The notes under the pieces are model-generated. The model was not told where the DNA came from. It made no database searches and saw only the letters and a list, made by a program, of their open reading frames with translations. From the NCBI RefSeq assembly GCF_000026545.1, contig NC_011601.1: a DNA stretch of 64,000 nucleotides; one strand, 5' to 3'. This DNA comes from Escherichia coli O127:H6 str. E2348/69 (GTDB lineage Bacteria; Pseudomonadota; Gammaproteobacteria; Enterobacterales; Enterobacteriaceae). Shown in pieces: positions 1 through 64,000 of this stretch. Positions within the stretch are counted from its first letter, which is position 1; every line of letters begins with the position of its first letter. A program made the position numbers and the translations under genes.

Positions 1-2079
1 CGCTTTATCCAGCGAACGGAACAGATCTTTATAATCGATAATATAGCCATACTCTTTATCCTCACCGTCCAGCCGGTTCACCCGACAAATCGCCTGAAAC
101 AGCGTATGGTCGGTCATGGTTTTATCAATGTAGAGATAGGTGGCGGACGGCGCGTCAAAGCCAGTCAGCAGCTTATCCACCACGATAAGCAGGCGCATTT
201 GCCCCGGCTCTTCAATAAAACGCTGTTTCACTTCCCGCTCGAACTCGGTAATGCGTGCGGCGGCCTTCTCTTCACTTTGTTCAAAATAGTCAGCCAACAT
301 TTTACGATAGGTGGCGTGTTTAGAGAGTTTCTCCGTTAACCCTTCGCCTGTTTCTTCGCCTTTGATGCTGGCGGCATCGGGGCGATAGCTGGTCACAATC
401 GCTACTTTTCCTGCCAGCTCGGTCTGGCTGAACATCTCGTAAACCTTGCAGGCTTGATAGATACTGCTGCATACCAGCATGGCGTTGCCGCGCCCGTCCA
501 TCAGGCGTGGACGGGTATCCATATCCAACAAAATGTCGTTAACGATCTGCTCCAGCCGCGACTTGCTGGAGAGCAGCTTCTGCATTGATCCCCACTTTTG
601 CTTAAGCTGGGTCCTAGCTAAATTCGACAAGCCGCGAGTCTTGGCTTCAAACCAGTCATCGACCTTTTTCTCTGATGTCAGATACTGGTCAATATCGCGC
701 GCCTCATAGCGCAGATCCAGCACCACACCGTCGGCCACCGCTTCATCAAATTTATAGGTATGGATATAAGGGCCGAACACCTCAACCGACTTCTTCTTAT
801 CTTTCTTCATCAGCGGTGTGCCGGTAAAACCGATAAACAGGGCATCCGGCAGAATGGCAGTCATGGCGTTATGCAGCTTGCCGGATTGTGTGCGGTGGCA
901 CTCATCCACAAAAACAAACAGATCGCCTTTGGCGCAGAATGTTTTCGTCAGGGACTGCTGTAATTCGGTGATAAAGGCGTCGGTAGCCGCATTGTCTTCA
1001 GCTTCGCTGCGACGACCAAATTTATGCACCAGCGAGCAAATAAGCCACGGGTTAGGATGATTGAGCGTTGCGATAAGATCGTTGCCGCTGGAGGTGCGAT
1101 AAATATCTTCATTCACGCCCATAAACACGCTTTCGATCTGTTCATCCAGTTCGGTGCGGTCAGTCACAATCAACACGCGGGAGTTTGGCACATTTTCACG
1201 GATCCACTTCGCCAGCCAGACCATCGTCAGGCTTTTACCCGATCCCTGTGTGTGCCAGATAATACCGCCTTCACGACGGGCAATATGTTGTTTAGCCGCC
1301 TCGACGCCGAAGAACTGATTATGGCGGCAGAGTTTTTTCACCCCGACATCAAAGGCAATGTAATTATGGACGATATCCAACAGCCTGGATTTGCTACACA
1401 GACGACTTAAATGAAAGTCGAGTTTATGTGTATAGTCGCCAGGATTATCTTCTTTCCACTCCAGATAGTATTTTTCCGGGGTTTCGATGGTGCCGTAGCG
1501 CAGGCCCTGCGTATCGTTGCCTGCCATCACTAACTGCATAGTGGTGAAGAAATCGCGGATAAAGGTTTTCTTTTGATTATCGAGATTCTGCCGGATGCCT
1601 TCGCTGACGTGTACTGACGAACGCTTAAGTTCAATCACGCCCAGCGCAATGCCGTTAACGTACAGCACCAGATCCGGGCGCTTGCAGTACTCGCCTTTGA
1701 CCGTCACCTCATCAGCGATGGCGAAATCATTGGCTTGTGGGTTGGCCCAGTCAATCAGCCACACGGTTTGGTTCTGCTCGCCTGCGCCTTCTTTGTCTTT
1801 CACGCCGTAACGCAGCAGGCGATAGACCTCTTTATTGGCGTAATAGAGTTTTTTGCCTTCGCCCAGAGCGGCGGCGGAATCCAGTTGCCGCAACGCCCGG
1901 GTGATCAACGTATCATTAACGCCGCGCCGTTTTAGCCACGCGCTCAGTATATTAGTGTCGATGTTGCTGTTCCCGGTGTACCCGGTGCGGTGACTCAGAT
2001 GGCGGTAACCTAAATCTTCAACAAAAAACTGAATCAGACGCTGCTGTGTGGCGCGTTCGCGCTGGCCCACGGTACTCAA
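1..2079 (-). CDS. hsdR: Type I restriction enzyme R subunit (HsdR); the C-terminal part runs off the left edge of the window
   Basis: Absent from the ORF track because it is open at the window edge. My minus-strand translation from TTG at 2079 (AGGAG at 2086-2090, 6 nt upstream) gives LSTVGQRERATQQRLIQFFVEDLGYRHL... It has a helicase Walker A (HTQGSGKSLTMVWLA), a DEAD-like box (FVFVDECHRTQSG) and LLTGFDAP. It lies 18 nt downstream of darG in the same operon as hsdM/hsdS. Confidence 0.9.
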   Translation of the reverse strand, partial: MSTVGQRERATQQRLIQFFVEDLGYRHLSHRTGYTGNSNIDTNILSAWLKRRGVNDTLITRALRQLDSAAALGEGKKLYYANKEVYRLLRYGVKDKEGAGEQNQTVWLIDWANPQANDFAIADEVTVKGEYCKRPDLVLYVNGIALGVIELKRSSVHVSEGIRQNLDNQKKTFIRDFFTTMQLVMAGNDTQGLRYGTIETPEKYYLEWKEDNPGDYTHKLDFHLSRLCSKSRLLDIVHNYIAFDVGVKKLCRHNQFFGVEAAKQHIARREGGIIWHTQGSGKSLTMVWLAKWIRENVPNSRVLIVTDRTELDEQIESVFMGVNEDIYRTSSGNDLIATLNHPNPWLICSLVHKFGRRSEAEDNAATDAFITELQQSLTKTFCAKGDLFVFVDECHRTQSGKLHNAMTAILPDALFIGFTGTPLMKKDKKKSVEVFGPYIHTYKFDEAVADGVVLDLRYEARDIDQYLTSEKKVDDWFEAKTRGLSNLARTQLKQKWGSMQKLLSSKSRLEQIVNDILLDMDTRPRLMDGRGNAMLVCSSIYQACKVYEMFSQTELAGKVAIVTSYRPDAASIKGEETGEGLTEKLSKHATYRKMLADYFEQSEEKAAARITEFEREVKQRFIEEPGQMRLLIVVDKLLTGFDAPSATYLYIDKTMTDHTLFQAICRVNRLDGEDKEYGYIIDYKDLFRSLDKA

Positions 2080-2097
2080 AAGGCGCTCCTTAAACCC

Positions 2098-3177
2098 TCA
2101 GCAATGGAACTCCATTACGCGGTTAATGGCAAATTGCAGATTATTATTATCAAACAGCCTCAACTTACGGCTGGCCCAGCGTTCGCCCGCAGGCCACTGG
2201 TGCAGCCCTTCCTTAACGGAGTCCAGCGTTGGTTGACATTCGCCACGGCTCAGCAACCAGTCTACGGTTGCCAGCAACTCCAGACCAAACGGCGATTCAA
2301 AGCCGTCAATTAACTGGCTGACCTGCTCCAGCGCAGGTAGCCACTCTCTGGCTTCGTTGTTCAGATACGCATTAACGTGTTCTTTTTTCTGATCGTTAAA
2401 CCAGATCACATCCAGCGGTTGGCTGTCCGGGATGCGTTTCTCGGCTTTAAGATAGGTGCCGTCCAGCGCATTAAGCAGATGGTTCAGATTGGGCGCATAG
2501 GGGCCATAATAGTGAGCTTCAAACCGCAGTTTGAGGATATCGTCCTGTTGATGCTGCTCAATGGCGCGTTGTAACAGCCAGGCCAGTTTCTGGATTTCCA
2601 GTAGGCTGCACTCCATCCCCAATACCCAGTAGCGACGCACCAGTTCAGCGATGGCGGCTCTGGCGGGAGTGAGCTTTTTTACGCCAGTGCTTTTGGCAAC
2701 GTTCTGGTATTTTTCAGTCGGTTGGTAAATCAGGATATCAACGTCCTGAAGGTCGCCAAGGGCAGATTCAATCTGCGCCCGAACGTCCGGCCAGTTCAAA
2801 CCACCGTTGCCTGCGCCCAGTGGTGGAATGGCGATGGACTGCACGTTCTCTTCAATCAAAAAGCGGCGTAAGTCCTGCAAGCCATCTTCAATCCACTCCA
2901 TGCGGGAATCAGCGCGCCAGTGCTGTTTGGTCGGAAAATTAACAATCCAGCGCGGTCCCATCAGTTCCCCGGTTTCGGTAATGAACATTTTGCCGGTGAT
3001 CACCTGCTTTTGTTTGCAGGCGAGGGCATAGACTTTCATATTTTCGGGGAAGCGCTCTTTAAACATCAACGCGATGCCTTTCCCCATGACACCGACGGTA
3101 TTAACCGTATTCACCAGAGCTTCCACCGGTGCGTCCAGTAAATTGCCTTGTGTATATGTGATCATGAGAAGTACCAT
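2098..3177 (-). CDS. darG: DarG antitoxin: N-terminal macrodomain (ADP-ribosyl-DNA glycohydrolase) plus a C-terminal DarT-binding domain
   Basis: 359-aa ORF. Macrodomain pattern: [34 protein letters not shown] ... [14 protein letters not shown], followed by a ~200-aa second domain. It overlaps the darT stop. The ATG at 3165 gives a 4-nt ATGA overlap and a typical [10 protein letters not shown] start, so 3165 may be the true start. Confidence 0.85.
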
Positions 3178-3818
3178 CCAGACCGTGTGTGAACGGACAT
3201 TGTTAGATTACGCTGAAACAGCCATTGTTCTAATTGTAACCTGACCTCTTCGCTGTAACAAATTATCCCATCCAGCAGAGAGATCGGGCAGTGTTGCCAG
3301 ATTAGCGCCTCTGCCTGATAGCGTTCAAATTTAGCCGGATCGTCTGGATCGCGGCGAAAGTCCCGTGCCTGCAAAATGGGCCAGTCGATCTGGTCCAGAC
3401 TATTCAGACTGGTGTAGTAGTTGGTCCAGTTATAGTAAGCATGGCTGTCGGTAAACACGAAGGGCACGTCGTGTGCTGCCACGTTCCGCAAGTTGCTGAC
3501 CAGAATAACGATCTCCTCATTGGGGCGTCGCTTAATGCCGCCGCGCCCGCTGTGGATGTTCATCAGCATTGGCGAGAAGGGGGTAAAATAAAACGGCACA
3601 TAGTCATGCAGTGTCCCGCCCGTTCCGACAGGTACCGGATGCCCGGCACGCTTGCCGATCAGCTCCGGGTTGCCGATATTGATCCAGTTTTCCGCCTGCA
3701 CCAGACTGTTGCCGCAGTGCAGCCCGTTATCCAGAATCCACGGGATATTGTCCCGATGGACGATACGCCAGATCAGGGCTTTTTGCGGGTTGAGGCTGGC
3801 GCTGTAGTCATAGGCCAT
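3162..3818 (-). CDS. darT: DarT toxin (DUF4433 family ssDNA thymidine ADP-ribosyltransferase)
   Basis: 218-aa ORF. I recognise DUF4433/DarT-like blocks: [36 protein letters not shown], and [10 protein letters not shown] with an ARTT-like Glu. It is paired with and overlaps a macrodomain gene. Its start is 11 nt after the hsdS stop. Confidence 0.8.
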
Positions 3819-3829
3819 AGGTTTCCCTT

Positions 3830-5197
3830 CTATATTAAGCGGGTTTTCCCGGTTAACAACTCCTGCATCATCCCCTGTTTAAGCTGACGGGTTTTGTCCA
3901 GACGCTGTTGCAGGGTCTGAATTTCCTTGTCCATATCGGAGAGGATGGTGGCGATGGCGGTTTGTTCTTCTTTTGGCGGAAATGCAAGATGTAATTTCCT
4001 GATAATAGTAAGATTCAACCCACCACGCCCCCCATCACCAGTAGATAAACTTCTCAGTTCCTCATAACGACTGTCGAGGTTATAGAACAGGAATTCTGTG
4101 GAATGATGTTTGCTGGGGAAAATCGCAGCAATAGACTGATTAGTACATAATTCAATGCGATTAATTGCTACAGTCCCTCGAGTCTTTCCTTGTCCTGCCA
4201 ATCCGACTAATACAGAATTTTTAGGCACATACTTTGTACTGGAGTTAACAAGCCCTTCGTCGGTTATATAATCGGCTACAGCATACACCTGTTTTAGGTG
4301 TAATTCGCCGGAACTCATCCAAGGATGAGTTCCTCCCCAATATGCTGAAATTTTAGTACTCGGAGTTCCACCAGCACAGCAGTCAGTAAATTGTCCAATG
4401 CTTGTGACTACCCAATCTTCAGGAATCGCCCCCAACTCGCTCTTTTTATATCCCTTAGCAGAGCCATCTTTGCGCAACGCAAACTGTGGCAAACGGGTTT
4501 TACCAGTCAGTAGTTGCTGCATTGTGGCAGTTTTGATGGACTGTTTTTTTGAGAGTAATTTTTCTAGGGATAGAATCAAGCTATCAACATTGGTTAATAC
4601 ATTAGCAATAGCCTTTTGCTCTACGATATTTTTCGGTATAGATATGCATAACTTCTCTAAAACTGAACGTTTAATCCCTTGGGCCGTTGAACCAGTCGCG
4701 CTTTCAGAAATATATGATTGAAAACGCTCTGATAATAAGATTTGGAGTATTAGTGATGGAGAAAAATTCTCTCTATCTATTTGTAAAAGAATTGTTCTCT
4801 GGCTAAGAATATATTTTTTGTTATCAGGAATAGATGCTGCATTCCCCAGAGGGGCTTCCATTGTGAAAGCTATGTCCCCTTTTTGGGGATGACCGGATGT
4901 CATCCAGCGCTTATATAGTTCTTCGGAACCAAAGTAACATTCAGTAGATAAATCTATATATCCTTTTTTAACATTAGCAGCAGAAAGGGCAACGATATCC
5001 CCATCCCCCCAATCCATTCCAAGTTTTTTGGGAGTTCTGCCGCGATAATCAATTATGTTGGTTGTCAGGTTTAATATCGTGGATACAACCCAATCCTCAG
5101 GAATCATCTCCATCTCAGTCAGCTTATACCCCGCAGGCACACCTTTCCCCACCGTACCCGACCGTTGCTCATTCAGCATTAAATCCACCATCACCAC
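3830..5197 (-). CDS. hsdS: Type I R-M specificity subunit (HsdS) with two target-recognition domains
   Basis: 455 aa. It shows the classic duplicated architecture: IPEDWVV occurs twice and the conserved spacer LLTGKTRL occurs twice (central and C-terminal). The start region overlaps the hsdM stop (GTG at 5197, or ATG at 5191 overlapping the TGA). Confidence 0.9.
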   Translation of the reverse strand: MVMVDLMLNEQRSGTVGKGVPAGYKLTEMEMIPEDWVVSTILNLTTNIIDYRGRTPKKLGMDWGDGDIVALSAANVKKGYIDLSTECYFGSEELYKRWMTSGHPQKGDIAFTMEAPLGNAASIPDNKKYILSQRTILLQIDRENFSPSLILQILLSERFQSYISESATGSTAQGIKRSVLEKLCISIPKNIVEQKAIANVLTNVDSLILSLEKLLSKKQSIKTATMQQLLTGKTRLPQFALRKDGSAKGYKKSELGAIPEDWVVTSIGQFTDCCAGGTPSTKISAYWGGTHPWMSSGELHLKQVYAVADYITDEGLVNSSTKYVPKNSVLVGLAGQGKTRGTVAINRIELCTNQSIAAIFPSKHHSTEFLFYNLDSRYEELRSLSTGDGGRGGLNLTIIRKLHLAFPPKEEQTAIATILSDMDKEIQTLQQRLDKTRQLKQGMMQELLTGKTRLI

Positions 5198-7629
5198 TCC
5201 AGCCCCATCGCCCGCAAATGCCCGGCCACTTTCTCGCTCAACGCCTCAACGGCGGCTGCAAGTGCTGGCAACGGTTCAGCATAACGCTCTTCCAGCTCCT
5301 TTACGCGCGACGCCAGTTGCTGGGTAATACGCTCTATCTCCGCTTTGATCCCTGCCTGCAATGTTGCCAGCCACTTATCCTGCACTACCAGCGTTTTAAT
5401 CGCTGCTTCATCCAGCGTGGGATAATGTTTAAATACCGCTCGATCCAACGCTTTCTGTGCGGCTTTTAGCGCTTTTTTCGCACTGGCCTCGGCCTTAATC
5501 AGCGCCAGACAGCGGTTCAGCACTGCCAGCTCATCCGGGTCGGCAGGGGTTTTCTTCAACTGTGCCAGACGGGCATTCACCAGCTTTTGCGTCACCTTAT
5601 CTTTATCGTTTTTCGCCTCAGCCAGCAGATCCTCTTCCCCTGCCTGCTCCTCGATGAATTCCACTAGCTGACGACTGGCTTCTTCACTACGCTCCTGCGC
5701 GCGGTTCAGCGCATCCAGCAGTTCCGGGAAACAGCGAATTTCCACCAGCGAACGGGGCAGCACATCGGCCTTGTAGCGCCGTTTGGTAAACTCGAAATCG
5801 TGCGTTTCTTTCCAGATGTTTTTGCCATCTTTGCCTTTCACCGGCTGAAGCTCGCGGATTTGCGCGGCGGCTTGCCAGCCATCCTGCATAATCACATACA
5901 CATCGTCCTGCATGACATCAGCCCAGTAATCCATCAGGATCTGGTACACGCTGTATTTGTTCAGCAACTCACTGTTGGCGTACTGCGCCAATAGCATTTC
6001 GCTGATATCGTGGATTAGCGCTTTGGGTTTATCTCCTTTGCGGATCTCTTCCAGACCTGCCTCTTTTACCCACGACTTAAACGGTAGCAGGCTGCGGGTG
6101 GCAAAATCCTTAAACTCCTGATGAGCCAGAATGGTCGGTTTCACCTGCTGAGCGTCCACTTGCGCCCGGCAGTAACCGGGGTGGTCGTCAGCAAACAGCA
6201 CATTACGCAGGGCAGGGAATACCCGCCAATAATCCTTCAAAGCATCTACATCGCGCACTGGAATACCGCCTTGTAAGTGCGCGGTCAGATCGTGCAAATC
6301 TTCCGGCTCTCCACTCTCGATATAACGAGGAATATTCAGGTTGTAATCATTCCCGGCGATCTCGCTGGAGGGCACCATCCGGCTGTAGCCTGGCACCGTT
6401 CGCTGATGGTTGAACACGTCCACAATACGGTGAATATCTTGGCTACGCAGGCGGTTCTTGTTGCCATCTTTGATAAAGCCCCGACTGGCGTCGATCATAA
6501 AAATGCCTTTGCGGCTGTGGGCGTGCTCTTTATCAATCACAATGATGCACGCCGGGATGCCGGTGCCGTAAAACAGGTTGGCTGGCAAACCAATAACGCC
6601 TTTGATATAGCCCTGCTTGATTAGGTTTTCACGGATATTCGCTTCGGCGTTACCGCGAAACAGTACGCCGTGGGGCAGGATTACCGCGCCTTTGCCGGTA
6701 CTTTTCAGGCTTTTAATGATATGCAACAAAAAAGCATAATCGCCGTTTTTTTCCGGCGGAATACCCCAGCCGAAGCGTTCAAACGGATCTTTTTTTGGCG
6801 TCAGCCCGTTGGTCCAGTTTTTATTGGAAAAAGGCGGGTTCGCCACGGCAAAATCGAAGGCTTTCAGTTTGCCGTTCGCCTCTTTCCACTGCGGATCGCT
6901 CAGCGTATTGCCCTGCCAGATTTTCGCGGTGGCATTGTTATGCAGAATCATGTTCATCCGCGCCAGCGCACTGGTAGCGTTATCCATCTCTTGGCCGAAA
7001 ATCGACAGTCCGCGCCGGGCTTCATCATTCACTTTCAACAGCAGCGAACCAGAGCCACAGGTTGGGTCATAAACCGTTGCATCTCGCGGCGTATCGGGAG
7101 TAATACCAATCACCTTCGCCAGAATACGTGACACCTCCGCCGGAGTGTAAAACTGTCCTTTACTCTTGCCGGATTCGGTTGCGAAGTGACGCATCAGATA
7201 TTCATAGGCATCGCCCAGCAGATCGTCGCCTTCGACCCGGTTGCTGGAGAGATCTAACCCTTCAAAGATACCGACAAGCTTGCTCAGGCGGTCAATCATT
7301 TCCTTGCCTTTGCCGAGTTTATCTTCGTCGTTAAAGTCGGCTTCGTCGATGACGCCCTTCAGGCCGTTCTCTTCCGCCAGCTTGTGGATGATTTTGTTGA
7401 TTTTATCGCCGATCTCTTTGTCATTTTTCAGCGCAACCATATCGTCAAAGCTGGCTCCTTTGGGTATCACGATCATCCCGTAAGGATCGCCTTTATACTT
7501 ATCGGAAACGTACTTCATAAACAGCAGGGTCAGTACATAGTCTTTGTACTGGCTGGCGTCCATCCCGCCACGCAGTTCGTCGCAGCTTGCCCACAGGGAA
7601 GAATAGAGTTCGGTTTTTTTGATAGCCAT
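5191..7629 (-). CDS. hsdM: Type I R-M N6-adenine DNA methyltransferase subunit (HsdM) with a long C-terminal coiled-coil extension
   Basis: 812 aa. N-terminus is HsdM_N-like (MAIKKTELYSSLWASCDELRGG). AdoMet motif I is YDPTCGSGSLL and catalytic motif IV is VANPPFSNKNW. About 330 further residues follow YNLNIPRYIE and are rich in A/E/K/L heptad-like sequence. Confidence 0.9.
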   Translation of the reverse strand: MAIKKTELYSSLWASCDELRGGMDASQYKDYVLTLLFMKYVSDKYKGDPYGMIVIPKGASFDDMVALKNDKEIGDKINKIIHKLAEENGLKGVIDEADFNDEDKLGKGKEMIDRLSKLVGIFEGLDLSSNRVEGDDLLGDAYEYLMRHFATESGKSKGQFYTPAEVSRILAKVIGITPDTPRDATVYDPTCGSGSLLLKVNDEARRGLSIFGQEMDNATSALARMNMILHNNATAKIWQGNTLSDPQWKEANGKLKAFDFAVANPPFSNKNWTNGLTPKKDPFERFGWGIPPEKNGDYAFLLHIIKSLKSTGKGAVILPHGVLFRGNAEANIRENLIKQGYIKGVIGLPANLFYGTGIPACIIVIDKEHAHSRKGIFMIDASRGFIKDGNKNRLRSQDIHRIVDVFNHQRTVPGYSRMVPSSEIAGNDYNLNIPRYIESGEPEDLHDLTAHLQGGIPVRDVDALKDYWRVFPALRNVLFADDHPGYCRAQVDAQQVKPTILAHQEFKDFATRSLLPFKSWVKEAGLEEIRKGDKPKALIHDISEMLLAQYANSELLNKYSVYQILMDYWADVMQDDVYVIMQDGWQAAAQIRELQPVKGKDGKNIWKETHDFEFTKRRYKADVLPRSLVEIRCFPELLDALNRAQERSEEASRQLVEFIEEQAGEEDLLAEAKNDKDKVTQKLVNARLAQLKKTPADPDELAVLNRCLALIKAEASAKKALKAAQKALDRAVFKHYPTLDEAAIKTLVVQDKWLATLQAGIKAEIERITQQLASRVKELEERYAEPLPALAAAVEALSEKVAGHLRAMGLEW

Positions 7630-7668
7630 TAAATATCTCGTTTTGCGCGATAATGTGCCGTAAGTCGG

Positions 7669-7914
7669 TTACAGCAGATCGGTATTCAGACCGGCGGCCT
7701 TTAACCGACGGGTTAAGTTACGCATTTTGCTGAATTCGGTACCGAGGCTCTGGCTCAGACCAGTGCCTTCGCAAAAGGCTTTTGCCGTAATGTGTTCCAG
7801 TTTGTCGGCATATTTAATCATTTGCAGGTGCAGCTCGACGGTGTACTGGTTACGAGGCGCACTGGAAAGTGCCTGCCGGATATGGCGATAAATCTCGTCT
7901 TCATCCATATTCAT
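7669..7914 (-). CDS. Small hypothetical protein upstream of hsdM, possibly an HTH regulator; start uncertain
   Basis: The ORF track gives 7669..7983, but the first 23 codons translate the tandem repeat (LANLANLANL). MNMDEDEIYRHIRQAL from the ATG at 7914 looks like the real start. A possible helix-turn-helix is AKAFCEGTGLSQSLGTEFSKMRNL. It is co-oriented with hsdM and ends 39 nt upstream of it. Confidence 0.45.
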   Translation of the reverse strand: MNMDEDEIYRHIRQALSSAPRNQYTVELHLQMIKYADKLEHITAKAFCEGTGLSQSLGTEFSKMRNLTRRLKAAGLNTDLL

Positions 7915-7939
7915 GGTAACCACTGGTATAATGGATAAG

Positions 7940-7966
7940 TTAGCTAAATTAGCTAAATTAGCTAAA
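7940..7966. repeat. Three perfect tandem copies of TTAGCTAAA; each contains the 8-bp palindrome TTAGCTAA (candidate operator)
   Basis: Read directly: aagTTAGCTAAaTTAGCTAAaTTAGCTAAatg. Adjacent copies form 17-bp inverted repeats around a central A. The array lies just upstream (minus-strand sense) of the small ORF and the hsd operon. Confidence 0.8.
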
Positions 7967-9059
7967 TGTGGTATCAGGTTCAAGAACTACAGTGGGAGTC
8001 GGATTTGACTGCGCGATTTATGCACGTAAATGCCTTGTGGCGGATTAATGGCTGCAGTATCTTCTCCTTCCGCGCCTGCAAAATCAGGCGTCAGAATTAG
8101 CCTCCTGAAAACCGTTACAGGAGACTTCTCTATAGACTACAATCCTTGTCCCTGACTGCGATTTACTCGATCTATTGTTCGTTCCCTTATAATGCCACTA
8201 TAGATTTTACCGCCTTGGTCGACAACTGCGCCCGCTTTGCCGAATCCCTGATAGAAACCTAGGATCTTGCGCTGTAGCTTACCCTCTGCGGGCGATCTTG
8301 TACTGCTGCAACTCACGCAACACGACCTCATCCCGCCGCATCTTAACGAAAGCCTGCTCAGTGATACTCTCCCCACCATGCCAGAGCAGGTTATTTCTGA
8401 ACCTGATTCTTGTGCGAATATTGCCTCGTGCGGGCTGTGCATCATCGCCGCTCTTTGATAAGAGGCGTCAAAGGTAAGGGGCGTAGCGTTATTAGTTTGG
8501 GCTATACACTTGCGCTACAACTCTTCAAATAGCTATATATCAACAATATTTAGCCATAAACCGTCTACTTCCGTCTCAATTATACTCAAATTAAGGCATG
8601 CGGCATCTTTGTGACACATTTGTTTTTTTTATACAGGTTAGAGTTGACCTGCTCTCCGTTGATTAACTCACATTGTTGTTAACCACGTCTACTTTTAGCA
8701 CGACACTGATGCGTTAACTGAGCGAATGGTCTGCTTTGAGCGAGGAACGGACGTTCGCTTTCGGGTAACCTAACCCATATGCCAGAGGATCTCTAAGAGA
8801 TAATGGGTCGTTTAAGCGTGGCACTTACAGTATCAACGCCTCCGCACCCGACAACGTCTTGACTGCTGCAGATTCACTGAATAGACTGGTGACCTTTATC
8901 TTCATTTTGCGTGCAGCAAAATAAAGTTTTTGACTTACGAAAATCGTCGATTCGACTTAATTATACTAAGGGTTTTATGCTGACTTTTCATTGTGGGATA
9001 CACTAAATTAGTGAGATGAGAATTTATCTAACTGTCATTAACATAAGTAGGATTTAAAA

Positions 9060-9428
9060 ATGGCTAATAGCGAAATTGTTCCGTTTTCTGAAATTGTTAC
9101 AAGCAAAATAGACCTCAATCAAGCTGTAGCTCAAGGTCAAGAGATGACTGATACTCTTAAAAAAATGGGTATCAAAGAAGCGACATTTGATAGTGGAGCT
9201 TACTATAAACATGATCACGAATCGCAGACCACTACTCTTGCAGCTGATGGAATCTTGATGCGGCAGAGCCTCCACATTACAACAGTTATTTTCCGTAACG
9301 AAGGAAGTACTGAACAACAAGCTTTAGAGGAGCTTAATGCTGGTTCTCTGACACAAAAAACCTTAGGTGCATTCTCTGGAGTCTCTCAACAGAGAGCGTC
9401 TGAGCTACTCCAAATTGAAAAAGAATAA
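9060..9428 (+). CDS. Hypothetical protein (122 aa) with a possible C-terminal HTH
   Basis: ORF in a visibly AT-rich block. The C-terminus LTQKTLGAFSGVSQQRASELLQIE resembles an Xre-type HTH. I recognise no family. Confidence 0.45.
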   Translation: MANSEIVPFSEIVTSKIDLNQAVAQGQEMTDTLKKMGIKEATFDSGAYYKHDHESQTTTLAADGILMRQSLHITTVIFRNEGSTEQQALEELNAGSLTQKTLGAFSGVSQQRASELLQIEKE

Positions 9429-9441
9429 TTATAAATAGGTT

Positions 9442-9467
9442 AGTAACGGCAGTTTTCTGCCGTTACT
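9442..9467 (+). other. Perfect 11-bp stem / 4-nt loop hairpin between the two small ORFs
   Basis: agtaacggcag-tttt-ctgccgttact read directly. There is no clear U-tract, so a terminator role is uncertain. Confidence 0.5.
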
Positions 9468-9497
9468 AAGAGTATTTACTCAAAATTAGGGAGTATT

Positions 9498-9884
9498 ATG
9501 GGATTCAATGACCAGCCCAAAAACCTGAAAAAATCCATTAACGATAAATATAACAGAAGGGTAAAGTCACTTTCTCGGCATCTCGAGGATTTTATTTATC
9601 ATGCAGAAATGAAACTGGACGAATCTATTTCTGGAAGGATTTATCGCAGAAGCGAGATTGAGTCAATTGTTGAGAAAGTAAAAGAATTGATGGCTATCCT
9701 TCCGGCTTCAGATGAACCTCCTTCAATTAATTTTGATATTCTTGAAATCATTGAGAATGCAACAGAAGAAACTCAGCGCATTTTATCAGAAGGACAAAAA
9801 TTCTTCGACAACCTCTCTCCTGAAGAATTGGCAGAAATGATATCAACATTCCAACAAAATAAAAAAGATAGTGAATCTGAGTGA
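9498..9884 (+). CDS. Hypothetical acidic, helical protein (128 aa)
   Basis: Good RBS (GGGAG 7 nt upstream of the ATG). The predicted protein is Glu/Ser/Ile-rich with no motif I recognise. AT-rich codon usage matches the neighbouring ORF. Confidence 0.5.
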   Translation: MGFNDQPKNLKKSINDKYNRRVKSLSRHLEDFIYHAEMKLDESISGRIYRRSEIESIVEKVKELMAILPASDEPPSINFDILEIIENATEETQRILSEGQKFFDNLSPEELAEMISTFQQNKKDSESE

Positions 9885-10464
9885 TAACCCAGTTTAATAC
9901 GATATGAATCTAAGTCTAAACTATCAAAAAAAGCAGATAGTGAACTTAAATAGATATTATGAGAAGCTCCGAGTTTGCGTGGCTTCCTTTATCTATGTGG
10001 TCAACCTACAGACACCCAATGAAATAAATCCTTTCATTTCATTGAAGTGTTTAAATAAACTCCATCGGGAGCCTTTTTTGTTTGAAGATCTGCTCCCCGT
10101 TGATTAATACATCGTGATGTCACCAATGTCCGCTCTTGGCACTCAACTGCCATAGGCGGGCCCAAGGGCAGCTTCGAACGCAGGCTGTATGAAAACTCTG
10201 ATTGCTGATAGAAGGTCACGCGTTTTGATGACTTCTTAGAAAATTTACATAGAAAGATGATGCAGATTTTACTTAAAAGCGCAGGCGTCAGCCTCTTTTG
10301 CATTCACCTCTGAAGCTTAAACCGTTTTCACACAGTCTGAGCGAATTACAGACGCAACACTAAGTTTATTGCGCCCTTGAGCACAATCTTGACCAATGTG
10401 TAGAACTCATTGGAAAAAAAAGTGCGGAAAATAGAGAATTAACTCAAGTTTTGTTTATATAGTT

Positions 10465-10881
10465 CTAAATGAATTTATCATGCCAAAAATACGTTGCGCC
10501 AGTTACATTTTGTGCATGAACTTGCCCATATTCAAATGTAGGTTCTTTCTTCATATGTTGCGTATTCAACTCTGGTTTACTCCAATAAATCAAGTTCGCT
10601 TCAAATTCACTCAATAGTTTCTCAGCGAAATCAAAAGGCTTAATCCATTCTATTGGGATGGTTTTGCTGTTTTTTAAAAAAACAACGCAGCACAAATATA
10701 TACGCTTTGACAAATTGTCATATTTAGGATGGTGTAACTTAGTAATTGCGCTATGGCCTGAAGAAAATCGTGAGCTCTTCGATGATGTCTTGCCGATGTA
10801 AACAAGCCTTTCATTTTCATCATCTCCAACTGTAATCAAATAAATAGGATAACAAGCTAGAGGGGCCTTGATCCTACCCAC
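10465..10881 (-). pseudogene. GIY-YIG-like domain protein; its 5' end and promoter are replaced by the IS3 terminus
   Basis: PIYLITVGDDENERLVYIGKTSS resembles the GIY...YIG nuclease motif. The first 4 codons (MGRI) lie inside the IS3 inverted repeat, which starts at 10869, so the native N-terminus is lost. Confidence 0.4.
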
Positions 10882-10898
10882 GTAATATGGACACAGGC

Positions 10899-11765
10899 CT
10901 AAGCGAGGTTCTGGTTTTCAAATTGTTCCGGACTGAGGCCGCCACACCAACTGTGCCGCCGCCACCGATTGTAATCACATTCGATATAATTAAACACCGT
11001 TGCCCGCATTATTTCCCGGCTGATAAAGTGTTCTCCATGGATACATTCCACTTTCAGCGAATGAAAGAAGCTTTCCACGCAGGCATTATCGTAGCAGCAA
11101 CCTTTTGCGCTCATACTTCCACGCAGATTATGCCGCTTCAGTTGCGCCTGATAATCTGCTGAACAGTACTGGCCTCCACGGTCCGTGTGAACGATAACGT
11201 TCCGGGGCCTCTTACGCCGCCATAGCGCCATCTGCAGGGCATCGCAGGCCAGTTGCGCCGTCATGCGTGGCGACATTGACCAGCCAATAACGGCACGTGA
11301 CCACAGGTCAATGACCACTGCCAGATACAGCCAGCCTTCATCTGTACGTAAGTACGTGATGTCTCCTGCCCACTTCTGGTTCGGGCCACTGGCGTAAAAA
11401 TCCTGCTCCAACAGATTTTCTGACACAGGCAGGCCGTGTGCGCGGTAGCTGACCGGGCTGAACTTCCGGGAGGCCTTTGCCCTCAGTCCCTGATGGCGCA
11501 GGCTTGCCGCCACGGTTTTTACGTTAAAGGGGTAACCCTGAGCACGCAGTTCATCCGTCAGGCGTGGGGCACCGTAACGCTGTTTTGACCGGGTAAAAGC
11601 CGCGAGGACAACGCTGTCGCAGTGTTGGCGGAACTGCTGACGCGTGCTTATCCTTGTCCGCCGCTGACACCACGTATACCAGCCGCTGCGGGCCACCCGG
11701 AGCACGCGGCACATTGCTTTGATGCTAAACTCAGCCTGATGTTTTTCAATAAAGACATACTTCAT
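10899..11765 (-). CDS. insF: IS3 transposase OrfB (InsF)
   Basis: 288-aa ORF with an rve/DDE integrase core (WAGDITYL..., [19 protein letters not shown]). It overlaps orfA as expected for -1 frameshifting. Confidence 0.9.
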
Positions 11766-12061
11766 TTCAGGCGCTTCGCGAAGTATGTCGCGGCCTTTTG
11801 GAGGATAGCCAGCTCTTCATCCCGTTCTGCCAGCTGGCGTTTGAGACGTGCAATCTCGGTAGACATCTCCAGTTCACGTTCAGAAGACGTCTGCTGATTT
11901 TGCTGTTTACTGCGCCAGTTGTAGAGCTGTGATTCATACAGGCTGAGTTCACGGGCTGCGGCAGTAACACCGATGCGTTCAGCAAGCTTCAGGGCTTCAC
12001 TGCGAAATTCAGGCGAATGCTGTTTACGGGGTTTTTTACTGGTTGATACTGTTTTTGTCAT
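11762..12061 (-). CDS. insE: IS3 transposase OrfA (InsE)
   Basis: [40 protein letters not shown]... has an HTH plus a leucine zipper. The ORF track extends it 3 codons upstream, to 12070. Confidence 0.85.
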
Positions 12062-12127
12062 GTGAGTCACCTCTGACTGAGAGTTTACTCACTTAGCCGC
12101 GTGTCCACTATTGCTGGGTAAGATCAG

Positions 12128-12223
12128 ATATCCATTACCCGCTCGCAACTGGCAATGCTCCTCGATAAGCTGGACTGGCGTCAGCCAAAAACATCCCGCC
12201 TTAACGCACTGACAATGTTGTAA
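12128..12223 (+). pseudogene. C-terminal 31 codons of IS66 TnpB (orf2)
   Basis: My translation is ISITRSQLAMLLDKLDWRQPKTSRLNALTML*, which matches the conserved IS66 TnpB C-terminus as I remember it. It begins immediately at the IS3 end. Confidence 0.7.
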
Positions 12224-12253
12224 AAAACGCCGGGCCGGATTATAAAAACGGCC

Positions 12254-13867
12254 ATGAGTCAGAAATACCTCATTCGCATCGCTGAGCTGGAAAGGCTGCT
12301 CTCTGAGCAGGCTGAAGCCCTCCGTCAGAAAGACCAGCAACTGAGTCTGGTTGAAGAGACGGAGGCCTTCCTGCGCTCTGCACTGGCACGTGCCGAAGAA
12401 AAGATCGAAGAAGATGAGCGAGAAATAGAGCATCTGCGGGCTCAGATAGAAAAACTGCGCCGGATGCTGTTCGGAACCCGTTCTGAAAAACTGCGTCGTG
12501 AGGTTGAACAGGCTGAAGCCCTGCTGAAACAACGCGAGCAGGAAAGCGATCGTTACAGTGGGCGTGAGGATGACCCACTGGTTCCCCGCCAGTTGCGACA
12601 GTCGCGCCATCGTCGTCCGTTACCGGCACATCTCCCCCGTGAAATATACCGCCTGGAGCCTGAAGAAAGCTGTTGCCCGGAGTGTGGCGGTGAGCTGGAT
12701 TATCTGGGGGAAGTCAGCGCAGAACAACTGGAACTGGTGAGCAGCGCCCTGAAAGTGATCCGCACAGAACGGGTAAAAAAAGCCTGTACAAAATGTGACT
12801 GCATCGTTGAAGCACCGGCGCCGTCCTGCCCGATAGAGCGTGGTGTCGCGGGCCCCGGATTACTTGCCCGCGTGTTAACGGGAAAATACTGCGAACACCT
12901 GCCACTGTATCGTCAGAGTGAAATCTTTGCCCGACAGGGTGTCGAACTGAGCCGTGCATTACTCTCCAACTGGGTTGACGCGTGCTGCCAGTTAATGACG
13001 CCGCTGAATGATGCCCTGTACCGTTATGTGATGAATACCCGCAAGCTTCACACTGACGACACACCGGTAAAGGTACTGGCACCGGGCCTGAAAAAGACGA
13101 AAACAGGGCGCATCTGGACGTATGTCCGGGATGATCGCAATGCGGGTTCGTCATCTCCTCCGGCGGTCTGGTTCGCGTACTCATCGAACCGGCAGGGGAA
13201 ACACCCGGAGCAACACCTCCGCCCCTTCCGGGGTATCCTGCAGGCGGATGCGTTCACAGGTTATGACAGGCTGTTCAGTGCAGAACGTGAAGGTAGTGCG
13301 CTGACAGAAGTTGCGTGCTGGGCTCATGCCCGGAGAAAAATCCACGATGTATACATCAGCAGCAAAAGTGCGACGGCAGAAGAAGCCCTGAAGCGAATCA
13401 GTGAACTGTACGCCATCGAGGATGAAATACGGGGATTACCAGAGTCAGAGCGTCTTGCAGCCAGGCAGCAGCGAAGCAAAGCGTTACTGACGTCGCTGCA
13501 TGAATGGATGGTGGAGAAGAATGGCACGCTGTCGAAAAAATCCAGACTGGGCGAAGCGTTCAGCTATGTACTGAATCAGTGGGACGCCCTCTGTTATTAC
13601 AGTGATGACGGTCTGGCGGAGGTGGACAATAACACAGCGGAAAGAGCGCTTCGTGCAGTCTGTCTCGGAAAGAAAAATTACGTGTTCTTCGGTAGCGATC
13701 ACGGCGGCGAGCGTGGAGCACTGCTGTACGGGCTGATCGGCACCTGCCGACTGAACGGTATCGATCCGGAAGCGTATCTGCGCCATATTCTGAGCGTACT
13801 GCCGGAATGGCCCTCCAACCGTGTTGACGAACTCCTGCCATGGAACGTAGTACTCACCAATAAATAA
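12254..13867 (+). CDS. IS66-family transposase TnpC
   Basis: 537 aa. It has an N-terminal coiled coil, a CPECGGEL zinc motif, and a DDE region (HTDDTP..., LQADAFTGY, DNNTAERALR). Confidence 0.9.
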   Translation: MSQKYLIRIAELERLLSEQAEALRQKDQQLSLVEETEAFLRSALARAEEKIEEDEREIEHLRAQIEKLRRMLFGTRSEKLRREVEQAEALLKQREQESDRYSGREDDPLVPRQLRQSRHRRPLPAHLPREIYRLEPEESCCPECGGELDYLGEVSAEQLELVSSALKVIRTERVKKACTKCDCIVEAPAPSCPIERGVAGPGLLARVLTGKYCEHLPLYRQSEIFARQGVELSRALLSNWVDACCQLMTPLNDALYRYVMNTRKLHTDDTPVKVLAPGLKKTKTGRIWTYVRDDRNAGSSSPPAVWFAYSSNRQGKHPEQHLRPFRGILQADAFTGYDRLFSAEREGSALTEVACWAHARRKIHDVYISSKSATAEEALKRISELYAIEDEIRGLPESERLAARQQRSKALLTSLHEWMVEKNGTLSKKSRLGEAFSYVLNQWDALCYYSDDGLAEVDNNTAERALRAVCLGKKNYVFFGSDHGGERGALLYGLIGTCRLNGIDPEAYLRHILSVLPEWPSNRVDELLPWNVVLTNK

Positions 13868-13897
13868 GCGTCAATACGGTGTTCCGTTGACGCTTAC

Positions 13898-13934
13898 GAG
13901 AACTGTTCAGGGAGTCTGACATCAAGAGCGCGGT
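13898..13934 (-). mobile_element. IS911 remnant (end of orfA), separated from the rest by the IS30 insertion
   Basis: The minus-strand reading continues the IS911 OrfA frame across IS30: ...EILKKAT|ALLMSDSLNSS, as in IS911 OrfA from memory. The remnant abuts the IS66 terminus. Confidence 0.65.
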
Positions 13935-15046
13935 TGTAGATTCAATTGGTCAACGCAACAGTTATGTGAAAACATGGGGTTGCGGAGGTTTTTTGAATGA
14001 GACGAACATTTACAGCAGAGGAAAAAGCCTCTGTTTTTGAACTATGGAAGAACGGAACAGGCTTCAGTGAAATAGCGAATATCCTGGGTTCAAAACCCGG
14101 AACGATCTTCACTATGTTAAGGGATACTGGCGGCATAAAACCCCATGAGCGTAAGCGGGCTGTAGCTCACCTGACACTGTCTGAGCGCGAGGAGATACGA
14201 GCTGGTTTGTCAGCCAAAATGAGCATTCGTGCGATAGCTACTGCGCTGAATCGCAGTTCTTCGACGATCTCACGTGAAGTTCAGCTAATCGGGGCAGACG
14301 CTATTACAAAGCTGTTGATGCTAATAACCGAGCCAACAGAATGGCGAAAAGGCCAAAACCGTGCTTACTGGATCAAAATTTACCATGGCGAAATCTTGTT
14401 CTGGAAAAGCTGGAGATGAAATGGTCTCCAGAGCAAATATCAGGATGGTTAAGGCGAACAAAACCACGTCAAAAAACGCTGCGAATATCACCTGAGACAA
14501 TTTATAAAACGCTGTACTTTCGTAGCCGTGAAGCGCTACACCACCTGAATATACAGCATCTGCGACGGTCGCATAGCCTTCGCCATGGCAGGCGTCATAC
14601 CCGCAAAGGCGAAAGAGGTACGATTAACATAGTGAACGGAACACCAATTCACGAACGTTCCCGAAATATCGATAACAGACGCTCTCTGGGGCATTGGGAG
14701 GGCGATTTAGTCTCAGGTACAAAAAACTCTCATATAGCCACACTTGTAGACCGAAAATCACGTTATACGATCATCCTTAGACTCAGGGGCAAAGATTCTG
14801 TCTCAGTAAATCAGGCTCTTACCGATAAATTCCTGAGTTTACCGTCAGAACTCAGAAAATCACTGACATGGGACAGAGGAATGGAACTGGCCAGACATCT
14901 AGAATTTACTGTCAGCACCGGCGTTAAAGTTTACTTCTGCGATCCTCAGAGTCCTTGGCAGCGGGGAACAAATGAGAATACAAATGGGCTAATTCGGCAG
15001 TACTTGAACCGCCCCGGGTTTCCTGGAGAGTGTTTTATCTGTGAAC

Positions 15047-15937
15047 TCAGGCTGCCAGATCATCGTTTCCGATGGAAGCATAATAAGCTTTTTCTGCTTC
15101 TGCCGGAGGAGTATGGCCCAGCCTTTCCAGCAATCGTCGATTGTTATACCAGTCCACCCACGTGAGTGTGGCCAGTTCCACTTCTGCACGGTTTTTCCAG
15201 CTCTTACGGTGTATTACCTCCGCTTTGTAAAGACCATTGATGCTCTCCGCCATCGCGTTGTCATACGAGTCGCCTGTACTTCCTGTTGATGCCAGTAATC
15301 CGGCTTCCTTAAGCCGCTGTGTGTAGGCCAGCGATACATACTGAGAACCTTTATCACTGTGATGGACCGTGCCGGACGGTCGACGGGCCCATAACGCCTG
15401 CTCCAGTGCATCCAGCACGAATGTCGTCTCCATGGACGATGAGACCCGCCACCCCACAATGTATCCGGCAAACACATCAATGATGAACGCCACATAGACG
15501 AAGCCCTGCCATGTGCTGACGTAAGTAAAATCAGCCACCCACAGCTGGTCAGGTCGTTCTGCCACGAACTGACGGTTTACGCGGTCGCCTGCGGCAACGG
15601 CTTTCCGGCTGATGGTCGTACGGACCTTTTTACCCCGGAGAACACCGGCAAGTCCCATAACCGCCATGAGGCTCGCCACTGTACATCTGGCTACCCTGAT
15701 TCCTTCCCGTAACAACTGACGCCAGACTTTACGCACACCGTATACCTGATGATTCCCATCGTATACGCGCAGTATCTCTTTCTTCAGCCAGTCATCGCGC
15801 TGCGCACGGGCACTGCGTTTATCCGGATGATGTCGCTGTTGCTGACAGTGGTAATACGTTGACGGGGCAATATGTAGTTCACTGCATACCGGTCCGACCC
15901 CGTACAGCTTACGCAGCTTATCCAGCAGTGGCATCAC
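15047..15937 (-). CDS. IS629-like transposase OrfB
   Basis: 296 aa with a DDE/rve core ([29 protein letters not shown]). Confidence 0.9.
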
Positions 15938-16260
15938 TTTTTCCAGAGGCGGTCGAACTCCGCCTTCGCAAAATAAGCGGAAGCCTGGCGAAGGATATCG
16001 TTACTGCGGCGCAGTTCACGATTTTCACGTTCCAGCTCTTTCAGACGCTGACGTTCAGCGGTGGTGAGCCCGCCATCACCGCCTCCGGTATCCCGCTCAT
16101 GCTGGCGTACCCAGACACGCAGAGTCTCCGGTGTACAGCCAATCTTTGGGGCAATGGAACAAATTGCCGCCCACTGTGAGTCATATTCGCCCTGACTTTC
16201 CAGAACCATACGAATCGCCCTCTGACGGACTTCGGGGGAAAAACGAGTATTTTTAGTCAT
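15934..16260 (-). CDS. IS629-like transposase OrfA
   Basis: 108 aa, [42 protein letters not shown]..., with an HTH plus a coiled coil. It overlaps orfB. Confidence 0.9.
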
Positions 16261-16467
16261 CCTGTTTACCTCTTTCTCAGGGAGTTTAGTCTCCAGGATT
16301 CCCGGGGCGGTTCAACTTTCCTAAAAAGACATGTCTTGCCCAATATACTCAACATGAACTAGATCTGGTTGCTGCTCAGCTAAACAACAGACCGAGAAAG
16401 ACACTGAAGTTCAAAACACCGAAAGAGATAATTGAAAGGGGTGTTGCATTGACAGATTGAATCTACA

Positions 16468-16802
16468 GTAGCCTTTTTTAATATTTCATTCTCCATTTCA
16501 ATGCGTTGTAGCTTTTTCCTCAGCTCACGTATTTCGATTTGTTCTGGTGTTATCGGAGAGGCTTTTGGTGTTTTGCCCTGACGCTCATCACGCAGTTGTT
16601 TGACCCATCTTGTCATTGTGGAAAGGCCGATATCCATAGCTTTGGCGGCATCTGCCACCGTGTAGTTCTGGTCAACAACCAGTTGAGCGGATTCGCGTTT
16701 AAACTCTGCGCTGAAATTTCTTTTTTTCATTGGAGCACCTGTGTTGTTCTGAGGTGAGCATATCACCTCTGTTCAGGTGGCCAAATTCAGTGTGCCACTA
16801 CA
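16468..16802 (-). mobile_element. IS911 left-end remnant with truncated orfA (ATG at 16730)
   Basis: The terminus at 16802 reads TGTAGTGGCACACTGAATTTGGCCACC (IS911 IRL with one mismatch, from memory). OrfA is [32 protein letters not shown]... and is cut by IS30 at 16467/16468. Confidence 0.8.
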
Positions 16803-16972
16803 CTGGCACAGAGCGGACTGTCAGATGAGGTTTAGTTCTGTACTAATGAGCCGATACAAATTAGCTGCATATACCTGCATTCCAAATAATTTTAGGCAGA
16901 TATTATCTCCGTGAGTCCCCCGCCACTTTTCCGGTGCGCGGGGTTTTGTCTTTTTTCACCGGGAATACATTT

Positions 16973-17844
16973 ATGAATCCGTCTGATGCCATTGAGGCAA
17001 TTGAAAAACCGCTCTCCTCCCTGCCTTACTCACTTTCCCGTCACATCCTGGAACATCTGCGCAAACTCACCAGCCACGAACCCGTGATTGGCATTATGGG
17101 AAAAGCGGGGCCGGTAAATCCTCACTCTGTAATGCGCTGTTTCAGGGAGAGGTCACCCCGGTCAGTGATGTTCACGCCGGCACCCGGGAAGTGCGGCGCT
17201 TCCGTCTGAGTGGTCACGGTCACCGCATGGTTATCACTGACCTGTCCGGGGTGGGCGAGAGCCGGGACAGGGATGCAGAGTATGAAGCCCTGTACCGTGA
17301 CATTCTGCCTGAACTTGACCTGGTACTGTGGCTGATTAAAGCCGATGACCGTGCCCTGTCTGTGGATGAGTATTTCTGGCGACACATACTGCACCGGGGA
17401 CATCAGCAGGTGCTGTTTGTGGTGACGCAGGCCGACAAAACAGAGCCCTGCCATGAATGGGATATGGCAGGTATTCAGCCTTCTCCCGCACAGGCACAGA
17501 ATATTCGCGAAAAAACGGAGGCGGTATTCCGTCTGTTCCGGCCCGTACATCCGGTTGTTGCCGTATCGGCCCGCACCGGCTGGGAACTGGATACGCTGGT
17601 CAGTGCGCTCATGACAGCGCTTCCCGACCATGCCGTCAGTCCCCTGATGACCCGCCTGCAGGACGAGCTGCGCACGGAATCTGTCCGGGGTCAGGCCCGT
17701 GAACAGTTTACCGGTGCGGTGGACCGGATATTTGACACGGCGGAGAGCGTCTGTGTTGCCTCTGTTGCCCGTACGGTTCTGCGTGCCGTCCGTGACACGG
17801 TGGTCTCTGTTGCCCGCGCTGTATGGAACTGGATTTTCTCCTGA
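16973..17844 (+). pseudogene. yeeP: YeeP/YkfA/YfjP-type island GTPase, frameshifted in the P-loop
   Basis: Two ORFs (16934..17209 and 17191..17844) together cover the family. IMGKAG then shifts frame: ggaaaagcggggccggtaaatcc lacks one G relative to GKxGAGKSS. The downstream frame reads EVRRFRLSGHGH...DLSGVGES...VVTQADK. Confidence 0.8.
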
Positions 17845-17928
17845 ACAGTCTGCCAGGAAAATGCCTGATTACATTGCGTTAACCAACTGAAAACATGACA
17901 CAAACACCTCATGCTCCTCCTGTTTCTC

Positions 17929-17998
17929 TTGCGTGACCGTCTTGCAATCAATAGAATAAAACGATCGATAAAACAAATATCGATCGTTACTATCGATC
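17929..17998 (+). promoter_or_regulatory. agn43 (flu) promoter plus the Dam/OxyR phase-variation switch with three GATC sites
   Basis: -35 is TTGCGT (17929-17934), then a 17-nt spacer, then -10 TAGAAT (17952-17957). GATC sites are at 17963, 17982 and 17995 within cGATCGATAAAACAAATATCGATCGTTACTATCGATCG. This matches the known Ag43 switch architecture. Confidence 0.75.
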
Positions 17999-18046
17999 GT
18001 TTATAGTGGTTAATGGTCTGCGAAAAGGCAGCTGAATCTCTTCATC

Positions 18047-19465
18047 ATGCAGAACGGAATTGCACACAACGGACTGATACTTCTCTGGCAGATGAGAGAG
18101 GGGAAGCATTTATGTCCGGGAAAAACCACTTTATCTGACCATGCTGTTTTGTACCTGCCGGTATCCACATTTGTGGGTACCGTCATTAATGAGAAGGGCT
18201 GGCAGGCCGTCAAATCCGGCGCAATGGCAACCGACACGGTTGTGAATACCGGCGCGGAAGGGGGACCAGATGCAGAAAATGGTGATACCGGGCAGTTTGT
18301 TCGCGGAAATGCCGTACGTACCACCATCAATAAAAATGGTCGTCAGATTGTGGCTGTTGAAGGAACAGCAAATACCACTGTGGTTTATGCCGGCGGCGAC
18401 CAGACGGTACACGGGCATGCGCTGGATACCACACTGAATGGCGGTTACCAGTATGTGCACAACGGAGGCACAGCCTCTGACACGGTTGTAAACAGTGACG
18501 GCTGGCAGATTGTCAAGGAAGGTGGTCTGGCGGATTTCACCACCGTTAACCAGAAAGGCAAACTGCAGGTGAACGCCGGTGGTACAGCCACGAATGTCAC
18601 CCTGAAGCAGGGAGGCGCACTGGTCACCAGTACGGCGGCAACCGTCACCGGCAGCAACCGTCTGGGCAATTTCACTGTGGAAAACGGTAATGCTGACGGT
18701 GTTGTTCTGGAGTCCGGTGGTCGCCTGGATGTACTGGAGGGCCATTCAGCCTGGAAAACACTGGTGGATGACGGCGGAACCCTGGCAGTGTCTGCCGGTG
18801 GTAAGGCAACAGATGTCACCATGACATCCGGTAGTGCCCTGATTGCAGACAGTGGTGCCACTGTTGAGGGGACCAATGCCAGCGGTAAGTTCAGTATTGA
18901 TGGCACATCCGGTCAGGCCAGCGGACTGCTGCTGGAAAATGGCGGCAGCTTTACGGTTAATGCCGGAGGACTGGCCAGCAACACCACTGTCGGACATCGT
19001 GGAACACTGACGCTGGCTGCCGGGGGAAGTCTGAGTGGCAGAACACAACTCAGTAAAGGCGCCAGTATGGTACTGAATGGTGATGTGGTCAGTACCGGCG
19101 ATATTGTTAACGCAGGGGAGATTCGCTTTGATAATCAGACGACACAGGATGCCGTGCTGAGCCGTGCTGTTGCAAAAGGCGACGCCCCGGTAACGTTCCA
19201 TAAACTGACCACCAATAACCTCACCGGCCAGGGCGGCACCATCAATATGCGTGTTCGCCTTGATGGCAGCAATGCCTCTGACCAGCTGGTGATTAATGGT
19301 GGTCAGGCAACCGGCAAAACCTGGCTTGCGTTCACAAATGTCGGAAACAGTAACCTCGGGGTGGCAACCACCGGACAGGGTATCCCGGAAATACGATTTC
19401 AGGAAAATTCATGCAGTAATGGGAAAGGACTCTCATTGCTGTTCACCGCAGTTCTGAATTATTGA
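18047..19465 (+). pseudogene. flu: Antigen 43 autotransporter fragment; only the passenger-domain core remains
   Basis: GTVINEKGWQAVKSGAMATDTVVNTGAEGGPDAENGDTGQFVRG... through ...INGGQATGKTWLAFTNVGNSNLGVATTGQGI is collinear with K-12 Ag43 from roughly residue 170 (from memory). There is no signal peptide. Similarity stops at ~19385, and the beta-barrel translocator is absent. Confidence 0.85.
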
Positions 19466-19479
19466 ATTTATAAAGGTGA

Positions 19480-21867
19480 ATGATGCACGAAAAGAACATC
19501 GCCCTGCTTTGTGATGAAGCCGACCGGCTTTTGCAACTGAATATCAATCTGCTCCGGCAAATGGTTGATGAGCCGGATGTGTTATCTGACAGTAAGAACG
19601 AAAACGGGCTGCTTTTTGATAAACGGAAAGCGCTGAAAAGAATTGAGGAGCTGGAGGGCGAACAAATCAAAACCGCCCGCAGGGAGATGGTGCTGGCTGT
19701 GGTCGGCACGATGAAGGCGGGCAAATCAACCACCATCAACGCCATTGTGGGGCAGGAAATTCTGCCCAACCGTAACCGCCCCATGACCTCGGTACCGACA
19801 TTGATCCGCCACGTTCCCGGAAAAACGGAACCGGTCCTCCATCTGGAACATATTCAGCCCGTCCGCAATTTATTAATCACACTGCAGGAAAAACTCGCCA
19901 CCCCGGCAGGGCAGCAAGTCGCACAGTCCCTGCAGCAAACCGGGGATACCCGCGAACTACTGGATATTCTGGCGGATGATGTCTGGCTTAAAAATGAATA
20001 CCACGGGGAAGACGAAATCTTTACCGGACTGGCATCGTTAAATGACCTGGTTCGTCTTGCTGCGGCAATGGGGACTGAATTTCCTTTTGACGAATACGCA
20101 GAAGTGCAGAAACTACCGGTGATCGACGTGGCGTTCAGCCACCTGGTGGGAATGGATGCATGTCAGGGAACACTCACACTGCTGGATACCCCCGGCCCTA
20201 ATGAAGCCGGACAACCACAGATGGAAATGATGATGCGGGATCAACTACAGAAAGCCTCTGCGGTGCTGGCGGTGATGGATTACACCCAGATGAACTCGAA
20301 AGCCGATGAGGAGGTTCGTAAAGAGCTTAATGCCATTGCTGACGTCTCAGCCGGTCGTCTGTTTGTGCTGGTCAATAAATTCGATGAAAAAGATCGCAAT
20401 GGTGATGGTGCGGATGCCGTACGCCAGAAGGTGCCAGCAATGCTGAACAGCGATGTGCTGCCCGCCTCCCGCGTTTATCCCGGCTCATCACGTCAGGCGT
20501 ACCTTGCTAACCGTGCGCTTCATGAGTTACGAAAAAACGGTGCGCTTCCGGTTGATGAAGCCTGGGTCGATGATTTTATCAGGGAAGCTTTCGGACCTAT
20601 GGTGGAAGAGGACGACTGGAAAGACAGCACTAAGGTAAATAAAAAGGCAGAAAAACTCTGGAATATATCTCTGATCGATCAACTGATAACGGAAGTCATA
20701 CAGAGCTCCCATTCCAGAGCGGCGGCACTGGCGGTTGACTCTGCCGCCGCAAAACTGATGCAGAATGCAGAAAATATCAGCGAATATCTGTCATTACGTC
20801 ATCAGGGGCTGCAGCAAAGCATTCAGTCACTACAGGCGCATATTACCAGCCTGCTGGCGGATATCCAGGAGATTGAGGAATGTCAGAATCAGGTGACCGG
20901 TGATGTCAGAATGGCCATGGAGGACATCAATACCAAAACCGGGGAATTACTGACGAAGGTCTGTGCCTCACTGGAGGAGGAGCTGAACGACTATTTCAGA
21001 AGCGGTAAACGCAAAGAACAGCAAATGCTGGAGGAAGAAAATTCAGCGCAGCCCCGGGAGAGAAACGCATTCGCTTTCTTTCACGATATTTTCGGAACCG
21101 GAAATCAGCATGACAGGATGCGGGACTTTGATCCGGACAGCCCCGAAATAAAATTCAGTGATCGCAGGGCAGCCCTTGAACTGATGACGCAAATCGAATC
21201 GACCGTGACCAGCCTGCACCGTGAGGCTGAAGCACAGTTCCGGCCTGAGCTGGAGAAAATCGTCAGCGGGATTGAAACAGGTTTTCGTGGCACGGCCCTG
21301 TACGCCACAGAAAACATTGCCGGTCGCATCAATGCCCGCCTGGAGGATGAGGGCTTTACCGTAAAAATCAGTTTTCCGGCAGTCAGCCAGTTACAGACCC
21401 GGCTCGCGGTAAAAATAAATCTGAGTGCGCTTATGGAGGAAAGAACGGAGACCGTCACCCGTCGCCGTCGGCAGAGTGGCGTATGGGGAACCGTTTGTCG
21501 ATGGTTTGGCACCAGTGACCTGGGCTGGGAAAACTATGACGAGGATGTGAGTCGCAGCGTGATCAATATCAACAAGGTCAGAGAGGAAGTTATGTCACTG
21601 ACCCGGGCATATTTCGGGGAGCTGCAGGCATCCATTGAGCAGGATATTAACCAGCCCGTCCGCCAGGAAATCGATGCCTTTTTCTGCGCATTCAGGGAGA
21701 AAGTTGAACAACTGCGTAACACGCTGATTCAGAGCTCTGAAGATCATAAACGCGATCAGCAGGCGCAGGAACGGCTTACCGGGCGACTTCAGGCATTAAA
21801 TGAAAGGGTTCCTGAGCTCATTACTGACAGTAAGGCGCTGAGGGAAGAGCTGGAGACAATGCTGTGA
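19480..21867 (+). CDS. Bacterial dynamin-like GTPase, apparently a paralogue of YjdA (CrfC/RdcA)
   Basis: 795 aa. G1 is GTMKAGKST (aa 76-84), G3 is LLDTPGPNEAG, and G4 is VLVNKFDEKD, followed by a long helical stalk. The N-terminal half aligns closely with my recollection of K-12 YjdA. The RBS AAGGTG is at 19473-19478, so the second ATG at 19483 may be the real start. Confidence 0.85.
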   Translation: MMHEKNIALLCDEADRLLQLNINLLRQMVDEPDVLSDSKNENGLLFDKRKALKRIEELEGEQIKTARREMVLAVVGTMKAGKSTTINAIVGQEILPNRNRPMTSVPTLIRHVPGKTEPVLHLEHIQPVRNLLITLQEKLATPAGQQVAQSLQQTGDTRELLDILADDVWLKNEYHGEDEIFTGLASLNDLVRLAAAMGTEFPFDEYAEVQKLPVIDVAFSHLVGMDACQGTLTLLDTPGPNEAGQPQMEMMMRDQLQKASAVLAVMDYTQMNSKADEEVRKELNAIADVSAGRLFVLVNKFDEKDRNGDGADAVRQKVPAMLNSDVLPASRVYPGSSRQAYLANRALHELRKNGALPVDEAWVDDFIREAFGPMVEEDDWKDSTKVNKKAEKLWNISLIDQLITEVIQSSHSRAAALAVDSAAAKLMQNAENISEYLSLRHQGLQQSIQSLQAHITSLLADIQEIEECQNQVTGDVRMAMEDINTKTGELLTKVCASLEEELNDYFRSGKRKEQQMLEEENSAQPRERNAFAFFHDIFGTGNQHDRMRDFDPDSPEIKFSDRRAALELMTQIESTVTSLHREAEAQFRPELEKIVSGIETGFRGTALYATENIAGRINARLEDEGFTVKISFPAVSQLQTRLAVKINLSALMEERTETVTRRRRQSGVWGTVCRWFGTSDLGWENYDEDVSRSVININKVREEVMSLTRAYFGELQASIEQDINQPVRQEIDAFFCAFREKVEQLRNTLIQSSEDHKRDQQAQERLTGRLQALNERVPELITDSKALREELETML

Positions 21868-22769
21868 CTTCACCATTTATTCAACAAATTGCTGATAACC
21901 GGGTATGTCAGGTACTCACCTGTCTTCCTGAAAAATTTGTGGTTGATTTCGCAAACGGAATCGATGTTGCACAGGAGCATATCCGCACGGCCGGAGAGCG
22001 CACGTTCTTCCGGCGTTTAAAAGAGGGGCTGACCGGCGAAGGCGCTGCACGGCAGAATGCCATCAATGCGTCGCTTGCACAGGGCGTTGAGGCGTCCCTG
22101 CGCTGGCTGACGGAGATGACAACGTCACTTGCCACCACAAACTACGCGATTACCCGGGTAAACGACAGGGTCAGTTCACTGGTCAGTGATACAGCCAGGC
22201 TGGCGCATTATTCCGCAGATACGCGGGAGCAGTTACTCACCCTGGCCGATCAGGTTCACCATAAACTGAATCATCTTGAAGAAAAACTCCACCGTGTTGA
22301 CCAGGTTCAGCGGGCGCAGTTACATCTTGAGCAGATATTCTCATGGTGGAGCGCCGGGCGATATGCGTCATTTTCCCCTGCCGGACGTTGTTATGTGGCA
22401 CTTGAAGAGCTTCGCTGGGGCGCGTTTGGTGATGTGATACGTCAGGGCGAAACAGGCCAGGTTAACCAGCTACTGGATATTCTCAGACATAAAGCATTAA
22501 CGCAGATGGCACAGGAGAGTGGCGGTAGTGCAACCGTGCGTCTGAACACTCTGGACTGGCTTGGTGGTCAGGGCCGGGAGCAGGCAGATAACGAGTGGCA
22601 TGACGCGATTAACTGGCTGGGAGACTGGTGCAGTGAAGAGCAGCATCCGGTGATCTGGTCAACCACGCAGGCTGCAGAACACTTACCGGTTCGCATGCCT
22701 CGCCTCTGCTCTGCAGAACGCCTCTCTGAAAGTATGGTCGATGAAATATTTCAGAAGGGGGCTGCATGA
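21864..22769 (+). CDS. YjcZ/RdcB-like partner protein
   Basis: 301 aa. Its GTG start overlaps the dynamin stop (GTGA). TFFRRLKEGLTGEGAARQNAINASL, a central coiled coil (LTLADQVHHKLNHLEEKLHRVDQVQRAQLHLEQI) and GRCYVALEELRWGAFGD resemble YjcZ as I recall it. This needs HMM confirmation. Confidence 0.65.
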   Translation: MTSPFIQQIADNRVCQVLTCLPEKFVVDFANGIDVAQEHIRTAGERTFFRRLKEGLTGEGAARQNAINASLAQGVEASLRWLTEMTTSLATTNYAITRVNDRVSSLVSDTARLAHYSADTREQLLTLADQVHHKLNHLEEKLHRVDQVQRAQLHLEQIFSWWSAGRYASFSPAGRCYVALEELRWGAFGDVIRQGETGQVNQLLDILRHKALTQMAQESGGSATVRLNTLDWLGGQGREQADNEWHDAINWLGDWCSEEQHPVIWSTTQAAEHLPVRMPRLCSAERLSESMVDEIFQKGAA

Positions 22770-23836
22770 GTACAGAAATGAAAACGGGGCTGGTGCTGTC
22801 CGGTGGCGGGGCGGTGGGCGCTTATCAGGCGGGAGTGGTTAAGGCACTGGCAGAGTGTGGTACACAGATCAGCATGGTTTCAGGGACCAGCATTGGCGCA
22901 TTCAATGGTGCCATTATCGCGGCCTCTCCCGATCTGTCAGAAGCTGCCGTACGCCTGGAGGCGCTCTGGGAGCATCTGGGGAATAATCAGGTGCTGTCGG
23001 TAAACAGATTGGTTTACTTTTCATTGCTGAAAAAATTGTTCCAGGCAATGAACCTCTGCCAGATCCCCGGACGTGCAGGAGCACTGCTTACGACGCTTCT
23101 TCGCCATATATCGACAATCAACGGGTTTGACAATCTGATGGCTCAGCCGTTGTTGTCAGATGAGCCCCTGACAGCGCTGATGGATCATTATCTTGATACT
23201 GATGCTCTGGCAGACGGGCTACCGCTGTATGTGTCGCTGTACCCCACAGAAGGGGGCATGCAGGATATTATTGACTGCATTCGTGCTGAACTGGGTGTCG
23301 GAACCACGAAAAACGCCGTTTTTCAGCATATCCAGAGCCTGCCCCGCGGACAGCAGAAAGAGGCTCTGCTTGCGTCAGCCGCGCTGCCCCTGCTGTTCCG
23401 TCCCCGTGAGGTTCAGGGGACAATGTTCGGTGATGGTGGTATGGGAGGATGGCGAAATATGCAGGGAAATACCCCTGTGACGCCTCTGGTCGATACCGGA
23501 TGCAATATGGTGATTGTGACGCATCTGAGTGACGGTTTTTTATGGGATCGCAAGGCTTTTCCGGACACCACAATCCTTGAGATCCGTCCCCGGAAAAGGC
23601 TGAAATATGCAGGTGATGGTGGCAACAGCGGCGGTCTGCTCAGTTTTACATCGGCACATACCGACGCCTGGCGTCAGCAGGGCTATGAAGACACGATGCT
23701 GGCGATGGAGCATATCCGGAAACCGCTGGCAGCACGTCAGGCACTGACCCGGTCAGAGGCGGTATTGCAGAAAAGCCTGGATATAACGGAAGAGGCAGAT
23801 TTGGCACTGAGAAACGCGATGGCCCGGATTAAATAA
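22766..23836 (+). CDS. Patatin-like phospholipase
   Basis: 356 aa. Its ATG overlaps the upstream stop (ATGA). The oxyanion motif is LSGGGAVGAY, the nucleophile elbow is GTSIG (Ser42, codon 22889-22891), and the catalytic Asp is in FGDGGMGG (about residue 223). Confidence 0.85.
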   Translation: MSTEMKTGLVLSGGGAVGAYQAGVVKALAECGTQISMVSGTSIGAFNGAIIAASPDLSEAAVRLEALWEHLGNNQVLSVNRLVYFSLLKKLFQAMNLCQIPGRAGALLTTLLRHISTINGFDNLMAQPLLSDEPLTALMDHYLDTDALADGLPLYVSLYPTEGGMQDIIDCIRAELGVGTTKNAVFQHIQSLPRGQQKEALLASAALPLLFRPREVQGTMFGDGGMGGWRNMQGNTPVTPLVDTGCNMVIVTHLSDGFLWDRKAFPDTTILEIRPRKRLKYAGDGGNSGGLLSFTSAHTDAWRQQGYEDTMLAMEHIRKPLAARQALTRSEAVLQKSLDITEEADLALRNAMARIK

Positions 23837-23850
23837 AGACGCCCCAAAGA

Positions 23851-23878
23851 AACGCCACCGCCTGTGGTGGTGTTTTTC
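23851..23878 (+). terminator. Rho-independent terminator of the dynamin/patatin operon
   Basis: aacgccacc-gcctgt-ggtggtgtt is a hairpin with a ~9-bp stem including one G-U pair; its 3' arm runs into a T-run. It lies 15 nt after the stop codon. Confidence 0.65.
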
Positions 23879-24175
23879 CTGTCTGGTGTTATTGAAAATA
23901 TTTTCAGATATATATTATCTGGGTGATGGTTAAGATGAATTTATTTAATTTTGGGGGAAGATACAAAAACAACCAGTGAACATATTTCCGGCGGGTTATC
24001 CGCAATGCTGAAGGTCCGTTGCACTGGCGATGCCGGAATACAGCTTAATACGTGGTTCGCCAGTGAAGGGCTTCTCAGACAATAAACCTCATTCATTTCA
24101 CCCATCAGGCCGCGTCTTCTCCGGGAGACGCGGCTTTTTCATTTATATCGCTTAATCATTCATAAGGAGCAAATC

Positions 24176-24994
24176 ATGAGATTAGCCAGTCGTTTTGGTT
24201 ATGCGAACCAGATACGTCGTGATCGTCCGCTGACACACGAAGAACTGATGCGCCATGTACCGAGTATTTTTGGGGAAAACCGACATACCTCTCGCAGTGA
24301 ACACTATGCGTACATTCCCACTATCACCGTCCTGGAAAATCTGCAGCAGGAAGGCTTTCAGCCGTTCTTTGCCTGCCAGACCCGCGTGCGCGACCAGAGC
24401 CGCCGGGAATACACAAAACACATGCTGCGTCTGCGGCGGGCCGGACAGATAACCGGTCAGCATGTCCCTGAAATTATTCTGCTCAACTCCCATGACGGTT
24501 CATCCAGCTACCAGATGTTACCCGGATATTTTCGTGCCATTTGTACCAATGGACTGGTCTGCGGTCAGTCTCTGGGAGAATTGCGTGTTCCACACCGGGG
24601 AAATGTGGTGGACAAAGTCATTGAAGGGGCTTACGAGGTGGTGGGCGTTTTTGACCGGATAGAGGAGAAGCGTGATGCCATGCAGTCGCTGGTCCTGCCG
24701 CCACCGGCACGCCAGGCGCTGGCACAGGCGGCACTGACTTACCGTTATGGTGACGAACATCAGCCCGTCACCACCGCCGACATTCTGACACCACGACGCC
24801 GGGAGGATTACGGTAAGGACCTGTGGAGTGCTTATCAGACCATCCAGGAGAATATGCTGAAAGGCGGGATTTCCGGTCGCAGTGCAAAAGGAAAACGTAT
24901 CCATACCCGGGCCATTCACAGCATTGATACCGACATTAAGCTCAATCGCGCATTGTGGGTGATGGCAGAAACGCTGCTGGAGAGCATGCGCTGA
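24176..24994 (+). CDS. DUF932 protein (YafZ/YfjQ family) of CP4-type islands
   Basis: 272 aa, MRLASRFGYANQIRRDRPLTHEELMRHVPSIFGE..., recognised as the YafZ/YfjQ family. RBS is AAGGAG. Confidence 0.8.
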   Translation: MRLASRFGYANQIRRDRPLTHEELMRHVPSIFGENRHTSRSEHYAYIPTITVLENLQQEGFQPFFACQTRVRDQSRREYTKHMLRLRRAGQITGQHVPEIILLNSHDGSSSYQMLPGYFRAICTNGLVCGQSLGELRVPHRGNVVDKVIEGAYEVVGVFDRIEEKRDAMQSLVLPPPARQALAQAALTYRYGDEHQPVTTADILTPRRREDYGKDLWSAYQTIQENMLKGGISGRSAKGKRIHTRAIHSIDTDIKLNRALWVMAETLLESMR

Positions 24995-25084
24995 TGCCGT
25001 TTCACTGAAAGTGCAGTCCTGACTCACATCTGTTCCTGCCCCGGGGCTTCTTCCATTCATTTACTTTTTATAAGGAATAACCTC

Positions 25085-25570
25085 ATGACAACCGTTTCGC
25101 ATAATTCCACCACACCTTCTGTTTCCGTAACCACTGCATCAGGGAATAACCCACCTCAGCTGGTTGCCACTCCCGTCCCTGATGAACAGCGCATCAGCTT
25201 CTGGCCGCAGCATTTTGGCCTCATTCCACAGTGGGTGACCCTGGAGCCCCGTGTCTTCGGCTGGATGGACCGTCTTTGCGAAGACTACTGCGGTGGTATC
25301 TGGAATCTGTACACCCTGAACAACGGCGGGGCATTTATGGCACCCGAACCGGATGACGATGATGACGAAACATGGGTACTGTTCAATGCCATGAACGGCA
25401 ACCGCGCTGAAATGAGCCCGGAAGCCGCCGGTATTGCTGCCTGTCTGATGACGTACAGTCATCATGCCTGTCGTACGGAGTGTTATGCCATGACGGTCCA
25501 CTATTACCGGCTGCGGGATTACGCCCTGCAGCATCCGGAATGCAGCGCCATTATGCGCATCATTGACTGA
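25085..25570 (+). CDS. Antirestriction protein (YfjX/YafX, ArdB/KlcA-like family)
   Basis: 161 aa, ...RISFWPQHFGLIPQWVTLEPRVFGWMDRLCEDYCGGIWNLYTLNNGGAFMAP... with an acidic DDDDDE tract. It is the typical CP4-island antirestriction gene. Confidence 0.8.
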   Translation: MTTVSHNSTTPSVSVTTASGNNPPQLVATPVPDEQRISFWPQHFGLIPQWVTLEPRVFGWMDRLCEDYCGGIWNLYTLNNGGAFMAPEPDDDDDETWVLFNAMNGNRAEMSPEAAGIAACLMTYSHHACRTECYAMTVHYYRLRDYALQHPECSAIMRIID

Positions 25571-26062
25571 ATGGAGGCAGGGACAATGCAGCAGCTTTCC
25601 TTTCTGCCCGGAGAGATGACGCCCGGCGAGCGCAGTCTCATTCTGCGGGCCCTGCAAACCCTGGACCGCCATCTTCATGAACCCGGCGTGGCCTTCACCT
25701 CCACCCGTGCGGCACGGGAATGGCTGATTCTGAACATGGCGGGACTGGAGCGGGAAGAGTTCCGGGTGCTGTATCTGAACAACCAGAATCAGCTGATTGC
25801 CGGTGAAACCCTCTTCACCGGCACCATCAACCGTACGGAAGTTCATCCCCGGGAAGTGATTAAACGCGCCCTGTACCACAATGCCGCTGCCGTGGTGCTG
25901 GCGCACAATCACCCGTCCGGTGAAGTCACACCCAGTAAGGCAGACCGGCTTATCACCGAACGTCTGGTACAGGCACTGGGCCTGGTGGATATCCGGGTGC
26001 CGGACCATCTGATAGTCGGTGGCAACCAGGTTTTCTCCTTTGCCGAACATGGTCTGCTTTAA
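25571..26062 (+). CDS. RadC-like JAB/MPN domain protein (YeeS/YkfG/YfjY family)
   Basis: The JAMM motif is VVLAHNHPSGEVTPSKAD. The likely start is the MQQLSFLPG ATG at 25586. Confidence 0.85.
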   Translation: MEAGTMQQLSFLPGEMTPGERSLILRALQTLDRHLHEPGVAFTSTRAAREWLILNMAGLEREEFRVLYLNNQNQLIAGETLFTGTINRTEVHPREVIKRALYHNAAAVVLAHNHPSGEVTPSKADRLITERLVQALGLVDIRVPDHLIVGGNQVFSFAEHGLL

Positions 26063-26124
26063 CCCGTCACAACCACATCACACCTGTTTTCACTTTTATC
26101 TTCTGTCTTCAGAGGTATCACATC

Positions 26125-26346
26125 ATGAGAATCATCACCCGTGGTGAAGCCATGCGTATTCACCAACAGCATCCTGCATCCCGTCTTTTTCCGTTCTGTA
26201 CCGGTAAGTATCGCTGGCACGGCAGTGCTGAAGCGTATACTGGTCGTGAAGTGCAGGATATTCCCGGCGTTCTTGCCGTGTTTGCAGAACGCCGTAAGGA
26301 CAGTTTTGGCCCGTATGTCCGGCTGATGAGTGTCACCCTGAACTGA
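26125..26346 (+). CDS. DUF987 protein (YeeT/YkfH family)
   Basis: 73 aa, MRIITRGEAMRIHQQHPASRLFPFCTGKYRWHGSAEAYTGREVQDIPGVLAVFAERRKDSFGPYVRLMSVTLN. Confidence 0.8.
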   Translation: MRIITRGEAMRIHQQHPASRLFPFCTGKYRWHGSAEAYTGREVQDIPGVLAVFAERRKDSFGPYVRLMSVTLN

Positions 26347-26508
26347 TGTTCCGTCACCCGGGAAACGAGTACGACCAGATGACCTCAGACGCCGCTGTGG
26401 ATGAGGCCATTCTCATCAATGCATACATCTTCACCGAAACCGGTCAGCGCGCCGGCTGACCTGTCATCGTTAAACCATTCTTAACCACTTTTCAGAGAGG
26501 ATTTTATC

Positions 26509-26883
26509 GTGTCAGACAAACTCTCCGGGATAACTCATCCCGATGACAATCACGACCGCCCCTGGTGGGGGCTTCCCTGCACAGTGAGGCCCTGTTTTGG
26601 CGCTCGTCTGGTGCAAGAGGGTAACCGCCTGCATTACCTTGCTGACCGCGCCGGTATCAGAGGCCGCTTCAGCGACGCAGATGCATACCATCTGGACCAG
26701 GCCTTTCCGCTGCTGATGAAACAACTGGAACTCATGCTCACCAGCGGTGAACTGAATCCCCGATATCAGCATACCGTCACGCTGTATGCAAAAGGGCTGA
26801 CCTGCGAAGCCGACACCCTCGGCTCCTGTGGTTACGTTTATCTGGCTGTTTATCCGACACCAGCACCCGCAACCACCTCATAA
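26509..26883 (+). CDS. cbeA: CbeA/YeeU-family type IV antitoxin
   Basis: 124 aa with a GTG start. [55 protein letters not shown] is a YeeU-family sequence. Confidence 0.85.
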
Positions 26884-26929
26884 CCCCGAAGCTCTCACCT
26901 TTAGCACTACCAGTTACAGAGAACTTAAG

Positions 26930-27304
26930 ATGAAAACATTATCCGACACACATGTACGGGAGGTATCTCGCTGCCCGTCTCCCGTCACCATCTGGCAGAC
27001 ACTGCTCATCCGACTGCTGGACCAGCATTATGGCCTCACACTGAATGACACACCGTTTGCCGATGAACGTGTGATTGAGCAGCATATTGAGGCAGGCATT
27101 TCACTGTGTGATGCAGTTAATTTTCTCGTGGAAAAATACGCGCTGGTGCGTACCGACCAGCCGGGATTCAGCACCTGTCCCCGCTCTCAGTTAATAAACA
27201 GTATTGATATCCTCCGGGCTCGCCGGGCGACCGGCCTGATGACCCGCGACAATTACAGAACGGTAAATAACATTACCCTGGGTAAGTATCCGGAGGCGAA
27301 ATGA
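26930..27304 (+). CDS. cbtA: CbtA/YeeV-family toxin (cytoskeleton-targeting, type IV TA)
   Basis: This is the [46 protein letters not shown]... portion of ORF 26828..27304, starting at the ATG at 26930, 46 nt after the antitoxin stop. Confidence 0.85.
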
Positions 27305-27792
27305 TGAAACTGGCCCTGACACTGGAAGCCGACAGCGTTAACGTACAGGCACTGAACATGGGGCGCATTGTCGTTGACGTCGATGGTATTGAGCTCGCTG
27401 AACTGATTAACATGGTCTGCGATAACGGCTACTCCCTTCGTGTTGTTGATGAATCTGACCAGACCTCAGCAGAATGCACGCCACCATTTGCTACCCTTAC
27501 CGGCATACGCTGCAGTACCGCACATATCACGGAAACGGACAACGCCTGGTTGTACTCGCTGTCACACCAGACCAGTGACTTCGGTGAATCAGAATGGATT
27601 CATTTTACAGGTAGCGGATATCTGTTACGTACCGATGCGTGGTCATACCCGGTTCTGCGGCTTAAACGCCTGGGGCTGTCAAAAACGTTCCGTCGTCTGG
27701 TCGTCACACTCATCCGGCGTTATGGCGTCAGTCTCATTCATCTGGATGCCAGCGCTGAATGCCTGCCGGGTTTACCCACTTTCGACTGGTAA
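27301..27792 (+). CDS. YeeW-like protein (DUF5983-type), overlapping the cbtA stop
   Basis: 163 aa with an ATGA overlap. Position and sequence are typical of the gene that follows cbtA in CP4-type islands. Confidence 0.7.
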
Positions 27793-27803
27793 CCAGGAAC
27801 AAC

Positions 27804-28001
27804 ATGAAATCATTAACCACGGAAACAGCGCTGGATATTCTGATTGCGTGGCTGCAGGACAATATCGACTGCGGATCGGGAATTATCTTTGACAACGATG
27901 AGGATAAAACGGATTCAGCAGCACTGTTGCCCTGTATCGAACAGGCCCGGGAGGATGTCCGTACCCTGCGTCATCTGCAGCTTCTGCACCAGAACCGGTG
28001 A
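27804..28001 (+). CDS. DUF957-type small protein
   Basis: MKSLTTETALDILIAWLQDNIDCGSGIIFDNDEDKTDSAALLPCIEQAREDVRTLRHLQLLHQNR, starting at the ATG at 27804 within ORF 27759..28001. Confidence 0.65.
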   Translation: MKSLTTETALDILIAWLQDNIDCGSGIIFDNDEDKTDSAALLPCIEQAREDVRTLRHLQLLHQNR

Positions 28002-28030
28002 AGCTCACTCACCAGGCTTCATTCCTCTGA

Positions 28031-28057
28031 CGCCAGCCTGCACAGGGCTGGCGTTTT
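28031..28057 (+). terminator. Rho-independent terminator
   Basis: cgccagcc-tgcacag-ggctggcg followed by TTTT. Confidence 0.65.
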
Positions 28058-28085
28058 CATTTATCTGCAAAAAGGAATATCGATT

Positions 28086-28928
28086 ATGTCAGATATCACA
28101 ATCTCCCGTCCGGAAGTGGTCAACGGGCATACGGACGTTATCTGCTCAACCAGCATTCGCCACATTCTGGCTGTACGAAAGAGTACACTGTTGCAAATCG
28201 ACACACTTATCCGACAACTGGCTGAAATCTCGGTGCTGACGGAAAGCATCGGAGGTAAAACTGCCCCGGACTGGGCCATGAAACAGGATTTTCGCTGCGG
28301 CTGCTGGCTGATGGAGAAACCCGAAACAGCAATGAAAGCCATTACCCGGAATCTTGATCGCGAAATCTGGCGTGACCTGATGCAACGTTCCGGGATGCTG
28401 TCATTAATGGATACGCAGGCCCGTGATACATGGTACCGGTCACTGGAGTACGATAATTTTCCGGAAATCAGCGAAGCGAACATTCTGAGCACATTTGAAC
28501 AACTGCACCAGAATAAGGATGAGGTGTTTGAGCGAGGGGTGATCAACGTCTTCAGAGGGCTGAACTGGAATTACAAAACCAATTGCCCCTGTAAATTTGG
28601 CAGTAAAATTATCGTCAACAATCTGGTGAGATGGGACCGGTGGGGATTTCATCTTATCACCGGACAACAGGCTGACCGACTCGCCGATCTGGAAAGAATG
28701 TTGCACCTGTTCAGCGGTAAACCAATCCCCGACAACCGGGGAAACATCACCCTTCGTCTGGATGATCACATTCAGTCTGTTCAGGGTAAAGAGAGCTATG
28801 AAGATGAGATGTTCAGCATCAGATACTTTAAGAAGGGCTCCGCGCATATCACGTTCAGAAAGCCAGAACTGGTTGACAGACTGAATGATATTATCGCAAA
28901 ACACTATCCTGATATGCTGGCAGTATAG
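28086..28928 (+). CDS. DUF4942-type protein, the terminal gene of CP4-type islands
   Basis: 280 aa. I recognise it as the conserved last gene of this island family. Its function is unknown. Confidence 0.65.
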   Translation: MSDITISRPEVVNGHTDVICSTSIRHILAVRKSTLLQIDTLIRQLAEISVLTESIGGKTAPDWAMKQDFRCGCWLMEKPETAMKAITRNLDREIWRDLMQRSGMLSLMDTQARDTWYRSLEYDNFPEISEANILSTFEQLHQNKDEVFERGVINVFRGLNWNYKTNCPCKFGSKIIVNNLVRWDRWGFHLITGQQADRLADLERMLHLFSGKPIPDNRGNITLRLDDHIQSVQGKESYEDEMFSIRYFKKGSAHITFRKPELVDRLNDIIAKHYPDMLAV

Positions 28929-29035
28929 CTTTGCCAGTATGCTCAAAGATCGGAAATTGTCCGATAAGATATGATCGCGGGGCATATAAACCGGTTTCAG
29001 ATGGCATACCCGATGGCATACTGTCTGGAAGGAAA

Positions 29036-29069
29036 AATAAAAAAGCGCATGTTAAACAATAACATGCGC
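29036..29069 (-). terminator. serX terminator
   Basis: The minus strand reads gcgcatgtta-ttgtt-taacatgcgc followed by TTTTTTATTTTT. It begins 8 nt after the tRNA 3' end. Confidence 0.75.
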
Positions 29070-29077
29070 TTATAATC

Positions 29078-29165
29078 TGGCGGTGAGGGGGGGATTCGAA
29101 CCCCCGATACGTTGCCGTATACACACTTTCCAGGCGTGCTCCTTCAGCCACTCGGACACCTCACC
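29078..29165 (-). tRNA. serX: tRNA-Ser (anticodon GGA)
   Basis: The reverse complement reads GGTGAGGTGTCCGAGTGGCTGAAGGAGCACGCCTGGAAAGTGTGTATACGGCAACGTATCGGGGGTTCGAATCCCCCCCTCACCGCCA (88 nt). It has a long variable arm and an encoded CCA. Its position upstream of ghrA identifies serX. Confidence 0.95.
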
Positions 29166-29199
29166 AAATTGTCGTTCCTGTCTTGCTGGAACGGGCGCT

Positions 29200-29228
29200 A
29201 ATTTAGGGAAATCATGACCTGAGGTCAA
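29200..29228 (-). promoter_or_regulatory. Probable serX promoter
   Basis: On the minus strand: TTGACC (29228-29223), a 17-nt spacer, TAAATT (29205-29200), then a GC-rich discriminator (AGCGCCCG) typical of stringently controlled tRNA promoters. Confidence 0.5.
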
Positions 29229-29346
29229 CAAACTTTTTTAAAAAATCGCTCGATTATTCAAACTTCAAGCAATATGCAGTTTTAATAAGCGAAATTTGCT
29301 TTTTTTGCCACCGACCACGGATTTGTTATGCTGGTGGCCTTTGTAG

Positions 29347-30336
<990 letters not shown>

Positions 30337-30390
30337 TAAAGCATCTGGTTTCCTGCTATCCTTGGCGGGAATTGAATACAGGAGAGAGTT

Positions 30391-31128
30391 ATGTATCCCG
30401 TCGACCTTCATATGCATACCGTTGCCAGCACGCATGCATATAGCACATTGAGTGATTACATTGCCCAGGCCAAACAAAAGGGCATTAAACTTTTTGCGAT
30501 CACCGATCATGGCCCGGATATGGAAGATGCGCCGCATCACTGGCACTTCATTAACATGCGTATCTGGCCGCGAGTGGTTGATGGGGTAGGGATCCTGCGC
30601 GGCATCGAAGCTAACATTAAAAATGTTGATGGTGAAATTGACTGCAGCGGCAAAATGTTTGATTCGCTGGATCTGATTATTGCCGGTTTTCATGAGCCGG
30701 TTTTTGCGCCACATGACAAAGCGACCAATACAAAAGCGATGATCGCCACTATCGCCAGCGGCAATGTTCATATAATAAGTCATCCCGGAAATCCACGGTA
30801 TCCAATTGATTTTAAAGCTGTTTCTGAAGCTGCAGTGAAACATCAGGTGGCGCTGGAAATCAATAATTCCTCATTTTTACACTCACGTAAGGGCAGTGAA
30901 GACAACTGTCGTGCGGTAGCCGCAGCGGTACGTGACGCTGGAGGTTGGGTGGCATTAGGCTCGGATTCTCACACTGCGTTTACCATGGGGGAATTTGAAG
31001 AGTGTCTTAAAATCCTCGACGCGGTAGATTTTCCGCCAGAGCGCATTTTGAATGTTTCTCCGCGCCGCTTACTTAACTTCCTTGAATCTCGCGGTATGGC
31101 ACCGATTGCGGAATTTGCAGACCTTTAA
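30391..31128 (+). CDS. ycdX: PHP-family zinc phosphatase YcdX
   Basis: 245 aa, [20 protein letters not shown]... with a PHP-domain His cluster. Conserved synteny. Confidence 0.95.
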
Positions 31129-31151
31129 TTACTAGTAATGGAAATATATTA

Positions 31152-31706
31152 ATGAATGAGTTTTCTATCCTCTGTCGTGTGCTGGGTTCGCTCTATTACC
31201 GCCAACCGCAAGATCCTTTACTGGTGCCGTTGTTTACCCTGATTCGTGAGGGGAAACTGGCTGCGAACTGGCCACTGGAGCAGGATGAGTTACTGACGCG
31301 TTTACAGAAAAGCTGTGATATGACGCAAGTCTCTGCCGATTACAATGCGTTGTTTATCGGCGATGAATGTGCTGTGCCGCCATATCGTAGCGCATGGGTT
31401 GAGGGCGCAACGGAAGCGGAAGTGCGCGCTTTTCTTTCCGAACGAGGGATGCCACTAGCGGATACGCCAGCCGATCACATCGGCACATTGCTGCTTGCGG
31501 CTTCCTGGCTGGAAGATCAGTCAACGGAAGATGAGAGCGAAGCACTGGAAACACTGTTCAGTGAGTATCTGTTACCCTGGTGTGGTGCGTTCCTTGGCAA
31601 AGTGGAGGCCCATGCAACTACGCCTTTCTGGCGCACCATGGCACCGCTAACCCGCGATGCTATTAGTGCAATGTGGGACGAGCTGGAAGAAGATTCTGAA
31701 GAGTAA
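31152..31706 (+). CDS. ycdY: Chaperone YcdY (TorD/DmsD-like)
   Basis: 184 aa. Matches K-12 YcdY and the synteny. Confidence 0.9.
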   Translation: MNEFSILCRVLGSLYYRQPQDPLLVPLFTLIREGKLAANWPLEQDELLTRLQKSCDMTQVSADYNALFIGDECAVPPYRSAWVEGATEAEVRAFLSERGMPLADTPADHIGTLLLAASWLEDQSTEDESEALETLFSEYLLPWCGAFLGKVEAHATTPFWRTMAPLTRDAISAMWDELEEDSEE

Positions 31707-31807
31707 ATGTGATCTGCATCACTCATAACTGCAACGGGTAATTTGTTGTTGCATAAAATGTGTGCTCGATCTCATTCATGGCCGCGTTTTCTGCTATCAT
31801 GCGCGGC

Positions 31808-32299
31808 ATGAACATACTTCTCTCTATTGCAATCACAACAGGCATTCTCTCCGGTATCTGGGGATGGGTGGCTGTTTCCCTGGGCTTACTAAGCTGGGCG
31901 GGCTTCCTGGGCTGTACGGCCTACTTTGCCTGCCCGCAAGGTGGGCTGAAAGGGCTGGCGATCTCCGCTGCAACCCTGCTTAGTGGCGTGGTGTGGGCGA
32001 TGGTCATTATTTACGGTAGTGCACTGGCACCACATCTGGAAATACTTGGTTATGTCATAACCGGTATTGTCGCGTTTCTGATGTGTATCCAGGCCAAACA
32101 GCTGCTGCTTTCATTTGTTCCGGGGACGTTTATAGGCGCATGCGCGACGTTTGCCGGGCAGGGTGACTGGAAACTGGTGTTACCTTCGCTGGCGCTTGGA
32201 CTGGTATTTGGTTACGCAATGAAAAACAGCGGCCTGTGGTTGGCGGCGCGTAGTGCAAAGACGGCTCACCGTGAGCAGCAAATCAAAAATAAAGCGTGA
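31808..32299 (+). CDS. ycdZ: Inner-membrane protein YcdZ (DUF1097)
   Basis: MNILLSIAITTGILSGIWGW... starts at the internal ATG at 31808 of ORF 31760..32299 (163 aa, as in K-12). Confidence 0.85.
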   Translation: MNILLSIAITTGILSGIWGWVAVSLGLLSWAGFLGCTAYFACPQGGLKGLAISAATLLSGVVWAMVIIYGSALAPHLEILGYVITGIVAFLMCIQAKQLLLSFVPGTFIGACATFAGQGDWKLVLPSLALGLVFGYAMKNSGLWLAARSAKTAHREQQIKNKA

Positions 32300-32362
32300 G
32301 GGGCACTCACGCTTTCGCTTAAACCGTAAAATGCCGGATGATAATTCCGGCTTTTTTATCTA

Positions 32363-33196
32363 TCAGGATTCCGGTGGAACCGACATATGGCGGTATTTCA
32401 CCAGAATGTCATTCTGCCGTTCTGCTTTATTTTGCAAATCCCACAGACCACGGTCGATACCATCATTAATCAGGAAAATGACCCCTGTTTCGATAGCCGA
32501 CATCAGGCACAGCATAACAGGTTCGTTCGAGGTGTAACCCACTTCCCCTTCCAGCAAGCGCTGGTAGTCAATAAAGCGGAAAACCCCGGCCTGAACTTCA
32601 TAAGAAAGTATCGTCTTACTGGTGTTCACCGAGGAGAGGATCTCACCGGTACTCACATTGACGACGCGCAGGTTCACGGCAATCTGATCGAGCTGGTATT
32701 GCGTGTCGGCACCGATCCCAAAATATCTTGCCCCAACCCCGCCCGATTTGACGTTGCTTTCATAACCGATAATCGAACCTTCAACCATGATATTTGCCGC
32801 CGTTAAAGATTGCAGCGGGATTCGGTTATTAATGGCAACTGTGCCGTTTTCTTGTGCCGCACGAATAATCTTGCGCTCGTTAAGCAGATTTTGTAAGCCC
32901 TGGCGCTCCAGCGGTATAAACCAGCGAGAATCTTTCAATGCCGTGACCAGCATTGCCGTGGCGCTTTGCGGAACAGCAGTGGAGAAGTTACTTGCCGGGT
33001 AGGGTTTAAATTGCCCGGTTTCGTCCTGAATGTTGTATACCGAAACAAAGATCTTACCCGTCGGCGCTGGCAGATGGGTCAAATCTTTGTAGCTCTGAGC
33101 ACGAGGCATTAATGTCGGTCTGGCGGCTTCTTTAGGCGGGGCGGTTAAGCATCCGCTCAGTAACATGACGGCAACCAAAAGAAATAAGCGCTGCAT
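32363..33196 (-). CDS. csgG: Curli secretion channel lipoprotein CsgG
   Basis: 277 aa with the lipobox LLSGC. Matches K-12 CsgG. Confidence 0.97.
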   Translation of the reverse strand: MQRLFLLVAVMLLSGCLTAPPKEAARPTLMPRAQSYKDLTHLPAPTGKIFVSVYNIQDETGQFKPYPASNFSTAVPQSATAMLVTALKDSRWFIPLERQGLQNLLNERKIIRAAQENGTVAINNRIPLQSLTAANIMVEGSIIGYESNVKSGGVGARYFGIGADTQYQLDQIAVNLRVVNVSTGEILSSVNTSKTILSYEVQAGVFRFIDYQRLLEGEVGYTSNEPVMLCLMSAIETGVIFLINDGIDRGLWDLQNKAERQNDILVKYRHMSVPPES

Positions 33197-33222
33197 GATT
33201 ATTTTCCTTATGAAGCTGGGGC

Positions 33223-33639
33223 TTAAAAATCGGTTGAGTTATTTTGTAAACCCGAAACCTGGATGGTCGAGGTTTGTCCGGTTTTACGATCTGTCACGTT
33301 CAACTGCAATTGACCATCGCGGTTAGCAATATCAACAATATAATCGTTGGTCACCATGCGGCCCGGTTTACCGGTATTAATATTCGACAGTAGCCCACCC
33401 AAAATTTGTGACTGGATGGCCTGAGTAAAGTTATCTAACGCTGATGGCGTTTCAATACCAAAGTCATCGCTATAGCTCGGATCTTTATAAGAGTTTTGTG
33501 CCTGGGCGCTATTTAATAAAAAAGCACCGTTATTTGGGTTACCACCAAAGTTTGGATTACGGAACTGGAAAGTCATGGTTCCAGCCCAACTTAATGGCGA
33601 AATAAGCATGAGTAGAACTACTGCATGTTTGACACGCAT
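33223..33639 (-). CDS. csgF: Curli assembly component CsgF
   Basis: 138 aa. Matches K-12 CsgF. Confidence 0.97.
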
Positions 33640-33663
33640 TGCAGCCTCCGAACAATTTTTTAT

Positions 33664-34053
33664 TTAAAATTCATCATGCGCCAAATCGCCCGTACTTAAT
33701 AACGCCTGATTTATCTGGCGACGATTTAGTGCTTCTTCAGTTTGAATCAGTGCAAAGACGACAGTTTTCTCGAAGTCTCTTTTCAACGGAAATAAAAAAG
33801 TCTGGAAAATAACGTCCTGATTCACCGTTATTGTGATCCAGCTTCCCCATCGTGCACTGGGCCTTTCATTAATCGTTAAGTTACCCGTATAGTCACTTTC
33901 CCATTTATCACTAAAGGCTCGGTAAAAATCATGGCCAATAGATGAAACAGTATGGTCAGTTAACAATCCCGGGACTTCTACCTCAACGGCGTGAAGATTC
34001 CCTGCGGCGAACAGAAATTCTGCCGCCACAATCCAGCGTAAATAACGTTTCAT
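33664..34053 (-). CDS. csgE: Curli secretion specificity factor CsgE
   Basis: 129 aa. Matches K-12 CsgE. Confidence 0.97.
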
Positions 34054-34057
34054 GGCT

Positions 34058-34708
<651 letters not shown>

Positions 34709-35461
34709 GATGAAACCCCACTTTTTTTATTGATCGCACACCTGACAGCTGCCTCTAAAATAGAAGCACCAGAAGTACTGACAGATGTTGCACTGCTGTG
34801 TGTAGTAATAAATCAGCCCTAAATGGGTAAAATATAAAACTAATGGATTACATCTGATTTCAATCTAGCCATTACAAATCTTAAATCAAGTGTTAAACAT
34901 GTAACTAAATGTAACTCGTTATATTAAAATGTTAACCTTAAGGTTTTATTAAGTTTAGAAATGATAGAAAAGTTGTACATTTGGTTTTTATTGCACAATT
35001 TTAAAAAATCATACAAATGGTGCTAACTTACTAATAATGCATATAAAAAATATTTCGCTGTAGTCCTTTCGTCATGTAAAACGTTCTTGTTTTTTCTCCA
35101 TACCACCGTGGACAATTTTTTACTGCAAAAAGACGAGGTTTGTCACGGCTTGTGCGCAAGACATATCGCAGCAATCAGCGACGGGCAAGAAGAATGACTG
35201 TCTGGTGATTTTTGATAGCGGAAAACGGAGATTTAAAAGAAAACAAAATATTTTTTGCGTAGATAACAGCGTATTTACGTGGGTTTTAATACTTTGGTAT
35301 GAACAAAAAAAGAAAAATACAACGCGCGGGTGAGTTATTAAAAATATTTCCGCAGACATACTTTCCATCGTAACGCAGCGTTGACAAAATACAGGTTGCG
35401 TTAACAACCAAGTTGAAATGATTTAATTTCTTAAATGTACGACCAGGTCCAGGGTGACAAC
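34709..35461. promoter_or_regulatory. Divergent csgDEFG / csgBAC intergenic control region
   Basis: A 753-bp, very AT-rich spacer between divergent curli operons. It is known as a multi-regulator hub (RpoS, OmpR, IHF, MlrA, CpxR, and sRNAs acting on the csgD leader). I did not map individual sites. Confidence 0.8.
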
Positions 35462-35917
35462 ATGAAAAACAAATTGTTATTTATGATGTTAACAATACTG
35501 GGTGCGCCTGGGATTGCAGCCGCAGCAGGTTATGATTTAGCTAATTCAGAATATAACTTCGCGGTAAATGAATTGAGTAAGTCTTCATTTAATCAGGCAG
35601 CCATAATTGGTCAAGCTGGGACTAATAATAGTGCTCAGTTACGGCAGGGAGGCTCAAAACTTTTGGCGGTTGTTGCGCAAGAAGGTAGTAGCAACCGGGC
35701 AAAGATTGACCAGACAGGAGATTATAACCTTGCATATATTGATCAGGCGGGCAGTGCCAACGATGCCAGTATTTCGCAAGGTGCTTATGGTAATACTGCG
35801 ATGATTATCCAGAAAGGTTCTGGTAATAAAGCAAATATTACACAGTATGGTACTCAAAAAACGGCAATTGTAGTGCAGAGACAGTCGCAAATGGCTATTC
35901 GCGTGACACAACGTTAA
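35462..35917 (+). CDS. csgB: Minor curlin nucleator CsgB
   Basis: MKNKLLFMMLTILGAPGIAAA... (151 aa) from the internal ATG at 35462 of ORF 35435..35917. Confidence 0.95.
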   Translation: MKNKLLFMMLTILGAPGIAAAAGYDLANSEYNFAVNELSKSSFNQAAIIGQAGTNNSAQLRQGGSKLLAVVAQEGSSNRAKIDQTGDYNLAYIDQAGSANDASISQGAYGNTAMIIQKGSGNKANITQYGTQKTAIVVQRQSQMAIRVTQR

Positions 35918-35957
35918 TTTCCATTCGACTTTTAAATCAATCCGATGGGGGTTTTAC

Positions 35958-36413
35958 ATGAAACTTTTAAAAGTAGCAGCAATTGCAGCAATCGTATTCT
36001 CTGGTAGCGCTCTGGCAGGTGTTGTTCCTCAGTACGGCGGCGGCGGTAACCACGGTGGTGGCGGTAATAATAGCGGCCCAAATTCAGAGCTGAACATTTA
36101 CCAGTACGGTGGCGGTAACTCTGCTCTTGCTCTGCAAGCTGACGCCCGTAACTCTGATCTGACCATTACCCAGCACGGCGGCGGTAACGGCGCAGATGTT
36201 GGCCAAGGTTCTGATGACAGCTCAATCGATCTGACTCAGCGTGGTTTCGGCAACAGCGCTACTCTTGATCAGTGGAATGGTAAAGATTCTACTATGACTG
36301 TTAAACAGTTCGGTGGCGGTAACGGTGCTGCTGTTGACCAGACTGCATCTAACTCCAGCGTTAACGTCACTCAGGTTGGCTTTGGTAACAACGCGACCGC
36401 TCATCAGTACTAA
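35958..36413 (+). CDS. csgA: Major curlin subunit CsgA
   Basis: 151 aa with five imperfect S-X5-Q-X-G-X-G-N-X-A-X3-Q amyloid repeats. Confidence 0.97.
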   Translation: MKLLKVAAIAAIVFSGSALAGVVPQYGGGGNHGGGGNNSGPNSELNIYQYGGGNSALALQADARNSDLTITQHGGGNGADVGQGSDDSSIDLTQRGFGNSATLDQWNGKDSTMTVKQFGGGNGAAVDQTASNSSVNVTQVGFGNNATAHQY

Positions 36414-36433
36414 TACATCCTCTGTATTAAAGA

Positions 36434-36459
36434 AACAGGGCGCAAGCCCTGTTTTTTTT
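36434..36459 (+). terminator. Hairpin plus U-tract after csgA
   Basis: aacagggc-gcaa-gccctgtt followed by TTTTTT. Confidence 0.7.
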
Positions 36460-36471
36460 CGGGAGAAGAAT

Positions 36472-37236
<765 letters not shown>

Positions 37237-37330
37237 GTTTCTGAACAACTCACGTTGCTGAGCAGAAAAATGCGATTTAACCAAAAAGCCTGCTGTACAC
37301 TTAAGAAACAAGAAGGTGTAAGGAGGCGTT

Positions 37331-37864
37331 ATGAAAACGCGTATTCATGTTGTGCAGGGTGATATTACCAAACTGGCCGTTGATGTGATTGTGAATGCGG
37401 CTAATCCGTCATTAATGGGAGGCGGCGGCGTCGATGGGGCCATTCATCGCGCAGCGGGTCCGGCGCTGCTGGATGCCTGTTTAAAAGTCAGGCAGCAGCA
37501 GGGCGATTGCCCTACGGGGCATGCCGTTATTACGCTTGCAGGCGATCTTCCCGCTAAAGCCGTAGTGCACACCGTCGGGCCAGTCTGGCGTGGTGGTGAA
37601 CAAAACGAAGACCAGCTTTTGCAGGATGCCTATCTCAATAGCCTACGACTGGTGGCGGCAAACAGCTATACGTCAGTGGCTTTTCCTGCAATCAGTACTG
37701 GGGTTTATGGTTATCCTCGTGCGGCAGCGGCTGAAATCGCAGTAAAAACCGTTTCAGAATTTATTACCCGTCACGCTTTACCCGAACAGGTATACTTTGT
37801 CTGTTATGATGAAGAAAACGCCCACCTCTACGAAAGACTCCTTACCCAACAAGGAGATGAATGA
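37331..37864 (+). CDS. ymdB: Macrodomain protein YmdB (O-acetyl-ADP-ribose deacetylase / RNase III modulator)
   Basis: 177 aa with macrodomain motifs [19 protein letters not shown] and [13 protein letters not shown]. Confidence 0.95.
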
Positions 37865-37865
37865 T

Positions 37866-39287
37866 TTGCCTCGGCTGGCGAGCGCGGTGCTGCCACTGTG
37901 TTCGCAACATCCCGGTCAGTGTGGACTTTTTCCTCTGGAGAAAAGTCTGGATGCGTTTGCCGCCCGGTATCGTCTGGCTGAAATGGCAGAGCATACGCTG
38001 GATGTTCAGTATTACATCTGGCAGGACGATATGTCGGGTCGGTTACTGTTTTCCGCCCTGTTAGCCGCAGCAAAGCGTGGCGTTCGCGTACGTTTGTTGC
38101 TGGACGACAACAATACGCCCGGACTTGATAACATTTTACGCTTGCTTGACAGCCATCCACGCATTGAAGTCCGGCTTTTTAATCCTTTCTCGTTTCGCTT
38201 GCTACGTCCGCTTGGTTATATCACCGACTTTTCCCGTCTCAATCGCCGTATGCACAATAAAAGTTTCACTGTCGATGGCGTGGTGACGCTGGTGGGAGGA
38301 CGAAATATTGGTGATGCCTATTTTGGTGCAGGGGAAGAGCCACTTTTTTCGGATTTAGATGTCATGGCAATAGGAGCCGTGGTAGAGGACGTTGCCGATG
38401 ATTTCGCCCGCTATTGGTATTGCAAATCGGTTTCCCCCTTACAGCAGGTGCTGGATGTCCCGGAAGGTGAAATGGCAGATCGCATCGAGTTACCCGCCTC
38501 CTGGCATAACGATGTCATGACGCATCGTTACTTACGCAAAATGGAATCCAGTCCGTTTATAAATCATCTGGTTGATGGAACGTTGCCGCTTATCTGGGCG
38601 AAAACACGTTTATTAAGTGATGATCCGGCGAAAGGGGAGGGCAAGGCAAAACGGCATTCACTGTTACCGCAGCGCCTGTTCGATATCATGGGCTCACCCA
38701 GTGAACGCATCGATATTATCTCTTCCTATTTTGTACCGACACGTGCAGGTGTGGCGCAACTCTTACGGATGGTGAGAAAAGGGGTAAAGATTGCGATCCT
38801 AACCAATTCTCTTGCCGCTAACGATGTTGCTGTCGTCCATGCAGGATACGCGCGCTGGCGCAAAAAATTGCTCCGCTATGGGGTGGAATTATATGAGCTC
38901 AAGCCGACGCGTGAACAAAGTAGTACGTTACACGATCGCGGCATAACCGGTAATTCAGGGGCCAGCCTGCATGCTAAAACCTTTAGTATCGATGGTAAAA
39001 CGGTGTTTATCGGCTCTTTCAATTTCGATCCGCGTTCAACGTTGCTCAATACTGAAATGGGCTTCGTGATAGAGAGCGAAACGCTGGCACAGTTAATTGA
39101 TAAACGCTTTATTCAGAGCCAGTATGATGCGGCCTGGCAGCTCCGTCTGGACAGGTGGGGACGGATCAACTGGGTTGATCGTCATGCAAAGAAAGAGATT
39201 ATTCTCAAAAAAGAACCCGCCACCAGTTTCTGGAAGCGGGTTATGGTCAAACTGGCGTCGATATTGCCCGTGGAATGGTTATTGTAA
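37866..39287 (+). CDS. clsC: Cardiolipin synthase C (PLD family)
   Basis: Two HKD motifs (MHNKSFTVDG and LHAKTFSIDG). A TTG at 37866 gives the 473-aa K-12-like MPRLASAV start. An alternative ATG at 37857 overlaps the ymdB stop. Confidence 0.9.
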   Translation: MPRLASAVLPLCSQHPGQCGLFPLEKSLDAFAARYRLAEMAEHTLDVQYYIWQDDMSGRLLFSALLAAAKRGVRVRLLLDDNNTPGLDNILRLLDSHPRIEVRLFNPFSFRLLRPLGYITDFSRLNRRMHNKSFTVDGVVTLVGGRNIGDAYFGAGEEPLFSDLDVMAIGAVVEDVADDFARYWYCKSVSPLQQVLDVPEGEMADRIELPASWHNDVMTHRYLRKMESSPFINHLVDGTLPLIWAKTRLLSDDPAKGEGKAKRHSLLPQRLFDIMGSPSERIDIISSYFVPTRAGVAQLLRMVRKGVKIAILTNSLAANDVAVVHAGYARWRKKLLRYGVELYELKPTREQSSTLHDRGITGNSGASLHAKTFSIDGKTVFIGSFNFDPRSTLLNTEMGFVIESETLAQLIDKRFIQSQYDAAWQLRLDRWGRINWVDRHAKKEIILKKEPATSFWKRVMVKLASILPVEWLL

Positions 39288-39294
39288 ACGCGGC

Positions 39295-40452
39295 TTAACG
39301 GGCAGGTGCTTTATCGTTCTCACGCTTAACAACCGGTTTACCAGAGAACAAAAACTTCAATAATGGGATGCGTAAATGAATTTCATACAGAATTATCGCA
39401 ATCCCTACTACGAATATCAGGCCACAGAGAAAACCAAGCCAGTTGGAGGTGATGTGTGGTGTAATGTATGCGCCGAAAAACAGCGTTAACGGGTGGTGAA
39501 CCAGATAGATAAACAGCGATGCGTTAACAAAATAAGTCACCCGCGCTGACTGGAAGTTAAGCAAACGGTGGCCAAAGGAGAAGACCACATTCACCATCCA
39601 CAGACCGAGGACCATAGTGATCACCGACTCGGTTTCATACATCCAGGCATCGCCACTGCCATAGCGCTGGTTGAGTAAATAAGCGACAAACGCCAATGCT
39701 GCTGCAAGGGTACAGCCACGAGACGGCGTGGTAAACAAGGCTTTAAGATGAGGGAAAATGAAAGCCAGTGCGCCGAGGATAAAGAACGGCAAATAAAATA
39801 ACGTTTGCATGACAATAAAATTGAACATGCCGTTACTCAGAATGGGTGGATACACAATAAAAATCGTTCTTCTTATTACCGCATAACCGATGCCGAGGCA
39901 CAAAAAAATCACCGATAATTTTACCATCGAGAATTTTTTATTCGTTTTATCAGAATTTTCTAAATTATTTCTGATGCGTTTAAATATCCATACGCACAGC
40001 GTCGTCATGACCACTAACACCAGTAAAAACCACAGGTGTGATATTAATTCCCAGGCCAACGTATTATATTTGTCATACAATGACAGCCCAGGCCAACTTT
40101 CCGCTTTCCCTTTGACGTATTGCAGCATAATAAATTGCGGCAATGTCAGTAAGGGGATGGCTGTTAACATCGGGATCCCTACACGTTCGACACGTACTTT
40201 CCACCATTTTTTCAAGGGATAGCGTAAAAAAAGCATGTAGGAAAAGTACCCGGATATAACGAAAAACACCTGCATGCGGAACGAGTGGATGAAGTCATTA
40301 AAAAGGGTCAGCCACAATGACGGTTCGGCGCTATTCACATGCCATGTATGGCTCGAATAGATTAAAGAAATATGAAAAGGGATCCCTAACAACATCAGCC
40401 AGGCGCGGATGGAGTCGAGGAAATATTCACGTTGCGCGGGTACTGGATTCAT
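39295..40452 (-). CDS. opgC: OPG succinyltransferase OpgC (MdoC)
   Basis: 385-aa polytopic membrane acyltransferase. Synteny divergent from opgGH. Confidence 0.93.
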
Positions 40453-40734
40453 ATATGGTTAACTAATCTCGGATTTTTCGTCTTATCCCTGTCGGGTTAT
40501 GCCTTTAGGCTTGTTGCCATAGCGACACCGACCTGACCGCGCCAGGCGCAGGCTTCAAGGTTTTTATGCATAGCATCATCGCTACCACTAACCAGAATGG
40601 AAGCGTCTGTAAGACGGTTGATAAATAAATTTGCTGGCAAACCCTACACGAAGTCGATGCTTCTGTCTTTAGGAGAAGCACGGAAAGTGAAAACGGTTGC
40701 AATCAGGTGCTTAATCCATGAGCCAGTGTGCTGA

Positions 40735-44917
<4,183 letters not shown>

Positions 44918-44927
44918 AAACGTAGTT

Positions 44928-45026
44928 GCCTGATGCGCTACGCTTATCAGGCCTACATCGCTCCTGCAATGTGTTGATTTTGCAAGATTTTGTAGGTCGG
45001 ATAAGGCGTTCACACCACATCTGGCA
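44928..45026. repeat. REP/BIME element (two inverted REP units)
   Basis: GCCTGATGCGCTACGCTTATCAGGCCTAC (44928-44956) and TGTAGGTCGGATAAGGCGTTCACACCACATCTGGCA (44991-45026) match the E. coli REP consensus families. Confidence 0.85.
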
Positions 45027-45046
45027 AAATCAACGAGCCAATAAAA

Positions 45047-45073
45047 ATACCGGCGTTATGCCGGTATTTTTTT
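45047..45073 (+). terminator. opgGH terminator
   Basis: ataccggc-gttat-gccggtat followed by a run of seven T. Confidence 0.75.
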
Positions 45074-45089
45074 ACGGAAGAGGTATCAA

Positions 45090-45317
45090 ATGCGTTTAAT
45101 TGTGGTGAGCATCATGGTGACCTTGCTGAGTGGCTGTGGCAGCATTATTAGCCGCACTATACCGGGGCAGGGGCATGGCAACCAATATTATCCCGGTGTG
45201 CAATGGGATGTGCGTGACTCCGCCTGGCGTTATGTCACGATCCTTGATCTGCCATTCTCCCTGGTTTTTGATACTTTACTGCTGCCGATCGACATTCATC
45301 ATGGCCCGTATGAGTAA
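45090..45317 (+). CDS. yceK: Lipoprotein YceK
   Basis: 75 aa with the lipobox LLSGC. Confidence 0.9.
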   Translation: MRLIVVSIMVTLLSGCGSIISRTIPGQGHGNQYYPGVQWDVRDSAWRYVTILDLPFSLVFDTLLLPIDIHHGPYE

Positions 45318-45692
45318 TTAACGTTCATCCCACTCATCAGCTGCTGCGCGTCCTTCCTCGGTATCCAGCGGTGGCTCAAGCTGAAATTCCCCCTCGTCCC
45401 ATTCATGTAATGTATTCTCATCTTGCCACTCCTGGCGGATCTCTATCTCATCATAGTCGCCGTCAAAGACACTTTGCGCAGCTTCACCGCTAAGCATGGG
45501 TAAACATTCACCTTCTTCCCCTTCGTCGGCAAAAAACTCAACTTGCCACATGATGTCGCCGTCCTGCAAAACGTATTTTTGGGCATTGAACTGTTGCACA
45601 TTCGCGTTTTCGGCGTCGATGCCGGGGTTGTCTGCAAGAAATTCTTCGCGTGCAGCGTCAATGGCTTCTTCAAGCATTGCGTACATGGTCAT
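45318..45692 (-). CDS. msyB: Acidic protein MsyB
   Basis: MTMYAMLEEAIDAAREEFLADNPG... (124 aa), starting at the second ATG of ORF 45318..45695. Confidence 0.93.
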   Translation of the reverse strand: MTMYAMLEEAIDAAREEFLADNPGIDAENANVQQFNAQKYVLQDGDIMWQVEFFADEGEEGECLPMLSGEAAQSVFDGDYDEIEIRQEWQDENTLHEWDEGEFQLEPPLDTEEGRAAADEWDER

Positions 45693-45774
45693 CACGATTC
45701 TCCCTTTGAGTTGATGAGGTTTCAGGGAAAAGGATAGCTGATTCTCCGCTTTTGCAAGTATGAAAGGCGAAAAA

Positions 45775-47001
45775 TCAGTTCGATATCTGGGGGATTCGAC
45801 GACGACGTAGACTGTTCCATGAATAGACTGCGTTGAATAACACGACGCCAGCGGTGACGAGAAATACCGCCCTGAAACCGTAGTTCGCTGAAATCGCTGC
45901 TCCCATCAATGGTCCGGTAACGTTGCCAATATCACGAAACGATTGGTTATAGCTGAAGATACGCCCGGCGATCTGGTTGCTCGAGTTATAAACTAATAGT
46001 GTCTGTACGGCGGGGAGTAGTGCACCATCGGCGGCACCGAGCAAAAAACGTAAAATCCCAAGTTGTAATGGCGTCTGAACGTAAGACATTGGGATCAACA
46101 GCAGTACAGAAAAGATCAGCGCTGTAATCAGGATCTTTTCGGGTCCGATTCGATCGCCAAGTTTGCCGAGTCGTGGTGCACTTAGCAGAGCCGCCACGCC
46201 TGGCACCGAGGCGATCATGCCACTGATAAAGGCGACGTTACTGACGTTACCCGCCAGTTCGCGGACATACAGCGTCAGAATGGGGGCAATTGAGCCCGTC
46301 GCCACCTGGATGATTAACGTAGTGACAAACAGGCTGAGTACCAGTTTCGGGTTTTTAAGTGATGTCACCACTTCCCGCATGTGCAGCATCTCTTTTTTGC
46401 TGACCGGCTGGAATTTTTCTCTGATGCAGAACAGGGTGACGAAAAAGCAGAGTATGAGCACACTGGCGGTAATAAAGAATACCGGACGTAAGCCGTAGCT
46501 ATCGGCGAGCAAACCGCCAGCCATTGGGCCGAGCAACGCGCCGCTAACGCCGCCTGTGGAGAGCGTACCCAGCGCCCAGCCGCTTTTATTACGCGGTACT
46601 TGTGTGGCGATAAGAGCATTAGCGTTGGGGACAAATCCGCCAAGTAACCCAAGAAGCGCCCGCAGGATCAAAAACTGCCAGATATTTTGTGCCAGCCCCA
46701 TCAACACCATCACGATGCCCATGCCGAGGGCAGAGCGTAATAGCATGAGTTTTCGGCCTTTACGGTCGGCGAGTCCACCCCAAAACGGTGAGGCGATGGC
46801 CGAAAATAAAAATGTAATGCTGAAGACAATACCGGACCACATATTCAAGGCGGAGTGGCCCGTAACGCCAAGCTGCTCAACGTAGAGGGGTAAGAAGGGC
46901 ATTACCAGGCTGAAGGCGGCACCCGTAAGAAAACAGCCTAGCCAGGCGACGATCAGGTTTCGTTTCCAGTTTATAGGGGTGTCATTTTCACAGGGTGACA
47001 T
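45775..47001 (-). CDS. mdtG: MFS multidrug efflux transporter MdtG
   Basis: 408 aa, 12-TM MFS. Matches K-12 MdtG (YceE). Confidence 0.95.
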
Positions 47002-47172
47002 AGCAATCCGCTGTTGGTGCGCCAGGCGCGGTGAACATAAGAAGAAAAGATAAGCACACTAATTATGCGCCCGACTTCCAGGGGGCGCAATCCAGAGAGC
47101 TTTTATCGCTAAATCAGGGGGATTTGCTGTGGTAATGCCGGATGCTATTCTCAAGCATCCGGCTTGGGAGAT

Positions 47173-48093
47173 TTAATAGCGTGAAGGAACGCCTTCCGGA
47201 CGTGTTTTAAAGCGACGGTGTAACCACATATACTGCTCTGGTGCCATCATGATGCATTTTTCGACCACTTTGTTCATCCACGCGGCGGTAGTTTCGGCAT
47301 CATCCAGCGGCGGAGAACACTCTGGCGGCAGCATAATCAACTGATACCCTTTGCCATCTGGCTTACGGCGTGGAACGAAGGGCACCAGACATGCGCCGGA
47401 CATCCGTGCCAGCATCCAGGTTCCGGTCGTGGTCGCAGCCTGCTCAACGGCAAACAACGGGACAAAAACGCTTGAGCGCGGGCCGTAATCATGATCCGGT
47501 GCGTACCAGACCACTTCGCCTTTTTTCAGGGTTTTAATCATGCCTTTTAAATCTTTGCGGTCGAGCATCGATTTATTTGAGCGCAAACGGCCCCAGGTTT
47601 GTAGCCAGTCAATCAGTGGATTATCGTTCGGGCGGTAAACGCCAATCCCCGGTTCCTGCATACCAAACTGCCGCGCACCAAGCTCCAGTGTCAGAAAATG
47701 GATGCCAACTAACAGGATGCCGCGTTTTTGCGCCTGCACGTCACGAATGTGTTCCATGCCGATCACTTCCGTCCAGCGGGCGATTCTGCGGTCCGGCCAG
47801 AACCACGCCATGCCGGTTTCCATCAGGCCCATGCCAACGGATTCGAAATTCTTCACCACCATTTTACGGCGTTCTTGTTCGCTCATTTCCGGGAAGCACA
47901 GTTCCAGGTTGCGATGCACAATTTTTGCGCGTCGTTTCATAAAACGTAACGCAAGTTTTCCTAATCCACAACCGAGGCGGTAGATAACCGGGTAGGGCAA
48001 TTGCACGACCAACCAAAGTACGCCAATACCCAACCAGGTTAACCAATAACGCGGATGAAGCAGTGCGGTGGAGAACTTGGGTAGATTCGTCAT
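47173..48093 (-). CDS. lpxL: Lipid A biosynthesis lauroyltransferase LpxL (HtrB)
   Basis: [22 protein letters not shown]... (306 aa) from the internal ATG at 48093 of ORF 47173..48156. Confidence 0.95.
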
Positions 48094-48317
48094 ATCAATC
48101 CTGTTTTTCAACCTATACGGGCAATTGTATGTATTGTCGCATTTTTTCGTCTGCAACCAAAATTTGTGACTGAAGACTGGGCGAAATTGCCGCGCTTGTA
48201 AATAACAAATAATTTTTAATGCTAAAATGTAGCGTAAAATGTGTGGATGTTAATTATCGATAATTGCTATATCATGCCGCGGATTTTTACTTTCCCATCT
48301 CGCAGGAACCGTACACC

Positions 48318-49370
48318 ATGCCAGTGTTACACAACCGCATTTCCAACGACGCGTTAAAAGCCAAAATGTTGGCTGAGAGCGAACCGCGAATCACCATTTC
48401 GTTTTATAAGTACTTCCACATCGCAGATCCTAAGGCGACCCGTGACGCTTTATATCAGCTGTTTACCGCGCTGGATGTTTTTGGGCGAGTGTATCTGGCG
48501 CATGAGGGCATTAACGCGCAAATCAGCGTACCTGCGAGCAATGTTGAAACATTTCGCGCGCAGCTTTATGCCTTCGACCCGGCTTTAGAGGGCTTACGCC
48601 TGAATATCGCGTTGGATGATGACGGGAAATCCTTCTGGGTACTGCGCATGAAGGTCCGTGATCGTATCGTTTCCGACGGTATTGACGATCCTCACTTTGA
48701 TGCCAGCAATGTGGGTGAGTATCTGCAAGCGGCGGAAGTGAACGCCATGCTTGACGATCCCGATGCATTGTTTATCGACATGCGTAACCACTATGAGTAT
48801 GAAGTGGGGCACTTTGAAAACGCGCTGGAAATTCCGGCAGATACCTTCCGTGAGCAGCTGCCAAAAGCAGTCGAGATGATGCAGGCACATAAAGATAAAA
48901 AAATCGTTATGTACTGCACCGGCGGCATTCGTTGTGAAAAGGCCAGTGCCTGGATGAAACATAACGGATTCAACAAAGTCTGGCATATCGAGGGCGGAAT
49001 TATTGAATACGCCCGTAAGGCGCGCGAGCAGGGCTTGCCGGTGCGTTTTATTGGCAAAAATTTTGTTTTTGACGAGCGGATGGGCGAACGTATATCTGAT
49101 GAGATTATCGCGCATTGCCACCAGTGCGGTGCGCCGTGCGACAGCCATACCAACTGTAAAAATGATGGCTGCCATCTGCTGTTTATTCAGTGTCCAGTAT
49201 GTGCGGAAAAATACAAAGGTTGTTGTAGTGAGATTTGCTGCGAAGAAAGCGCGTTACCGCCAGAGGAACAGCGACGCCGTCGGGCAGGACGTGAAAATAG
49301 CAATAAGATCTTTAATAAGTCTCGTGGACGTCTGAATACAACACTGGGCATTCCTGATCCAACAGAGTAA
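48318..49370 (+). CDS. trhO: tRNA uridine(34) hydroxylase TrhO (YceA), rhodanese domain
   Basis: [24 protein letters not shown]... (350 aa) from the ATG at 48318. The rhodanese active-site loop is [11 protein letters not shown]. Confidence 0.93.
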
Positions 49371-49377
49371 ATATCAT

Positions 49378-49400
49378 TGCCGGATGCGTGCCATCCGGCA
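49378..49400. other. Stem-loop between convergent trhO and yceI (probable bidirectional terminator)
   Basis: tgccggatg-cgtgc-catccggca, a 9-bp perfect stem. Confidence 0.5.
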
Positions 49401-49411
49401 ACATTTCACTC

Positions 49412-49987
49412 TTACTTCTGCTGTACGCCTTCCACTGAAATAATAAGATCCACTTCCTGAGACGCTGGACCTAAATCTGTCTTGATATTGAAGTCTTTGA
49501 GCTTAATTTTGCCTTCGGCCTCAAAGCCTGCACGTTTACCGCCCCACGGGTCGTCACCCTGACCAATTAATTTCGCTTCCAGTGTGACGGGCTTGGTTAC
49601 ACCATTCAGCGTCAGATCGCCGGTAATATCCAGTTCGTCACCGTCTTTCTTCACGCTGGTGGAGGTGAATGTTGCCTGTGGATATTTTGCAGTATTGAGG
49701 AAATCTGCACTGCGAAGATGTTTATCGCGTTCGGCGTGATTAGTATCGACGCTGGTGGTGTTAATTGTCACATTCACTTTATCGGCAGCTGGATTTTTTT
49801 CATCAAAGGTAAAAGTACCGTCGAAATCTTTAAAGGTGCCGTATAACCAGCTATAGCCAAGGTGCTGTATGCGGAAGTTAACAAAGGCGTGCTGACCTTC
49901 TTTGTCAATTTTGTAATCGGCGGCAACCGCTGAACCGGCAGAGAACATCAGGGAAGCGAAGGTTAAACCAAGCAGGCTTTTTTTCAT
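49412..49987 (-). CDS. yceI: Periplasmic polyisoprenoid-binding protein YceI
   Basis: 191 aa with a signal peptide. Matches K-12 YceI. Confidence 0.95.
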
Positions 49988-49990
49988 TTT

Positions 49991-50557
49991 TTATACTCCA
50001 TAGTCAGATGACGACTTTCCCAGCATGCACTTCAGAGTGTCGTCTTTATCGATGAAATGATGCTTCAGGGCCATAAATCCGTGCATAACGGACAGTACTA
50101 CGACGCTCCACGCGAGCCAAAAATGCAGGGCACCGGCAAAGTCAGCCTGTGCGCCAGCGTCGGCGAGGGTCGCGGGGACGTCAAACCAGCCAAAAACGCT
50201 GATCGGTTTACCATCGGCAGTTGAGATCAGATAGCCGCTGATGCCGATGGCGAACAGCAATAAGTACAATGCGAGATGTCCAGCCTTTGCGCCAAGACGA
50301 GTCATGGGCGAATAACTCTGCAGCGGACCCGGCGGTGGAGATATGACGCGCCACAGAACGCGAATAACCAGCCCCATCATTAACAAAATACCGATGCTTT
50401 TATGCAGTTCGGGTGCTTTGTGATACCAGCCATCGTAATAACTGAGCGTGACCATCCACAGACCTAAAGCAAACATGCCGTAGACAATAATTGCGCTTAG
50501 CCAATGGAAGGCCGCAGATATAACACCATAGCGTTCAGGGGTATTTGTGAATGACAT
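49991..50557 (-). CDS. yceJ: Cytochrome b561 homologue YceJ
   Basis: MSFTNTPERYGVISAAFHWLSAIIVYGMF... (188 aa) from the internal ATG at 50557 of ORF 49991..50632. Confidence 0.9.
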   Translation of the reverse strand: MSFTNTPERYGVISAAFHWLSAIIVYGMFALGLWMVTLSYYDGWYHKAPELHKSIGILLMMGLVIRVLWRVISPPPGPLQSYSPMTRLGAKAGHLALYLLLFAIGISGYLISTADGKPISVFGWFDVPATLADAGAQADFAGALHFWLAWSVVVLSVMHGFMALKHHFIDKDDTLKCMLGKSSSDYGV

Positions 50558-50818
50558 AAGTGCATCCAAAACGAATTTGCGAGAGAAAGAAAATGGCGTG
50601 TCGGAGAATGAATTGCAACACAAAAATAACAAATTGAATGATATTTATTTTTATTTCAATAATTTTGAATTAATAATGAAAGAATCTTCATAAGTTTAGT
50701 GGGTTCAGCATCTGGAAGGTCTAGTGAGTGCTGTAGAGGCAGGAAGAATCTCATTCAATTTTTCACGCTAAATGAAAGGGAGATTAAATATTTGTCAGTT
50801 TATGTCAGTGCGGAAAAA

Positions 50819-50959
50819 CTAAAAATAAAACACGTAGATTAGGTCCATAATTGCTAATAGTCCCCAGAGAAAAAGATAAAGCATCAGATGCTCGCGAATA
50901 TTATTAATGAGATAGTTCACCAACCGACGCATTAAATACCCCTGTAAAAACGGCCTCAT
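50819..50959 (-). CDS. yceO: Small membrane protein YceO (46 aa)
   Basis: Below the ORF-track length cutoff. My minus-strand translation is [46 protein letters not shown], which matches K-12 YceO from memory, between yceJ and solA. Confidence 0.65.
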
Positions 50960-50979
50960 TCTGGAGGCCGTAATGATGA

Positions 50980-52098
50980 TTATTGGAAGCGGGAAAGCCT
51001 GAATGGCGTCAAATCAAAATCGCTTTTTTTGTCTTGCGCAAAATCGGCAGCTATTTCCCCTAAAACTGACGCAAATTTAAAACCGTGCCCACTCAGGCCG
51101 GTAATAAGCAGGGTATTATCGTGGCCGGGTAAGGTATCGATAATAAAATCCTCGTCAGGCGAATTATCATAGGTGCAGGCAGCGCCGTACAGGCAGCAGC
51201 CGATACCCGGCAACACATTGCGCAAGAACGGGAAGGCTTCCGAACCATCGCTGACCACTTCCGCAAACGGAACACGTTCATCCGCTGAATGGATAACCTG
51301 GCCTCCGTTATGTTTGCCAATCTTCAACGCGTCGTTTTCTGCCGGAAAACCATAATATTGATCGCCATTGGGCAGTTCACCGGTAAATGCCGGGAATTTA
51401 TTCTTCACGCTATAGCGGCCATCGGCCTGATACCAGGCAAATACTTTGCGTACGGGCAGGACAGGCAGCTCCGGGAGTAGGTCTTTTACCCATGTTCCCG
51501 CGCAGACAATCGCTTTTTTCGCCTGATACTCACCGTCAGCCGTTTCAATAGTTACGCCATCATCGTCATGACGAATTGCGGTGACCGGGCAGTTGAACAG
51601 CTGCGCACAGCCCGCTTCCTTCGCCAGTTGGATCCAGGTTTTAATCGCCAGTTCGCTGCGCAAAAAACCGGAATCAGTTTCAAATAAACCGATGTAGTTG
51701 TCCGGGACGCGTATTTCTGGCCAGCGGGCCATAATCCCTTGCGCGTCGAGCTTTTCAACGTTGAGTTGCCACTGTTCGGCGCTGTGGGCGACGTTGGCGA
51801 GAAATGCGGAGTCAGCCGGACCGAGGTTAATGACACCAGAGCGTACAAAAATGGGATCATCTTCGTTGTGGCGGGAAAGTTCATCCCACAGCATTTGCGC
51901 GCGGAGGACCAGCGGGACATACTTTTCGCCTTCACCATAAGCATGGCGAATTAATCGCGTATCGCCGTGGTGGCTGCCGTGTTGATGCGGTGGCATATGG
52001 GCGTCGGTCATTAGCACGTTTAAACCGGCGCGGGTTGCATAATACCCGGCGGCAGCGCCTACGGAACCGCTGCCAATAATGATGAGATCGTATTTCAT
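50980..52098 (-). CDS. solA: N-methyl-L-tryptophan oxidase SolA
   Basis: 372 aa. The FAD-binding N-terminus is [21 protein letters not shown]. Confidence 0.95.
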
Positions 52099-52212
52099 TT
52101 TTTTCTCTCTGCTCTCATGGTTTAAGCAGAGTAATTAACTGAATGCAGATATACAACCCAGAAATGGTAAAGGCACCGGTGAGGTGCCTTTTGGGTGGAT
52201 GGTCATGTCATG

Positions 52213-52467
52213 TTAATGACGCCGATACTCGTTTACCTGGAAATCACCGGATTCAATTTTGGCGATTCCTGCTTCTAATATCGAAATAAATTGTCTGGCA
52301 ACATCAGTGGTTAACCAGAGCGTCTGACCAACTTCAGTCCCTTCCTGCTCGGACTTATTTGGGGTCTGGTAGTGCAAACGCAACATCAGCGCATCATAGC
52401 TATCAACGGTGCTGATGTCCCACCCTACGAGCGGATGTGTCTGAATGACTTCATTATTTTTTTCCAT
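52213..52467 (-). CDS. bssS: Biofilm regulator BssS (YceP)
   Basis: MEKNNEVIQTHPLVGWDISTVDSYDALMLRLHYQ... (84 aa), starting at the second ATG. Confidence 0.9.
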   Translation of the reverse strand: MEKNNEVIQTHPLVGWDISTVDSYDALMLRLHYQTPNKSEQEGTEVGQTLWLTTDVARQFISILEAGIAKIESGDFQVNEYRRH

Positions 52468-52711
52468 CATGGCCCCCTAATTCGTGTTACTAGACAACGT
52501 TATTCGAGGTTCAATGCGTTTTTATCTGAAGCAACTTCAGTATACCAATAAGTAAGGGTATTCACCGAATTTTTAAAGGGGGGAGCAGATAAATTTCTGC
52601 TTTTAAGATTTATATGAACAATAAAACAGCATGTCATTCATATTTTTTTAGCATATTGTGCAATTATTTTGAGGAAGTGTAGAAATTTTGTACTCACAAT
52701 TCGCAAGTAAA

Positions 52712-52735
52712 ATAAAAAAGCCGGGGCGACCCGGC
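52712..52735 (-). terminator. dinI terminator
   Basis: The minus strand reads gccggg-tcgc-cccggc followed by TTTTTTATTTT. Confidence 0.7.
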
Positions 52736-52756
52736 AAAAACAAAAATCACTGCATA

Positions 52757-53002
52757 TTATTCGCTGACAAACCAGTCATCGGCGCTTTCCCACGTTTCCT
52801 GGAGAATTTCGCTAATGCGCTGTTTATCTTCTTTTGTCGCGCCAATAACCGATAAATTATTTGCTGCGGCATAACGTACCGATACGTGGCCTTCATTATC
52901 AGGAAACGCATACTGAATACGGCGGGAAAGTTCGCCAGCCAGGGCGTCAATAGCCCCAGCTGGCAATGGAGAAGTTTTCGCTATGGTGACTTCAATTCGC
53001 AT
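52757..53002 (-). CDS. dinI: DNA-damage-inducible protein I
   Basis: MRIEVTIAKTSPLPAGAIDALAGELSRRIQYAFPDNEGHVSVRYAAANNLSVIGATKEDKQRISEILQETWESADDWFVSE (81 aa) from the internal ATG at 53002 of ORF 52757..53134. Confidence 0.93.
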   Translation of the reverse strand: MRIEVTIAKTSPLPAGAIDALAGELSRRIQYAFPDNEGHVSVRYAAANNLSVIGATKEDKQRISEILQETWESADDWFVSE

Positions 53003-53023
53003 AATAGCCCCCTGTTGAATATA

Positions 53024-53039
53024 CTGGTTATTTATACAG
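53024..53039. promoter_or_regulatory. LexA (SOS) box of dinI
   Basis: CTGGTTATTTATACAG reads CTGTATAAATAACCAG on the gene strand. It fits CTG-N10-CAG with a TA-rich core and lies 22 nt upstream of the dinI ATG. Confidence 0.8.
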
Positions 53040-53075
53040 GTAAAATAACCTAATGACAACAGGAAGCTACGATTT

Positions 53076-54122
53076 TTATTGTTTAACGGACCAGCGTACC
53101 GTTTCTCCGGCGAGGAATGGCACCAGCGTGTCATCAGTCAGTGCGATGCTTTCAGCAACCTGTTGCTCTTCACGTACCAGTTCGATGAATGTGTCGTTGA
53201 CCGGCAAGCCATAGAACTGCGGGCCGTTTACAGAACAGAATGCTTCAAAGTGCTGCAAAGCATTCATCTCTTCAAAGACGGTAGCGTAACTGCCCAGCGC
53301 GGTTGGGGCGTTGAAACAGCCTGCGCAGCCGCAGCTGCTCTCTTTGCGATGACGTGCATGTGGCGCAGAATCCGTTCCGAGGAATACACGATTAAAACCG
53401 CTGGCGACCAGTTCACGCAATGCCTGTTGGTGGATATTGCGTTTGAGGATGGGTAGACAATACAGGTGCGGACGCACGCCACCAACCAGCATATGGTTGC
53501 GGTTAAACATCAGATGCTGCGGAGTGATGGTGGCAGCCAGCCGTTCATTTCCGTCACGGACATAGTCGGCAGCGTCTTTGGTGGTGATGTGCTCAAAAAC
53601 GACTTTCAGTGCAGTCAGGCGCTGGCGCAGCGGTTCCATCACGCTTTCTATAAAGCGCGCTTCACGATCAAAAATGTCGATATCTGCATGTGTTACTTCA
53701 CCATGCACCAGTAGCGGCATACCGATTTTTTCCATGCGCTCAAGTACCGGCATGATTGCGTCAACTGACGTAACGCCGTGGCTGGAGTTAGTGGTTGCGT
53801 TTGCCGGATAAAGTTTTGCAGCGGTGAACACGCCTTCGTTAAATCCGCGCTCCAGCTCATTAGGATCCAGCGAATCTGTTAAATAACAGGTCATCAGCGG
53901 GGTGAAATCGTGCCCGGCAGGTACGGCGTCAAGAATGCGCTGGCGATACGCTACGGCAGCCTCAACGGTGGTCACGGGCGGAGCCAGATTGGGCATTACG
54001 ATAGCCCGTCCATAAATTTCGCTGGTATACGGCACGACAGTTTTTAACATGTCGCCATCGCGGAGGTGAAGGTGCCAGTCGTCTGGGCGGCGGATCTTTA
54101 ATACCTGGGATGGTGCAGTCAT
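53076..54122 (-). CDS. pyrC: Dihydroorotase
   Basis: 348 aa with the metal-binding [10 protein letters not shown] near the N-terminus. Confidence 0.97.
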
Positions 54123-54227
54123 TAATCTCTATGCTCCGGCTGAAGGGATGTTTTTGCCGGACACAAAGGATAAGCGGAAACGTTTTCCTTTGCACGAAAA
54201 ATAAAGGGCGCGAATGCGCCCTCGTGA

Positions 54228-54788
54228 TTAATCAGTAAACGGAATGACAATTTCGCCTGGCTTCACTTCAATGCCTTTCGCCAGTTTCTTCGCCATTGCT
54301 TCGCCCTGGCTGCCATCTTCGCGCAGGACGTAAGCAGGTTGCTGGTTAAAGTAATTGCGTAATGCCTGGTTTAAATAGGGAAGCAACGTTTGCATCACCG
54401 TTTGCATTTTTTCCGGTTGTACCGTCGCATCGACCACTTCCATCTCTTTCAGGAAGATCGCGCCTTTTTCTTTATCAAACACGGGCAGCGCTTTCAGCTT
54501 CAGTTTCATGGTCGCTTTCTGGCTACCGAACAGGGAGTTCATGTCCAGATTGGCGTCTCCGGTTAGGGTAACCTTATTCGGCTCTTCGCGACCAATTTGG
54601 CTGGTCAGGTTTGTCAGAACAATATGGGCGTCAGCCACGCCGGGTAAACCGATATCTTTTGAGAAATTATTATGTTTCGCAAGCGACTGGTTAATTTCTT
54701 GTTCGGTGATGGTGTATTGGGTGAGTTGATTACAGCCAACGAGCAGGCCACTGACGATCAATGCAGCGGCAAATAAAAACTTGTTCAT
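54228..54788 (-). CDS. yceB: Lipoprotein YceB (DUF1439)
   Basis: MNKFLFAAALIVSGLLVGC... (186 aa) from the internal ATG at 54788 of ORF 54228..54989. Confidence 0.9.
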   Translation of the reverse strand: MNKFLFAAALIVSGLLVGCNQLTQYTITEQEINQSLAKHNNFSKDIGLPGVADAHIVLTNLTSQIGREEPNKVTLTGDANLDMNSLFGSQKATMKLKLKALPVFDKEKGAIFLKEMEVVDATVQPEKMQTVMQTLLPYLNQALRNYFNQQPAYVLREDGSQGEAMAKKLAKGIEVKPGEIVIPFTD

Positions 54789-54921
54789 GGTAGTCCTCGA
54801 CATGAAATCTGCGTCAATATCCTGACACAACGCAGCATGTGTCACCAGCGATAAACGCGCCAGCAGAAAAAACTGAAAACGGCGGCAACCCGCGAATACA
54901 GGCTGCCGCGGCGGGTCAGGA

Positions 54922-55569
54922 TTAAATCGCCATTGATGATAACAAATTGAGTTGTGTCTGTTTCGCCATATTATCGCGGTAATCAGCAACGCGGCTTGGC
55001 CAGTTGATTCCGGCTACTAGCGTCAGATTACGCAGGAGCGGAAATAGCTGAATATCATCTTCCGAAAGTTCGCCATTCACGGCGTTCGGTTTGACGATCA
55101 GTTTGTCCAGCGCACGTAAATCATCGCTGATATTCTTAATCAGACCGTCAGAGTGGGCCAGCAGGTCGGCAAAATTACCCGCGCTGGCCTCTTTCTTGTC
55201 GACGAAATATTTGCGCGCGGCAGGAGTAGAAAACTCATCAAATGCCGATTTGGCAAAACGCGGCAACAGCAGTTTGTTGGCGTAGCCATTGACCTTGCGC
55301 AGCCACTCTTCAATGGCAGGGGAACGTTTGCCGGTCAGTAACGGTTTGCCGTCGAGTTTATCGACATAGTGAACGATGTCCATGCTTTCTGGCATATAGC
55401 GGCTGTCATCTTTTTGCAGAATGGGAACCTGTTTTTGACCGACCATCCGGGTGGGTGTTTCTGCGTCGTCGTTGAGCAGAACATGTAATTCGACGGGGAT
55501 ATTTTTCAGGCCGAAAATCATGCGGGCTTTGAGGCAGTAAGGGCAGTGATCGTAAATGTATAGCTTCAC
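54922..55569 (-). CDS. grxB: Glutaredoxin 2
   Basis: 215 aa with the active site MKLYIYDHCPYCLKA. Confidence 0.95.
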   Translation of the reverse strand: MKLYIYDHCPYCLKARMIFGLKNIPVELHVLLNDDAETPTRMVGQKQVPILQKDDSRYMPESMDIVHYVDKLDGKPLLTGKRSPAIEEWLRKVNGYANKLLLPRFAKSAFDEFSTPAARKYFVDKKEASAGNFADLLAHSDGLIKNISDDLRALDKLIVKPNAVNGELSEDDIQLFPLLRNLTLVAGINWPSRVADYRDNMAKQTQLNLLSSMAI

Positions 55570-55632
55570 GTGACTCCTCCATTTGGCTATCAGTTCACTT
55601 TCAGTATGGAGGAGTCAGGGGGGAGTATCAAA

Positions 55633-56841
55633 TCAGGCGTCGCGTTCAAGCAAACGACGCGCGGCGCGTTTCTGGCTAAACTGCCAACCCAGCGCAAGGA
55701 AAGTGAAGATGCCAATAATGCCCAGCATCATCCACGGAAGCTCTGGCTGGTGCGCCGATTTGCCCAGGTCAAACAGCCAGCCGCCACCGATATAACCAAT
55801 AGCGCCGCCAATCGCCAGACCCAGACGGCTAAACCCCATATAGCTGCCGCGAGCTCTTGCGTCTGCCAGCGAAGCACTTAAGGTTTCACGCGCAGGCTCG
55901 GCAATGATCGACCCGATATAAAACAGACAAATCAGGGTGAAAAGTTGTTGCAGGCCGCTGACCATGCCTACTGGCATCATGCTTAATGACATTATTAACA
56001 GCCCAGCCATTAACCGGTGTTCCAGACGAAAATGCTTTTCACTCCAGCGGGCGATAGGGTAGAGCAACGTTAACGACAGACACGCTTCAATGGCATACAT
56101 CCATTTAACGGCAGAGGGCGCGCCAGCCACGTCGTTGACCATAATTGGCAGCATCAGCATCACTTGTACAGCCAGCATGTAGTAACCCGCCAGCGTCAGG
56201 ACATAGGTGACAAAACGCTTGTCGCGCATCACGCGGGTCATGCCTTCGCGAACGGGCGTGCGTACGGTGGAGAGTTTCCATGCCGGTAACAACCACGCAT
56301 TGAACGCTGCACACAGCACAAACAAAACTGCCCCTGTGGCGCAGACCAGGCGAAAGTCGTATTGCAACAGCCAGCTCCCCAACAATGCGCCAATGACCGC
56401 ACCGGCACTGTCCTGCATCATCAACAGCGAGAAAAAACGACCACGCTGTTGTGGACGGATTAGTTTCACCACCAGCGCCGAACGCGGAGGATCAAACAAC
56501 GTGCCGCCGAGTCCCGAAAGCAGGCATGAAAACCACAGTAGCCACGGTTCGTGGGCGATACCCATTGTGGCGAATCCGGCGGCACGCATCAGCATACCGG
56601 TGACAATCATCGGTTTGGCACCAAAGCGGTCGGCAATTGCGCCGCCGAAAATACCCAGACCTTGCTGAATAAACTGGCGTAGACCGAGGGCAATACCGAC
56701 CATGACGGCGGCCCAGCCCATTTGATCAACGAAGCGGATAGAGATCAGCGGGAAGACAACAAAGAACCCCAGCACGACCAGCATATTATCGATGAGCAGG
56801 AAATATTTACCCAGGTTCCTCGCCTGCGACACGCGGGACAT
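55633..56841 (-). CDS. mdtH: MFS multidrug transporter MdtH
   Basis: [27 protein letters not shown]... (402 aa) from the internal ATG at 56841 of ORF 55633..56871. Confidence 0.93.
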
Positions 56842-57076
56842 TTCCCCTCCCGGGAAATAAAAGATGAGCACTTTCTATTCTGCATTGCCGCTAAGACTTT
56901 TCCCATCACTTCGGGGACAATATTTTTTTATCAAAACGTCGCTTTGATAGAGAGTTTTTATCAAATATGTGAATAATGCAGAAAATGGCATTCTGGACTT
57001 TTCACAGGGTCTGGTTGCGCAGGTATAGTAATACTTACAGCGTATTAAAGACGTTACGGGAAGGAGTAGGTATAGA

Positions 57077-58319
<1,243 letters not shown>

Positions 58320-58320
58320 A

Positions 58321-59244
58321 GTGAAAAAATTACGTATCGGCGTAGTGGGGTTAGGCGGCATTGCGCAAAAAGCGTGGTTACCGGTGCTGGCGGCAGCGTC
58401 TGACTGGACGTTACAAGGTGCGTGGTCGCCTACGCGCGCGAAAGCCCTGCCAATTTGTGAAAGCTGGCGCATTCCTTATGCCGATTCGTTATCCAGCCTT
58501 GCCGCCAGTTGCGATGCGGTTTTTGTGCATTCCAGCACCGCCAGCCACTTTGACGTGGTCAGTACGTTACTCAATGCGGGGGTACATGTCTGTGTCGATA
58601 AACCGCTGGCAGAAAATCTGCGCGATGCTGAACGGCTGGTGGAACTTGCGGCGCGGAAAAAACTGACGTTGATGGTCGGTTTTAACCGTCGTTTCGCACC
58701 ACTCTACGGAGAGTTAAAAACGCAACTCGCCACCGCAGCCTCGCTAAGAATGGATAAACATCGTAGCAATAGCGTCGGGCCACACGATCTTTATTTCACG
58801 TTGCTGGATGATTATTTGCATGTGGTTGATACCGCGCTGTGGTTGTCTGGCGGCAATGCAACTCTCGAAAGCGGTACGTTGCTGACCAATGAGTCCGGCG
58901 AAATGCTGTTTGCCGAGCACCATTTTTCGGCCGGTCCTTTGCAGATCACCACCTGTATGCATCGCCGTGCCGGAAGCCAGCGTGAAACCGTGCAGGCCGT
59001 GACTGACGGTGCGCTCATCGACATTACGGATATGCGCGAATGGCGTGAGGAGCGTGGGCAGGGCGTAGTGCATAAACCGATTCCTGGTTGGCAGAGTACG
59101 CTTGAGCAACGTGGATTTGTCGGCTGTGCGCGGCACTTCATTGAATGCGTGCAAAATCAGACAGTTCCGCAAACAGCCGGCGAACAGGCCGTGCTGGCGC
59201 AACGTATCGTTGACAAGATCTGGCGCGATGCGATGAGTGAATAA
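58321..59244 (+). CDS. yceM: Gfo/Idh/MocA-family oxidoreductase YceM (MviM)
   Basis: A GTG start at 58321 gives MKKLRIGVVGLGGIAQKAWLP... (307 aa). The ORF-track ATG at 58288 would overlap yceH. Confidence 0.88.
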   Translation: MKKLRIGVVGLGGIAQKAWLPVLAAASDWTLQGAWSPTRAKALPICESWRIPYADSLSSLAASCDAVFVHSSTASHFDVVSTLLNAGVHVCVDKPLAENLRDAERLVELAARKKLTLMVGFNRRFAPLYGELKTQLATAASLRMDKHRSNSVGPHDLYFTLLDDYLHVVDTALWLSGGNATLESGTLLTNESGEMLFAEHHFSAGPLQITTCMHRRAGSQRETVQAVTDGALIDITDMREWREERGQGVVHKPIPGWQSTLEQRGFVGCARHFIECVQNQTVPQTAGEQAVLAQRIVDKIWRDAMSE

Positions 59245-59266
59245 ACCCTGTAACATCTGGCGGTAG

Positions 59267-60889
<1,623 letters not shown>

Positions 60890-60928
60890 CGATACATTCC
60901 GGCCCGCAGTGCAGGCCGGAGTTAATCT

Positions 60929-61345
60929 TCAGATCGAAATCTTTTTACTGCCGCGATGGGTTGTTGAGGTCTGACCGTTCGCCCCATACAGCGTCGGTTC
61001 CTGATGCGGTTTCAACATTTCCAGCGCCTGTTGATTGCGTTCAATCTGTCCTTCCAGTAACCAGCCGTTATGTTGATTCAGTTGGCGTAGTTGCTGCGTT
61101 TTGCCAGTAATTTCCTGCCAGCGTTGACTAATATCAACGCTATTTGCTGTATTGGGTTCTTTCCTGCGTAACTGTTCGAGGTAATCCAGCGTCGCCAGCA
61201 GTGAGCTTTTTTGTTCTGTAATCCATTGCAACTGGCTGCCGTTGATCTGCCCCATAGAGAGATGTTGCTGCTCTTGATCCATTACCGTTTTGAGATCGTT
61301 AAGCACAGCGGACATCTGGTCGAGGATCTCTGCAAGACGCGTCAT
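60929..61345 (-). CDS. flgN: Flagellar export chaperone FlgN
   Basis: 138 aa. Matches K-12 FlgN. Confidence 0.95.
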   Translation of the reverse strand: MTRLAEILDQMSAVLNDLKTVMDQEQQHLSMGQINGSQLQWITEQKSSLLATLDYLEQLRRKEPNTANSVDISQRWQEITGKTQQLRQLNQHNGWLLEGQIERNQQALEMLKPHQEPTLYGANGQTSTTHRGSKKISI

Positions 61346-61349
61346 ACGA

Positions 61350-61643
61350 TCAATTACTCTGCAAGTCTTGCTGCGCTTCGTTGATCAGCGCATCGGCAAT
61401 TTTGCCGGTGTCCATTTTTAGTTCACCGTTACGAATCGCCAGTTTTAACGCTTCGACACGTTCAAGATTGATATCGCTGCTGCCGGGTTGCATCAGTTTT
61501 GCTTGCGCGTCGCTTAACGTCACACTGGTGCTGGTGGAGGCTGTTGTTTTTGCCGCTCGGGTGTTTGTTACCGGCGCGTCAGTGGTTTCGCGCGGTTGAA
61601 CGGTGCTTACTGGCTTCAGAGGCGAAGTGCGATCAATACTCAT
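61350..61643 (-). CDS. flgM: Anti-sigma-28 factor FlgM
   Basis: 97 aa. Matches K-12 FlgM. Confidence 0.95.
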
Positions 61644-61718
61644 GGTTTATTCCTCATTGAGGGCGCTTTTATCATGTGTTGCTTATTTATCGGCAAGGGA
61701 CGGGTAATCTTTAACAGC

Positions 61719-62378
61719 TTACAGGTTTATAAGAATATTCCCATCTGCATCAACAACGCCGCTGACCACTTGTCCCGATATCATGCGCACCCGCGCATTC
61801 TGTGCGACGGCTGCATTGTTCAGCGCCTGACCTTCTGCGTTGGCGCTAAACCCATCACCGCTGGCGATCACGTTGACACGTTGTCCCGCTTTTACCCGCC
61901 ATGCCTGGCGAAAGTGGGTTAACTGGATAGGTTGATCGGGTGATAGATCGCGCAGGCTAACGGCATCAACAAGTTGATTGATATCCAGCACCGTACGCGG
62001 TGGCAAGGTATCCAGCCGTCCGCGTTTCAGTTTGACATTGCCAGCTTCCAGCTTTCCTCCACGCACAATGGGCATCGCGGCAACCACATAATTTCCTGTG
62101 GCCTGCACATTAACCTGTAAATATCGTTTGTCGTTACCGCAGCGTGCCAACACATTCACATTGCCCCACAGACGGGAATTATTGCTCATCGAAAGCAATG
62201 GCTGATCGCACGGCGGTAGCAGATTGGGTGCTGTACGAATAGAAACACGAACCTCATCACTTACCCCCGCGAGTTGGGCGCTAAAAAAGTTGTGCAATTG
62301 CGATGTGAGATTGCTCGCCGTACTTAACGGACTGAACAGTATCGCGATGATCGCCACGCTACGTTTTATTGTCAGCAT
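61719..62378 (-). CDS. flgA: Flagellar P-ring assembly chaperone FlgA
   Basis: 219 aa with a signal peptide. Confidence 0.95.
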   Translation of the reverse strand: MLTIKRSVAIIAILFSPLSTASNLTSQLHNFFSAQLAGVSDEVRVSIRTAPNLLPPCDQPLLSMSNNSRLWGNVNVLARCGNDKRYLQVNVQATGNYVVAAMPIVRGGKLEAGNVKLKRGRLDTLPPRTVLDINQLVDAVSLRDLSPDQPIQLTHFRQAWRVKAGQRVNVIASGDGFSANAEGQALNNAAVAQNARVRMISGQVVSGVVDADGNILINL

Positions 62379-62532
62379 TTTCGTCCCCAGCCATTTCTAC
62401 AACGTGAATTGTACCTGTCCGCAATGACCATCAACGGCATAAATAGCGACCCATTTTGCGTTTATTCCGCCGATAACGCGCGCGTAAAGGCATTTAAGCT
62501 GATGGCCGAATTTTGATACCTGCGGAGGAGAT
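62379..62532. promoter_or_regulatory. Divergent flgAMN / flgBCDEFGHIJ class-2 promoter region
   Basis: A 154-bp spacer between divergent flagellar operons, known to be FlhDC-dependent. I did not map the sites. Confidence 0.6.
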
Positions 62533-62949
62533 ATGCTCGATAAGCTCGACGCCGCCTTACGTTTTCAACAAGAGGCGCTCAATCTGCGCGCCCAGCGTCA
62601 GGAAGTGCTGGCAGCAAACATCGCCAATGCCGATACCCCTGGTTATCAGGCGCGCGATATCGATTTTGCCAGTGAACTTAAAAAAGTCATGCAACGTGGA
62701 CGGGATGCAACCAGTGTGGTTGCTCTGACGATGACCTCAACGAAACACATTCCGGCGCAGGCGCTGACGCCTCCTTCCGCAGAACTGCAATACCGTATTC
62801 CGGACCAGCCTTCGCTTGACGGTAATACTGTCGATATGGATCGCGAACGCACCCAGTTTGCCGATAACAGCCTGCAATACCAGATGAGCCTTAGCGCGTT
62901 GAGCGGGCAGATCAAAGGCATGATGAACGTTTTACAGAGCGGAAATTAA
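62533..62949 (+). CDS. flgB: Flagellar proximal rod protein FlgB
   Basis: 138 aa. Matches K-12 FlgB. Confidence 0.95.
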
Positions 62950-62952
62950 CGG

Positions 62953-63357
62953 ATGGCACTGCTGAATATTTTTGATATCGCCGGGTCGGCGTTAACTGCC
63001 CAGTCCCAGCGCCTGAACGTGGCGGCCAGTAATCTGGCGAATGCTGATAGCGTCACCGGTCCCGATGGACAGCCATATCGGGCAAAACAGGTGGTATTCC
63101 AGGTTAACGCTGCGCCAGGTGCTGCGACAGGCGGCGTAAAGGTTGCCGATGTTATAGAAAGTCAGGCTCCGGACAAACTGGTTTATGAACCGGGTAATCC
63201 GCTGGCGGATGCAAAGGGCTACGTGAAAATGCCAAACGTTGATGTCGTCGGAGAGATGGTTAACACCATGTCGGCGTCACGCAGTTATCAGGCCAATGTT
63301 GAAGTGCTCAACACGGTGAAAAGCATGATGCTGAAAACCCTTACGCTCGGTCAATAA
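62953..63357 (+). CDS. flgC: Flagellar proximal rod protein FlgC
   Basis: 134 aa. Matches K-12 FlgC. Confidence 0.95.
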
Positions 63358-63368
63358 AGGAGAAAGCT

Positions 63369-64000
63369 ATGTCTATTGCGGTAACCACCACCGATCCGAC
63401 GAATACCGGCGTCAGTACCACCAGCAGTAGTTCGCTCACGGGCAGCAACGCCGCAGATTTACAAAGCAGTTTTCTGACTTTGTTGGTGGCGCAGCTGAAA
63501 AACCAGGACCCGACCAATCCAATGGAAAACAACGAGCTGACGTCGCAATTGGCACAAATCAGCACGGTCAGTGGGATTGAAAAACTCAATACCACGCTCG
63601 GATCTATTTCCGGACAGATTGATAACAGCCAGTCGTTACAGGCCAGTAACCTTATCGGTCACGGCGTGATGATCCCCGGTACCACTGTTCTTGCGGGAAC
63701 CGGCAGTGAAGAAGGGGCTGTGACCACGACCACGCCGTTTGGTGTTGAGTTGCAACAGGCAGCAGACAAAGTGACGGCCACCATCACCGATAAAAACGGC
63801 GCGGTCGTCCGTACCATTGATATCGGTGAACTGACTGCCGGAGTCCACAGTTTCACCTGGGACGGTACGTTGACTGACGGCAGCACTGCGCCGAACGGTT
63901 CTTACAATGTAGCGATTAGCGCCAGTAACGGTGGTACACAACTGGTTGCCCAGCCGCTGCAGTTTGCTCTGGTGCAGGGTGTGATCCGCGGCAACAACGG
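63369..64000 (+). CDS. flgD: Flagellar hook cap protein FlgD (3' end outside the window)
   Basis: Absent from the ORF track because it is open at the window edge. My translation from the ATG at 63369 is MSIAVTTTDPTNTGVSTTSSSSLTGSNAADLQSSFLTLLVAQLKNQDPTNPMENNELTSQLAQISTVSGIEKL... Confidence 0.9.
   Translation, partial: MSIAVTTTDPTNTGVSTTSSSSLTGSNAADLQSSFLTLLVAQLKNQDPTNPMENNELTSQLAQISTVSGIEKLNTTLGSISGQIDNSQSLQASNLIGHGVMIPGTTVLAGTGSEEGAVTTTTPFGVELQQAADKVTATITDKNGAVVRTIDIGELTAGVHSFTWDGTLTDGSTAPNGSYNVAISASNGGTQLVAQPLQFALVQGVIRGNN

Follow-up and report, generated by a model that had tools for sequence, protein, structure and literature searches.

An RptR-regulated defence island of Escherichia coli E2348/69 carries a DarTG toxin-antitoxin pair between hsdS and hsdR of a type I restriction cluster

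At the start of the window, a stretch of 64,000 nucleotides that is 100% identical to E. coli E2348/69 and in agreement with its RefSeq annotation, a DarTG toxin-antitoxin pair lies inside a type I restriction-modification cluster. On the minus strand, the genes follow each other in the order rptR, hsdM, hsdS, darT, darG and hsdR, and a gene for an M48/YgjP-like peptidase, which comes after hsdR outside the window, completes an island of seven co-oriented genes. This locus, situated in an IS-rich genomic island, is the RRDM island (RptR-RMS-DarTG2-M48) of EPEC E2348/69 described by Zhang et al. (Nucleic Acids Res 2025, PMC12255303): we found no sequence difference, and the proteins carry the RefSeq accessions given for the published island, although the window reaches neither the final third of hsdR nor the M48 gene. 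The locus, its components, promoter, repressor and anti-phage activity, as well as the idea that darTG acts as a "stabiliser", are already known. The original prediction had described the same gene order, starting with a small ORF, and had considered the component families as known; sequence, Pfam, PADLOC and RefSeq agree with the former, and the published island with the latter. Taking published and inferred parts together, a defence island of E2348/69 is our best explanation, to which we give a probability of about 90%.

By searching Pfam and PADLOC, we could confirm every gene of the cluster, with family scores far exceeding the thresholds. The hsdM gene (5191..7629, minus strand) encodes a methyltransferase subunit of 812 aa with the N6_Mtase (9.6e-104, 347.5 bits) and HsdM_N (2.6e-17, 64.1 bits) domains of Pfam and a PADLOC MTase_I score of 1425 bits. 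The specificity subunit gene hsdS (3830..5191, minus strand; WP_000228010.1) matches Methylase_S (5.3e-36) in two stretches, that is two target-recognition domains, and PADLOC Specificity_I (5.3e-153). GC content falls to 0.37-0.46 across hsdS. The restriction subunit gene hsdR (1..2079, minus strand) has the same TTG start at 2079 as RefSeq WP_000108733.1 and is cut by the window start, with the first 693 of its 1031 codons present and its C-terminus intact in the genome record; it scores 1204 bits with PADLOC REase_I and carries HSDR_N (2e-41, 142.5 bits), SWI2_SNF2 (7.9e-70, 235.4 bits) and T1R_D3-like (1.7e-38, 132.9 bits) domains. Hence, the type I domain set is complete, comprising the HsdM methylase with HsdM_N, an HsdS with two target-recognition domains, and the nuclease N-domain and SF2 motor of HsdR. 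From the published work we could retrieve no recognition site and no phenotype specific to hsdR, the protection reported being that of the island as a whole. The M48 peptidase gene, in which the cluster ends and which the original prediction had missed, shares 1 nt with the hsdR stop.

The two genes between hsdS and hsdR encode a DarT2-type ssDNA thymidine ADP-ribosyltransferase and its antitoxin. DarT (3162..3818, minus strand; 218 aa, WP_000312835.1) matches the DarT/DUF4433 profile PF14487 over positions 1-201 of 201 (2.5e-53, 181.2 bits with a cut-off of 22.5) and the PADLOC DarT profile (1.4e-74, 248 bits). When aligned to PDB 7omv (4.8e-26), its Glu170 (QAEAL) coincides with the alanine (QAAFL) that the E160A change introduced into the Thermus sp. 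crystal construct, and this catalytic glutamate of the ARTT loop is invariant in our alignment, with G49 also present. DarG (2098..3165, minus strand; 355 aa, WP_000634203.1) starts with a macrodomain ADP-ribosyl glycohydrolase (Pfam Macro 2.7e-21, 76.1 bits with a cut-off of 22) and covers positions 1-326 of 329 of the PADLOC DarG profile (1.4e-127). This macrodomain is 57-58% identical to those of Taq and Mtb DarG, the catalytic Lys80 of the FPTK motif being invariant, and DarG matches the structures PDB 5m31 (4.2e-55) and 5m3i (1.5e-53). Its C-terminal DarT-binding domain (residues 183-351) matches chain B of PDB 7yk3 (5.4e-13), a DNA ADP-ribosyl glycohydrolase co-crystallised with its transferase. 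Thus, the DUF4433 and macrodomain families proposed in the original prediction hold, both by profile and by the presence of E170 in DarT and K80 in DarG.

These are the same proteins as the EPEC DarTG studied by Lawaree et al. (Cell Rep 2020, PMC7003065), whose DarG numbering (K54, domains 1-126 and 127-330) starts 26 codons downstream of 3165, so that their K54 is K80 when counted from the RefSeq start. Alignment to Thermus and Mycobacterium DarG supports the start at 3165, which restores the conserved N-terminus of the Taq and Mtb proteins. With exactly these EPEC proteins, it was shown that DarT ADP-ribosylates ssDNA thymidine at TTT/TCT and stalls replication, that the DarG macrodomain reverses the modification, and that DarG relieves DarT toxicity (PMC7003065). 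In DarTG2-type systems, DarG also inactivates DarT by physical sequestration (PMC12255303, introduction). EPEC DarT is only ~29.5% identical to Taq DarT and has a preference for TTT/TCT rather than TNTC (PMC7003065); Thermus and Mycobacterium DarTG are the subject of Jankevicius et al. (2016, PMC5179494).

The small ORF was originally placed at 7669-7983, but its true extent is 7669..7908 (minus strand; 79 aa), the extra 75 nt being promoter and operator. A TTG at 7983 was rejected as its start, given that this TTG belongs to the -35 box TTGAAC at 7983-7978. Its product, which the original prediction had left unnamed, is the repressor of the island promoter, RptR (WP_000343040.1, Pfam HTH_73 1.9e-28), identical at 79 of 79 residues to PDB 9R2Z chain A. 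The promoter and operator (7937..7983, minus strand), known from the sequence and from GFP reporter and EMSA data (PMC12255303), contain three direct repeats TTAGCTAAYTT at 7937-7965 with a 9-bp spacing (3 matches where 0.08 are expected by chance), which overlap the -10 boxes and each include the RptR site TAGCTA. In an RptR-regulated defence island, the first gene encodes a 79-aa RptR and is preceded by a promoter with two or more TAGCTA-type sites; here we found three. According to the published work, a single promoter of the sigma-70 type lies upstream of rptR, the first gene of the island, and an RptR dimer binds the three TAGCTA repeats over the -10 region and represses it; hsdM mRNA, the only mRNA measured in that study, increases more than 15-fold after infection, and the CapP/CapH protease-repressor pair is cited there as a precedent regarding de-repression (PMC12255303).

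Junctions between the genes of the cluster range from -4 to +39 nt, and those originally proposed hold. The hsdM TGA stop (5193-5191) overlaps by 1 nt the hsdS ATG at 5191, which is the RefSeq start (a GTG at 5197 is an alternative); the hsdS TAG stop (3832-3830) is separated from the darT ATG at 3818 by an 11-nt gap (3819-3829) containing AAGGGA; the darT TGA stop (3164-3162) overlaps the darG ATG at 3165 as ATGA; and the darG TGA stop (2100-2098) is followed, after an 18-nt gap (2080-2097, minus strand), by the hsdR TTG at 2079, with a Shine-Dalgarno AAGGAG at 2091-2086, 6 nt before this TTG. By scanning the minus-strand junctions, we found no terminator-like site, and the darG-hsdR junction (2080..2097) harbors neither a terminator-like nor a promoter-like site. 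RNA folds at three junctions were not more stable than those of shuffled sequences (z = 0.20 for darG-hsdR, -1.17 and -1.15), in line with the original statement that the junctions lack hairpins. Overall, terminator-like sites (10 for 9.7 expected) and promoter-like sites (12 for 10.1 +/- 3.2 in shuffled sequence) are at chance level. Together, the tight junctions, the absence of junction hairpins and the conservation of junctions in other species fit co-transcription without proving it. The words operon, co-transcription and internal promoter are absent from PMC12255303. We propose that the seven genes form one transcription unit, in which case any transcript from which HsdR is made would also have made DarT and DarG. 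Under this reading, HsdR might depend on read-through of darTG and its dosage on expression of the pair, as the original prediction suggested. In such a unit, darT-darG and hsdR-M48 would be translationally coupled, and HsdR would be made after and below the methylase, given its weak TTG start far from the promoter.

Among DarG loci of other genomes, 15 of the 58 that could be assessed are embedded in a type I cluster or consistent with embedding; the linkage of darTG to type I genes, as the original prediction noted, had already been stated in 2016 (PMC5179494). No type I gene was found within 5 kb at 33 of the 58, which indicates that DarTG does not need a restriction context. Among these 33 are the loci of the DarG proteins closest to that of EPEC, with 92% and 84% identity, both located outside any restriction system. 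In nine other species darG directly precedes hsdR with gaps of -4 to 74 nt, and there the hsdR-M48 junctions range from -4 to +4 nt; of 12 fully embedded loci, 11 show translational coupling of M48 to hsdR, as does a backbone with GmrSD cargo. On this latter hsdR-M48 backbone, 75% identical and found in E. coli MB22 and 2013C-4991, a GmrSD-like pair (GmrSD_N/DUF7834 and GmrSD_N/GmrSD_C) fills the position between hsdS and hsdR, and such a pair adjoins darTG in Marinomonas. In other species the same position adds Fic, AAA_21 and RloB, or DUF4062 and Schlafen genes. In complete E. coli genomes, darTG (248 genomes) and a related hsdR (at least 90% identity, about 250 records) are almost always inherited together. 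We suggest that darTG is a mobile cassette in a cargo slot between hsdS and hsdR of an HsdR-M48 type I family.

E. coli DH5alpha carrying a clone of the whole island and its native promoter is protected from the phages Trib, Baz, TB34, lambda-vir and T7, by more than 10^7-fold for Trib and Baz and with T7 plating reduced ~1000-fold (PMC12255303). The original proposal of a two-layer defence operon agrees with this protection by the same locus as far as defence is concerned; as for the layers, restriction would be the first line and DarTG a second, abortive-type line against phages escaping restriction. DarTG systems are reported to defend when introduced alone (PMC12255303 introduction, citing LeRoux 2022).

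That darTG, hsdR or both have internal promoters of their own, which would uncouple R-subunit dosage from read-through of darTG, seems unlikely to us. In classical type IA and IC systems hsdR does have its own promoter, and toxin-antitoxin modules often autoregulate a promoter of their own. Promoter-like matches also occur on the minus strand at 3261-3233 (TTGTTA-17-TACAAT, 9/12, at the 3' end of darT ~70 nt before darG), at 4587-4558 in hsdS and at 1754-1726 in hsdR, and the first of them could, judged from its sequence, drive independent expression of darG and hsdR. However, this match is no better than chance, the matches as a whole do not exceed those of shuffled sequence, gaps of 11 and 18 nt are too short for a promoter, and in nine other species darG and hsdR are likewise closely spaced. 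In addition, neither darTG2 nor hsdMSR could be cloned immediately downstream of the island promoter when it was unrepressed, which the authors attribute to toxicity (PMC12255303), suggesting that this promoter is the main driver of both. We find it more doubtful that darTG selfishly stabilises the restriction locus and has little role in defence, all protection coming from HsdMSR. Jankevicius et al. (2016, PMC5179494), who described the insertion of darTG into type I operons, explicitly proposed stabilisation, with which the near-constant co-inheritance in E. coli agrees, and restriction alone could account for the extent to which Trib and Baz are blocked. Nevertheless, DarTG2-type systems are reported as anti-phage defences (PMC12255303, introduction), in other genomes the slot is occupied by bona fide defence genes (GmrSD/TgvAB-like and RloB/AAA_21) and not only by toxin-antitoxin pairs, and the island is active on T7, a carrier of an anti-restriction protein.

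Given that T7 encodes Ocr (PMC12255303, introduction) and yet is affected by the island, a non-restriction component may act on it. This also favors a guard resembling PrrC, in which the embedded DarTG would monitor the type I enzyme, remaining inactive as long as that enzyme is intact and being triggered once the enzyme, or expression of the operon, is disabled by host shut-off or by a phage anti-restriction protein such as Ocr of T7. The prrC gene is similarly embedded in the type IC EcoprrI locus (PMC12707154), and PrrC is activated when T4 Stp inhibits EcoprrI (PMC12707154; PMC1484252, PMC2610378). We nonetheless hold such a guard to be improbable, since DarTG so often stands alone, which argues against an obligatory dependence on a restriction enzyme, DarTG is reported to defend by itself, DarG already provides a self-contained antitoxin mechanism (PMC7003065), and no interaction between DarTG and Hsd proteins is reported in the literature. 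Equally speculative is a circuit in which the embedding is functional rather than incidental and M48 is the missing trigger or governor linking restriction, release of DarT and de-repression. There, M48 might degrade RptR, DarG or HsdR upon infection, and DarTG would then back up blocked restriction in a PrrC-like manner. We thus retain the defence island with restriction and DarTG as successive lines as the preferred reading.

As the locus is already in print, it has little weight as a discovery. The comparison of cargo is of more general use: between hsdS and hsdR, type I systems of the HsdR-M48 family have a swap-in slot for DarTG, GmrSD-like pairs, Fic, RloB/AAA_21 or Schlafen-like genes depending on the species, and this gives modest context for the idea that new defence genes can be sought through guilt by embedding.

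A second defence module within a type I hsd cluster is also known from the GmrSD-like TgvAB of Vibrio cholerae VPI-2 (bioRxiv 10.1101/2024.04.04.588119) and from the Campylobacter Rlo genes. The GmrSD-like pair in the slot of E. coli MB22 and 2013C-4991 is homologous to TgvAB. The TgvAB cargo is a type IV modification-dependent restriction system, whereas that of the EPEC island is an ADP-ribosylating toxin-antitoxin pair. PrrC, in the type IC EcoprrI locus, is likewise an abortive-infection effector encoded inside a type I hsd cluster; it is a single tRNase, kept latent by the restriction enzyme itself and triggered by a phage anti-restriction peptide. In contrast, DarTG acts on DNA, brings an antitoxin with it and is frequently found where there is no type I system.

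Six-frame ORF listing and direct reading of the junctions reproduced the minus-strand gene order rptR, hsdM, hsdS, darT, darG, hsdR and all the junctions of the original prediction, and RefSeq annotates exactly these genes, with the same darG and hsdR starts. The first 8500 nt of the window are 100.0% identical to the E. coli O127:H6 E2348/69 chromosome. On the minus strand, hsdM (5191-7629) ends in a TGA (5193-5191) that has one base in common with the hsdS ATG at 5191, and the junction sequence also holds an alternative hsdS start, a GTG at 5197. The hsdS stop (TAG, 3832-3830) is followed after 11 nt by darT, which runs from 3818; darT ends within an ATGA (3165-3162) that also starts darG, and an 18-nt gap containing AAGGAG separates the end of darG at 2098 from the TTG of hsdR at 2079. 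The hsdR frame reaches the window edge without a stop, with 693 codons in the window, and in the RefSeq annotation its last third and then an M48-family peptidase gene lie beyond the window start. In L001, the E2348/69 locus including the flank beyond the window, this metallopeptidase gene occupies 7268-7984, shares 1 nt with the hsdR stop and belongs to the YgjP-like family (Pfam, 1.4e-61).

Pfam and PADLOC profile searches put the proposed gene families beyond doubt. DarT matched the entire Pfam DarT profile (2.5e-53; PADLOC DarT 1.4e-74) and DarG matched Pfam Macro (2.7e-21; PADLOC DarG 1.4e-127). HsdM matched N6_Mtase (9.6e-104), HsdS matched Methylase_S in two stretches, and HsdR matched HSDR_N, SWI2_SNF2 and domain 3, with PADLOC type I scores of 1425, 508 and 1204 bits, respectively. 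Both proteins have their catalytic residues: DarT Glu170 aligns with the Glu160 position mutated in the Thermus DarT crystal construct, and DarG Lys80 falls within the invariant FPTK motif common to the Thermus and Mycobacterium macrodomains.

The identification of the locus is correct, and the observation, which we confirm, was already in print in detail. That darTG can lie inside type I operons, and the idea that it stabilises such loci, date from 2016 (PMC5179494); a 2021 review restates the former. Zhang et al. (Nucleic Acids Res 2025, PMC12255303) studied exactly this locus, listing the identical seven RefSeq protein accessions and calling it the RRDM island (RptR-RMS-DarTG-M48). In E. 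coli DH5alpha, a clone of the island that includes its native promoter confers protection from phages: more than 10^7-fold for Trib and Baz, ~10^4-fold for lambda-vir and TB34, and ~10^3-fold for T7 (PMC12255303). The promoter that drives the island has TTGAAC as its -35 and a -10 within AGCTAATTT; RptR, encoded by the first gene, represses it as a dimer (crystal structure 9R2Z), binding three TAGCTA-containing direct repeats across the -10 element (PMC12255303). In the window, we found TTGAAC at 7983-7978 and three copies of TTAGCTAAYTT at 7937-7965 with 9-bp spacing, where 0.08 would be expected by chance. Since these published promoter elements are verified in the window, the TTG at 7983, from which the original prediction had started a 104-aa small ORF, is the -35 box, and the odd LANLANLAN stretch of that long ORF results from translating the operator. 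RefSeq instead annotates a 79-aa HTH-like protein (7669-7908), the translation of which is identical to chain A of PDB 9R2Z at 79/79 residues. In E. coli FXCREC123 (L004, ~10950-12150), an IS5 interrupts the first of the TAGCTA operator repeats in the rptR promoter, at ~7960 in window coordinates, so that the -35 box is split from rptR and the other two repeats; of 5426 complete E. coli genomes, only one has this junction.

EPEC DarT ADP-ribosylates single-stranded DNA at TTT/TCT, a modification reversed by the DarG macrodomain (PMC7003065). The DarG numbering of that study (K54A; domains 1-126 and 127-330) fits a start 26 codons downstream of 3165; in the RefSeq protein of 355 aa (2098-3165), which begins at 3165, residue numbers are 26 higher and the catalytic lysine becomes K80. 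In alignments to the Taq and Mtb DarG proteins, this longer form regains their conserved N-terminus, which supports the start at 3165.

The island adjoins a low-GC stretch (9060-10881, GC 0.35-0.40) with annotated hypothetical genes at 9060-9428 and 9498-9884 on the plus strand and an unannotated 138-aa ORF at 10465-10881 on the minus strand. The region around it (~8500-29200) is rich in IS elements (IS3, IS66, IS30 and IS100 remnants) and bounded by a tRNA-Ser gene at ~29078-29165; it contains a cluster of dynamin/RdcB/patatin-like genes (~19483-23836), an antirestriction gene and, at ~26930-27680, a CbtA/YeeU toxin-antitoxin pair. A core-genome macrodomain gene, ymdB, is found at ~37331-37864.

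Using two conserved peptides of the DarG macrodomain to scan a single genome from each species, we obtained 587 confirmed hits and retained the best 80 loci, which we annotated from six-frame ORFs with HMMs built iteratively from the EPEC proteins. Among these best 80 of 587, 12 DarG loci are fully embedded (co-oriented, with hsdM/S upstream and hsdR downstream); three further loci, cut by contig ends, are consistent with embedding, 10 have nearby type I genes in another arrangement, and 22 are not assessable. Type I genes are absent within 5 kb on either side of 33, an upper bound because these HMMs may fail to detect distant type I families. Among the same loci, the two closest DarG relatives, from Rosenbergiella (92%) and Pseudescherichia (84%), lie outside any restriction system, so darTG behaves like a mobile cassette. 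Several embedded loci carry additional cargo in the hsdS-hsdR slot: a GmrSD-like pair with a Fic protein (L007 and L010), AAA_21 with RloB (Pfam-confirmed in L033, the L062 homologues being alike by eye), a DUF4062 protein with a Schlafen/AlbA_2 protein (L072), or a NucS-like nuclease (L024). This variety extends the remark of PMC12255303 that the island site may be a recombination hotspot. In L011, a YhcG nuclease gene sits between hsdM and hsdS.

Three type I slots hold DarG with no DarT detected, either full-length (L010, 8457-9536) or as macrodomain-only fragments of ~150-180 aa directly after hsdS and followed by other cargo (L062, 9923-10462; L072, 6632-7081); they may represent remnants of the cassette or orphan antitoxins. 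In six other species among the best 80 of 587 DarG loci, a shorter second DarT-family gene (158-199 aa) lies directly upstream of darT (L005, 8770-9345; L038, 8784-9359; L039, 1789-2367; L041, 8763-9359; L033, 218-787; L007, 8870-9346), forming a three-gene darT'-darT-darG module absent from EPEC. The four proteins scanned matched Pfam DarT at 1e-14 to 1e-20, and 5/5 aligned paralogues retain the glutamate corresponding to EPEC E170, so they may be active transferases.

The sole part of the original prediction that published work does not cover is that hsdR expression would require transcription across darTG, which is plausible. PMC12255303 measured mRNA for hsdM only, which rose more than 15-fold after infection, and makes no mention of an operon, co-transcription or internal promoters. 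A consensus scan found no terminator-like site at any minus-strand junction; overall, terminator-like (10 vs 9.7 expected) and promoter-like sites (12 vs 10.1 expected) were at chance level and therefore cannot decide the coupling question. Internal promoters independent of the island promoter may exist, and one promoter-like match, TTGTTA-17-TACAAT (9/12), lies at 3261-3233, inside darT and ~70 nt before darG, but is statistically unremarkable. No RNA fold in the three junction regions was more stable than its shuffles, and Rfam gave no match in window 1-12000 at gathering thresholds. In nine other species among the best 80 of 587 DarG loci, darG directly precedes hsdR with a gap of -4 to 74 nt; there darT and darG overlap or abut, hsdR starts with ATG (five), GTG (three) or TTG (one), and the hsdR-M48 junctions measure -4 to +4 nt. 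These results are consistent with one transcription unit whose genes are translationally coupled, but do not prove it.

We also considered M48 as a dedicated RptR protease. M48 follows hsdR in 11 of the 12 fully embedded loci among the best 80 of 587 (junction -4 to +4 nt), and also in a backbone with GmrSD cargo, while HMM annotation of these 80 detected RptR outside E. coli at L011 only. M48 therefore tracks HsdR, not RptR, and a specific pairing is unlikely.

Taking these observations together, the best supported reading is a two-layer island beneath one RptR-repressed promoter. The identity of the locus, its promoter and repressor, protection by the complete island and the enzymology of DarT and DarG are established; from these we infer a single transcript, dosage coupling and a division of labour. 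Restriction would be the first defence line and DarTG2 the second, and the hsdR product would come last, initiated at a weak codon. By analogy, DarTG could rather be a guard like PrrC, whose position that of darTG resembles; the island acts against T7, an Ocr bearer, but the majority of DarTG loci lack a type I system. A purely addictive role for DarTG, proposed in 2016 (PMC5179494), is weakened by the defensive nature of the other cargo in the same slot.

Within E. coli, darTG at no less than 95% identity is present in 248 of 5426 complete genomes, and a matching hsdR (at least 90% identity) in ~250 records. We found no cargo-free copy of the island hsdR in E. coli, leaving aside three hsdR records at 90-95%. 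The sole diverged hsdR-M48 backbone recovered in this empty-site search, at only 75% nucleotide identity in 11 records, bears other cargo: in the two inspected (L003 and L002, E. coli MB22 and 2013C-4991), the slot is filled by two GmrSD-like genes (GmrSD_N+DUF7834 and GmrSD_N+GmrSD_C; 11072-14567 in both) with overlapping junctions and no darTG. This pair resembles TgvAB, which is embedded in the type I system of Vibrio cholerae VPI-2.

Follow-up and report, generated by a model that had tools for sequence, protein, structure and literature searches.

A mobile two-gene cassette joined to a prophage fragment in the AT-rich block beside the RptR-RMS-DarTG-M48 island of Escherichia coli E2348/69

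The window analysed here, a 64-kb stretch of the chromosome of E. coli O127:H6 strain E2348/69, contains between positions 8480 and 10868 a block that a first-pass annotation, made from the sequence alone, had described as a horizontally acquired three-gene cassette in a defence-island context, which raises the question of what this block consists of, where its parts came from and what its genes may do. The AT-richness that had been noted by eye is confirmed by windowed analysis, the GC content of the block being 38.2% compared to 50.0% across the window, i.e., the lowest of all 2389-bp windows, with equally low values in 0.08% of windows. The GC content at third codon positions is 0.29 for ORF1 and 0.32 for ORF2, compared to 0.62 for hsdM. 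The horizontal acquisition of the block is supported. No Rfam families were found inside the block.

The notion of a single three-gene cassette did not survive sequence comparison. The block is a mosaic, composed of a mobile 1.41-kb cassette (8729-10142) and an unrelated fragment of a lambdoid prophage, and the third gene belongs to the latter. The features of this right-hand part are as follows:

10125-10868, unstranded: lambdoid-prophage accessory fragment, joined to the module inside a shared 17-mer of the H1 palindrome (see below)
10465-10868, minus strand: remnant of a GIY-YIG-like gene, likely a pseudogene
10869-12126 (right end approximate), minus strand: IS3 element that cuts the GIY-YIG gene; IS3-family transposase with a programmed frameshift in RefSeq

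The fragment is 98-99% identical to segments of approximately 280 E. coli genomes that carry neither ORF1 nor ORF2, and in one of the loci compared (L002) its counterpart adjoins tail-fibre genes belonging to a prophage located at icd. The convergent GIY-YIG-like gene is present as noted: its product matches the Pfam GIY-YIG model just below the 22.6-bit cut-off (E=3.4e-4, 21.3 bits), with the motif residues PIY...VYIGKT...R..GH...E..LI...P.LN visible, and a PHROG endonuclease family at E ~5e-4. The claim that none of the three proteins belongs to a named family holds for ORF1 and ORF2 but not for this remnant, which is catalogued as phrog_16890 (E=5e-27) and matches residues 76-209 of a prophage protein of 209 aa with 99% identity. 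No CDS is annotated at 10465-10868 in RefSeq. The terminal repeat of the IS3 element, TGATCCTACCC, starts at 10868/10869, and since the first 75 codons and the promoter were lost to this insertion, the gene is most likely dead in E2348/69. The remnant resembles phage morons and GIY-YIG nucleases in its derivation from a lambdoid accessory region by tail-fibre genes and in the catalytic motif residues visible in it; it differs from them in being truncated by IS3, in lacking the N-terminal residues and promoter, and in being unrelated to the ORF1-ORF2 module. It can thus be set aside as a false lead, lying outside the ORF1-ORF2 unit and being probably dead. According to the RefSeq annotation, the region around the module is decaying through IS3, IS66 and IS30 insertions.

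The left-hand part of the block, together with its immediate upstream flank, comprises the following features:

8649-8666, plus strand: first (left) of two copies of an 18-nt direct repeat, CTGCTCYCCGTTGATTAA, located in island backbone 5' of H2
8729-10142, plus strand: discrete mobile module (a hotspot cassette) with ORF1 and ORF2 as its cargo; borders constant, flanks unrelated
8729-8752, unstranded: H2 palindrome GTCTGCT-TTGAGCGAGGA-ACGGAC, the left cassette border, at which homology to other copies begins
8734-8829, plus strand: leader segment of the module, 95 nt, related to unannotated plasmid DNA
9001-9013, unstranded: candidate operator, a perfect 13-bp palindrome, CACTAAATTAGTG, read from the sequence 47 nt 5' of ORF1
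9060-9428, plus strand: ORF1, 122 aa, orphan family (RefSeq hypothetical protein WP_000013660.1)
9440-9469, plus strand: perfect 13-bp stem-loop between ORF1 and ORF2 (arms 9440-9452 and 9457-9469, 4-nt loop)
9498-9884, plus strand: ORF2, 128 aa, acidic four-helix orphan protein (RefSeq WP_000506573.1)
10090-10107, plus strand: second (right) copy of this 18-nt repeat, within the 3' end of the module
10126-10142, unstranded: H1 palindrome, 5' arm and loop only, ATGTCCGCTCTTGGCAC, the right cassette border

The module was found with 90-95% identity in five further settings whose flanks differ each time, its borders being constant across the six independent contexts. These copies, from Yersinia and metagenomic contigs, comprise those of L013, Yersinia enterocolitica (L016/17), a Mu-like prophage (L033) and L035, as well as a copy of the ORF2 part only (L032). 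Every setting is a defence island or a prophage, consistent with the island context proposed earlier, with neighbours that include PDC-S71 (L013), AbiE and a DUF4238 protein (Yersinia), nSTAND3 and NACHT giants (L032), HNH, AAA_13 and SIR2_2 proteins (L035), and the end of the Mu-like prophage (L033). In E2348/69 the module occupies the variable slot of a CP4/P4-like island, beside an RptR-type I R-M-DarTG-M48 operon. Among complete E. coli genomes ORF1 and ORF2 are confined to the O127:H6 lineage (3 of 5426); no module copies were found in the GenBank phage set, nor on plasmids, apart from the leader segment. Relatives of this leader (81-83% identity) are carried by 35 large conjugative plasmids of Klebsiella and Citrobacter, where they are preceded by an H2-like hairpin and abut an IS1618-like element of the IS110 family. 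The possibility that the start of the module represents the bridge-RNA end of an IS110 element was rejected, as in a comparison of many copies the 95-nt match is immediately followed by the left end of the IS and is therefore flanking target DNA outside it.

The two borders are related 22-bp palindromes in the same orientation, H2 marking the left end and H1 the right one. Homology to L016, L032, L033 and L035 ends exactly at 10142, and L003, L004, L033 and L035 have the full H1, GTCCGCTCT-TGGCAC-AGAGCGGAC, at the corresponding position. H2 is also located 5' of different cargo in L003 and L004, where the same slot holds a gene for a 314-aa protein and ParA with two further genes, respectively, and in approximately 1500 E. 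coli genomes H1 is where the backbone leading up to a yeeP-type GTPase gene begins. Furthermore, 120 prophage loci contain 146 H1 and 146 H2 sites, compared to none in shuffled sequences, arranged as 83 H2...H1 cassettes of 0.5-5.8 kb and 23 tandem H1-(18-20 nt)-H2 junctions, the flank of H1 being variable on its left and conserved on its right. The backbones around these cassettes are of the P2 FI/G and DUF968/DUF977 types, and the cargo includes PD-T7-1, PD-T7-5, Tmn, CBASS and Pycsar cyclases, ThsB, DRT, DarG and AbiGi. In P2-like prophages (at the sheath/tail-fibre-assembly hotspot) as well as in lambdoid ones the palindromes bracket swappable anti-phage cargo, and in CP4-like islands variable cargo lies between them. 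The segment 8729-10142 belongs to this class of H2/H1-bounded hotspot cassettes, as defined in the present analysis, in that it is flanked by H2 and H1 and alternative cargo occupies the same slot. The TGGCAC motif of H1 was also considered as the -24 box of a sigma-54 promoter, and this was rejected, since inspection by eye showed no GC at the required spacing.

These cassettes share with the described P2/P4 hotspots (PMC9122126; PMC13586616) a variable cargo slot within a conserved backbone, and the P2 sheath/tail-fibre-assembly hotspot has the same H2/H1 borders as the module. They differ in that the element hosting the module is a CP4-like island with remnants of a P4-type immunity leader instead of a P2 or P4 genome, and in that the cargo of the P2 hotspot consists of known anti-phage systems, whereas ORF1 and ORF2 match no known defence system; a keyword search of these two papers returned no mention of the H1/H2 palindromes. 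Site-specific and homology-driven exchange were compared as explanations for the breakpoints among cassettes, which cluster at the palindrome ends; however, as H1 and H2 are themselves conserved, this clustering does not separate the two. It is conceivable, though rather unlikely, that H1 and H2 serve as recombination sites for an undescribed cassette-exchange system akin to integrons, through which P2-like, lambdoid and Mu-like prophages and CP4/P4-like islands of Enterobacterales would trade defence genes, and that ORF1-ORF2 is a new system directed against phages or mobile elements that this exchange has drawn from the pool of integron cassettes. If true, such recombination sites would account for the exchange of defence genes between phages, satellites and islands, and would offer a simple sequence handle for mining new cargo; the alternative is that they are shared punctuation.

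Both small ORFs exist as first described, and their intact reading frames, good ribosome-binding sites and purifying selection across copies (pN/pS 0.13-0.47) argue that they are real, conserved genes. Neither protein belongs to a family in Pfam, PHROGs, NCBIfam or PADLOC, and neither matches a solved fold. ORF1 is predicted to have a helix at its N-terminus, then a beta meander of five strands and, C-terminally, a three-helix HTH-like motif, TQKTLGAFSGVSQQRAS, which represents the best-conserved part of the family and which AlphaFold2 models as helices 85-91, 99-106 and 110-121 (mean pLDDT 74, pTM 0.65). All matches of ORF1 to Pfam HTH models are sub-threshold (MarR_2, E=0.066), with no match to HTH_3; single family members reach HTH_3, Sigma70_r4 and MarR_2 at E ~0.002-0.009, again below threshold, the HTH_3 match being found in one of 52 members (E=0.0019). 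The model gives three C-terminal helices only (the Xre fold has five), and the acidic character of ORF1 (pI 4.9) is unusual for a small DNA binder. A C-terminal HTH is nonetheless plausible. A uL18-like match of residues 10-53 to PDB sequence profiles is non-significant (E=0.36) and was taken as chance. Relatives of ORF1 were found in only two of 185,579 species genomes; none were found in IMG/VR or in the 120 H1-bearing prophage loci, and no PADLOC-DB 2.0 family matched. The acidic and helical nature and strong GGGAG ribosome-binding site ascribed to ORF2 are borne out by its pI of 4.9 (26 D+E versus 18 K+R), four predicted helices (pTM 0.42) and a GGGAG located 6 nt 5' of its ATG; the models of ORF1 and ORF2 (pLDDT 72-74) are of moderate confidence. 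ORF2 has 28 homologues, is under purifying selection in its own right (pN/pS 0.27-0.44) and returned only noise (E >= 0.012) against PADLOC-DB 2.0.

Judging from their homologues, ORF1 and ORF2 are independent units, each constituting an orphan family of single-gene integron cassettes with attC sites outside the Enterobacterales, and their pairing is confined to that order. For example, an attC directly follows the stop codon of ORF1 homologues in L007, L008, L012, L018, L024 and L025, the preceding attC ends approximately 35 nt 5' of the ATG, and in Stenotrophomonas the homologue is part of a 16-attC array beside an integron integrase (TIGR02249, 481 bits). ORF2 homologues are single cassettes in Halomonas and in a Xanthomonadales-type array, with attC on both sides in L029/L031 and downstream in L038/L039, the upstream attC of the latter being identified only by eye. 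At least ten loci carry ORF1 without a neighbouring ORF2 homologue (L007, L008, L012, L014, L018, L019, L022, L024, L025 and L026), and three carry ORF2 without ORF1 (L038, L029 and the enterobacterial L032). The genes downstream of ORF1 homologues are non-homologous among loci.

The relationship between these cassettes and the copy in E2348/69 is best seen at the junction between the two ORFs. The perfect hairpin noted there is perfect indeed, although its stem is of 13 bp (9440-9452/9457-9469) and not of 11 bp at 9442-9467 as first described; its folding energy is -24.4 kcal/mol (z = -5.8, none of 200 shuffles being as stable). As no T-run follows the stem on the plus strand, it is not a canonical terminator. 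The hairpin occupies the position of the attC that follows ORF1 in the integron copies and retains AAC...GTT, and the ORF2-only module of L032 starts at 9436, i.e., its breakpoint lies at the hairpin; in sister copies it is degraded (L013 and L016), and it is absent from Pectobacterium. It is too short for a functional attC and, marking a cassette junction, is possibly the relic of a collapsed one. An attC after the ORF, i.e., an imperfect palindrome of 57-141 nt with R'' (RYYYAAC) and R' (GTTRRRY) boxes, follows the homologues in L007, L008, L012, L018, L024, L025, L029 and L038; none was found in E2348/69. A covariance model returned no attC within 7000-12000 and missed the 30-nt hairpin, its best match (E=0.25) lying elsewhere in the region; this model captured only the 5-bp R-box pairing and is therefore weak for degraded sites. 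RefSeq annotates no integron integrase in the region.

With no attC detected and a hairpin that is too short, the integron ancestry of the enterobacterial copy rests on gene homology and geometry. In common with cassettes of unknown function in sedentary chromosomal integrons, such as the ilvD-linked integron of Xanthomonadales, the homologues are single promoterless genes, each with an attC (R'' ...AAC/R' GTT...), in arrays beside an integron integrase, and the distances from stop to hairpin and from hairpin to ATG in E2348/69 fit cassette geometry. In contrast to such cassettes, the E2348/69 region has neither an integrase nor a recognizable attC, a 320-nt leader lies upstream, and ORF1 and ORF2 move jointly within another type of cassette. 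We infer that in an enterobacterial ancestor two integron cassettes may have been brought side by side, that the working attC would then have been lost, leaving the 13-bp hairpin at the junction, and that the pair would have gained its leader of approximately 320 nt, now being mobile as one hotspot cassette. This account of the anatomy and evolutionary origin of the block is considered probable. It also suggests a link between integron cassette arrays and the defence hotspots of prophages and islands, which are usually handled apart.

With regard to function, the operon that adjoins the module is the published RptR-RMS-DarTG-M48 (RRDM) island of EPEC (PMC12255303), a report that makes no mention of ORF1 or ORF2. 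Although it is the immediate neighbour of the module in the same island, and although an RptR homologue directly follows the ORF1 homologue in the metagenomic locus L026, RRDM forms a divergent operon of its own and functions in the absence of ORF1 and ORF2: a clone that defends DH5alpha contains only 159 bp upstream of rptR (PMC12255303) and thus excludes both ORFs, which would therefore be dispensable for the neighbouring R-M/DarTG defence. ORF1 and ORF2 may instead be autonomous conflict or defence cargo with no need of a dedicated partner, ORF1 being most likely a small oligomeric DNA-binding protein that would act through its C-terminal helix-turn-helix, with the palindrome at 9001-9013 as a candidate site. 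This palindrome is identical in L013 and L016; the overlapping segment 9003-9020, a fourth copy of the RptR repeat family, was rejected as an RptR site, since its TTAGTG is absent from the accepted TAGCTA variants (PMC12255303). Read from the neighbourhood alone, a defence function of ORF1 and ORF2 is tentatively put at slightly less than an even chance. Being conserved and under selection, and recurring in slots otherwise occupied by proven anti-phage systems, the two genes represent small and tractable candidates for new conflict or defence functions.

The alternative that ORF1 is a transcription regulator which, like RptR, BrxR or CapW, heads variable defence genes, with ORF2 as its first regulated cargo, would account for the conserved HTH-like C-terminus, the perfect palindrome upstream and the position of ORF1, which is upstream of and co-directional with an adjacent defence gene in four non-integron loci: ORF1-ORF2-PDC-S71 (L013), ORF1-SspBCD (L014), ORF1-pVip (L022) and ORF1-RptR homologue-263 aa-PDC-M38A (L026). 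It is, however, unlikely: the neighbours in integron arrays are shuffled cassettes, which a dedicated regulator would not tolerate, the right border of the module is unchanged whether or not a defence gene follows, and ORF1 is acidic with no significant match to an HTH model.

A toxin-antitoxin or abortive-infection pair, with ORF1 as HTH antitoxin and autoregulator and ORF2 as effector, is quite unlikely; the earlier annotation had considered the arrangement compatible with a TA-like or regulator/effector pair. The two genes do resemble type II modules in being small and adjacent on mobile DNA, the first with a possible DNA-binding motif; they are co-directional, 69 nt apart, with a strong ribosome-binding site on ORF2 and in a defence-island setting, and the pair is kept in E. 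coli, Yersinia, Pectobacterium and metagenomic enterobacteria. Their co-occurrence is nevertheless not obligate as in type II modules: the loci with ORF1 alone include attC-bounded cassettes, ORF2 stands alone in three others, with the L032 breakpoint at the hairpin, both proteins are acidic, and neither matches a toxin or antitoxin family in Pfam or PADLOC. As the ORFs are separable and carried singly as integron cassettes elsewhere, they probably do not form such a pair. Their adjacency extends as far as Pectobacterium, where the two proteins are 76% and 50% identical to those of E. coli and the spacer has shrunk to 12 nt, and could reflect functional coupling instead of mere linkage.

It is very unlikely that ORF1 and ORF2 are orphans that confer immunity to polymorphic (T6SS/CDI-type) toxins, a role suggested by their small, acidic and cytoplasmic nature, by a Stenotrophomonas ORF1 homologue amid Imm53 cassettes, by the Pectobacterium pair located 1.6 kb from a PAAR-Pyocin_S toxin and its immunity genes, and by a VgrG gene 6 kb from the ORF1 homologue in L012: no Pfam Imm family resembles either protein, the enterobacterial contexts are mostly anti-phage islands and prophages and not toxin loci, and no locus has an adjacent cognate toxin gene. 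There is likewise only a slim chance that the two are neutral hitch-hikers, now functionless in E2348/69, since the restriction to one E. coli lineage, the decay of the surroundings under insertion sequences and that of the hairpin in sister copies are set against purifying selection on both genes, intact ORFs with good ribosome-binding sites, and the repeated recruitment of the module into different islands.

Finally, the 18-nt repeat CTGCTCYCCGTTGATTAA has two matches in the 64 kb, compared to 0.08 expected by chance, and its right copy is kept in all copies of the module.

The ORF1-ORF2 module (8729-10142) is new and uncharacterised and falls within known kinds, namely hotspot cargo and former integron cassettes. 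Over this region the sequence matches that of the E2348/69 chromosome (enteropathogenic E. coli) at 100% identity; its features are as follows:

left of ORF1, minus-strand operon: M48 peptidase, hsdR, darG, darT, hsdS, hsdM and a small 'HTH-like' gene (RefSeq)
7669-7908: rptR, the 'HTH-like' gene (Pfam HTH_73, E=2e-28)
7935-7970: RptR operator, three 9-bp direct repeats containing TAGCTA, published for the R-M/DarTG island (PMC12255303)
8729-8752: H2, left border palindrome
9060-9428, plus strand: ORF1, hypothetical protein WP_000013660.1, 122 aa (RefSeq)
9440-9452 / 9457-9469: arms of the hairpin
9498-9884, plus strand: ORF2, hypothetical protein WP_000506573.1, 128 aa (RefSeq)
10126-10142: H1, right border palindrome, 5' arm and loop
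10465-10868, minus strand: GIY-YIG-like ORF, at which RefSeq calls no gene
right of ORF2: IS3, IS66 and IS30 elements (RefSeq)
right of the IS elements: frameshifted GTPase gene and Ag43 fragment (RefSeq)

The first-pass annotation had treated 8480-10868 as one AT-rich cassette, and while all the sequence features that it listed are present, its interpretation was only partly right. At 38.2% GC, the block is indeed poorer in G+C than any other 2.4-kb stretch of the window, which averages 50.0%, but it consists of two pieces with differing genome distributions: among 5426 complete E. coli genomes, 8480-10124 is present in only the three O127:H6 records, whereas 10125-10868 is present in ~280 genomes, where its counterpart belongs to a lambdoid prophage at icd and adjoins the tail-fibre genes. 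The full-length product of this counterpart is a 209-aa protein, residues 76-209 of which are kept in the window at 99% identity, the remainder having been replaced by IS3. In view of this lambdoid-prophage origin and the IS3 truncation, the GIY-YIG gene is a truncated passenger of a separate fragment. It scores just under the Pfam GIY-YIG cut-off and retains the catalytic motif residues. The statement that the three proteins belong to no named family holds for ORF1 and ORF2, which are in none of Pfam, PHROGs, NCBIfam and PADLOC, but not for the remnant, which matches phrog_16890, a catalogued family of unknown function.

ORF1 has 29 close homologues, and its family, drawn from 1.84 billion representative proteins and clustered at 50% identity, comprises 61 clusters, with lengths of 33-151 aa, mostly 110-130 aa, and no domain fusion across the 61 clusters. 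In Stenotrophomonas sp. MYb238, a homologue lies within an attC array (attC being the integron cassette recombination site) that numbers at least 16 sites and adjoins ilvD and an integron integrase gene (TIGR02249, 481 bits). An attC (R'' ...AAC, R' GTT...) begins at or just past the ORF1 stop in six loci, and the preceding attC ends ~35 nt ahead of the ORF1 ATG, at a common GTTACCTGTC-type motif, of which E. coli still shows a recognisable form, CTAACTGTCA. What follows ORF1 as its 'variable partner' is simply the next cassette. Homologues of ORF2 number 28, and those in Halomonas and a Xanthomonadales-type array are single cassettes that lack an ORF1 in the vicinity; attC lies on both sides of the Xanthomonadales-type copy, and for the Halomonas copy the model finds attC downstream only, the upstream attC being read by eye. 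Judged from such sequence comparisons, ORF1 and ORF2 are separable genes that probably come from the integron cassette pool. The MYb238 chromosomal integron (L008, 5673-13852) has near-identical attC sites, and its cassettes carry, among others, two Imm53 genes and one DUF6984-like gene.

The hairpin between ORF1 and ORF2 occupies exactly the attC position of the integron copies, with AAC...GTT kept. Its stem, rightly described as perfect, measures 13 bp, with a folding energy well below that of shuffled sequences (z = -5.8), and no T-run follows it. The hairpin is too short to be a working attC, is without the unpaired features of one, is not detected by the attC model, itself a weak one, and is decaying in Yersinia and in L013, a metagenomic enterobacterial island, and absent in Pectobacterium. 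The chances that it represents a collapsed attC are about even.

In the predicted fold of ORF1 (pLDDT 74), a first helix is followed by a five-strand antiparallel meander and then by three C-terminal helices, and the invariant TQ...GA..G.SQ..S motif of the ORF1 family falls on the last two of these. ORF2 is, as noted from the sequence, acidic (pI 4.9, a value shared by ORF1), all-helical by prediction, and preceded by a GGGAG ribosome-binding site, its model consisting of four helices (pLDDT 72, pTM 0.42). Neither predicted model has meaningful structural neighbours.

The module was found in five other places, at 90-95% identity and with unrelated flanks:

L013: metagenomic enterobacterial island, adjoining PDC-S71
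L016/L017: Yersinia enterocolitica, with DUF4238 and AbiE nearby
L033: Mu-like prophage end, adjoining invertase and tail-fibre genes
L035: flanked by an HNH gene and AAA_13 / SIR2_2 genes
L032: ORF2 half of the module only, flanked by two giant STAND NTPase genes

The right border lies at the identical base, 10142, in four of the five copies, and in the enterobacterial L032 homology begins at 9436, four bases ahead of the hairpin. A diverged copy in Pectobacterium brasiliense (protein identity 76% for ORF1 and 50% for ORF2) has an ORF1-ORF2 gap of only 12 nt. In L032 (736-11751) the giant genes encode an nSTAND3 (1270 aa) and a NACHT-like (1342 aa) protein, each with its own H2...H1 pair and with the ORF2-only cassette between them. 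The first 95 nt of the module (8734-8829) are also carried by 35 large Klebsiella/Citrobacter conjugative plasmids (L036, 4001-4096; L037, 4001-4102), in which an H2-like hairpin precedes the segment and an IS1618/IS5075-like IS110-family element interrupts exactly at its end, suggesting that this end is an IS target. One copy of an 18-nt direct repeat, CTGCTCYCCGTTGATTAA, falls within the backbone to the left of H2 (8649-8666) and the other within the module 3' end (10090-10107), with 0.08 matches expected by chance; in L036, a sequence resembling it is located close to the right end of that IS110-family element. The conserved ORF2-H1 interval (9904-10107) contains an unannotated 67-aa ORF and, at ~10060-10082, a short stem then T6; it is probably non-coding, with a weak terminator.

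The borders H2 (GTCYGCT-WWGAGCGARR-ARCGGAC; also given as TCYGCTWWGAGCGARRARCGGA) and H1 (GTCCGCTYY-TGGCAC-ARAGCGGAC; also given as TCCGCTYYTGGCACARAGCGGA) are related 22-bp palindromes. H1 is incomplete in E2348/69, with only the 5' arm and loop left, because the prophage fragment joined there via a shared 17-mer. Strains MLI114 and OHT76-1 carry different cargo within an identical H2/H1 slot, and in ~1500 E. coli genomes H1 marks where the conserved DNA ahead of a yeeP-type GTPase gene begins. An exact-pattern scan of IMG/VR for H1 returned more than 120 contigs, a lower bound, and the 120 listed prophage loci analysed (L040-L159) contain 146 H1 and 146 H2 sites, with none in shuffles, together with 83 H2...cargo...H1 intervals, 0.5-5.8 kb long, and 23 tandem H1-(18-20 nt)-H2 junctions joining cassettes. 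To the right of H1 are two large classes of conserved DNA, and the left side is highly diverse; the first backbone is P2-like, with the slot between the tail sheath and tail-fibre-assembly genes, and the second is lambdoid, with the slot between DUF968 and DUF977 genes. The cargo of the listed loci amounts to 69 protein clusters, including PD-T7-1, PD-T7-5, Tmn, CBASS and Pycsar cyclases, ThsB, a defence reverse transcriptase, DarG and AbiGi. Based on this shared H2/H1 layout, the module belongs, as a further cassette, to a hotspot system that is widespread. Swappable defence cargo is enclosed by H2/H1 pairs in P2-like and lambdoid prophages, as is variable cargo in CP4-like islands. Cassette-to-cassette breakpoints cluster at the palindrome ends, a pattern that does not separate site-specific from short-homology recombination, since the palindromes themselves are conserved anyway. 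This punctuation of defence cassettes was an unexpected by-product of the analysis and may possibly be undescribed, the palindromes being absent, by keyword search, from the two main P2/P4 hotspot papers (PMC9122126, PMC13586616).

From this context, our preferred reading is that ORF1 and ORF2 would constitute autonomous conflict or defence cargo, with ORF1 a putative small DNA binder. In non-integron loci, ORF1 is upstream of and co-directional with pVip, SspBCD, PDC-S71, or an RptR homologue followed by PDC-M38A, and could accordingly be imagined as a regulator of neighbouring genes; this we regard as unlikely. Defence was obtained in a study (PMC12255303) from an R-M/DarTG island clone reaching no more than 159 bp upstream of rptR, and ORF1 and ORF2 are unmentioned there. 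The metagenomic L026 (342-985) has the order ORF1 homologue, 30 nt, RptR (HTH_73) homologue, 263-aa protein and PDC-M38A ATPase, so that ORF1 and RptR are direct neighbours there as against divergent neighbours in E2348/69. A TA pair, with which the first-pass annotation had considered the small paired ORFs compatible, is quite improbable: the two do not always travel together, each being found as a lone integron cassette and ORF2 alone in L032. Both genes are under purifying selection (pN/pS = 0.13-0.47), and it is very unlikely that they are neutral passengers, or, with just as little weight, orphan immunity proteins.

Between the ORF1-ORF2 module and the rptR operon, 8059-8133 gives sub-threshold Rfam matches to c4-a1b1 (34 bits, E=3.5e-6) and isrK (34 bits), and in other islands the 'ash family protein' region is similar to 8054-8431; 8059-8133 resembles a vestigial P4/P1-type antisense-RNA immunity leader directed towards ORF1. 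The sole tRNA gene in the window, tRNA-Ser(GGA) (29078-29165, minus strand), is a possible integration site for a neighbouring island.

Follow-up and report, generated by a model that had tools for sequence, protein, structure and literature searches.

What does a mobile operon do that pairs relatives of the biofilm regulators RdcA and RdcB with a phospholipase? Such an operon is found in the window, the 64,000-nt stretch of E. coli O127:H6 str. E2348/69 DNA (contig NC_011601.1) analysed here. It comprises three plus-strand genes. Gene 1 (19480-21867, 795 aa) encodes an RdcA-like dynamin-family GTPase, the proposed nucleotide-gated switch, gene 2 (21864-22769, 301 aa, GTG start) an all-helical partner of the RdcB/YjcZ family, and gene 3 (22766-23836, 356 aa) a cytosolic patatin-like phospholipase, the proposed effector. 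The junctions are 4-nt overlaps, GTGA at 21864-21867 and ATGA at 22766-22769. A Shine-Dalgarno-like AAGGTG (19473-19478, plus strand) lies 4 nt from the ATG at 19483, the sole gene 1 start conserved across other alleles. RefSeq also places the start here (794 aa), which makes the P-loop lysine Lys81 by the RefSeq count (Lys82 if counted from 19480). The operon ends at a plus-strand intrinsic terminator-like hairpin and T run (23856-23878; stem 23856-23872), and the stretch that the module shares with other alleles runs to ~23921-23926. Overlaps, ribosome-binding-like site and terminator had all been reported in the first-pass annotation and are borne out by the ORF list, the sequence and a terminator scan, respectively. 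The trio is a genuine, tightly (translationally) coupled three-gene operon.

Gene 1 matches the Pfam family Dynamin_N (8.6e-19) and contains the complete set of dynamin-type G motifs previously ascribed to it, namely GTMKAGKST at residues 76-84 (Lys82), DTPG at 236 and NKFD at 299. Its proposed kinship with E. coli YjdA/CrfC/RdcA is supported by comparison with K-12 (33% identity to RdcA over 764 aa, E 5e-124). Identity amounts to 44.6% in residues 1-450 but only 18.3%, with 63 gap columns, in residues 451-795. The NCBIfam CrfC model matches gene 1 over its full length, scoring 567.8 bits where the cutoff is 1146. G1, Thr103, G3 and G4 are fully conserved in 35/35 homologues of the two-gene type and, with one exception, in the 39 of the trio type. 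The suspected resemblance of gene 2 to YjcZ/RdcB is likewise evident from Pfam (YjcZ, 2.8e-70) and from 30% identity to K-12 RdcB over 281 aa (E 2e-38). AlphaFold2 predicts an all-alpha protein (pLDDT 75) in which residues 59-163 form one 105-residue helix; the model has no significant fold match among PDB structures. By sequence comparison, genes 1 and 2 are paralogues of RdcA and RdcB (33% and 30% identity), not equivalogs. RdcA is a trigger enzyme that senses GTP/(p)ppGpp; its C-terminal domain binds the target, and RdcB is required (PMC13463826). Gene 1 retains all G motifs and Thr103, whereas the C-terminal domain has diverged from that of RdcA (18% identity), which fits a target other than that of RdcA. 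By analogy, the paralogue would sense GTP as well.

Gene 3 matches Pfam Patatin (7.9e-25) and carries GGGAVG at 13-18, GTSIG at 40-44 (Ser42) and FGDGG at 221-225 (Asp223), in agreement with the catalytic set first proposed for it. None of 46 homologues departs from the oxyanion motif SGGGxxG, the nucleophile GxS42xG or D223GG. In the AlphaFold2 model (pLDDT 76.6), a patatin fold is followed by a 60-residue C-terminal helix (296-355). Judged by motifs and predicted fold, gene 3 is catalytically intact. Foldseek matches of the model in the PDB include PlpD (2e-11), CapV, CapE, VipD and ExoU. The nearest folds are cofactor-activated lipases: CapV and CapE are activated by nucleotides and VipD by the GTPase Rab5, and ExoU belongs to the same set. 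We infer that the products of genes 1 and 2 activate the lipase.

Of 80 loci from distinct species, 45 have the order dynamin-RdcB-patatin; these 45 come from Gamma- and Betaproteobacteria, plus a few other MAGs. The junctions are mostly -4 nt, and the synteny of the module is thereby established beyond the window. Carriers include Nissle as well as free-living Pseudomonas, Gallionella, Nitrosomonas and Allochromatium. The distance matrices of the three proteins are correlated pairwise with r = 0.84-0.90 (patatin-RdcB, r = 0.90), against a permutation maximum of 0.18. Among the 45 trio loci, a given flanking family is shared by 6-7 at most, whereas the top families flanking two-gene rdcAB are common to 28, 24 and 23 of 35 loci. 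Among complete E. coli genomes the trio is present in 2441/5426 (~45%), in up to 5 places per genome and at several tRNA-linked positions. A variant with an RdcB-like protein of 62% identity is carried by ~25 IncF plasmids, with IS elements on both flanks. The three-gene operon moves horizontally between bacteria as one self-contained unit.

The first-pass annotation regarded the trio as a mobile RdcAB copy rewired to a lipase. Two-gene rdcAB occupies a fixed core locus and forms one clade confined to Enterobacteriaceae; patatin-linked modules cover the whole family, down to RdcB relatives at 25-28% identity. In 100/100 bootstrap NJ trees with midpoint rooting, rdcAB is nested in the patatin-linked diversity, and the polarity of the rewiring scenario therefore looks reversed. 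From these sequence trees, the trio looks like the ancestor of the E. coli RdcA/RdcB biofilm regulators.

In the window, the trio is part of an island for which RefSeq annotates type I R-M together with DarTG, the remnant of an Ag43 gene, CbtA/CbeA and tRNA-Ser, and the csg locus is close by; the defence and toxin genes had been listed correctly at the outset. A YeeP-like 50S-binding-type GTPase gene, a frameshifted pseudogene (16973-17844, plus strand; 17594-18465 in locus L001, whose coordinates minus 621 give those of the window), shows homology with K-12 yeeP and with the gene that precedes the trio in Nissle and E. albertii. It belongs to the backbone of this island family and lies ahead of a switch and a cargo slot. 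In E. coli generally, the context of the trio is largely such island backbone (YeeP-like GTPase, DUF932, antirestriction, CbtA/CbeA). The putative Dam/OxyR switch is an agn43-type regulatory block at 17950-17998 (plus strand), identified by sequence and pattern match. It consists of AATAGAAT (-10-like TAGAAT, 17952-17957) followed by GATC at 17963, 17982 and 17995, and can be aligned in register both to the regulatory region of K-12 flu and, in 8 other genomes, to the sequence immediately 5' of the trio. The mechanism of the agn43 Dam/OxyR switch has been described (PMC3764049). Here the block is the likely promoter of the Ag43 remnant and the trio.

The Ag43/AIDA-repeat remnant ORF (18047-19465, plus strand) is an internal flu-like passenger fragment that ends 15 nt before gene 1 and pushes the switch 1.5 kb upstream of the trio. 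Its portion at 18176-18785 shares 84% identity with nt 496-1105 of K-12 flu. The trio had been said to occupy the deleted 3' half of flu. A flu remnant does adjoin it, but this remnant lacks both ends ('AIDA repeat-containing protein, missing N- and C-terminus' in RefSeq). Nor is the relation a mere deletion accident: the switch, with its three GATC sites, lies directly 5' of the trio in ~81% of E. coli carriers, which amounts to 1979 of all 5426 genomes. Since the trio directly follows the switch in most E. coli, trio and flu represent alternative cargos in a shared, presumably phase-variable promoter slot, and in most strains the trio is probably phase-variable from it.

The neighbourhoods of the trio are rich in defence genes. 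In the window, type I R-M is found with DarTG 12-19 kb 5' of the operon. The 124 nearest trio neighbours match 157 PADLOC families at E<=1e-10, among them WYL (x8), JukA (x4), JukB (x2), type I/III/IIG R-M, DruE, DrmD-like helicases and PDC candidates, whereas 129 rdcAB neighbours, used as a control, match 4 only (estimated Fisher p ~2e-4; the count comes from family tallies, not per-protein tables, with crude longest-ORF gene calls). The mobile, defence-rich surroundings suggested earlier are borne out. WYL regulators are found repeatedly beside the module, as is JukA, a jumbo-phage sensor, which is located 3-58 nt 3' of the patatin gene in 5 loci. In one protein, a single sequence among 5.8 billion, full JukA is fused to an RdcB-like domain and is followed by a trio-type patatin without a dynamin. 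The trio was initially not recognised as a known system, and searches of PADLOC 2.0 and NCBIfam 20 return no named one, apart from a weak PADLOC match to LeoBC (1.6e-5). The operon as such is not new, however: it was described, with speculation on defence, in a 2026 transcriptome paper (PMC12922286). In the DefensePredictor supplement, a record of identical operon geometry gives the dynamin gene of E. coli 6.7-7.7 mean log-odds and the label 'predicted novel defence gene'; the trio is missing from the DefensePredictor file of tested systems. New are the agn43-type switch 5' of E. coli trios, the recurrent WYL and JukA genes and the one JukA-RdcB fusion.

The favoured reading, with a probability of roughly 0.5, is abortive anti-phage or conflict defence, in which a nucleotide-gated GTPase switch would license a membrane lipase. 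By analogy with RdcA/RdcB, the dynamin-family GTPase would be the switch: RdcA is kept off by GTP, and falling GTP or rising (p)ppGpp directs it to the membrane. The RdcB-like helical protein would serve as assembly adaptor, and the output would be a patatin phospholipase encoded in cis instead of a diguanylate cyclase. Infection that perturbs the nucleotide pool or the membrane would send the GTPase-adaptor complex to the inner membrane, where it would license the lipase and thereby phospholipid hydrolysis. In E. coli, the module rides the cargo slot of CP4-44/CP4-57-like tRNA-associated islands. Several points argue against a defence role. The sole characterised relatives, RdcA and RdcB, act in signalling, not defence, and the JukA-RdcB fusion is a singleton. 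The E. coli context is not always a defence cluster, so the prevalence of the trio may reflect hitch-hiking.

An Ag43-type switch fits a surface or biofilm lifestyle function equally well, and a physiological role is possible, though rather unlikely. The RdcA-like/RdcB-like pair would then sense a fall in GTP or rise in (p)ppGpp on entry into stationary phase or starvation and activate the patatin, which would remodel or recycle lipids of the membrane, with lysophospholipid signalling, vesiculation or lifestyle switching as outputs and, in E. coli, co-regulation with Ag43 aggregation via the same type of switch. RdcA/RdcB are indeed growth-phase GTP sensors controlling biofilm matrix, one trio (L037) lies between two GGDEF genes, and a defence phenotype is absent from the published literature. 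A patchy, multi-copy, plasmid- or island-borne trio without conserved flanks is unexpected for a housekeeping lipid role, however, and both the excess of defence genes and WYL regulators over the rdcAB control and the JukA linkage favour the nucleotide-gated defence switch.

Whatever the role, the E2348/69 copy (and that of O157:H7) may be silent, a decaying cargo remnant, because its native 212-nt promoter region is lost and an Ag43 fragment is joined at the start codon: homology to canonical alleles begins at 19479, a single base 5' of the first ATG (19480). The frameshifted YeeP-like gene, the doubly truncated Ag43 gene and IS debris upstream suit decay, as do the IS insertions, internal stops and truncations of some other genomes. 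Yet silence is improbable, as the three ORFs are intact, the catalytic residues are invariant and lineages of O157:H7 and O111 retain the same Ag43/trio junction with 99.8% identity. Moreover, the terminator scan found no plus-strand terminator-like site between the switch and gene 1, which makes read-through transcription plausible.

Family membership (the YjcZ and full-length CrfC/RdcA model matches), the G domain 44.6% identical to RdcA and the RefSeq name of gene 2 ('diguanylate cyclase regulator RdcB family') would suit an accessory c-di-GMP regulator, in which the paralogues act on DgcE or another MASE1/GGDEF protein and the patatin is a passenger or modulator. This is very doubtful: the divergent gene 1 region corresponds to the DgcE-binding and -activating C-terminal domain of RdcA, gene 1 reaches half the equivalog cutoff of the NCBIfam model, GGDEF neighbours occur in only 1/39 dereplicated loci, and the patatin is always present, across many taxa, co-evolving with RdcB. 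Finally, LeoABC-like vesiculation or toxin release, or a host-directed virulence lipase of the ExoU/VipD type in EPEC, is hardly credible despite the LeoBC match, the structural neighbours VipD and ExoU and the pathogenic strain, given that a LeoA partner and adjacent secretion genes are lacking, that none of the three proteins has a secretion signal or TM segment, and that commensals (Nissle) and the free-living genera named above commonly carry the trio.

The window matches the E. coli E2348/69 (EPEC) chromosome NZ_CP059840.2 at 100% identity. Its three plus-strand genes at 19480-23836 form one compact operon, as the first-pass annotation had described. The ORF listing places a dynamin-like GTPase gene (gene 1) at 19480-21867, an RdcB/YjcZ-like gene with a GTG start (gene 2) at 21864-22769 and a patatin gene (gene 3) at 22766-23836, and both junctions are 4-nt start/stop overlaps. 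The AAGGTG upstream of gene 1 (19473-19478) and the hairpin with T run 3' of the trio (23856-23878, terminator scan) were likewise recovered, and a motif check found every motif named earlier at its residue. Two in-frame ATGs lie within 19480-19485; RefSeq uses the one at 19483 (794 aa), the only one conserved in other gene 1 alleles. Homology to the canonical alleles, i.e. those of the commonest E. coli arrangement, begins at 19479, exactly at the junction with an Ag43 remnant ORF (18047-19465), which stops 15 nt short of gene 1. Pfam assigns Dynamin_N (8.6e-19) to gene 1, YjcZ (PF13990, 2.8e-70) to gene 2, confirming the family proposed for it, and Patatin (7.9e-25) to gene 3. TM segments were found in none of the three proteins, and gene 1 contains no strongly hydrophobic segment (maximum KD19 1.16). 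Searches of the three proteins in PADLOC 2.0, NCBIfam 20 and Pfam returned no named system; matches short of one were a weak LeoBC, a weak CBASS lipase and a sub-threshold CrfC. The earlier impression that the trio is no named defence system thus held in PADLOC for these proteins, with the LeoBC and CBASS-lipase matches as the only, weak, resemblances.

Genes 1 and 2 are related to the core chromosomal RdcA (YjdA/CrfC) and RdcB (YjcZ) of E. coli K-12, in agreement with the relationship proposed in the first reading. Gene 1 aligns end to end with RdcA (33% identity, E 5e-124), gene 2 with RdcB at 30% identity (E 2e-38). On the NCBIfam CrfC/RdcA equivalog model NF007368, gene 1 aligns over its full length and scores 567.8 bits, below the cutoff of 1146. 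Residues 1-450, comprising the G domain and proximal helices, are 44.6% identical to RdcA, and residues 451-795 are 18.3% identical to its C-terminal domain, with 63 gap columns. Because of this uneven identity and the sub-cutoff score, genes 1 and 2 are classified from their sequences as paralogues of RdcA/RdcB, not equivalogs, with a conserved switch and a probably diverged output surface. Gene 1 contains all Dynamin_N motifs, namely G1 (GxxxxGKS/T), the G2 Thr, G3 DxxG and G4 (N/T)KxD, and conserves Thr103; the G motifs are invariant in 35/35 proteins from two-gene loci and in 38/39 trio proteins. The C-terminal domain of RdcA binds and activates DgcE, its G domain gives GTP/(p)ppGpp-dependent control, and productive RdcA assemblies need RdcB (PMC13463826; PMC6510439).

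The trio and the RdcA–RdcB–DgcE system share the dynamin-family GTPase with the same G motifs and Thr103, a YjcZ-family partner encoded directly downstream with a 4-nt overlap, and the solubility of both proteins. Likely shared is also the logic of a GTPase 'trigger enzyme' and an adaptor that steer a partner enzyme at the membrane. In contrast to rdcAB, the trio has a third, co-evolving patatin gene and the target-binding C-terminal half of its GTPase is only 18% identical. It resides on mobile islands and plasmids, whereas rdcAB occupies a fixed yjdM–proP locus; the window copy lies in a tRNA-Ser island and not at this conserved two-gene core locus (yjdM … proP). It is found behind an agn43-type switch, whereas rdcAB belongs to the FlhDC/FliA regulon. 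The trio GTPases have a C-terminal segment (gene 1 residues ~501-550, window ~20980-21130) that is gapped at 48% of positions in RdcA proteins of the two-gene class and may form a lipase-specific surface. The AF2 model of gene 2 is all-helical with a 105-residue helix; a fold search gave no match to a solved fold below E = 0.6 and therefore no functional lead.

The catalytic set that had been read from gene 3 is complete, with the oxyanion GGGxxG at residues 13-18, the GxSxG nucleophile at 40-44 and the catalytic Asp in DG[GA] at 223-225; these residues are invariant in 46/46 homologues. Its AF2 model (pLDDT 76.6) shows the patatin alpha/beta core followed by a single 60-residue C-terminal helix. 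In a Foldseek search of the PDB, PlpD (2.2e-11) was followed by CapV, CapE, VipD and ExoU, all with probability 1.00. By sequence, too, gene 3 matches PlpD best of all solved structures, with the catalytic motifs aligned. CapV and CapE are cytosolic patatin lipases with a Ser-Asp dyad that act as membrane-destroying effectors in CBASS. They are among the folds closest to gene 3, which also matches the CBASS lipase models of PADLOC and NCBIfam weakly (22.5 bits on CBASS_lipase, cutoff 200). Gene 3 differs from them in its identity of only 13-15% and its distinct C-terminal helix, and its activator would be a protein complex instead of a nucleotide. The patatin gene has no CD-NTase or other cyclic-nucleotide signalling gene beside it; it is surrounded by the dynamin and RdcB-like genes and by genes of the island backbone. 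A precedent for activation by protein may be found in VipD–Rab5 of Legionella and ExoU–ubiquitin of Pseudomonas, structural neighbors that idle until a protein cofactor binds, the cofactor of VipD being itself a GTPase. These are, however, secreted, host-activated virulence effectors with extra domains, whereas both the lipase and the GTPase of the trio are bacterial and cytoplasmic. Delivery of gene 3 by a T3SS or T6SS was rejected because no signal, TM segment or secretion genes were found and the trio occurs in free-living bacteria. The anatomy of the trio is a variant on 'sensor plus patatin effector' designs.

The gene neighborhood was surveyed by a pattern scan in which each species was represented by one genome. 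Of 170 loci with RdcB relatives, the best 80 were kept and classified by searching six-frame ORFs with the three window proteins, gene calls being the longest ORFs. These best 80 of 170 split cleanly into 45 trio loci and 35 two-gene loci. The order dynamin–RdcB–patatin is identical in all 45 trio loci and the junctions are mostly -4 nt, so the operon seen in the window is not a one-off juxtaposition. Trio loci are found in E. albertii, Pantoea, Erwinia, Budvicia, Serratia, many Pseudomonas, Psychrobacter, Allochromatium, Thiodictyon and Thiorhodospira, and also in Nitrosomonas, Gallionella, Sideroxydans, Comamonadaceae, Aquaspirillum, Marinospirillum and a few MAGs of Synergistaceae and Spirochaetales. 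All two-gene loci, with rdcAB only, belong to Enterobacteriaceae, apart from a single contig that was deposited under the name Vagococcus. The three trio proteins have correlated pairwise distances (r = 0.84-0.90; highest value in permutations, 0.18), and their genes have therefore traveled together. Even RdcB relatives of only 25-28% identity have a dynamin gene in front of them and a trio-type patatin behind. At a 50% identity level, the RdcB family as a whole is small and forms 329 clusters among 1.84 billion representatives.

The first-pass annotation regarded the trio as a mobile RdcAB copy re-wired to a lipase; the phylogeny favors the opposite polarity. The two-gene rdcAB clade is monophyletic and is nested in patatin-linked lineages in 100/100 bootstrap trees (NJ, midpoint rooting, four divergent patatin-linked members added), drawn from the best 80 of 170 loci with longest-ORF gene calls. 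Thus, rdcAB appears to be the derived, patatin-less form, and the parsimonious reading is that it arose from the trio by loss of the lipase. Downstream genes in two-gene loci were considered as substitute effectors for the patatin and proved to be unrelated housekeeping or two-partner-secretion genes. An apparent Dynamin_N–YjcZ fusion protein (P0353) is merely a deletion inside core rdcAB.

Among complete E. coli genomes, 2441 of 5426 carry the trio, in up to five places per genome. The canonical layout consists of a YeeP-like GTPase gene, 212 nt, the trio, two hypothetical genes, DUF932, antirestriction, YeeS, YeeT and CbeA/CbtA. It occupies the tRNA-proximal end of CP4-44/CP4-57-like islands, and several integration sites are represented. 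The two hypothetical genes (~225 and 136 aa; 16501-17604 in comparison locus L003 and 19513-20622 in L084) have no Pfam or PADLOC match and are absent from E2348/69, where homology resumes at window 24031 in the DUF932 region. Some E. coli trios (rows H7, H16, H24 and H28; locus L102) carry IS insertions, internal stops or truncations, which suggests occasional inactivation, possibly due to the cost of the system.

Within the canonical 212-nt region, three GATC sites come after AATAGAAT, all in register with the regulatory region of K-12 flu (agn43). In the window, the same agn43-type block of AATAGAAT and three in-register GATC sites is located at 17950-17998, upstream of the Ag43 remnant; its alignments with the K-12 flu region and with 8 trio-upstream regions are in register. 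Its three GATC sites fall in the putative OxyR-binding region just 3' of the promoter -10. The block also occurs at ~11905-11960 of L003, at ~5500-5555 of L004 and in comparison loci L100-L103, and the GATCs are conserved in 8/8 sampled alleles, one GATA variant excepted. The agn43 gene itself undergoes heritable ON/OFF phase variation because methylation of its GATCs by Dam shuts out the repressor OxyR (PMC3764049). The block lies directly upstream of the dynamin gene in 1979/5426 genomes (~81% of carriers), which suggests that the trio is phase-variable in most E. coli that carry it; here the cargo would be a cytoplasmic GTPase–lipase operon instead of an autotransporter. No terminator-like site was found on the plus strand between the switch block and gene 1, and we infer Dam/OxyR switching at the window locus as well. 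The Ag43-remnant layout of E2348/69 is shared by O157:H7 and O111 lineages at 99.8% identity. Given the shared switch block and this layout, the trio and flu may be regarded as cargos that replace each other in one phase-variable slot and are here joined end to end. The main rival to a role in conflict is a physiological one, in which the operon would serve GTP-gated lipid remodeling tied to the Ag43 lifestyle switch.

The genomic surroundings of the trio were compared with those of rdcAB. Each flank family around the 45 trio loci is common to at most 6-7 loci; around rdcAB, the top flank families, homologues of YjdM, KdgT and ProP among them, recur in 28/35, 24/35 and 23/35 loci. A plasmid variant with an RdcB-like protein of 62% identity is carried, with IS elements on either side, by ~25 IncF plasmids from Klebsiella, Enterobacter and E. 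coli. In two such plasmid trios from Klebsiella and Enterobacter (L086 6773-9004 and L087 6683-9004), the 5' end of the dynamin gene is clipped by IS1/IS5 (743-773 aa), and the RdcB-like and patatin genes are intact. A tblastn search with gene 2 gave no match in INPHARED, so that within this collection the trio is not phage-borne. The 124 genes nearest to dereplicated trios matched 157 PADLOC families at E<=1e-10, including WYL (8 times), JukA (4) and JukB (2), type I, III and IIG R-M, DruE, DrmD/DpdE-like helicases, PDC-S01, PDC-S24 and PDC-M27, whereas the 129 genes nearest to rdcAB matched just four. By an approximate tally from the family lists, ~25/124 neighbors of the trio are of defence type versus 6/129 for rdcAB (Fisher p ~2e-4). 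WYL/WCX regulators, to which the defence regulators BrxR and CapW belong, are encoded on the trio strand immediately 5' of the module in seven loci (L010, L011, L015, L018, L020, L030, L033) and may be the native regulators of the module outside E. coli. They are kept upstream of rdcAB in basal members of the two-gene clade (L041, L045, L046). In the window, RefSeq annotates a type I R-M operon with a DarT/DarG pair between hsdR and hsdS (1-7629). Dense IS debris (IS3, IS66/ISEc47 and IS30 fragments, ~10900-16730) lies between this block and the YeeP-like gene, and the island is a mosaic.

Two known defence systems are among the closest. Eleos (formerly 'Dynamins'; LeoA with LeoBC) and B. subtilis DynA share with the trio a bacterial dynamin-superfamily GTPase and, as its context, defence islands. 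Gene 1 matches LeoBC remotely (PADLOC 1.6e-5) and is 26-29% identical to a LeoBC-annotated Eleos reference in the DefensePredictor supplement. The trio differs, however, in having no LeoA and in its RdcB-like and patatin partners, gene 2 being without a PADLOC match; no membrane paddle or TM segment was detected in gene 1, and the trio falls short of the PADLOC system models. The second is Juk, whose JukA is a validated jumbo-phage sensor that has been described as fused to patatin, to a Ras-like GTPase and to a coiled-coil domain of unknown function (bioRxiv 10.1101/2022.09.17.508391). In five trio loci, all outside E. coli (L005 10034-11793, L006, L007 10004-11781, L019 9957-10724 and L042 9993-10727), the patatin gene is followed after 3-58 nt by a JukA gene with the same orientation, and in three of them (Pantoea, Erwinia) JukB comes next. 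The five arrangements could be adjacent Juk systems or four- to five-gene units. A metagenomic protein (P0320; L089 6001-8630) fuses full-length JukA (PADLOC 8e-74) to a complete RdcB-like domain, followed after a 4-nt overlap by a trio-type patatin, with no dynamin gene at the locus. At the same site in a related genome (L097 5001-10687), JukA carries another C-terminal domain, and genes for 529 aa, 268 aa and an AAA ATPase lie downstream. The arrangement suggests that RdcB–patatin may be an effector cassette usable by different sensors; the fusion is treated as a lead rather than a pattern because none of the 57 matches besides P0320 shows it. In the window operon and the E. coli trio islands no JukA (YaaW/DUF3944) was found, and the trio itself is absent from the description in the Juk work.

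[quoted passage not shown] The authors described them as ~30% identical to core RdcAB and suggested a putative defence system; phase variation is not mentioned. The 'induction' may reflect the phase state of individual clones rather than regulation, a caution that would extend to transcriptomic comparisons between clones in general. Trio genes have also been named as island cargo (PMC13182975). The DefensePredictor supplement predicts two E. coli 'dynamin family proteins' as novel defence genes, WP_000544634.1 (794 aa, mean log-odds 7.70) and WP_000544741.1 (798 aa, 6.71). The latter is encoded at 4819-7215 with an operon anchor at 2850; 1071 + 906 nt and two 4-nt overlaps give just this spacing, so that its operon is the trio. 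'Dynamin' does not appear in the DefensePredictor file of tested systems. In the literature searched on dynamin/patatin defence, RdcB islands and OxyR/Dam with dynamin, no functional study of the trio was found, only the two descriptive mentions and the machine-learning prediction. On its sequence relationships, the trio is placed as an unnamed, previously flagged system outside the RdcAB equivalogs, Eleos, CBASS and Juk.

Beyond the components of the trio, their integrity, co-inheritance and mobility and the company they keep, all of which are observed, the best-supported model is a conflict or abortive-infection device, bistable in E. coli, in which a nucleotide-gated GTPase switch and an adaptor would license a cis-encoded membrane lipase. 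Gating by the GTPase and the RdcB-like protein would follow from their homology to RdcA/RdcB, activation of the lipase and the defence role from precedent and context; the machine-learning prediction and the neighborhood enrichment point to an anti-phage function. A wider reading, tentative as a whole (probability roughly 0.3), combines an ancient mobile immune or suicide trio, domestication of rdcAB from it, bistable expression in E. coli and a portable RdcB–patatin cassette. The trio would sense infection or the collapse of nucleotide pools, whereupon the GTPase switch would license the membrane lipase. The c-di-GMP regulators RdcA/RdcB of E. coli would be a domesticated, lipase-less descendant, the Ag43-type epigenetic switch would arm a risky system in a subpopulation only, and the RdcB–patatin cassette would be open to other sensors such as JukA.

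If the mechanism holds, bacterial immunity would gain a dynamin-family GTPase that reads GTP/(p)ppGpp state or the membrane and is coupled to a well-understood killing effector. The RdcA/RdcB–DgcE pathway would then have originated by domestication of a mobile conflict module, and the trio would offer a natural system for studying the role of RdcB through an enzymatic read-out. With the trio in nearly half of the complete E. coli genomes, including EPEC, O157:H7, UPEC and Nissle 1917, the locus is common and easy to test. A phase-variable membrane lipase in these genomes would bear on phage therapy, probiotic engineering and population heterogeneity.

The proximity of the curli (csg) locus, an output of the DgcE pathway, had been considered coincidental, and this view is upheld because csg is the chromosomal flank of the tRNA-Ser integration site. 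Among patatin-carrying loci, the sole hint of a c-di-GMP link is the trio of a Proteobacteria MAG (L037), which has GGDEF-domain genes on both sides (3009-4223 and 9632-10768).
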